DNA from: Synechococcus elongatus PCC 6301
GTDB lineage: Bacteria > Cyanobacteriota > Cyanobacteriia > Synechococcales > Synechococcaceae
DNA length: 32,000 nt
Direction: 5' to 3'
NCBI RefSeq assembly: GCF_000010065.1
Contig: NC_006576.1
Location: forward strand, 2,664,256 to 2,696,255
The notes under the pieces are model-generated. The model worked only from the letters and a program-made list of their open reading frames with translations. It had not been told where the DNA came from and did not search any database. This document shows, piece by piece, positions 1-32,000 of this stretch. The translations under genes and the position numbers were made by a program. How positions within the stretch are numbered: the first letter of the stretch is position 1; each line of letters opens with the position of its first letter.

Positions 1-1178
1 CGTCGCACCGTCAGTTTGCCGCCCAGGGCTTGGAACAGGTTTTTGCTGACTTCCAATTTAAGGCTGAGGCTGCCGGTCTCGGGCTGTACCGTCAGCAGTT
101 GTCCTAGCGATCGCGGGGCCGTGCGCGGTTGTTCACTGGGGTCGCTCACCAGCTCTGTGGCCGTCAAGCGGAGTTTGAGTTGAGCGCCGGCTAAGCTCAC
201 TACAATTTCGATCCGGCTACCCGCTGGTAGGTTGCGGGTGAAACGCTCTACCAAACTGGTCAAGGCCTGATCGAGCATGGTGGGATCGCTGACCACGGCC
301 GGCATCCGTTCCGGCAACTGCAAATCGAGGGCTAAACTGCGGCGCTCTGCCTGTTTGCGCCAGCGCGGTACGGTTTCGGCAAACACCTCCGTCAGCGAGG
401 TTCGCGCCAGCAAGAGGGCTTGAGACTCGCGGTTTTCTAGCTCAACAGCCCGGAAGAAGAGACCAAAGCGATCGATTTGCTCTGAGCATTCCAAGTCGAT
501 CGCCTCTAGGCGCTTGCGGGCTTGGGCTGGCAGATCGACTCGCCGCAGCAACGATCGCGTCAGGGTGCGGATCGTGGCGAGAGGGGTCTTCACCTCATGG
601 GCGATCGCCTGCAAGAGTTCTAAATCGGCGCCGACGGTTGAACGGTCGGGGCGATCGCTGACCTCTTCGGTCGAGGGGCGATCGCTAGCGGCCACAGTCG
701 GCCATTGTTGGAGGACTGCCGCCCAAAAAGGCGCCCAAGTTTCCGCCACATTAGCCAGAGGCCGGAAGCGATGCAGGGCCCGAGCGAGTTCAGGCTGGAG
801 GGCAGGAAAGTGATGGGCAGTGTGCTGCGCCAGTAACCGCACTGCTTCTGCCAGAACTTCGGGGGTTTGGCTGAAATAACAGCTGGGCTGACTGGGATAG
901 GGGACCAAGATGACTAGAAAACTGAGGCGATCGCTCAGCACTAAGCAAAAGGGTTCTTGCAGCAGTGGATCGCCCAAGCTTAAGGGCAAGACCCGAGGCA
1001 AGGGCAGAGCGGCGGTGGGCTGGGTATTCCCTTGGGGCAACCCCAAACTCCCCTGCAAGCCTTCGGGCACCCAGAGCCAATGGTCTAGTCGTGATAAGTC
1101 ACTCAGGAACGGCAGGGGCGCCGTCAATACAACCCCCGTTTCAACCTCTGCCAGTTGCGATCGCAAAGCTTGCAGCAT
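1..1178 (-). CDS. Sensor histidine kinase, partial (C-terminus lies beyond the left window edge)
   Basis: This ORF is absent from the ORF track because its stop is off-window. In my manual translation the minus-strand frame is open from position 1 up to an in-frame TAG at 1314-1316. It reads ...DLELLQAIAHEVKTPLATIRTLTRSLL... (H-box, His codon at 597-599), then ...DPTMLDQALTSLVERFTRNLPAG... (N-box-like) and ...LFQALGGKLTVR at the edge. ATG at 1176-1178 is taken as the start; GTG at 1284-1286 is an alternative. Confidence 0.75.
   Translation of the reverse strand, partial: MLQALRSQLAEVETGVVLTAPLPFLSDLSRLDHWLWVPEGLQGSLGLPQGNTQPTAALPLPRVLPLSLGDPLLQEPFCLVLSDRLSFLVILVPYPSQPSCYFSQTPEVLAEAVRLLAQHTAHHFPALQPELARALHRFRPLANVAETWAPFWAAVLQQWPTVAASDRPSTEEVSDRPDRSTVGADLELLQAIAHEVKTPLATIRTLTRSLLRRVDLPAQARKRLEAIDLECSEQIDRFGLFFRAVELENRESQALLLARTSLTEVFAETVPRWRKQAERRSLALDLQLPERMPAVVSDPTMLDQALTSLVERFTRNLPAGSRIEIVVSLAGAQLKLRLTATELVSDPSEQPRTAPRSLGQLLTVQPETGSLSLKLEVSKNLFQALGGKLTVR
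107..114. repeat. HIP1 octamer palindrome GCGATCGC; one verified copy of a motif scattered across the window
   Basis: Exact GCGATCGC at 107-114. Further verified copies are at 601-608, 651-658, 678-685, 27062-27069 and 27190-27197, and one forms the centre of the rpoC2 terminator (16059-16068 region). The motif is typical of cyanobacterial genomes. Confidence 0.9.
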
Positions 1179-1596
1179 CGCCCACCAGGTTGGTTCTGCG
1201 GCACTACCGGCGATCGCCTGCAATTCTGCTGGCAGCAGCTGACTCAGCCCAGGAATTGTCGTTTCAATCAGTGGCGAAGATGGCACGCCCAAGAAGTTAC
1301 AAAGGTCCTTTGCCTAGGTCAAAAGGGGCGGTCAGCCCAGCCCTCCTTGAGCTTATCCCCTCTGTCATGCTGCCGCGATGATTCTACTGATTACGGTTGA
1401 AGTGATGGCTGGCGATCGCGAATCGATCTGGACTGCCGACTGTTCAAGGAGCATCAGGCACCGGAGCTACGGTCAAGCTGATCCGTCTGGAAAGACGCTC
1501 AACCCGAGAGAATAGGAAGGCTGTCGCGAAGACAGCTCGACTGGCAACTGGATTGGGTGCTCACCACCCGTCGCCCTGAGAGGTTGTAAGACCCGC

Positions 1597-3897
1597 TTGC
1601 TACGGCCCACTGCACAACAACAGGCTGTGATTGATCACGAGCAGGGACGCGCTGTTGTCGTGGCAGTGGCTGGTGCTGGCAAAACCACCACGATTGCGCG
1701 GCGGATTGGCCGCTTGGTGCATCAAGTGGAAGTACCGCCTGGGCGGATTCTGGCGACAACTTTTAACCGCTATGCCAGGGGGCAAATCCGCGAAAAGCTC
1801 AACCAGCTAGCGGTGCCTGTCGGTGTGGCGGTGCGGACTCTCCACGCGCTGGCGCAACAAATCCTCAAGTTGGAAGCCGATCCTTGGCCTTTGGCCGCCG
1901 ATGGGGAGATGCGACGGCTGTTCTACGACATGCAGTCGGCGATTCGCCAGGGACGGCTCGATCTGTCGCTGGATCTGAGCAGTCATGAGCAACGGCAAAT
2001 TGCAGACCTGAATGAGGAGAGCTTCCTCAACTATCTAGGCTATCTCAAGGGCGATCTGCGCTTCAGTGCTTGGCAATTTGAACAGCTACCAACCCATCTG
2101 CAAACGGTTGCCACGCTGGAAGTGTGGCCCGAGTCGCAACGCTGGCTCAACGTTTGTGTTGACGCCTTTGAGCAATGCCGCCAAGAGGCACGGTTGCGTA
2201 GTTTTGATGATCTGTTAGTCGATGCCTGCCGTTTGCTCTGTGCAGATATGGGGATTCGGGAGCGAGTGCGATCGCGCTTTGATTTCCTGATCGTTGATGA
2301 ATATCAAGACATCAATCGCGCCCAGAACCTGATTATTTCGGTTCTGGATGAAGCCCAGCAAAACTTGATGGTGGTTGGGGATGATGACCAGACAATCTAC
2401 GAATGGCGCGGTGCCCGTCCCCAGTTGATTTTGGATAAATTGCGCGATCGCCAGTGGGTGCAGTACACCCTCGATCGCAACTTTCGATCGCGCGCGCCCC
2501 AGCTCCTGCTGGCCAATGCCCTGATTCGCCACAATCGCCTGCGATCGCCCAAGCAATTGCAGGGAACAAAGGCTTGGCAACATCATTGCGAGTGGCGATC
2601 GTTTCCCTCAGGTTCCGATCAAGCAGCGGCGATTGCCGAGCAAATTCTCGAATACCGCGATCGCGGCAAGCCCTTGGCAGAAATGGTGATTTTGATTCGC
2701 ACCTATGCCCAAACACCGCTGATAGAACAACAACTGATTGCAGCGCAACTGCCCTACGTCATCCCTGGCAGTCAGCCTTTTTATCTGCGGCGAGAAGTCA
2801 AACTGCTGCTAGCTTACTTGGAGTTTGCCGAAGCAGAGCGCAACCGTGTTCAGAATGGTCTGACGCCAGCAACCCGCGATCGCTACGACCAGTTATTCCG
2901 CGAAACATCAAGTCGTCCGAGCCGCTACCTGAAACGACCGGAGCTGCTCTCGATGCTCCAAGAAGCCTTGGACAATCCCCATTTGCCCTTGGCCACGATC
3001 ATCAGTCAACGCTGTCGCGATCGCTTGGGCCGCAACCGATCGCTGCAACGCTGGTTGGATTACCTCGGCTGGGTCTTGGGGGCTCAACCCAGTTCTGCTG
3101 CTGCCGCGATCGCCAAAATTGAGCAGCTCATCGACCTGCGGCGCTGGATCATCGACAGCGATATCTCGCCGGAGAGCGGGGCCCAGAAAGCCTTGATTAT
3201 CGACGCCTTACAAGCCTTCGCGGGCGATCGTGCGGTTCAGAGTTGGCTGCAGGAAATGGCAGCATTGCAAGAGCAGCCTCCCTTGTCCGACGAAGCCAGC
3301 GGCGTCAATCTGCTGACAGTGTTCAAAGCCAAGGGGCTGGAGTGGGACACCGTTTTCATCCCCGACTTAGATGCCGGTATTTATCCTTTTGGCTCTAGTC
3401 GCGAGAGTGAATCTGGCCCCGGGCGCAACAGCTTCGACCCGCTTTCAGAAGTCGCCCTCGATCGCAGCTTGCAGGAAGAAGAGCGCCGCATTTTGTACGT
3501 GGCTTTAACGCGCTCGATCAACAATCTGCACCTGTCTTCTGCCACTAATCAGCGATCGCCTTTTTTGCAAGAAGCGCAAATCAGCAAGATCCAAACGCGC
3601 CTGCCACGATTGCGAGCCCTTGCGACTGGTCAACTCCAACAACTCAATGATCGCCAGCGCAATCAACTAATTCATATCGATCTCGCGTTCTGTGCCCAGC
3701 AACGTCTGCATGAAGTGTTGGTCACTAGCCTGCGCAAGCTGCCTCCCCCAGCGATCGCCCAGCACTGTCACACGGTTCAACAGTGGATTCAGGACGCCAT
3801 CGAGAGCGATCGCCCACCGCTGAAGTCTGATTTAATCCAGCAGTTTTGGGCTGAGATCACGGCTGAACTCAGTGCAGAGTTGATTAGTTCGCATTGA
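1597..3897 (+). CDS. UvrD/Rep/PcrA-type superfamily 1 DNA helicase
   Basis: 766-aa ORF with a TTG start. SF1 motifs are present in order: Walker A AGAGKTT, motif II DEYQD, motif III VVGDDDQTIYEWRGA, NFRS, then TVFKAKGLEWDTVFIP and ILYVALTRS near the C-terminus. Confidence 0.85.
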   Translation: MLRPTAQQQAVIDHEQGRAVVVAVAGAGKTTTIARRIGRLVHQVEVPPGRILATTFNRYARGQIREKLNQLAVPVGVAVRTLHALAQQILKLEADPWPLAADGEMRRLFYDMQSAIRQGRLDLSLDLSSHEQRQIADLNEESFLNYLGYLKGDLRFSAWQFEQLPTHLQTVATLEVWPESQRWLNVCVDAFEQCRQEARLRSFDDLLVDACRLLCADMGIRERVRSRFDFLIVDEYQDINRAQNLIISVLDEAQQNLMVVGDDDQTIYEWRGARPQLILDKLRDRQWVQYTLDRNFRSRAPQLLLANALIRHNRLRSPKQLQGTKAWQHHCEWRSFPSGSDQAAAIAEQILEYRDRGKPLAEMVILIRTYAQTPLIEQQLIAAQLPYVIPGSQPFYLRREVKLLLAYLEFAEAERNRVQNGLTPATRDRYDQLFRETSSRPSRYLKRPELLSMLQEALDNPHLPLATIISQRCRDRLGRNRSLQRWLDYLGWVLGAQPSSAAAAIAKIEQLIDLRRWIIDSDISPESGAQKALIIDALQAFAGDRAVQSWLQEMAALQEQPPLSDEASGVNLLTVFKAKGLEWDTVFIPDLDAGIYPFGSSRESESGPGRNSFDPLSEVALDRSLQEEERRILYVALTRSINNLHLSSATNQRSPFLQEAQISKIQTRLPRLRALATGQLQQLNDRQRNQLIHIDLAFCAQQRLHEVLVTSLRKLPPPAIAQHCHTVQQWIQDAIESDRPPLKSDLIQQFWAEITAELSAELISSH

Positions 3898-3945
3898 TTG
3901 GGAAGGCGCAGCGGAACCCAGCAGCTCCGCAAGCGATCGCCCGTT

Positions 3946-5250
3946 CTAGCGATCCAAAGATTGCTGGCGCAGCCGCACCGATTCGGCGTGGGATTCCAGA
4001 CCCTCCGCCGTCGCCAGCACATCCACCGCTCGTGCCACCCGTTGCAAGGAAGCCGCTGTGTACTCAATCAGGCTGGAGGACTTGAGGAAGGTTTCCACAC
4101 TCAGGGCTGAGGCATAACGAGCGGCCCCGGAGGTTGGCAGGGTGTGGTTGGGCCCCGCCACATAGTCGCCGATCGCTTCTGGTGTTAGAGAACCAAGGAA
4201 GATCGCCCCCGCATGGCGAACCTGCTCCACCAGGGCCCATGGATCTTCGACTTCCAGTTCCAGGTGCTCGGGCGCAAACTGATTCGAGAGTTTGACCGCT
4301 GTCTCCAGCGAGTCCACCACAATCGCAAGGCCGTAGTGGGCGATCGCTTTTTCGGTGACCAATCGGCGCGGATGATCCTGCAGCTGCCGCTCAACTTCAA
4401 AGCCGACCTGCGTCGCTAGCTCCAGATCGGGCGTAATCAGAATTGCTGCGGCGAGCGGATCATGTTCGGCCTGCGCCAAGAGATCAGCTGCTACCCAGCG
4501 CGGATTAGCACTGCGATCGGCAATGATCAACACCTCAGATGGTCCGGCTAGGGAATCGATCCCGACGGTGCCGTAAACCAGTTTCTTAGCCAGCGTCACA
4601 TAGATGTTGCCGGGGCCGCTGATCACGTCGACTTTGGGAATCGTTGCGGTGCCGTAGGCCAAGGCTGCGATCGCCTGGGCTCCACCGACTCGGTAAATCT
4701 CTTCAATGCCCGCCTCTTGTGCAGCCACCAACACGGCCGGATTCAAGCTGCCATCAGGTCCTGGCGGCGTGGTGATCACAACCCGTTCGACCCCTGCAAC
4801 CTTGGCGGGAACCGCATTCATCAGCACAGTGCTGGGATAAGCAGCGCGCCCCCCCGGGACGTAGAGACCAGCGCGATCGACGGGGGTGTAGCGCTTGCCG
4901 AGGACTTCGCCATCAGCGCCAAACTGCACCCAGCTTTTGGGCACCCGCTGGCGGTGAAAGGCTTCAATTTGATGGTGGGCAAGACGAATCGCGTCGAGGA
5001 GCTCCTTCGGGATCTGCTGATAGGCCGCATCTAGCTCTGCGCCACTGACTCGCAGGTTCTCGGCCTGCAGTGCAAAACCATCAAATTCTTGGGTGAATTC
5101 AATCAGAGCGGCATCGCCGCGTCGCTGGACCGCTTGGACAATTTCCCGGACGCTCGCTTCGCGATGGACGACGGCATCATCATGGGTGCGATCGCAGATG
5201 CGCTCAAGTTCTGCCTGAGCTTCAGCGAGGTGAGAAACAATTCGCAGCAT
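3946..5250 (-). CDS. hisD: Histidinol dehydrogenase
   Basis: HisD hallmarks are present: HHQIEAFH, GGAQAIAALAYGT, SGPGNIYV, AGPSEVLIIAD, QAEHDP, APEHLEL. I place the start at the ATG at 5248-5250 (MLRIVSH...), not the track start at 5283, because HisD proteins typically begin close to this motif. Confidence 0.92.
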   Translation of the reverse strand: MLRIVSHLAEAQAELERICDRTHDDAVVHREASVREIVQAVQRRGDAALIEFTQEFDGFALQAENLRVSGAELDAAYQQIPKELLDAIRLAHHQIEAFHRQRVPKSWVQFGADGEVLGKRYTPVDRAGLYVPGGRAAYPSTVLMNAVPAKVAGVERVVITTPPGPDGSLNPAVLVAAQEAGIEEIYRVGGAQAIAALAYGTATIPKVDVISGPGNIYVTLAKKLVYGTVGIDSLAGPSEVLIIADRSANPRWVAADLLAQAEHDPLAAAILITPDLELATQVGFEVERQLQDHPRRLVTEKAIAHYGLAIVVDSLETAVKLSNQFAPEHLELEVEDPWALVEQVRHAGAIFLGSLTPEAIGDYVAGPNHTLPTSGAARYASALSVETFLKSSSLIEYTAASLQRVARAVDVLATAEGLESHAESVRLRQQSLDR

Positions 5251-5455
5251 GACCCCATCCAGCAGCGGAACCCAGAATGACAAGGGCTCTCGAAGGACGA
5301 AACAGTCCTAAACCTTGAGCCCGAAAGTCCTTTCAGCTTATCGCGAGTCCCGATTGGGCGGCTCTGTTGCAGCCGAACTGCGAGATCAGCAGAATTGTAT
5401 GAAACCTGATATGATCGTTGACTGTGCGATCTACAACAGACGGATTTTCTGAGCT

Positions 5456-5752
5456 GTGGCTAATATCAAGTCTGCCATCAAACGTGTCCAGATCGCGGAG
5501 CGCAACCGCCTCCGCAACAAGGCCTACAAGTCAGCAGTTAAAACGCTGGTCAAACACTGCTTTACGGCCTTCGACGCCTATGCGGCAGACCCCAACGAAA
5601 CGGCCCGCCAAGCAGTGAACGAACGCCTCTCGGCGGCCTACAGCAAAATCGACAAAGCAGTGAAGCGCGGCGTCTTGCATGCCAATACCGGTGCGCGTAA
5701 AAAAGCTCGCCTTGCTAAAGCCTTCCACCTGAAGGTTGACCCCCAGGCCTAG
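5456..5752 (+). CDS. rpsT: 30S ribosomal protein S20
   Basis: 98-aa basic protein [30 protein letters not shown]..., the canonical S20 N-terminus. GTG start. Confidence 0.95.
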
Positions 5753-5818
5753 ACTGCGATCGACCCTCACTGTAGGGCTATTGCTGTTCACTGTTGCTGG
5801 GATTGTCGACCTCACTCA

Positions 5819-6616
5819 ATGCAGCTCGTCGATACTCACGTTCACCTCAATTTCGACTGCTTCGCGGCAGAACTCGATGCCGTAGCAGACCAATGGCGCC
5901 AAGCGGGTGTAGCTCGCTTGGTGCATTCCTGTGTCACGCCGGCGGAATTTCCGGAACTCCAAGCCATCGCCGATCGCTTCCCGGAAGTGTCGTTGGCGGT
6001 GGGCCTGCATCCCCTTGATGTAGAGCTTTGGCAGGATGGCACGGCAACTGAAATTGAAGCGTTAGCGCGGTCTGATCAACGAGTCGTGGCGATCGGCGAA
6101 ACGGGTTTGGACTTTTTCAAGTCCGAAGACCATGTGCGTCAATACGCCGCTGTAGAAGCCCAGTTGGCGATCGCGCGATCGCTGGATCTGCCGGTAATTT
6201 TGCATTGCCGAGAGGCGGCTGCCGCCATGGCGGCTGTTTTGCGATCGCAGCAGTCTCAGCCCGGTACCCTGCGAGGGGTGATGCATTGCTGGGGCGGCAC
6301 GCCGGAGGAAACCCGCTGGTTTCTCGATCTTGGCTTCTACGTCAGCTTCAGTGGCACCCTCACCTTTGGCAAAGCAGAGACAATTCGCGACTCTGCCCGC
6401 CTTGTCCCCAGCGATCGCCTACTGATTGAAACGGATTGCCCGTCTCTTGCGCCGGTTCCCAAACGGGGCAAGCGCAACGAACCCGCTTTCGTCCAGCATG
6501 TGGCGGCTCGTATGTCTGAAGTTCGCTCTGAACCCCTTGAGGCGATCGCGGCAACCACCACCCGCAACGCCTTCGACCTGTTCCGTTTACCGACCGCTCT
6601 ACCGCAAGTTGCTTAA
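5819..6616 (+). CDS. tatD: TatD-family metal-dependent hydrolase/DNase
   Basis: 265 aa. It has an N-terminal DTHVHL metal-binding motif, [15 protein letters not shown] and ETDCP, the typical TatD/YcfH pattern. Confidence 0.9.
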
Positions 6617-6638
6617 ATTCTTAAGCGATCGGCAAGGG

Positions 6639-6666
6639 TTGTCAAAGACCGTTACAATTGTAGATT
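6639..6666 (+). promoter_or_regulatory. Candidate sigma-70-type promoter upstream of rpoB (-35 TTGTCA, -10 TAGATT, 16-nt spacer)
   Basis: TTGTCA at 6639-6644 and TAGATT at 6661-6666. The site lies about 30 nt upstream of the GAGGAG Shine-Dalgarno-like element (6689-6694) and the rpoB ATG at 6699. This is a pattern match only. Confidence 0.3.
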
Positions 6667-6698
6667 CGCGCTTCGGCGCTAAACGACCGAGGAGACGC

Positions 6699-9600
6699 AT
6701 GGCTGAGCAAACGCAACTCGCTCCCGCTGCCTTCCATTTACCTGATCTCGTTGCCATTCAACGGAACAGCTTCCGTTGGTTCCTAGAAGAAGGGCTCATT
6801 GAGGAGCTGGAAAGCTTTTCACCAATCACCGACTATACCGGTAAGCTTGAGCTTCACTTCCTCGGTAAGCAGTATAAGCTCAAGCGCCCGAAGTACGACG
6901 TTGATGAAGCAAAACGGCGTGACGGCACCTACTCGGTTCAAATGTATGTGCCGACCCGTTTGATCAACAAAGAAACGGGCGAAATCAAGGAGCAGGAAGT
7001 CTTTATTGGCGATCTGCCCCTGATGACTGATCGCGGCACCTTCATCATCAACGGTGCCGAACGGGTGATCGTCAACCAGATCGTCCGTAGCCCCGGCGTC
7101 TACTACAAATCAGAGCGCGACAAGAACGGTCGCCTCACCCACAATGCCAGCCTGATCCCCAACCGTGGCGCTTGGCTGAAATTTGAAACCGATAAAAACG
7201 GTTTAGTTTGGGTGCGCATCGACAAGACGCGTAAGTTGTCGGCGCAGGTACTGCTGAAAGCCTTGGGCCTGAGCGACAACGAAATTTACGACAAGCTCCG
7301 TCACCCTGAGTATTACCAGAAGACCATCGATAAAGAAGGTCAGTTCAGCGAAGACGAAGCGCTGATGGAGCTCTACCGCAAGCTCCGTCCGGGCGAACCG
7401 CCCACGGTCTCTGGCGGTCAGCAATTGCTGGAATCGCGGTTCTTCGATCCCAAACGCTACGACCTAGGTCGGGTGGGCCGCTACAAGCTCAATAAGAAGC
7501 TGGGTCTCAACGTCGCTGATACGGTGCGGACGCTGACATCCGAAGATATTTTGGCGGCGATCGACTACCTGATTAACCTCGAGCTTGACTTGGGTGGCTG
7601 TGAAGTCGATGACATCGACCACCTCGGCAACCGTCGGGTGCGATCGGTGGGCGAGCTGCTGCAAAACCAAGTGCGGGTCGGCCTCAACCGCCTAGAGCGG
7701 ATCATTCGGGAACGGATGACGGTGTCGGATTCCGACAGTCTTTCGCCGGCTTCCTTGGTCAACCCCAAACCGCTGGTGGCTGCGATCAAAGAATTCTTTG
7801 GTTCCTCGCAACTCTCGCAGTTCATGGACCAAACCAACCCCTTGGCGGAGTTGACCCATAAACGACGTCTGAGTGCCCTCGGTCCCGGTGGTTTGACACG
7901 GGAGCGGGCTGGCTTTGCGGTGCGGGACATTCACCCCAGCCACTACGGCCGGATTTGCCCGATTGAAACGCCGGAAGGCCCGAACGCGGGTCTGATTGGT
8001 TCCTTAGCGACCCACGCCCGCGTCAACGACTACGGCTTTATTGAAACGCCGTTCTGGCGCGTCGAAGAAGGACGGGTTCGCAAGGACTTGGCGCCGGTCT
8101 ACATGACTGCTGACCAGGAAGATGACCTGCGGGTGGCTCCGGGAGACGTGGCTACGGATGACGCGGGCTACATCCTGGGAACCACAATTCCGGTACGTTA
8201 TCGCCAGGACTTCACCACCACGACGCCGGAGCGGGTGGACTACGTTGCGCTCTCGCCGGTGCAGATTATCTCGGTGGCAACGTCGTTGATTCCTTTCTTG
8301 GAACACGATGACGCCAACCGTGCCCTGATGAGCTCGAACATGCAACGGCAGGCGGTGCCGCTGTTGCGGCCAGAGCGGCCTTTGGTCGGGACGGGTCTGG
8401 AGCCCCAAGCGGCCCGTGACTCAGGGATGGTGATCACCAGCCCGGTCGATGGCACGATCTCCTACGTCGATGCCACCCACATTGAGGTGACGGCTGACAC
8501 AGGTGAGAAGTATGGCTACGCCCTACAGAAGTACCAGCGCTCCAACCAAGATACTTGTCTGAACCAACGGCCGATCGTGTTTGAAGGCGATCGCGGTCAA
8601 CGGGGTCAGGTGATTGCTGACGGTTCTGCCACCGAAAAAGGTGAGCTGGCCCTGGGGCAAAACATCCTCGTCGCCTACATGCCTTGGGAAGGCTACAACT
8701 ACGAGGACGCGATTCTGATCAGCGAGCGGCTGGTCTATGACGACGTCTATACCTCGATCCACATTGAAAAATTCGAGATTGAGGCGCGTCAGACCAAGTT
8801 AGGCCCTGAGGAGATTACCCGCGAAATTCCCAACGTTGGCGAAGATGCTCTGCGCCAACTCGACGAAAACGGGATTATCCGCGTCGGCGCATGGGTGGAG
8901 TCCGGTGACATCTTGGTTGGTAAGGTGACGCCCAAAGGCGAATCGGATCAGCCGCCAGAAGAGAAACTGCTGCGGGCAATCTTCGGTGAGAAAGCGCGGG
9001 ACGTCCGCGATAACTCCCTGCGGGTGCCGAATGGTGAGAAAGGCCGCGTTGTTGATGTGCGTCTCTTCACCCGTGAGCAGGGTGATGAGTTGCCGCCGGG
9101 CGCCAACATGGTTGTCCGGGTTTACGTGGCTCAGAAACGCAAGATCCAAGTCGGCGACAAGATGGCGGGTCGCCACGGCAACAAGGGGATCATTTCGCGG
9201 ATTCTGCCCTGCGAAGACATGCCTTACCTGCCGGATGGCACGCCGCTAGACATCGTGCTCAATCCCTTGGGTGTACCCTCGCGGATGAACGTCGGTCAGG
9301 TGTTTGAGTGCATGCTGGGCTGGGCGGGTCAGCTGCTAGATGCCCGCTTCAAGGTCACGCCCTTTGACGAGATGTACGGGGCGGAAGCCTCTCGCTTGAC
9401 TGTCAACGCCAAGCTGTCTGAAGCGCGGGAGCAAACAGGTCAGCCCTGGGTCTTTAGCGATGATGAACCCGGCAAGATCCAGGTCTACGACGGTCGGACA
9501 GGGGAACCCTTCGATCGCCCAGTGACGGTGGGTCGTGCCTACATGCTTAAGCTGGTTCACTTGGTCGACGACAAGATCCACGCTCGCTCGACAGGTCCCT

Positions 9601-10001
9601 ACTCCTTGGTGACCCAACAACCCTTGGGTGGTAAAGCCCAACAAGGGGGTCAGCGCTTCGGGGAGATGGAAGTTTGGGCACTGGAAGCCTACGGTGCTGC
9701 CTACATCCTGCAAGAGTTGCTGACGGTCAAGTCGGACGACATGCAAGGGCGGAATGAAGCTCTCAATGCGATCGTTAAGGGCAAAGCGATTCCTCGCCCC
9801 GGCACACCAGAGTCTTTCAAGGTGTTGATGCGAGAGCTGCAGTCGCTCTGTCTCGACATTGCGGTCTACAAGGCCTCAACCGAGGACTATGAAGAAGACA
9901 AAGAAGTGGATCTGATGGCGGATGTCAACCAGCGTCGGACTCCCTCGCGCCCGACCTACGAGTCGATGTCTGTGGGCGACATTGATGACGATGACGACTA
10001 A
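6699..10001 (+). CDS. rpoB: DNA-directed RNA polymerase subunit beta
   Basis: The sequence is unmistakably RpoB (…[28 protein letters not shown]…, GNKGIISRI). The true start is the ATG at 6699 ([33 protein letters not shown]), preceded by GAGGAG. The track ORF start at 6426 is an in-frame upstream extension that overlaps tatD. Confidence 0.97.
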
Positions 10002-10119
10002 GTCGTAAGTGATCGCGGGATGGTTTTGAAGTCAGGGCCATCCCCTTGCTAGCGGCGATCGATCGCTAGCCAAGATTGAGCCAAAGCAGTCTGCAAGCAA
10101 TTTCGCGAAGAGGGTCAAG

Positions 10120-11994
10120 ATGGCGAAGCAGGAACAGCGGTTTGACTACGTCAAGATCGCACTTGCCTCACCGGAGCGTATCCGGCAGTGGGGTGAGCGC
10201 ACGCTGCCCAATGGTCAAGTAGTCGGTGAAGTCACCAAGCCTGAAACCATCAACTATCGGACACTGAAGCCGGAGATGGACGGGCTGTTTTGCGAAAAAA
10301 TCTTTGGTCCTGCGAAGGACTGGGAATGCCACTGCGGTAAGTACAAACGTGTTCAGCACCGCGGCATTGTCTGCGAGCGTTGTGGCGTGGAAGTCACCGA
10401 ACCACGGGTGCGACGGCACCGTATGGGCTTCATTAAACTGGCTGCTCCGGTTGCCCACGTTTGGTACCTCAAAGGCATCCCGAGCTACATCGCGATTCTG
10501 CTCGACATGCCCCTGCGAGACGTTGAGCAAATCGTCTATTTCAACTCCTACGTCGTCCTCAACCCAGACAACCACAGCGAGCTGCAGTACAAGCAGCTAC
10601 TGAACGAAGACCAGTGGATGGAGATCGAGGACCAAATCTACGCTGAGGAATCTGACCTCGAAGGTATTGAGGTTGGCATCGGTGCAGAAGCCCTGCAACA
10701 GTTGCTGCAGGATTTGAACCTCAATGAAGAGTCGGAAAAACTCCGTCAAGAGATTGCTGAGTCGAAGGGCCAAAAACGGGCCAAGTTAATCAAACGCCTG
10801 CGTGTGATTGATAACTTCATTGGCACAGAGTCTCGGCCCGAGTGGATGGTGCTGAATGTCATCCCGGTGATCCCTCCCGATCTCCGCCCGATGGTGCAGT
10901 TGGATGGTGGCCGCTTTGCCACCAGTGACCTCAACGATCTCTACCGTCGGGTGATCAACCGGAATAACCGGTTAGCGCGTCTGCAGGAGATTCTCGCACC
11001 TGAGATTATCGTCCGTAACGAAAAACGGATGTTGCAGGAAGCAGTAGACGCTCTGATCGACAACGGTCGTCGTGGCCGTACGGTCGTCGGTGCCAACAAC
11101 CGACCCCTCAAGTCCCTCTCGGACATCATCGAAGGGAAACAGGGTCGCTTCCGGCAAAACTTGCTGGGTAAACGGGTTGATTACTCCGGTCGGTCGGTCA
11201 TCGTCGTCGGCCCCAACCTGAAAATTCACCAGTGTGGTCTGCCACGGGAAATGGCGATCGAGCTGTTCCAGCCGTTTGTTATCCATCGCCTGATCAAAAA
11301 TCACAGCATCAACAACATCAAGCAGGCCAAAAAACTCATTCAGAAGAACGATCCCTTGATTTGGGATGTCTTGGAAGAGGTGATTGAAGGCCACCCTGTG
11401 ATGCTGAACCGGGCCCCGACGCTGCACCGTTTGGGGATTCAAGCCTTCGAACCGATCTTGGTAGAAGGCCGTGCGATCCAGCTTCATCCCTTGGTCTGTC
11501 CAGCGTTTAACGCTGACTTTGATGGTGACCAAATGGCGGTTCACGTCCCCCTCTCGATTGAAGCCCAGGCTGAAGCTCGTATGCTGATGCTGGCTTCGGG
11601 CAACATTCTGTCGCCGGCAACGGGGCAACCCATTGTCACGCCGTCCCAGGATATGGTCTTGGGCTGCTACTACTTGACCGCCGAGAATCCTGGTGCTCAG
11701 AAAGGGGCTGGACGCTACTTTGCCAACCTCGAAGATGCCATCCGCGCCTTTGAGCAGGGCTCTGTCGATCTTCATGCCTGGGTCTGGGTGCGCTTTGATG
11801 GCGAAGTGGAAAGCGAGGGTGAAAGCGACGAACCGGAGTCGGTGGTCGCAGCCGATGATGGCACGGTCACCAAGACCTATCGTTTCCGCCGAATTCGCGA
11901 GACTGAAGACGGGCAGCGTCTCTCCCAGTACGTGAAAACAGCGCCCGGTCGCATTCTCTTCAACAACACTGTTCAGACTGCGTTGATCCACTAG
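10120..11994 (+). CDS. rpoC1: DNA-directed RNA polymerase subunit gamma (N-terminal half of beta-prime, split form)
   Basis: 624 aa. It contains the zinc-binding CHCGKYK…CERCGV segment and the catalytic [12 protein letters not shown] motif. It ends where bacterial beta-prime would continue, which is the cyanobacterial/plastid split. Confidence 0.97.
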
Positions 11995-12063
11995 CGTTGA
12001 GCGGCCTGCCGCCAGGTCGCTGAAGTTTCAAGTTGTCTTGTCCCCGAGCACTACGAAAGAACA

Positions 12064-15000
12064 ATGGCAGAAACGAAAAGCGCGCCGATTTTCCGCAACC
12101 GGGTCATCGATAAGAAGCAGCTGAAGAAGCTGATTGGCTGGACCTTTGCTCACTATGGGACAGCAAAAACAGCCGTAGTTGCCGACGATCTCAAAGCCCT
12201 GGGATTCCGTTACGCCACCCGTGCTGGGGTTTCAATCAGTATTGATGACCTCAAGGTGCCGGGTTCTAAGGCGGAGCTGCTAGAGTCTGCTGAAAAGCGG
12301 ATTCAAGAGACTGAAGATCGCTACACCCGTGGAGAAATCACCGAGGTGGAGCGCTTCCAGAAGGTGATCGACACCTGGGCGAACACCAACGATGAGCTGA
12401 CCGATCGCGTGGTCAAAAACTTCCGCGAGTCCGATCCGCTCAACTCCGTCTACATGATGGCGTTCTCGGGTGCCCGGGGGAATATCTCCCAGGTGCGACA
12501 GCTGGTGGGGATGCGGGGTCTGATGGCCAACCCCCAAGGCGAGATTATTGACTTGCCGATTAAGACCAACTTCCGGGAAGGTTTGACCGTTACGGAGTAC
12601 ATCATCTCCTCCTACGGGGCGCGTAAGGGCCTGGTTGATACGGCTCTGCGGACGGCGGACTCGGGTTACTTGACCCGTCGTCTGGTGGACGTTTCGCAGG
12701 ACGTGATCATTCACGAAGTGGACTGCGGAACCAGCCGGGGCCTATTTGTGGAAGCGATGACCGATGGCGATCGCATTTTGATTCCGATTTCGCAGCGCTT
12801 GTTGGGTCGGGTTACGGCTGAGGCCGTGCTAGATCCCAGTACGGATGAAGTGCTGGCTGAAGCAGGCCAAGACATCAATGAAGATCTGGCCAATCGAATT
12901 GAGAAAGCAGGCATCAAAAAGGTGAAGGTGCGATCGCCCCTGACCTGCGAAGCCGCACGATCGGTTTGCCAAAAGTGCTACGGCTGGAGCCTTGCCCACG
13001 CCCAGATGGTGGACATGGGTGAAGCTGTCGGGATCATCGCAGCCCAGTCGATCGGTGAGCCGGGGACCCAGCTGACCATGCGGACCTTCCACACGGGTGG
13101 GGTATTTACGGGGGAAACTGCCCGTCTGCTGCGGGCACCTGTAGCGGGCACGATTAAGCTCGGCAAAAAAGCCCGGACTCGTCCCTACCGGACCCGCCAC
13201 GGCGAGGAAGCGCTGCTGGCAGAGGCAAACTTTGACCTCGTGCTGGAAGGGAAAGGTCGGAAGGAAACCTTCGCAATTCTGCAAGGTTCGACGATTTTTG
13301 TGCAGGACGGCGATAAAGTCGCAGCCGAAGCAATCTTGGCCGAGGTGCCAGTCAGCGGTCGTACCAAGCGCACCGTAGAAAAAGCCACCAAGGACGTGGC
13401 GACTGATTTGGCGGGTGAAATTCGCTTCCAAGACATCGTTCCGGAAGAGAAAACCGATCGCCAAGGCAACACTACCCGTATTGCTCAGCGGGGTGGTCTG
13501 CTTTGGGTCTTGGCTGGCGATGTCTACAACTTGCTGCCGGGTGCTGAGCCGACCGTCAAAAACGGCGATCGCGTAGAGGTGGGAGATGTCTTGGCTGAAA
13601 CCAAGCTGACCACTGAGCGCGGCGGTACCGTGCGCATGGGTGAGGACAACGGGAGCAGTACCCACCGGGAAGTCGAAATCATCACGGCGTCAGTGGTACT
13701 AGATACCGCAACGGTGAAAGCCGAGGCGAGCCAAGGCCGTGAGCACTACGTGATTGAGACCAAGGGTGGCCAGCGGTTTAACTTGTTGGCAGCACCGGGA
13801 ACTAAGGTCACGACTGGCCACGTGGTGGCTGAGCTAATCGACAGCCGCTACCGGACTCAAACCGGTGGTCTGCTCAAATACTCCGGCGTGGAAATCTCCA
13901 AAAAAGGCCGGGCTAAGGCGAAACAGGGCTACGAGGTGACCAAGGGCGGCACCCTGCTCTGGATTCCCGAAGAGACCCACGAGGTCAACAAGGACATCTC
14001 CTTGCTGAACGTCGAAGACGGTCAGTTGGTGGAAGCTGGCACGGAAGTCGTCAAAGACATCTTTTGCCAGACGACTGGGATTGTTTCGGTCACCCAGAAC
14101 AACGACATTCTGCGGGAAATCGTGATCAAGCCTGGAGATGTCCACGTGTTGGATGACCCAGACACGGCGGCGAAGTACGACGAAGGTCGCTTGGTTAACG
14201 CCGGCGAAGAAGTCTTCCCAGGTTTGACGGCCGAACAACTGGTCTGGGCAGAAGCCGTTGATGGTACGGACGGCCCGCTCCTCTTGCTGCGACCGGTGCA
14301 AGAGCTAGTCATTCCTGATGAGCCGCCAGTACCGAGCCAAGACTCCTCGCAAGAGTCAAGCAGCCGTTCGATTCGCCTGCGTGCGGTCCAACGTCTGCAG
14401 TTCCAAGATGGTGAACGGATCAAGTCCGTTGAGGGAGTAGATCTCCTGCGGACCCAGTTAGTGCTGGAGTCTGAAGAAGGTTCCTCCCAGCTCTCGGCTG
14501 ACATTGAACTGCTGCCGGACAGCAAGGATCCTGAAACGCTGCGCCTGCAGTTAGTAATCATTGAGCCTGTGGTGACTCGTCGCGACGTCGCTTCTGACAC
14601 CACCCACGGCAGTACGCACACCGAGTTGCGCGTTAAAGATGGCCAAAAGGTGAAGCCGGGCGCCGTCATTGCTTGCACGCAAATTCAGTGCAAGGAAGCC
14701 GGTGTGGTTCGCGGCATTCAAGAGGGCAGCGAAGCGGTTCGTCGCCTCTTGGTCGAGCGGGAACGGGACTGCGTCACCCTTGACCTCGATGTCACTGCGG
14801 CAACGCAACTCCAGCCTGGCTCGCTGATTGTGGCGGGTACCCAGTTGGTAGATGGCATCATCGCACCGGAATCCGGTGAGGCTCGTGCGATCGCACCGGG
14901 GCAACTGCAACTGCGGATTGCTCGTCCCTACCGTGTGTCGCAGGGTGCAGTCCTGCACGTTGAAGATAAAGGTCTGGTGCAGCGGGGTGACAACTTAGTG

Positions 15001-16020
15001 CTGCTCGTGTTTGAACGAGCGAAAACTGGGGACATCATTCAGGGTCTACCGCGGATTGAGGAGCTCCTCGAGGCTCGTAAACCCAAGGAAGCCTGCATTT
15101 TGGCCCGCCGTCCGGGTGTGGCGCACATCAACTACAGCGATGACGATGCAATCGACATCCAAGTGATTGAAGCAGACGGTACCCAAGCTGATTATCCAGT
15201 TGGTCCTGGTCAGCCGCTGATCATCAGTGACGGTGAAACCGTGGATGCAGGGCAAGCCCTGACGGATGGGCCAGCAAACCCCCATGACTTGCTAGAAATC
15301 TACTACGACTACTTCCGCGAGCAGTTGGGCGAAGACTACGAAGCAGCGCTAGAGAGCCTGCGTCGGGTGCAAGCTCTGCTGGTGAACGAGGTGCAGTCGG
15401 TCTATCAATCCCAAGGGATTGATATCTCCGACAAACACATCGAGGTGATCGTGCGGCAGATGACTTCTAAGGTGCGGATCGACGATGGCGGCGACACGAT
15501 CATGCTGCCGGGCGAATTGCACGAACTGCGAGAGGTCTACAACTCCAACAACACCATGGCTTTGACGGGCATGGCCCCGGCTCAGTTCACACCGGTTCTG
15601 TTGGGGATTACCAAGGCCTCACTCAACACCAACAGCTTCATCTCGGCAGCGAGCTTCCAAGAGACGACACGGGTGCTCACGGAAGCGGCAATCGAAGGCA
15701 AGTCCGATTGGCTGCGCGGTCTCAAAGAGAACGTGATTATCGGTCGTCTGATTCCGGCAGGGACTGGTTTCAAGGCCTACGAAGAGTCCTTGCTGACCGA
15801 CGTTGATGGTGGCTACGAAGATCGGGTCTACGACGACGATTTGGCCGATGTGGTGATCGATGATCGCGCCGCTCGCAGCTACACCCTCAATGAAGGTCGC
15901 GACTTCAGTCGTTCGATGACCTTTGCCGAAGGCGAATCGATGATTCTCGACGACGGTGAAGAGTTGATCGATGACAGCAGTGCCAGCCTCCGCAACCTGG
16001 TGGATGTTGACGAAGACTAG
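12064..16020 (+). CDS. rpoC2: DNA-directed RNA polymerase subunit beta-prime (C-terminal half, with a large trigger-loop insertion)
   Basis: 1318 aa. It contains a bridge-helix region ([25 protein letters not shown]) and trigger-loop flanks [13 protein letters not shown] (13078-13116) and [19 protein letters not shown] (from 15028). About 1.9 kb of lineage-specific insertion separates the two flanks. Confidence 0.97.
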
Positions 16021-16051
16021 GTGCTTTCTGCCGGTGCGGTGATTTGAAGCT

Positions 16052-16077
16052 AAAGGGGAGCGATCGCTCCCCTTTTT
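16052..16077 (+). terminator. Intrinsic terminator downstream of rpoC2
   Basis: The sequence is AAAGGGGAGCGATCGCTCCCCTTTTT. It forms a perfect GC-rich stem (GGGGAGC/GCTCCCC) around a GATC centre and is followed by a T5 run. It lies 32 nt after the rpoC2 stop. The A-run and T-run flanks would let it act in both directions. Confidence 0.8.
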
Positions 16078-16376
16078 ATTGGTATGAACAGCTTGTAATT
16101 CAATTAGGACAATCTTGAATTGGGTTCTCTAAGTCAAAAATTAAGTTCTTGCCTAGTTTCAACTAATGAGTGTTGACTGGGGGTTAGGCCTTGCCCAGTT
16201 ACGGGGAGTCTGTCCTAACTATCCTGTCATAAGCGATCGCTCTGATCGATCTAGGGCAGCGTCCTATCCCCAAGGGATCCAATCGCCAGTAAAATAGTTA
16301 GAAAAATACACAACTCAAGCTTTCTTTGCTCTCTCAGCCCTGCTCAGCTTGAGGGTCCCTACGTTCACGGACTCCT

Positions 16377-18169
16377 ATGTCGCTCCCCATTCGCAACGTC
16401 GCGATCATTGCCCACGTTGACCACGGCAAAACAACCTTGGTTGACGCCTTGCTCAAACAATCTGGCATTTTCCGTGAGGGCGAAGACGTTCCGGATTGCG
16501 TCATGGACTCCAATGATTTGGAGCGGGAACGGGGCATTACCATTCTTTCTAAAAATACAGCGGTCAAATACAAGGACACGCTGATCAATATTGTCGATAC
16601 GCCCGGTCACGCGGACTTCGGTGGTGAAGTCGAGCGGGTTCTCGGCATGGTGGATGGCTGCATCCTGATTGTGGATGCCAACGAAGGCCCGATGCCCCAA
16701 ACGCGATTTGTGCTGAAAAAAGCGTTGGAAAAAGGGCTGCGGCCGATCGTTGTTGTGAACAAAATCGATCGCCCTCGCGCTGAGCCGATGGTTGCTGTCG
16801 ATAAGGTTCTCGATCTGTTCCTCGAACTCGGCGCCGACGATGACCAGTGCGAATTTCCCTACCTCTTTGCTTCGGGCTTGAGCGGTTTTGCGAAAGAGTC
16901 TTTGGAAGATGAAAGCAAGGACATGCAACCGCTGTTCGATGCAATTTTGCGCCATGTTCCACCCCCGATTGGGGATGTGAGCAAGCCCTTGCAGCTGCAG
17001 GTGACGACCCTCGATTATTCAGACTTCTTGGGTCGGATTGTGATCGGTAAGATCCACAACGGCACGATCAACATGGGTCAGCCGACTGCTCTGCTCAAGG
17101 AAGATGGCAGCGTGGTGCGGGGTAAAGTGACCAAGCTGCTGGGCTTTGAGGGCCTGAAGCGGATTGAAATTGAGCAAGCGACCGCCGGCATGATTGTGGC
17201 CGTCGCGGGCTTTGCTGATGCCAACATTGGTGAAACCCTGGCTTGTCCCAACGAACCTTTGGCGCTGCCGCTGATCAAGGTTGACGAGCCAACCCTGCAG
17301 ATGACCTTCTGCGTCAATGACTCACCTTTTGCTGGCAAAGAAGGCAAGTTTGTCACCAGCCGCCAAGTCCGCGATCGCCTGTTGCGTGAGCTGGAAACCA
17401 ACGTGGCCCTGCGGGTCGAAGAAACCGATTCTCCCGATCGCTTCATGGTCTCGGGGCGGGGTGAACTACACTCGGCATTCTGATCGAAACGATGCGTCGC
17501 GAAGGTTATGAGTTCCAAGTGTCGCAGCCGCAGGTGATCTTCCGGGAAGTCAATGGTCAGCCGGGCGAACCGTTTGAAACGCTCGTGATGGATGTGCCCG
17601 ACGATGCGGTCGGCAGCGTGATCGAGCGCTTGGGCACCCGCAAAGCGGAAATGCAAAACATGGAAGCTGTCGGTAATGGCCGTACGATTCTGGAGTTTGT
17701 GATTCCGGCGCGCGGTCTGATTGGCTTCCGGGGCGACTTTATCCGCCTCACCCGTGGCGAAGGGATCATGAACCACTCCTTCTTGGAGTACCGTCCTTTC
17801 TGTGGCGATCTGGAAATGCGCCGCAACGGTGTGCTGATTGCCTTTGAAGAGGGGACAGCGACTTTCTACGCCCTCAAGAACGCCGAAGATCGCGATGCTT
17901 TCTTCATTGAACCGGGCACCAAGGTCTATAAGGGCATGATTGTTGGCGAGCATAACCGGCCCCAAGATTTGGAGCTGAACGTTTGCAAAACCAAGGCACT
18001 GACCAACCACCGCTCGGCTACAGGCGATGAACTGGTACAGCTGCAAACGCCAATTCAAATGACCTTGGAACGGGCGCTGGAGTACATCGGTTCCGATGAA
18101 CTGCTGGAAGTGACGCCCGAGTCGATCCGTCTGCGGAAGCTACTGGCGAAGAAACTCGCTAAGCGTTAG
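16377..18169 (+). pseudogene. typA: Translational GTPase TypA/BipA, split into two ORFs (16377-17483 and 17492-18169) by an apparent 1-nt deletion
   Basis: ORF1 has G1 AHVDHGKTT and G3 [11 protein letters not shown] and ends ...VSGRGELHSAF*. The -1 frame reads LGILIETMRREGYEFQVSQPQVIF... from 17471. The conserved BipA motif GRGELHLxxLIExMRREG is restored if CAC-TCG (17469-17474) is read as CAC-CTC, meaning one C is missing. Confidence 0.85.
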
Positions 18170-18198
18170 GGCCTCATCCCCTCTAGATTGACTTGTAA

Positions 18199-18241
18199 GG
18201 GAGCTAGTCGCCGATTATTGTCGGAACTGGCTCCTTTTTTT
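18199..18241 (+). terminator. Probable intrinsic terminator downstream of typA
   Basis: GGGAGCTAGT (18199-18208) pairs with ACTGGCTCC (18226-18234) with one mismatch, followed by T7 (18235-18241). The site lies 30 nt after the typA stop. Confidence 0.65.
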
Positions 18242-18255
18242 GGGTCTGGAACCTC

Positions 18256-19047
18256 ATGGCGGCTATTATCCTCGCTGCAATAACTGCGATCGCGGCGATC
18301 GTGCTCTATTTCGTGCGCCGTCATTACCGGTTCAAGCTGCAGAGCCTGCTATTGGCCCAGCCCGCGACCAGTCTGCAGCTCAAGGAAATTGCTGAGCATG
18401 TAGCTGGTGAAATTGGAGGAGGAAATCTGCGCCAGTACGTCAAAATGTGGGGCGCGATCGAGGTAGAGCAGCCCTTAGTTTCTGAATTAAAACAAGAGTC
18501 CTGCGTCTACTACTGCTCCACTGTCAGCCGCGAATATGAAGAGCGCGTTCGCAAGGAGGATAGTGAGGGCAAGGTGACTTGGACGACGGAACGCCGCTCG
18601 GAAACGATCAGCCAGAACCGTCGCAGCACGCCTTTTTACCTGCGCGATCAGCATGGACGGGTGCGGGTTGAGCCGGAGTCGGCTGCGATCGCAACGATTC
18701 CTGTCTTAGATGAGTTTCGCCCAGACAGCTCGGCTAGCAGCTTAATTTTTGGGGCCTTCTCCCTCAGCCTGTCGACCACCGCTGGTTTGGGTAAAACCTT
18801 GGGCTATCGCTACCGTGAGGAGATTTTGCCCTGCGATCGCTCGGTGCTTGTTGTCGGTGCTGCCAGTGATGAAACGGGTGAATTGACCCTCGGACCGAGC
18901 AGCGAAGCGCGGCAGCAGTTTTTCATTGCGCTGAAGCCTGAGACGGCTTTATTACAAGAGGTCAAACAAACCATCCAATGGCTGACGATTGGGGCGATCG
19001 CGAGTGTTGTTGTGACGGTGGTCGCTGCGATCGCGGCGCTGCTCTAG
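18256..19047 (+). CDS. Two-pass membrane protein with a GIDE-like (MUL1 E3-ligase family) central domain and no RING
   Basis: 263 aa. It has an N-terminal TM segment (AAIILAAITAIAAIVLYFV) and a C-terminal TM segment (WLTIGAIASVVVTVVAAIAALL) flanking a soluble beta-rich domain (…CVYYCSTVSREYEERV…TWTTERR…). The architecture resembles bacterial GIDE-domain proteins. The family assignment is from memory and is tentative. Confidence 0.55.
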   Translation: MAAIILAAITAIAAIVLYFVRRHYRFKLQSLLLAQPATSLQLKEIAEHVAGEIGGGNLRQYVKMWGAIEVEQPLVSELKQESCVYYCSTVSREYEERVRKEDSEGKVTWTTERRSETISQNRRSTPFYLRDQHGRVRVEPESAAIATIPVLDEFRPDSSASSLIFGAFSLSLSTTAGLGKTLGYRYREEILPCDRSVLVVGAASDETGELTLGPSSEARQQFFIALKPETALLQEVKQTIQWLTIGAIASVVVTVVAAIAALL

Positions 19048-19211
19048 TCACTCGAATTGCAACAGCCTTGGGATCAGGGGATCAGTCTGGCTCTGGCGGT
19101 TTGAGACTGTCACGTTCCTCAATCCTATTGCTTGGCAAACGCTAAGCTGGCAGTCCCTGATCTTTGGGAATCAGCGGTGAGAATGGTGGCACAGCTCTCG
19201 TGGGTTGGCGG

Positions 19212-21728
19212 ATGGAAACGAGCGACAAACAGCGCTGGCTGTTAGAGAACACTTTGTTTAATGGCCTGTCGGAGCGGGCAATCGCCGCGATCGCCACAGG
19301 ACTCTCGGAAGTTACGGTTCCCAGCGGTCAGGTTCTGTCTGATCTCGACTCGTTACCGAATGCGCTCTTGATTTTGGTTCACGGTGAACTCGATCGCCAG
19401 CAACCCATGACAGGCCAGTGCGATCGCCTGTTGCCCGGTAGCGTACTCAACCTGCGGGAAATCCTGCTCCAGCAACCAGTCACCCAGCAGGTCACGACAG
19501 CAACAGATGTCCTTGTCTGGCAACTGTCGGCCGAGCAACTGCAAGCGATCGCCACAGAGCTGAATGAACTTGATCGCTACCTCTCCGCACAATTGGCAGC
19601 AGAGCTAGATGCGGTCACCGCTCAACTGCGTTTTGAACAGGCACGGTTGCGGGAGTTGCAGCCCTACGTTATCCCCAAAACTAAGCGGGGGATTGTCGGT
19701 AGTAGTCGCTATGCCCAACGGCTACGACAGGAAATTCGCCAAGCCTCGATCCGCAACGATCGTCAGCCGGTATTGATTTTTGGCGAGCCAGGTCTGGGTA
19801 AAGACAACATTGCTGCCTTGATCCACTTCGGTTCGCGGGATCGACGTGAGCCCCTGATCAAAATCAACTGCAATACGCTGCAGCCCAATGGTGCGGAGCT
19901 ATTTGGCCGTATTAATGAGCGACGGGGACTGCTCGATTGGGTGGGCAAGGGCACAGTGCTGCTCAACAACGTCCAAGACTTACCAACTGATTTGCGATCG
20001 CGGGTGATTGAGCTCCTCGCCACTGGCTACTATCGCCCGCTACCAACCCTGCAAGTACCGGAGCCAGAGCCCCAAGCGTGCCTAGCGCGCCTGATTTTGG
20101 TGGCGGAAACTAACCCTACTGACTTGGCACGGCACTGCGTTCAAACCATCAAGGTGCCGCCTCTGCGGATCCGGAAAGCCGATATCGTCGCCAGCGTCAA
20201 ATACTTCCTCAGTCGCTTTTGCCAAACGCGACGCCAGCCTCGCCCGAAGCTAACGCCGGAAGCCGAACGCCAGCTGCAGAACTACGACTATCCCGGCAAT
20301 ATTACTGAGCTGGAAAGTCTGGTGGAGCGGGCTTTAGTACAAAGCGGACAGGCTGCCGTGCTGACCGAAGATGTCTTTTGGTTTGCCTCCACGAAAGGCG
20401 ATCGCTTCCGCTGGAACCTGCTCAATGCCTATCCTCGCCTGCGGCAACTGCTACGCAGCGACTGGTGGCCAACGCGGATCAACTACGGCCTGATTCTCGG
20501 GGTGTATACGGCTGTGGTTGCCCTGCTGTTTTGGGGTCCGCAAACCCGCGCTGAGAACGTGGGGTTAACCCTGTTTTGGGCAGGCTGGTGGCCTCTGATT
20601 TTGCTGGCGTTTCCCTTTGTGGGGCGGCTTTGGTGTGCCTATTGCCCCTTCATGATCTACGGCGAACTGGTGCAGTGGGTTTCCCTGAAGCTCTGGCCGC
20701 GATCGCTCTTGCCCTGGCCACGGGCGGCAGCAGAGCGCTGGGGTGGCTGGTTCCTGTTTGGCCTCTTCGCCCTGATTTTGCTCTGGGAGGAGCTCTGGCA
20801 CCTCGAAGACGTTGCTTGGCTGTCGGCCTGTCTCTTGCTGCTGATTACCGCTGGGGCTGTTACTTTTTCGCTGCTATTCGAGCGACGTTTTTGGTGTCGC
20901 TATCTCTGCCCGATCGGTGGTATGAATGGCCTCTTCGCCAAATTGGCGGTAATTGAACTGCGGGCCAAACGCGGTGTCTGCTCTGCCACCTGCAACACCT
21001 ATCAATGCTACAAAGGTGGCCCTGCAAAAGGGGAAGGCCAAGAGACCATGGGTTGCCCGGTCTATTCCCATCCGGCTCAGTTGGTGGATAACCGCAACTG
21101 CGTTCTCTGCATGACCTGTCTCAAGGCCTGCCCCCATCGCTCGGTTGAGCTGAATCTCCGGCCACCGGCGATCGAACTATGGACCACCCATGTCGCGACA
21201 CGATCGGAAGCTGCTCTGCTCTTCCTCTTGTTGGGTGCAGTGTTTCTGCATCATCTGCCCCAGATTGCTCAGGTTTTAGGTTTAGGCGATCGCTGGCTCA
21301 CTTCCTTGGGACTGCATGCCATTTTGGCGACGGCTGTCCTGGGTACGCCGGGGTTACTGGCCTTTTTCAGCGATCGCATTTTGCACGCTTGGCAACCCCG
21401 CCTCAAATCCTTTACCGAACTGGCCTATGGCTATCTGCCGCTGGTGTTGGCGGCGAGCCTCGCTCACTACCTTTGGATGGGGTTAACAGAACTGGGACAA
21501 GTCCTACCACGCACGGCCCTTAGCTTTGGCTGGTCACCCACCAATCTCCTGCAATACAGTGCTGACCCTGCCGTGATTGCCTTCTTGCAGGCGAGCAGCT
21601 TGATCTTAGGGCTCGTCACCACCTTATTGGTCACTCAAAAAATCGCCCGCCAGCCCTGGCGATCGCTGCTGCCCCAACATAGTCTGGCCGTGGGGTTCAC
21701 CAGCCTGCTCTGGCAGTTGATTGTCTAG
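19212..21728 (+). CDS. Multidomain protein: cNMP-binding-like domain, sigma-54-activator-type AAA+ domain (degenerate), and a polytopic membrane domain with 4Fe-4S motifs
   Basis: The start is placed at the ATG at 19212 (METSDKQRWLLENTLFNGL). The AAA+ core has GEPGLGKD (19782-19805), PLRIRKADI and YPGNITELES, matching NtrC-type GESGTGKE, PLRERREDI and WPGNVRELEN. The C-terminal half has multiple TM segments plus CAYCP, WCRYLCPIGG, CSATCNTYQC and CVLCMTCLKACP (21099-21134). Confidence 0.8.
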   Translation: METSDKQRWLLENTLFNGLSERAIAAIATGLSEVTVPSGQVLSDLDSLPNALLILVHGELDRQQPMTGQCDRLLPGSVLNLREILLQQPVTQQVTTATDVLVWQLSAEQLQAIATELNELDRYLSAQLAAELDAVTAQLRFEQARLRELQPYVIPKTKRGIVGSSRYAQRLRQEIRQASIRNDRQPVLIFGEPGLGKDNIAALIHFGSRDRREPLIKINCNTLQPNGAELFGRINERRGLLDWVGKGTVLLNNVQDLPTDLRSRVIELLATGYYRPLPTLQVPEPEPQACLARLILVAETNPTDLARHCVQTIKVPPLRIRKADIVASVKYFLSRFCQTRRQPRPKLTPEAERQLQNYDYPGNITELESLVERALVQSGQAAVLTEDVFWFASTKGDRFRWNLLNAYPRLRQLLRSDWWPTRINYGLILGVYTAVVALLFWGPQTRAENVGLTLFWAGWWPLILLAFPFVGRLWCAYCPFMIYGELVQWVSLKLWPRSLLPWPRAAAERWGGWFLFGLFALILLWEELWHLEDVAWLSACLLLLITAGAVTFSLLFERRFWCRYLCPIGGMNGLFAKLAVIELRAKRGVCSATCNTYQCYKGGPAKGEGQETMGCPVYSHPAQLVDNRNCVLCMTCLKACPHRSVELNLRPPAIELWTTHVATRSEAALLFLLLGAVFLHHLPQIAQVLGLGDRWLTSLGLHAILATAVLGTPGLLAFFSDRILHAWQPRLKSFTELAYGYLPLVLAASLAHYLWMGLTELGQVLPRTALSFGWSPTNLLQYSADPAVIAFLQASSLILGLVTTLLVTQKIARQPWRSLLPQHSLAVGFTSLLWQLIV

Positions 21729-21785
21729 GTCCATCGCTATTAAGCGACTGATGTATGGGTCTACCGTGAATAGCGACCGGCGTCC

Positions 21786-22115
21786 TTAGCGTTGCTTAGG
21801 TACTGCTGTCGATGCTGGGGCTTGTTTAGAGGCGGGTCGCCAAAACCAATAGGCTGCCAGCATCAGCGTGAAATTACCGACTAGGGTAGTGCTGGCTTGC
21901 AGGGTTACGAGCCATTCCAGTTTGGGCGTGTTGTCGTAGTAGTGCCACGTGCAAGCACAGAGAGCGCTAATCAGGGCTGGAAGCATGGCGACGGCCAGTC
22001 CAAACCAACGGCGATCGCCCTGTTCCCCCAGTCGCCAGAGGTAGAGGATGGCCAGTAGCCATTCCAGCACGCTGGAGATGTGGATGACCCAAGTGGGGAG
22101 AGATAAGGCGTGCAT
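21786..22115 (-). CDS. Small integral membrane protein (Ycf49/DUF2499-like, tentative)
   Basis: From the ATG at 22115 the protein reads MHALSLPTWVIHISSVLEWLLAILYLW… and has 3-4 hydrophobic helices. The longer track ORF (to 22247) would overlap the divergent csaB start by 75 nt, so I prefer the shorter start. Confidence 0.55.
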   Translation of the reverse strand: MHALSLPTWVIHISSVLEWLLAILYLWRLGEQGDRRWFGLAVAMLPALISALCACTWHYYDNTPKLEWLVTLQASTTLVGNFTLMLAAYWFWRPASKQAPASTAVPKQR

Positions 22116-22172
22116 GGACCCAGCACTGAAGGCTCTCCAGTATTGTAGGAGGGCAAAAAGGGCGAGGACAGC

Positions 22173-23192
22173 ATGCGGGCGTTGCTCTGTGGCTATTACG
22201 GAGAGGGCAATGGGGGAGATGAGGCGCTGTTGGCAGCGCTGTTGCAACTCTTGCCGCCGACAGTGGAACCGCTGGTGCTGTCGGGGAATCCTGCGGCAAC
22301 TCGCACTTGCTACGGCGTAGAAGCTTGCGATCGCCGATCGGGGGCTGCGGTTTGGCAGGCACTGCGACGCAGTGATCTATTCATCTTTGGCGGCGGCAGC
22401 CTGATTCAAGATGTCACAAGCTGGACGAGCCCTCTCTACTACTGCGGTCTGATGGGGCTGGCACAACAGTTAGGTCTCAAAACGATCGCCTGGGCCCAGG
22501 GCATTGGGCCACTGCAGCGCAAACGAACCCGCTGGTTGGCACGCCGAACGTTTCAGCACTGCGATCGCATTACAGTGCGCGATCGCGGTTCTGCTGCCTT
22601 GCTAAAAGAGTGGGGGATTTCTGTGGCGATTGCCCCGGATCCCGTTTGGGCTTTAGAGCCGCTGCCTTTAGATCAGCCGCTGTCGAACCAAGAGGCGATC
22701 GCGGTTTGTCTGCGGCCCCACCCTGAGTTGACGCCTGAGCGCAGCGATCGCTTGAAAGCTGCCCTGACAACTCTGCAATCGCAAACCCAAGCACCCATCC
22801 TGCTGATTCCCTTCCACCACCAGCAAGATCGACCACTGGCCGCGCAATGGGCAAGCGAAATTCCCCAAGCAGAAGTTTTGGACTGGCAGCATCCGCGCCA
22901 GCTCCTCAGCTACTTTCAGTCGGTGCGATTAACGATCGCCATGCGCTTCCATGGATTAGTGATGGCAGCAGCGGCTGGAAATCGTTGCTTTGGCCTCAGC
23001 TATGACCCCAAAGTGCGCCGTTTCCTGGATGCCCTTGAGCAACCCGGCTGGGATTTGCCGGAGATTCCAGACTCTGCTGAGGCGATCGCGGCCGCTTGGT
23101 TAGAATCTTGGCAAGCAGAACCGATTCATGCCGCTGCGATCGCGGACCTCCGTCAGCAAGTGGATGTCCATCGCCAGGCTTTAGTTTTTTGA
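22173..23192 (+). CDS. csaB: Polysaccharide pyruvyl transferase (CsaB family)
   Basis: 339 aa. The N-terminus MRALLCGYYGEGNGGDEALLAALL and the segment GGGSLIQDVTS…MRFHGLVMAAAAG are typical of CsaB pyruvyl transferases. Confidence 0.85.
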   Translation: MRALLCGYYGEGNGGDEALLAALLQLLPPTVEPLVLSGNPAATRTCYGVEACDRRSGAAVWQALRRSDLFIFGGGSLIQDVTSWTSPLYYCGLMGLAQQLGLKTIAWAQGIGPLQRKRTRWLARRTFQHCDRITVRDRGSAALLKEWGISVAIAPDPVWALEPLPLDQPLSNQEAIAVCLRPHPELTPERSDRLKAALTTLQSQTQAPILLIPFHHQQDRPLAAQWASEIPQAEVLDWQHPRQLLSYFQSVRLTIAMRFHGLVMAAAAGNRCFGLSYDPKVRRFLDALEQPGWDLPEIPDSAEAIAAAWLESWQAEPIHAAAIADLRQQVDVHRQALVF

Positions 23193-23251
23193 TGTGGGTC
23201 GCTTGACCATTTCAGCTTGACTCTCGTCAGGATTAACGCCACAGAGCAATA

Positions 23252-23677
23252 TTAATCTTCCAGGGCAACCATCACATCGCTGGATTTGATCATGGTGTAG
23301 GCCTCCTGATCGACTTGTAGTTGTAGCCCTTCGACAGAAGCCCGAGTGATGACAGAAACGACTGTGACGTTTGGTGCAATTTCTAACAAAACTTCTGCAT
23401 TCACCTGACCCATCTGAATCTGGCGAATGACAGCAGTAAAGACGTTGCGAGCGCTGACCCGCATCGGTCGAGGTCCGTCTTGACTGACTGGTTGATGATG
23501 GGAGGCTGGTGACGTCGGTGCAGAATTGGAAGGCGTTGAAGCTGATGGCAGCGATCGCACGAGTTCACGCAAAACATCGGTTTTAGATCGTTGAGTCTGT
23601 TCGCAATAGTTCTCTAAAAGTTGTTGCTCAGCACTGGGTAGCTGAAAGGTAATCCAGCCCTGATCTTTGCGCGGCAT
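23252..23677 (-). CDS. Ribbon-helix-helix (CopG-like) and Mop/TOBE molybdate-binding fusion; probable molybdate-responsive regulator
   Basis: The C-terminus MRVSARNVFTAVIRQIQMGQVNAEVLLEIAPNVTVVSVITRASVEGLQLQVDQEAYTMIKSSDVMVAL is a textbook Mop domain. The N-terminus (GWITFQLPSAEQQLLENYCEQTQRSKTDVLRELVRSL) fits a beta-alpha-alpha RHH pattern. The gene is divergent from modA. I prefer the ATG at 23677 over the TTG at 23689. Confidence 0.8.
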   Translation of the reverse strand: MPRKDQGWITFQLPSAEQQLLENYCEQTQRSKTDVLRELVRSLPSASTPSNSAPTSPASHHQPVSQDGPRPMRVSARNVFTAVIRQIQMGQVNAEVLLEIAPNVTVVSVITRASVEGLQLQVDQEAYTMIKSSDVMVALED

Positions 23678-23683
23678 CCTGAA

Positions 23684-23700
23684 TACCAATAGAGTTGGTA
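23684..23700. promoter_or_regulatory. Inverted repeat TACCAA-N5-TTGGTA in the mop/modA divergent spacer (candidate operator)
   Basis: These are perfect 6-bp arms (23684-23689 and 23695-23700) lying 7 nt upstream of the regulator ATG. A TTGACA hexamer follows at 23706-23711, facing modA. The regulatory function is inferred only. Confidence 0.3.
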
Positions 23701-23767
23701 AGATCTTGACATAGGGTTAGTAGCTCTTCCATGATTGAGTAATTAGTGAAGAAAAATCGTCAACCCA

Positions 23768-24583
23768 ATGGGTGCTCAGCGCTGGCGATATGGTCTGCTT
23801 GCGGGACTTGTAGCGATCGCCTGCACCATTGGATTTCCACCCTTTTTGTCCCTCCTTGCCCCTCAGTTATCTCCGCCTGCGAAGGGGTCGGAACTCCTTG
23901 TGGCGGCAGCGGCTAGTTTGCAAAATCCCTTGCAGGAGATTACGACACTCGAGTCTGTCGATGCTCCCAAAATGACAGTTCGCTACACCTTTGCAGCCTC
24001 TGGAGCACTACAGCGACAGATTGAACAAGGCGCACCGATTGATGTCTTTATTTCTGCTGCCCAAAAGCCTATGCAGCTTCTGCAAAAACAAGGCTTAGTT
24101 TTACCAGAGACTCAAACAGAACTGCTCACGAATCAACTGGTTTTAATTGTTCCTAAGATTGCCGATAGCAATATCACGTCTTTTCAAGACCTCTTAAAAC
24201 CGACTATTCAGCGCCTTGCGATTGGCGAGCCTCGGAGTGTTCCTGCTGGCCAGTATGCGATTGAAGTCTTGCAAAACCTTGGCATTCTTGATCAACTGCA
24301 GTCCAAGCTTGTACTCAGCAATAATGTCAAAGCAGTGTTGACAGCCGTTGAGACCGGTAACGTTGATGCTGGGATTGTTTATCTCACGGATGCACAAGGC
24401 TCTAATCAAGTCATTGTGACTTGCACGGCAGACCCAGAGCTACACTCGCATATCATTTACCCTGTTGCAGTCCTTCGATCGAGTCAATCCATTCCTCAAG
24501 CCAAGCAATACCTCAAATTCCTCAAGGGTGAGCTTGCGCAGGCAGTTTTTAAACGCTACGGATTTGGAGTCCCAGCTGCTTGA
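23768..24583 (+). CDS. modA: Molybdate ABC transporter substrate-binding protein
   Basis: 271 aa with an N-terminal signal/anchor. It carries ModA-type motifs (…VAAAASL…YTFAASGALQRQIEQGAPIDVFISA…, VPAGQYA, GNVDAGIVY). Confidence 0.9.
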   Translation: MGAQRWRYGLLAGLVAIACTIGFPPFLSLLAPQLSPPAKGSELLVAAAASLQNPLQEITTLESVDAPKMTVRYTFAASGALQRQIEQGAPIDVFISAAQKPMQLLQKQGLVLPETQTELLTNQLVLIVPKIADSNITSFQDLLKPTIQRLAIGEPRSVPAGQYAIEVLQNLGILDQLQSKLVLSNNVKAVLTAVETGNVDAGIVYLTDAQGSNQVIVTCTADPELHSHIIYPVAVLRSSQSIPQAKQYLKFLKGELAQAVFKRYGFGVPAA

Positions 24584-25245
24584 CTGAGGTATTGAGCCTT
24601 CTGACCCCCCTGTGGGTTTCCCTCAAAGTCGCTCTCTCATCAACCCTAGTTGTGTTGGGAGTTGGGACCTTAGCGGGCTATCAGATGAGTCGCTATCGAG
24701 GGCGATCGCGATCGCTGATTGAGGGTTGTTTAATTGCACCGCTGATTATGCCGCCAACGGTCGTCGGCTTTATTCTATTGATGGTGTTGGGAAAGAGTAG
24801 TGTGATCGGGCAGTTTCTTGCTCGTTATGATTTGCAAATTATTTTCACGACTACCGGAGCTGCGATCGCAGCTAGTATTGTTGCTTTCCCATTAATGTAT
24901 CGAGCGGCTCTGGGAGCATTTGAGCAAATTGATGCCCTCCTTCTCGATGCGGCTCGCTTGGATGGAGCTTCAGAGGTAGAAGTGTTTTTCTGTATTGCCC
25001 TGCCTTCAGCCTGGCCTGGCATCCTAGCAGGAACAGTGCTGACCTTTGCACGGGCCTTGGGTGAATTTGGAGCAACGCTGATGGTTGCTGGGAATATCCC
25101 CGGTCAAACACAAACGATGCCGATGGCCATCTACTTTGCAGTGGAAGCGGGTCAAACTCAAGAAGCTTGGTTTTGGACAGTGATCATTTTGGGTACGGCC
25201 TATTGCGGCATTGTTGCTGTCAATGCTTGGCAAGCCTTACGCTAG
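24580..25245 (+). CDS. modB: Molybdate ABC transporter permease
   Basis: 221 aa and polytopic. It has the ABC permease EAA loop (LDAARLDGASEVEVFFCIALP) and the ModB-like segment FARALGEFGATLMVAGNIPGQTQTMP. The TTG start overlaps the modA stop (TTGA). Confidence 0.9.
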   Translation: MTEVLSLLTPLWVSLKVALSSTLVVLGVGTLAGYQMSRYRGRSRSLIEGCLIAPLIMPPTVVGFILLMVLGKSSVIGQFLARYDLQIIFTTTGAAIAASIVAFPLMYRAALGAFEQIDALLLDAARLDGASEVEVFFCIALPSAWPGILAGTVLTFARALGEFGATLMVAGNIPGQTQTMPMAIYFAVEAGQTQEAWFWTVIILGTAYCGIVAVNAWQALR

Positions 25246-25300
25246 AACCGTATTCCTGCAGTCACGATCTGGCGGGATTGAATCACAGGCGATCGCCCTA

Positions 25301-26062
25301 ATGCCCAGCGCTGTTCTCGACCTGAAATTTAAGATTTGGCGGCAGGCATCTGCGCAAGCTACAGGTCAGTTCAAAACCTATGCGTTGCAGCAAGCCTCCG
25401 CCGATCTATCTCTGCTGGAGGCTCTCGACTCTTTGAATGAGCAGCTAATTACTCAAGGGGAAGACCCGATCGCTTTCGACCACGATTGTCGAGAGGGAAT
25501 TTGTGGGTCCTGTGGATTTTTGGTGAATGGGCAAGCCCATGGGCCACTAGCCGGTACCAGTGTTTGTCAACTCTATCTGCGTCACTTCCAGTCTGGCGAT
25601 TGTCTGACGCTAGAACCTTGGCGGGCTCAGGCGTTCCCCTTGGTTAAAGACTTAGTTGTCGATCGTAGTGCTCTCGATCGCATCATCCAAGCAGGAGGAT
25701 ACTGCTCGGTCAACACGGGGAATGCACCTGAGGCCAACGCAATTTTGATTAGTCAGGCGGAGGCTGCTCAAGCCTTTGATGCCGCCGTTTGTATTGGTTG
25801 TGGAGCTTGTGTCGCTGCCTGTAAAAATGCTTCTGCCAGCTTGTTTACTGCAGCTAAACTGGCGCACTTATCGCTGCTCCCCCAAGGGCAACCCGAGCGA
25901 TCGCAGCGCGTCTTAAACCTCGTTACCCAGATGGAAGCAGAGGGCTTTGGCAGTTGCAGCAGCCTCTTGGAATGTCAGGCCGTTTGTCCCAAGGAAATCT
26001 CCGCCGACTGGATCAGCCGTATGCAACGTCAATACTGGCAAGCCCTCTGGCAGCAACGTTAA
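25301..26062 (+). CDS. sdhB: Succinate dehydrogenase/fumarate reductase iron-sulfur subunit
   Basis: It has a 2Fe-2S motif CREGICGSCG…C, a 4Fe-4S motif CIGCGACVAACKN, and a third cluster motif C…CQAVCPKEI. I prefer the ATG at 25301 (MPSAVLDLKFKIWRQ); the track start at 25211 overlaps modB. Confidence 0.85.
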   Translation: MPSAVLDLKFKIWRQASAQATGQFKTYALQQASADLSLLEALDSLNEQLITQGEDPIAFDHDCREGICGSCGFLVNGQAHGPLAGTSVCQLYLRHFQSGDCLTLEPWRAQAFPLVKDLVVDRSALDRIIQAGGYCSVNTGNAPEANAILISQAEAAQAFDAAVCIGCGACVAACKNASASLFTAAKLAHLSLLPQGQPERSQRVLNLVTQMEAEGFGSCSSLLECQAVCPKEISADWISRMQRQYWQALWQQR

Positions 26063-26184
26063 GACTGGATCAGTAAATCCTAGGATTCAGTTGTTCTAGA
26101 GACTCGAGTACATTAATTAGCGCTATGAAGTTGTCGCCCGAGCTATAGCTGCGCTAGGCTTGCAGCAACTTTTGATGCTTTCAC

Positions 26185-28392
26185 ATGGATCTACTATCAA
26201 ATTTGCGGCGATCTTCGATTGTCTTGAACCGATTTTATGTGAAGTCATTAAGTCAGTCAGATTTGACTGCTTACGAGTATCGGTGCATTTTTAAAAAGAC
26301 TCCAGAGCTAGGAGATGAGAAACGTTTACTGGCTAGCATTTGCTATAAGTTAGGTGCAATCGCCGTCAGGATCGGCAGCAATATTATCACCAAAGAAGCC
26401 GTTAGACCCGAAAAATTACAGGGGCATGATTGGCAACTTGTACAAATGGGAACTAAACAGCTCGATTGCCGTAATGACGCTCATCGATGTGCTTTGGAAA
26501 CCTTTGAGCGGAAATTTTTAGAAAGAGACTTGTCTGCTAGTTCTCAAACAGAGGTCCGAAAAGCAGCTGAAGGGGGATTGATTTGGTGGGTAGTAGGAGC
26601 CAAAGGTATTGAAAAAAGTGGCAACGGTTGGGAAGTTCATCGCGGTCGAAGAATTGATGTCAGTCTAGATGCCGAAGGGAATCTCTATCTAGAAATTGAT
26701 ATCCATCATCGCTTCTATACTCCTTGGACGGTTCATCAATGGCTAGAACAATATCCAGAGATACCTCTCAGCTATGTTCGCAATAACTATCTTGATGAAA
26801 GGCATGGGTTTATCAATTGGCAATATGGCAGGTTCACTCAAGAGAGGCCGCAAGATATTTTATTAGATTGTTTAGGAATGAGTTTGGCAGAATATCATCT
26901 TAATAAAGGCGCCACAGAAGAGGAAGTACAGCAGTCTTATGTAGTCTATGTCAAACCTATTAGCTGGCGAAAAGGTAAGCTAACAGCCCATCTCTCACGC
27001 AGGCTATCGCCCAGTCTGACCATGGAGATGCTCGCCAAAGTGGCAGAAGACAGCACTGTATGCGATCGCGAAAAACGTGAAATCAGAGCTGTTTTTAAGA
27101 GCATCAAACAGTCTATTAACCAGCGTCTCCAGGAAGCCCAAAAGACAGCTAGTTGGATCCTCACAAAAACCTACGGGATATCGAGTCCTGCGATCGCACT
27201 CTCTTGCGATGGTTATCTGTTGCCTGCCGCTAAGTTACTAGCTGCGAATAAGCAGCCTGTCTCCAAGACTGCGGATATTCGCAATAAAGGATGTGCCAAG
27301 ATTGGTGAAACCAGTTTTGGCTACCTTAATCTTTATAACAATCAACTTCAATATCCTTTGGAGGTTCATAAATGTCTACTGGAAATTGCAAACAAGAACA
27401 ATCTGCAACTATCCCTCGATCAACGTCGAGTCCTAAGTGATTATCCTCAGGACGATCTCGACCAGCAAATGTTTTGGCAAACTTGGTCTAGCCAAGGAAT
27501 CAAAACTGTTCTAGTCGTTATGCCTTGGGATTCCCATCACGATAAACAGAAAATTCGTATTCAAGCGATTCAGGCAGGCATTGCTACTCAATTTATGGTG
27601 CCGCTACCAAAGGCTGATAAGTATAAAGCTCTTAACGTCACTCTTGGACTATTGTGCAAAGCAGGTTGGCAGCCTATCCAACTTGAATCCGTTGATCATC
27701 CCGAAGTAGCTGATCTGATTATTGGCTTTGATACCGGCACGAATCGAGAGCTCTACTATGGAACTTCTGCCTTTGCCGTTCTTGCTGATGGACAGAGCCT
27801 AGGATGGGAACTACCTGCTGTACAGGGGGGAGAAACATTCTCAGGTCAAGCGATTTGGCAAACTGTCTCGAAGTTGATCATCAAGTTTTATCAGATTTGT
27901 CAGCGCTATCCTCAGAAGCTGTTGTTAATGCGAGATGGATTAGTCCAGGAGGGTGAATTTCAACAAACAATCGAGCTACTAAAAGAGAGAAAAATTGCTG
28001 TTGATGTTATCAGTGTTCGGAAAAGTGGAGCTGGACGTATGGGGCAAGAAATCTATGAAAATGGTCAGCTTGTCTACCGAGATGCAGCCATCGGTAGTGT
28101 AATCTTACAGCCAGCCGAACGCTCATTCATCATGGTGACGAGTCAACCTGTGAGTAAAACGATTGGAAGTATTCGACCACTACGAATCGTGCATGAATAT
28201 GGCAGTACGGATCTAGAGCTTTTGGCTCTGCAAACCTATCATCTGACCCAGCTTCATCCAGCGAGTGGTTTCCGCTCTTGCCGCCTTCCTTGGGTGCTGC
28301 ATTTAGCCGATCGGAGTAGTAAAGAGTTTCAGCGAATTGGACAAATTAGTGTTTTGCAAAATATCAGTCGCGATAAGTTAATTGCGGTCTAA
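26185..28392 (+). CDS. Long prokaryotic Argonaute (pAgo) with N/PAZ/MID/PIWI length and a complete DEDD catalytic tetrad
   Basis: 735 aa. The PIWI RNase-H tetrad is read directly: D516 in LIIGFDTGTN (27730-27732), E550 in VQGGETFSG (27832-27834), D584 in LLLMRDGLV (27934-27936) and D709 in VLHLADRSS (28309-28311). The spacing of 34/34/125 residues is close to TtAgo/CbAgo. The MID 5'-end pocket is H452-K456 (HHDKQK), Q469 (GIATQF) and K492 (LLCKAG). Confidence 0.92.
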   Translation: MDLLSNLRRSSIVLNRFYVKSLSQSDLTAYEYRCIFKKTPELGDEKRLLASICYKLGAIAVRIGSNIITKEAVRPEKLQGHDWQLVQMGTKQLDCRNDAHRCALETFERKFLERDLSASSQTEVRKAAEGGLIWWVVGAKGIEKSGNGWEVHRGRRIDVSLDAEGNLYLEIDIHHRFYTPWTVHQWLEQYPEIPLSYVRNNYLDERHGFINWQYGRFTQERPQDILLDCLGMSLAEYHLNKGATEEEVQQSYVVYVKPISWRKGKLTAHLSRRLSPSLTMEMLAKVAEDSTVCDREKREIRAVFKSIKQSINQRLQEAQKTASWILTKTYGISSPAIALSCDGYLLPAAKLLAANKQPVSKTADIRNKGCAKIGETSFGYLNLYNNQLQYPLEVHKCLLEIANKNNLQLSLDQRRVLSDYPQDDLDQQMFWQTWSSQGIKTVLVVMPWDSHHDKQKIRIQAIQAGIATQFMVPLPKADKYKALNVTLGLLCKAGWQPIQLESVDHPEVADLIIGFDTGTNRELYYGTSAFAVLADGQSLGWELPAVQGGETFSGQAIWQTVSKLIIKFYQICQRYPQKLLLMRDGLVQEGEFQQTIELLKERKIAVDVISVRKSGAGRMGQEIYENGQLVYRDAAIGSVILQPAERSFIMVTSQPVSKTIGSIRPLRIVHEYGSTDLELLALQTYHLTQLHPASGFRSCRLPWVLHLADRSSKEFQRIGQISVLQNISRDKLIAV

Positions 28393-28482
28393 GCGTGATG
28401 GCTCAGTACTCGCCCGAGCCACGGCTGGATGCAATTTATGGGTACAGCCTCTAGGATGGCGTCAACGCAGAGGGCGAAGCCG

Positions 28483-28914
28483 ATGGAGATGCCCCGCATC
28501 AGTCGCGATACAGCCCGCATGTTGGTCAATTACCTGACCTATCAAGCGGTCTGTGTGATTCGGGATCAATTGGCTGAGACGAATCCGGCCGGTGCATACC
28601 GGCTGCAGGTTTTCTCGGCTGAGTTCTCCTTTCAGGATGGAGAAGCTTACCTAGCAGCTCTACTCAACCACGATCGCGAATTGGGCCTGCGGGTGATGAC
28701 AGTACGGGAACATTTGGCCGAGCATATTCTCGACTACCTGCCGGAGATGACGATCGCTCAGATCCAGGAGGCGAATATTAATCATCGCCGTGCTTTGCTT
28801 GAACGGCTGACGGGTCTTGGGGCAGAGCCTAGCTTGCCGGAGACCGAGGTGAGCGATCGCCCCAGTGACTCAGCCACTCCTGATGATGCTTCTAATGCCT
28901 CCCATGCGGATTGA
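28483..28914 (+). CDS. rbcX: RuBisCO assembly chaperone RbcX
   Basis: [35 protein letters not shown]…[21 protein letters not shown]…[11 protein letters not shown] matches the conserved RbcX core (…LxSYLTYQAV…ETNP…TVRE-LAE…LPEM…NHRR-LLERLT). The start is chosen at the ATG at 28483 by analogy to the RbcX N-terminus. The track start at 28429 is possible. Confidence 0.88.
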
Positions 28915-29584
28915 AATTGTTCAACACGTTGATTTTGAAGGGCCTGCCGCGATCGCCCCGTGGCTTGTAGAACGGGGTCATCAACTCTCGACAACGCTGC
29001 TCTCGGCCGGAGATCCATTGCCGGATTGGCGCGATCGTGAAGCGGCGATCATCATGGGTGGGCCGATGAGTGTCGATGAGAATGAGGACTATCCTTGGCT
29101 GCTGACGGAAAAGCAGTGGCTGCAAACGGCGATCGCTGCCGATAAAAAGCTTGTTGGCATTTGCTTGGGGGCGCAACTGCTCGCGCAAGCCCTTGGAGCA
29201 ACGGTCGCACCGGGGCCAGAGCCAGAAATTGGTTGGTTCCCGATTCAGTTCAGCGCGGCGGCGCAGGCGATCGCGGGCATTCCGGCGGAACTGATTGCCT
29301 TTCATTGGCATGGGGACCAGTTTTCCCTGCCACCGGCAGCAATCTCCCTCGCCCAAAGTGCTGTCTGTCCTCAACAGGGTTTTCTCTGGGGCGATCGTAT
29401 TTTGGGGTTGCAGTGCCATCTGGAAATGACTCCTGCAGCGATCGCCACGCTCACCAAAGCGGCGGCAGCGGATCTGCGCCCTGCTCGTTTCATCCAGTCC
29501 CCTCAGACCATGCTGGCCGGTTGTGATCGCTGTTCCAGTAACCATGCCGTGCTATTTGCACTGCTGACTAATTTGGGATTCTGA
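28904..29584 (+). CDS. Class I glutamine amidotransferase-like protein (GuaA-type GATase1 domain only)
   Basis: From the ATG at 28904 it reads [17 protein letters not shown]… It has the nucleophile elbow GICLGAQLL and a His-x-Glu pair in LQCHLE. The start overlaps the rbcX stop by 11 nt. Confidence 0.85.
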
Positions 29585-29937
29585 TCCTCCCTGACGGCAT
29601 TGACCTATTCGGCGGTAGTAGACCCATACTTCTTGTCTTGAGCAAGGTGGAGCGATCGCGGCAAGAATGTTCTGTCTCAATCAACGATGCCTTGATGACA
29701 GCGATCGCCCTGCCTCGGCGTAGCGCGTTGGTATCCAGACACCAGGAAGATTTTTGTGGCATTGCGGATCTGAAATCACTCAGCCCTTGGGGCAATCAGA
29801 AATTTGAGCCAGAGTTTTTGCCAAAATTTTTCACTGCACAGCTGTAGATGGTAGGTCAGTAGAACTCGTATCAAGGGTAACGGTTCTTATTGGTTGACTT
29901 TAATACTTTAAAATTCTGACTCACCTCTCACAAGCCA

Positions 29938-30336
29938 GTGCTCTTACTCAACTCTTTTTTGAAGAACTGGATGGCAGTTGTTTGTATCCTAAGCACAGCG
30001 GCTTGCACCTCAAATCAATCAGGCAAACTCTTTGAATCTGTTCAACCTGCGAGAGGCTCAGGAAACAGTCAGCAGACAATTGTAATTGACGTCGAAAACA
30101 AGTATAAAATTGCTCGCCAACAAGGTGATCTAGAACAGATCTGTAAACGAGCTCAGCTTACTGCAAGCACTTATTTTTATATACAAGGTTATGACTCTAC
30201 TACCCATCAGTTTTGGAAGTCAATTGAGAGTCGAGACTGTAAAGCATTTCAAGCAGAGGAATCTCGTATGCTCAAAGAAGAGGCTATTCAAATGATTAGT
30301 CCTTTCCGGAGTGTGATGAATCAAACGATTGATTAA
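29938..30336 (+). CDS. Small secreted protein or lipoprotein, orphan
   Basis: 132 aa. The N-terminal hydrophobic segment ends in LSTAAC (lipobox-like, with Cys followed by TSNQSG). The gene is AT-rich. The start is GTG at 29938 or ATG at 29971. I recognise no family. Confidence 0.5.
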   Translation: MLLLNSFLKNWMAVVCILSTAACTSNQSGKLFESVQPARGSGNSQQTIVIDVENKYKIARQQGDLEQICKRAQLTASTYFYIQGYDSTTHQFWKSIESRDCKAFQAEESRMLKEEAIQMISPFRSVMNQTID

Positions 30337-30485
30337 GAGAGTTAAGATAAATTGAACAGAGCTAATGACTTATATCAACACTTGCTGAATGGGTGGTCGA
30401 GAACCTCTCTAAGCAAGGAAACTTACATAGCAACAGTTATACCTCTGCTTGTGAAATTTACTCTGTGGCTGTAATCATTGTGATG

Positions 30486-30788
30486 CTAAGACCTACCTAG
30501 CTTGGAGACCTGAAGAGACTGTATAAGCCATAAATGAGCTGGCTTGATACTGACCGGTTCAAAGTCAATGCAGCAGATAGCTTCTTCAGAGAATGCTTGG
30601 CAAGGGCGAACAGTGCACTTAAGCCTGTGGTCGCCGGTGGAAAAGGCACATCGGTTACAGGGAACTTGATGCAATCGTTTTAGCTGTGCTGCTCCATCCT
30701 GTAAGGCACATAAAACAGATAAGAAAAAGAGTGTTAGAACTAGCCAAATGCAAATGGGGCAAACTGAGTTAATGATGATTTGATTCAT
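30486..30788 (-). CDS. Small Cys-rich membrane protein (one TM segment plus a CxxC…C…C…CC putative metal-binding domain)
   Basis: 100 aa. The TM segment is ICIWLVLTLFFLSVLCAL, followed by VPCNRCAFSTGDHRLKCTVRPCQAFSEEAICCIDFE. The ATG is at 30788, 37 nt downstream of the isiC-like stop on the same strand. Confidence 0.55.
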   Translation of the reverse strand: MNQIIINSVCPICIWLVLTLFFLSVLCALQDGAAQLKRLHQVPCNRCAFSTGDHRLKCTVRPCQAFSEEAICCIDFEPVSIKPAHLWLIQSLQVSKLGRS

Positions 30789-30825
30789 GATCGTAAGAAG
30801 ATGTAACCAGGCTTAATGTAAAGCT

Positions 30826-31536
30826 CTAAGCAAAAACTGCTAGCTGATTCCAGAATTTAGTAATTTGTTGGCTAACTTGCTCGGGATATATGCAGTGGAA
30901 GAAATGGCGTCCGCTTAGACAAATCCACATCCGAGAAAGAGCATGATACAAATGTTGTCGCCAAGCTTTAATTTGCTCTTGGCTGATAATGATGTCATCT
31001 GCACTCCCACAGACAAGAAGCGGGACTTTGACAGCAATGGGTGGGAAACTTGCTGAATTTAGAAGACTATGTAGCGACAGTGACTCGTAGAGATCTTGTT
31101 TTAAAGCATGGGTTACTGTTGGGCTCGTCTTTCTACACCCTAGTAGCCGATCGCTGATTTTTTGTAAGAGGATCTGCTGATCTTCAAGTCTATCTCGGCG
31201 CTGGTTATAGTAATAAGATTGCCAATTAACTGCTGGGTCAACACCAACTGAAAGAATGGTGAGCGATCGCACATGTTCAGGATAATGATGGGCGTAGAGC
31301 AAACCTAATAGTCCCCCTGTCCCATGACCAAGGAGGTGGAGCGGACGATCGTAACTTTTTAGATAATCATGTAGTAATACTAAGGCTGTATCCAGAGAAG
31401 CCGCTTCATCAGGATCTTGAAGGTACTCCCAATGAGCGATCGCAGTAGATTGAGCAAGTGTTTGTAACAGTGGACGATCAAACATTTGTAGTGCGGGACT
31501 GACACTGATCCAAACAGCATCAATAGACGACAGCAT
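30826..31536 (-). CDS. isiC: Alpha/beta-hydrolase-fold protein (isiC-like, downstream of flavodoxin)
   Basis: 236 aa. It has the elbow HLLGHGTGGLLG, and later GSADD and GRHFFH in the positions expected for the acid and His. It sits directly downstream of isiB on the same strand, as I recall for the isiABC arrangement in S. elongatus. The symbol is tentative. Confidence 0.75.
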   Translation of the reverse strand: MLSSIDAVWISVSPALQMFDRPLLQTLAQSTAIAHWEYLQDPDEAASLDTALVLLHDYLKSYDRPLHLLGHGTGGLLGLLYAHHYPEHVRSLTILSVGVDPAVNWQSYYYNQRRDRLEDQQILLQKISDRLLGCRKTSPTVTHALKQDLYESLSLHSLLNSASFPPIAVKVPLLVCGSADDIIISQEQIKAWRQHLYHALSRMWICLSGRHFFHCIYPEQVSQQITKFWNQLAVFA

Positions 31537-31625
31537 TGGGAATACCTATCTAGGCAATGAGAATCAGAGAATGAGCTGTGTTAGACCATGGAATACTCTG
31601 TGCAACACAACTCGCTCAACCAAGA

Positions 31626-32000
31626 TTAAAGACCGAACTCTGACTTTAGCTGGCTGACCCAAGTCTTAATTCGATTCTTTGTGAGATCAGGTTGATTGTC
31701 TTCATCAATTGCTAAACCAACAAACTGATTATTGCGTACAGCTTTTGACTCATTGAAGTCATAGCCTTCAATAGGCCAATAGCCAACTGTTTGACTACCT
31801 AAAGAGCTAATTTTTTCTTCTAGAATGCCCATAGCATCCTGAAAGTTATCGGAATAGCCTACTTGATCACCCGCTCCAAAGTAGGCAACTTTCTTCCCTT
31901 GAAAGTTGACTGAGTCTAAATCATCATAGATTCCTTCCCAGTCACTTTGCAGTTCACCAACATTCCAAGTAGGACAACCGATAATTAAATAATCATAGGC
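31626..32000 (-). CDS. isiB: Long-chain flavodoxin, partial (N-terminus beyond the right window edge)
   Basis: The track shows only the last 68 aa. Manual translation of the same minus frame to the window edge gives AYDYLIIGCPTWNVGELQSDWEGIYDDLDSVNFQGKKVAYFGAGDQVGYSDNFQDAMGILEEKISSLGSQTVGYWP…, the classic flavodoxin FMN-binding core. Confidence 0.92.
   Translation of the reverse strand, partial: AYDYLIIGCPTWNVGELQSDWEGIYDDLDSVNFQGKKVAYFGAGDQVGYSDNFQDAMGILEEKISSLGSQTVGYWPIEGYDFNESKAVRNNQFVGLAIDEDNQPDLTKNRIKTWVSQLKSEFGL

What the first reader, a model, noticed from the sequence alone, without database searches (positions are those of the whole stretch)
26185..28392. Stand-alone, catalytically intact long Argonaute wedged between sdhB and rbcX
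The 735-aa ORF has every element needed for guide-directed slicing. The tetrad is D516/E550/D584/D709, with the spacing seen in active pAgos. An H-K-Q-K pocket sits in the MID region (H452, K456, Q469, K492), which predicts 5'-phosphorylated guides. About 450 aa lie upstream, enough for N, L1, PAZ and L2 domains. Unlike short pAgo systems, no nuclease, SIR2, TIR, APAZ or helicase partner lies on either flank; the neighbours are respiration and carbon-fixation housekeeping genes. As I recall, an Ago from S. elongatus has been studied in vitro as a DNA-guided DNA nuclease, so the protein class is not new. Its regulation, its natural targets and the reason it is retained at this locus in a polyploid, naturally competent cyanobacterium remain open. 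This is the clearest immune or genome-surveillance module in the window.
Basis: partly seen in the sequence, partly recalled or inferred. Interest (0 to 1): 0.85.

Follow-up and report, generated by a model that had tools for sequence, protein, structure and literature searches.

The report
SeAgo, a known cyanobacterial Argonaute nuclease
This gene is the already well-studied Argonaute DNA-cutting defence enzyme (SeAgo) of Synechococcus elongatus, a horizontally acquired single gene sitting between two housekeeping genes, so the reading is right but not new.

Summary
The 735-aa ORF at 26185-28392 (+) is real. It is a full-length, catalytically intact long-A prokaryotic Argonaute. Its sequence is exactly S. 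elongatus PCC 6301 syc2520_d and differs from the characterised SeAgo of PCC 7942 at one residue (G548 versus R548). The tetrad D516/E550/D584/D709 is confirmed by alignment to TtAgo D478/E512/D546/D660 and by family conservation. Q469 and K492 are correct. H452 and K456 are neither aligned to pocket residues nor conserved; the true partners are K454 and R458. The "stand-alone" claim holds: no partner gene flanks ago here, and none recurs in 59 related loci. The "function open" claim is outdated. Published work shows SeAgo is a DNA-guided DNA nuclease that lowers natural transformation and blocks RSF1010 plasmids, with unlinked cas4-like, uvrD and recJ genes scoring in the same screen. Verdict: already known; interest is low.

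The parts
26185..28392 (+). ago (SeAgo, PCC 6301 allele): long-A pAgo of 735 aa. N/L1 covers about residues 1-184, PAZ 185-276, L2 about 277-358, MID about 359-474 and PIWI about 442-714 to the C-terminus.
   Evidence: ORF; Pfam PAZ_3, Piwi and weak Ago_Mid; full-length TtAgo alignment, E = 6.7e-73; PADLOC pAgo 2.3e-302; exact match to BAD80710.1/WP_011244830.1; AF2 model pLDDT 86.3, TM up to 0.82 to TtAgo.
27730..28311 (+). Span holding the RNase-H-type catalytic tetrad codons: D516 (27730-27732), E550 glutamate finger (27832-27834), D584 (27934-27936) and D709 (28309-28311).
   Evidence: These residues align to TtAgo D478/E512/D546/D660. They are invariant or 42/43 conserved in the family alignment.
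27544..27660 (+). Span holding the MID 5'-phosphate pocket codons: K454, R458, (T468) Q469 and K492. The C-terminal V735 aligns with TtAgo V685.
   Evidence: TtAgo alignment. Conservation: K454 41/43, R458 43/43, Q469 42/43, K492 43/43, against H452 3/43 and K456 19/43.
27826..27828 (+). Codon 548 is GGG (Gly), two residues before the E550 glutamate finger. PCC 7942 and every other S. elongatus variant have CGG (Arg). The change is private to this strain and creates a run of six Gs.
   Evidence: The family column is R 30/43 and G 1/43 but is otherwise variable.
26063..26184 (+). The 122-nt sdhB-ago spacer (ago leader). No sigma-70-like promoter was scored on the + strand. A weak terminator-like hairpin lies at 26148-26166. 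There is a 1-nt indel relative to PCC 7942 at 26079.
   Evidence: The fold is no better than shuffled sequence (z = -0.26). There are no Rfam hits.
26129..26151 (+). Left copy of the 23-nt imperfect direct repeat, AGTTGTCGCCCGAGCTATAGCTG.
   Evidence: the repeat finder family D3, 18/23 identical. 0 of 5000 shuffles reach the score for spacer against spacer. z = 3.96, p = 0.005 in the symmetric 150-nt test.
28405..28427 (+). Right copy of the direct repeat, AGTACTCGCCCGAGCCACGGCTG, immediately upstream of the rbcX region.
   Evidence: Both copies are identical in PCC 7942 and the UTEX 3055-type strain. MAFFT places the empty-site TCGCTCGACTC stretch opposite the repeat, but that similarity is not significant.
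25211..26062 (+). Upstream neighbour sdhB, the succinate dehydrogenase/fumarate reductase Fe-S subunit. The likely true start is near 25301. It is not part of the system and marks the left edge of the insertion site.
   Evidence: Pfam Fer2_3/Fer4; NCBIfam NF005746, 5e-126; Synpcc7942_1533 in the supplement of PMC10653904.
28429..28914 (+). Downstream neighbour rbcX. The conserved start is more likely 28456 or 28483 than 28429. It marks the right edge of the insertion site.
   Evidence: Pfam RbcX, 4e-41; alignment with the empty-site genomes; Synpcc7942_1535 is annotated to start 91 nt after the end of ago.

Best explanation
The ORF encodes SeAgo, a stand-alone long-A prokaryotic Argonaute that works as a DNA-guided DNA endonuclease. 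The likely mechanism runs as follows. The protein loads small single-stranded DNA guides. The guide's 5'-phosphate sits in the MID pocket formed by K454, R458, Q469 and K492. The C-terminal V735 carboxylate probably contributes through a divalent metal, as V685 does in TtAgo. The guide's 3' end is held by PAZ. Complementary DNA pairs with the guide. The PIWI RNase-H centre (D516, D584, D709, completed by insertion of the E550 glutamate finger) cuts the target opposite guide positions 10/11 or 11/12. In the cell this lowers the success of incoming DNA, both natural transformation and RSF1010-type plasmids.

The gene is a horizontally acquired, low-GC, single-gene cassette that landed in the sdhB-rbcX spacer of one part of the S. 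elongatus lineage. It has since been kept under purifying selection.

Shown here: identity, architecture, tetrad, pocket residues, stand-alone context, empty site, composition, and selection. Taken from the literature for the R548 allele: DNA-guided DNA cleavage and the in vivo phenotypes. Inferred: the metal and C-terminus contact, the cleavage register, and the assumption that the G548 allele behaves like R548.
For: Identity: exact match to the S. elongatus PCC 6301 protein, with 734/735 residues shared with PCC 7942 SeAgo ABB57564.1.

Architecture and active site.

[quoted passage not shown] Its deletion raises natural transformation and allows RSF1010 maintenance, and selection for RSF1010 yields ago mutations (PMC10653904). 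ago is the top RB-TnSeq hit, fitness 5.58, t = 16.7. SeAgo uses 5'-P guides, and 5'-OH guides give multiple cut sites (PMC9599953).

Stand-alone: no defence-type neighbour by Pfam or PADLOC. In 59 related loci no neighbour family recurs in more than 6 loci, and there is no Cas4-like cluster.

Acquisition: ago has GC 0.44 and GC3 0.39, against 0.53-0.69 GC3 for host genes. Ago is more than 3 GC points below its flanks in 31 of 46 loci and never more than 3 points above. None of the 59 other Ago loci has sdhB or rbcX nearby. The divergent S. elongatus genomes CP168031 and CP144288 have modA-modB-sdhB-rbcX-GATase with no ago.

Retention: contig L060 carries an 85% aa orthologue between the same sdhB tail and rbcX head. 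dN/dS is 0.08 at dS of about 1.0.
Against: No biochemistry was or could be done here on the G548 allele. G548 lies next to the glutamate finger and is unique among 43 homologues, so full activity of this exact protein is assumed rather than shown.

A defence role is not the only published one. SeAgo also targets the chromosomal ter region and aids cell division under gyrase inhibition in E. coli (PMC10269773).

Gain versus loss at the empty site is not formally resolved. Recombination between the flanking direct repeats could produce an Ago-less spacer, but the empty-site spacer shows no significant similarity to the window's spacers, so neither direction is demonstrated.
Confidence: 0.93

Rival explanations
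1. SeAgo's main cellular job is chromosome maintenance rather than immunity. It would help finish replication or decatenate sister chromosomes in a polyploid cell by cutting at the terminus, as proposed for TtAgo. Interference with foreign DNA would then be a side effect.
For: SeAgo-bound small DNAs are enriched at replication origin and terminus (PMC10653904 introduction). In E. coli, SeAgo targets ter sites and rescues growth and division under ciprofloxacin (PMC10269773). UvrD and RecJcy, which act at replication forks, scored in the same screen. Purifying selection (dN/dS 0.08) fits any useful function.
Against: The ago deletion strain has wild-type morphology, growth and circadian rhythms (PMC10653904). 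A whole S. elongatus lineage lacks the gene at this site. The gene is patchily distributed and compositionally foreign in most hosts, which is typical of accessory defence genes rather than core replication functions.
Confidence: 0.2
2. SeAgo is not truly stand-alone. It would be the effector half of a split system whose guide-generating partner, the solo Cas4-like nuclease and possibly UvrD/RecJcy, is encoded elsewhere. That would make it a dispersed equivalent of APACE1.
For: cas4-like, uvrD and recJcy mutants also permit RSF1010 (PMC10653904). ACE1 (Cas4 family) enhances interference by other cyanobacterial long-A pAgos, and those authors suggest the S. elongatus solo-Cas4 phenotype may reflect lost guide generation. 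Cyanobacteria mostly lack RecBCD/AddAB (PMC12094033).
Against: No Cas4/PD-(D/E)xK gene lies in the window next to ago, and none recurs in the 59 related loci. SeAgo loads guides by itself when expressed in E. coli (PMC10269773). No epistasis data were found.
Confidence: 0.3
3. In this particular strain (PCC 6301) the gene is a weakened or inactive allele. R548G beside the glutamate finger would impair cleavage, so the intact appearance would be misleading.
For: G548 is private to this sequence. R occurs in 30/43 homologues and in all other S. elongatus variants. The same window carries a frameshifted typA and five other private differences.
Against: The column is variable (T, P, V, S, M and K also occur), and TtAgo has Ala at the aligned position. 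The tetrad and pocket are intact. The private differences could equally be sequencing errors in an old assembly.
Confidence: 0.08

Closest known systems
SeAgo (Synpcc7942_1534, ABB57564.1) of Synechococcus elongatus PCC 7942
   Same: 734 of 735 residues are identical. The locus is the same (sdhB-ago-rbcX) and the flanking spacers match apart from a 1-nt indel.
   Different: G548 replaces R548 (GGG versus CGG). There is one synonymous change at 27690 and a 1-nt indel at 26079 in the leader.
TtAgo of Thermus thermophilus (PDB 3DLB, 4NCB and others)
   Same: The N-PAZ-MID-PIWI architecture matches over the full length and the DEDD tetrad is at aligned positions. The 5'-phosphate pocket is basic at its first position (Tt R418/K422/Q433/K457 versus K454/R458/Q469/K492) and both proteins end in Val. 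Fold match: E = 6.7e-73, TM up to 0.82. Both reduce natural transformation (PMC10653904).
   Different: Sequence identity is only about 28%. SeAgo is about 50 residues longer. SeAgo comes from a mesophile and TtAgo from a thermophile. In TtAgo the first two pocket positions are R then K; here they are K then R.
APACE1 systems (CtAgo/MaAgo + ACE1; PMC12094033)
   Same: These are cyanobacterial long-A pAgos with intact tetrads that carry out siDNA-guided DNA interference. A Cas4-family nuclease is genetically implicated in S. elongatus as well.
   Different: No ACE1/Cas4 gene is co-encoded here, and none appears in the 59 loci of this clade. The S. elongatus Cas4-like gene is unlinked.
CbAgo of Clostridium butyricum (PDB 6QZK)
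   Same: It is a stand-alone mesophilic DNA-guided DNA nuclease that acts against plasmids and phages.
   Different: It is a distant relative: E = 1.4e-11 over PIWI only, and TM about 0.63. CbAgo depends on RecBCD for guide generation, and most cyanobacteria lack RecBCD (PMC12094033).

Membership tests
Long-A (catalytically active) prokaryotic Argonaute | Full N-L1-PAZ-L2-MID-PIWI architecture | tested here: met
   Pfam PAZ_3 at 185-276, Piwi at 442-714 and weak Ago_Mid at 359-474. Residues 5-733 align to TtAgo 2-683. AF2 model TM up to 0.82 to TtAgo.
Long-A (catalytically active) prokaryotic Argonaute | Intact DEDX catalytic tetrad in PIWI | tested here: met
   D516/E550/D584/D709 align to TtAgo D478/E512/D546/D660. 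The positions are 43/43, 43/43, 43/43 and 42/43 conserved.
Long-A (catalytically active) prokaryotic Argonaute | MID pocket residues for the guide 5'-phosphate | tested here: met
K454/R458/Q469/K492 align to TtAgo R418/K422/Q433/K457 and are 41-43/43 conserved.
Long-A (catalytically active) prokaryotic Argonaute | Guide-dependent cleavage of complementary DNA | not testable with these tools
   Reported for the R548 allele (Olina et al. 2020, as summarised in PMC10653904). Not tested for G548.
SeAgo orthologue group (S. elongatus) | Near-identity to Synpcc7942_1534 and the same sdhB-ago-rbcX locus | tested here: met
   734/735 identical. Only 6 nt differ over about 9.8 kb. The locus table is in the paper's supplement.
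APACE1 (long-A pAgo + ACE1/Cas4 operon) | Cas4-family PD-(D/E)xK nuclease co-encoded with the pAgo | tested here: not met
   The neighbours are sdhB, rbcX, GATase and modAB. There are no PADLOC or Pfam nuclease hits next to ago. No recurrent Cas4-like neighbour appears in 59 related loci.
Short pAgo systems (SPARTA/SPARSA/SPARDA) and long-B pAgo operons | Loss of catalytic residues and/or PAZ, with an APAZ-TIR, APAZ-SIR2 or nuclease effector gene adjacent | tested here: not met
   The tetrad and PAZ are present. No TIR, SIR2, APAZ or effector gene flanks the ORF.

The most novel reading that the evidence does not exclude
The ago gene may be a discrete, roughly 2.28-kb single-gene cassette bounded by 23-nt direct repeats. 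It would have been inserted into, and could be precisely lost from, the sdhB-rbcX spacer by a short-homology mechanism during natural transformation. That would explain the Ago-plus and Ago-minus S. elongatus lineages, and would make this locus a tractable example of how stand-alone pAgos move between genomes without any mobile-element genes.
Probability: 0.12. Interest if true: 0.4.

Novelty: already known. Interest (0 to 1): 0.15.

Why it matters
The gene matters because SeAgo is the main barrier to genetic manipulation of a leading cyanobacterial model. It is also one of the few pAgos studied in its native host. All of that is already published.

This check adds four things of modest value:
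- A corrected MID-pocket assignment, K454/R458 in place of H452/K456.
- A documented empty site in a sister lineage and a syntenic 85% orthologue in another. Together these frame the gene as an old, selectively retained horizontal acquisition.
- The observation that this Ago clade stays at about 40% GC whatever the host.
- A strain-private R548G change beside the glutamate finger, which anyone using PCC 6301 should know about.

Tried and rejected
1. The flanking 23-nt repeat as an ancestral target-site duplication. The repeat is significant in the window. The orthologous L060 locus shows no significant left-right repeat, and the empty-site spacer shows no significant local similarity to either window spacer. 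Only 2 of 47 other Ago loci have flanking repeats with z of at least 4. I demoted it to an unexplained local feature.

2. The UvrD-family helicase at 1597..3897 as the uvrD partner from the RB-TnSeq screen. The six top locus tags (1534, 1746, 2273, 2515, 0992, 0517) all lie outside this window's tag range of roughly 1517-1540. Rejected.

3. A conserved partner gene in the clade. Neighbour clustering over 59 loci found nothing recurrent.

4. A structured RNA or riboswitch in the ago leader. There are no Rfam hits and the fold z-score is -0.26. No tRNA is available as an integration site.

5. Measuring tetrad and pocket distances in the AF2 model. The coordinates are not exposed to scripts.

6. 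Reading Olina et al. 2020 (PMC7237159). The paper is not held, so I relied on summaries in later papers.

7. A self-hit for S. elongatus in genome contigs. None was returned. The PCC 7942 locus was obtained through the look-up of encoding contigs instead.
Full report
**Observation.** The window holds a 735-codon ORF at 26185..28392 on the + strand. It starts at an ATG, and an in-frame stop lies 12 nt upstream. Pfam finds an Argonaute PAZ domain (PAZ_3, 2.5e-20, residues 185-276) and a Piwi domain (2.9e-15, residues 442-714). A sub-threshold Ago_Mid match covers residues 359-474 (0.006). The PADLOC pAgo model scores 2.3e-302. phmmer against PDB sequences aligns residues 5-733 to residues 2-683 of Thermus thermophilus Argonaute at E = 6.7e-73. 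An AlphaFold2 model built on 43 homologues is confident (mean pLDDT 86.3, pTM 0.82). Its best Foldseek matches are all TtAgo guide/target complexes, with target-normalised TM up to 0.82.

**Catalytic residues.** In the TtAgo alignment D516, E550, D584 and D709 fall on TtAgo D478, E512, D546 and D660, which form the established tetrad. Across 43 homologues spanning 41-100% identity, the first three are invariant. The fourth is D in 42 and H in 1, which is an allowed DEDX variant. This part of the finding is confirmed.

**MID pocket.** The TtAgo 5'-phosphate ligands are R418, K422, (S432) Q433 and K457; that residue list comes from my own knowledge of the TtAgo structures. They align to K454, R458, (T468) Q469 and K492. 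H452 aligns to TtAgo E416 and K456 to R420. Conservation agrees with this. K454 is present in 41/43, R458 in 43/43, Q469 in 42/43 and K492 in 43/43. H452 is present in only 3/43 and K456 in 19/43. The C-terminal residue is Val in 36/43, as in TtAgo V685. The pocket is therefore K-R-Q-K rather than H-K-Q-K. The prediction of 5'-phosphate binding survives, and the literature agrees: SeAgo uses 5'-P guides, and 5'-OH guides give multiple cut sites (PMC9599953).

**Identity.** The protein is an exact match to syc2520_d (BAD80710.1/WP_011244830.1) of Synechococcus elongatus PCC 6301. It differs from the characterised SeAgo of PCC 7942 (ABB57564.1, Synpcc7942_1534) at one residue, G548 in place of R548. 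At the DNA level this is GGG versus CGG and creates a run of six Gs. Over about 9.8 kb the window differs from CP000100 at six positions:
- 23105
- 23660
- 26079, a 1-nt indel in the ago leader
- 27690, synonymous within ago
- 27826, the R548G change
- 29070

At all six, PCC 7942 and a UTEX 3055-type strain agree with each other against the window. Residue 548 lies two positions before the glutamate finger. The column is mostly R (30/43) but tolerates T, P, V, S, M and K, and TtAgo has Ala there. I regard the change as probably neutral or a sequencing error, but this is untested.

**What is already known.** The following comes from PMC10653904, which also summarises Olina et al. 2020:
- It co-purifies with small DNAs from all over the genome, enriched at the replication origin and terminus.
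- It is the strongest negative determinant of natural transformation.
- Its deletion has no effect on growth, morphology or circadian rhythm.

In that paper's RB-TnSeq data ago is the top hit, with fitness 5.58 and t = 16.7. The supplement also gives the sdhB(1533)-ago(1534)-1535 layout. In E. coli, SeAgo targets the ter region and aids division under ciprofloxacin (PMC10269773).

**Stand-alone status.** The immediate neighbours are modA, modB and sdhB upstream, and rbcX and a class-I glutamine amidotransferase downstream. No PADLOC or Pfam defence-type gene sits next to ago. A UvrD/Rep-family helicase (1597..3897) and a TatD DNase (5819..6616) lie about 20 kb or more away. The helicase is not the uvrD of the published screen, because none of the six top locus tags falls in this window's range.

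I retrieved 59 related Ago loci from species-representative genomes and clustered all ORFs within 5 kb of each Ago. No family recurs in more than 6 loci, and no Cas4-like cluster appears. This clade is genuinely single-gene. One qualifier applies. [quoted passage not shown] Cas4-family ACE1 boosts other cyanobacterial long-A pAgos, and those authors speculate that the S. elongatus solo Cas4 supplies guides (PMC12094033).

**Origin of the locus (new here, as far as I could find).** Several lines point to horizontal acquisition:
- ago has GC 0.44 and GC3 0.39, whereas surrounding host genes have GC3 of 0.53-0.69.
- In 31 of 46 related loci Ago is more than 3 GC points below its flanks, and it is never more than 3 points above.
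- The nearest homologues (about 60-65% identity) stay at 0.39-0.41 GC in hosts with flanking GC from about 0.42 to 0.61.
- None of the 59 loci has sdhB, rbcX, GATase or modAB nearby.

Two divergent S. elongatus genomes (CP168031, CP144288; sdhB 93-94% identical) have pyruvyl-transferase, modA, modB, sdhB, rbcX and GATase in that order. sdhB lies about 160 bp from rbcX and there is no ago, which makes this an empty site.

A short metagenomic contig (L060, SRR27453602) carries an 85%-identical Ago between an sdhB tail and an rbcX head. It is a syntenic orthologue in a further lineage. Between that orthologue and the window, dN/dS is 0.08 at dS of about 1.0. GC3 has risen only to 0.39-0.43, from about 0.28-0.34 in outgroup Agos. 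The simplest reading is an old horizontal acquisition, retained under purifying selection and only partly ameliorated. Whether the Ago-less lineage never had the gene or lost it is not resolved.

**Flanking repeat (unexplained).** A 23-nt imperfect direct repeat (18/23 identical, with a 10-nt exact core TCGCCCGAGC) lies at 26129-26151 and 28405-28427, bracketing the ORF. Spacer-against-spacer alignment beats all 5000 shuffles. A symmetric 150-nt test gives z = 3.96 and p = 0.005. Both copies are identical in PCC 7942 and the UTEX 3055-type strain. In a MAFFT alignment the empty-site spacers carry a related stretch, TCGCTCGACTC, just upstream of rbcX.

Three results argue against a target-site duplication. 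The L060 orthologous locus has no significant left-right repeat. Local alignments of either window spacer to the empty-site spacer are not significant. Flanking repeats are not general in Ago loci, with only 2 of 47 at z of at least 4. I therefore do not claim a target-site duplication and record the repeat as a local curiosity.

**Regulation.** The 122-nt leader has no scored sigma-70-like promoter on the + strand and only a weak terminator-like hairpin. It has no Rfam match and no excess structure. Insertions in sdhB give a sub-threshold positive fitness in the RSF1010 screen (0.91, t = 3.3). That hint is compatible with partial transcriptional read-through from sdhB and is inference only.

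**Verdict.** The comparative details add context and do not change what the element is.

Noticed in passing
window 16377-18169 (frameshift near 17469-17472): typA/bipA is split into two ORFs, 16377..17483 and 17492..18169, which match TypA profile positions 1-361 and 369-591. The cause is a -1 frameshift: the window reads CACTCGGCATTCTGA where the conserved frame needs CAC CTC GGC ATT CTG ATC. This is either a real pseudogene in this strain or an assembly error.
   Followed up: partly
window 22190-31990: All six differences from PCC 7942 (23105, 23660, 26079 indel, 27690, 27826, 29070) are private to the window. PCC 7942 and a UTEX 3055-type strain agree with each other at every one. Three of the six fall in or just upstream of ago.
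   Followed up: partly
window 19164-21728: An 854-aa ORF combines a cNMP-binding domain, a sigma-54-interaction AAA+ domain with its lid, and a NapH-like 4Fe-4S membrane portion. This architecture is unexpected in a cyanobacterium, which to my knowledge has no sigma-54. The region 20000-22000 also has a strongly negative AT skew, down to -0.30.
   Followed up: no
window 1597-3897: A 766-aa UvrD/Rep/PcrA-family helicase scores below every NCBIfam equivalog cut-off. Its position falls outside the locus tags of the six top hits of the published RSF1010 RB-TnSeq screen, and the paper gives PcrA a tag (Synpcc7942_2168) outside this window's range. It is therefore a further SF1 helicase paralogue.
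   Followed up: partly
window 23252-25245 and 29600-31600; loci L061/L063: Relative to the Ago-less S. elongatus lineage, the window has an extra TOBE-domain gene (23252..23689, - strand) between the pyruvyl-transferase and modA genes. modA is only 66% identical in protein sequence, against 85-94% for its neighbours. A low-GC block (0.41-0.44) of hypothetical genes follows the GATase where the other lineage has tatC. The ago site therefore lies in a generally variable stretch.
   Followed up: partly
window 28429-28483: The mechanical rbcX ORF start at 28429 is probably too early. The ATG at 28429 is CTG in the Ago-less genomes, although the surrounding DNA aligns. The conserved ATGs lie at 28456 and 28483, and the PCC 7942 annotation starts 91 nt after the end of ago, which corresponds to 28483.
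   Followed up: partly
L002/L003 (NZ_DVEH01000047.1): A Thermosynechococcus MAG contig carries two full-length Ago copies about 13.7 kb apart. Both are about 63% identical to SeAgo and have GC 0.41, against flanks of 0.52.
   Followed up: no
L035 (OV696605.1, Gloeomargaritales): The Ago match covers only residues 191-735, so the gene is N-terminally truncated. The 150-nt flanks share a direct repeat of more than 60 nt (score 63, z about 42), which suggests disruption by, or association with, a repeated element.
   Followed up: no
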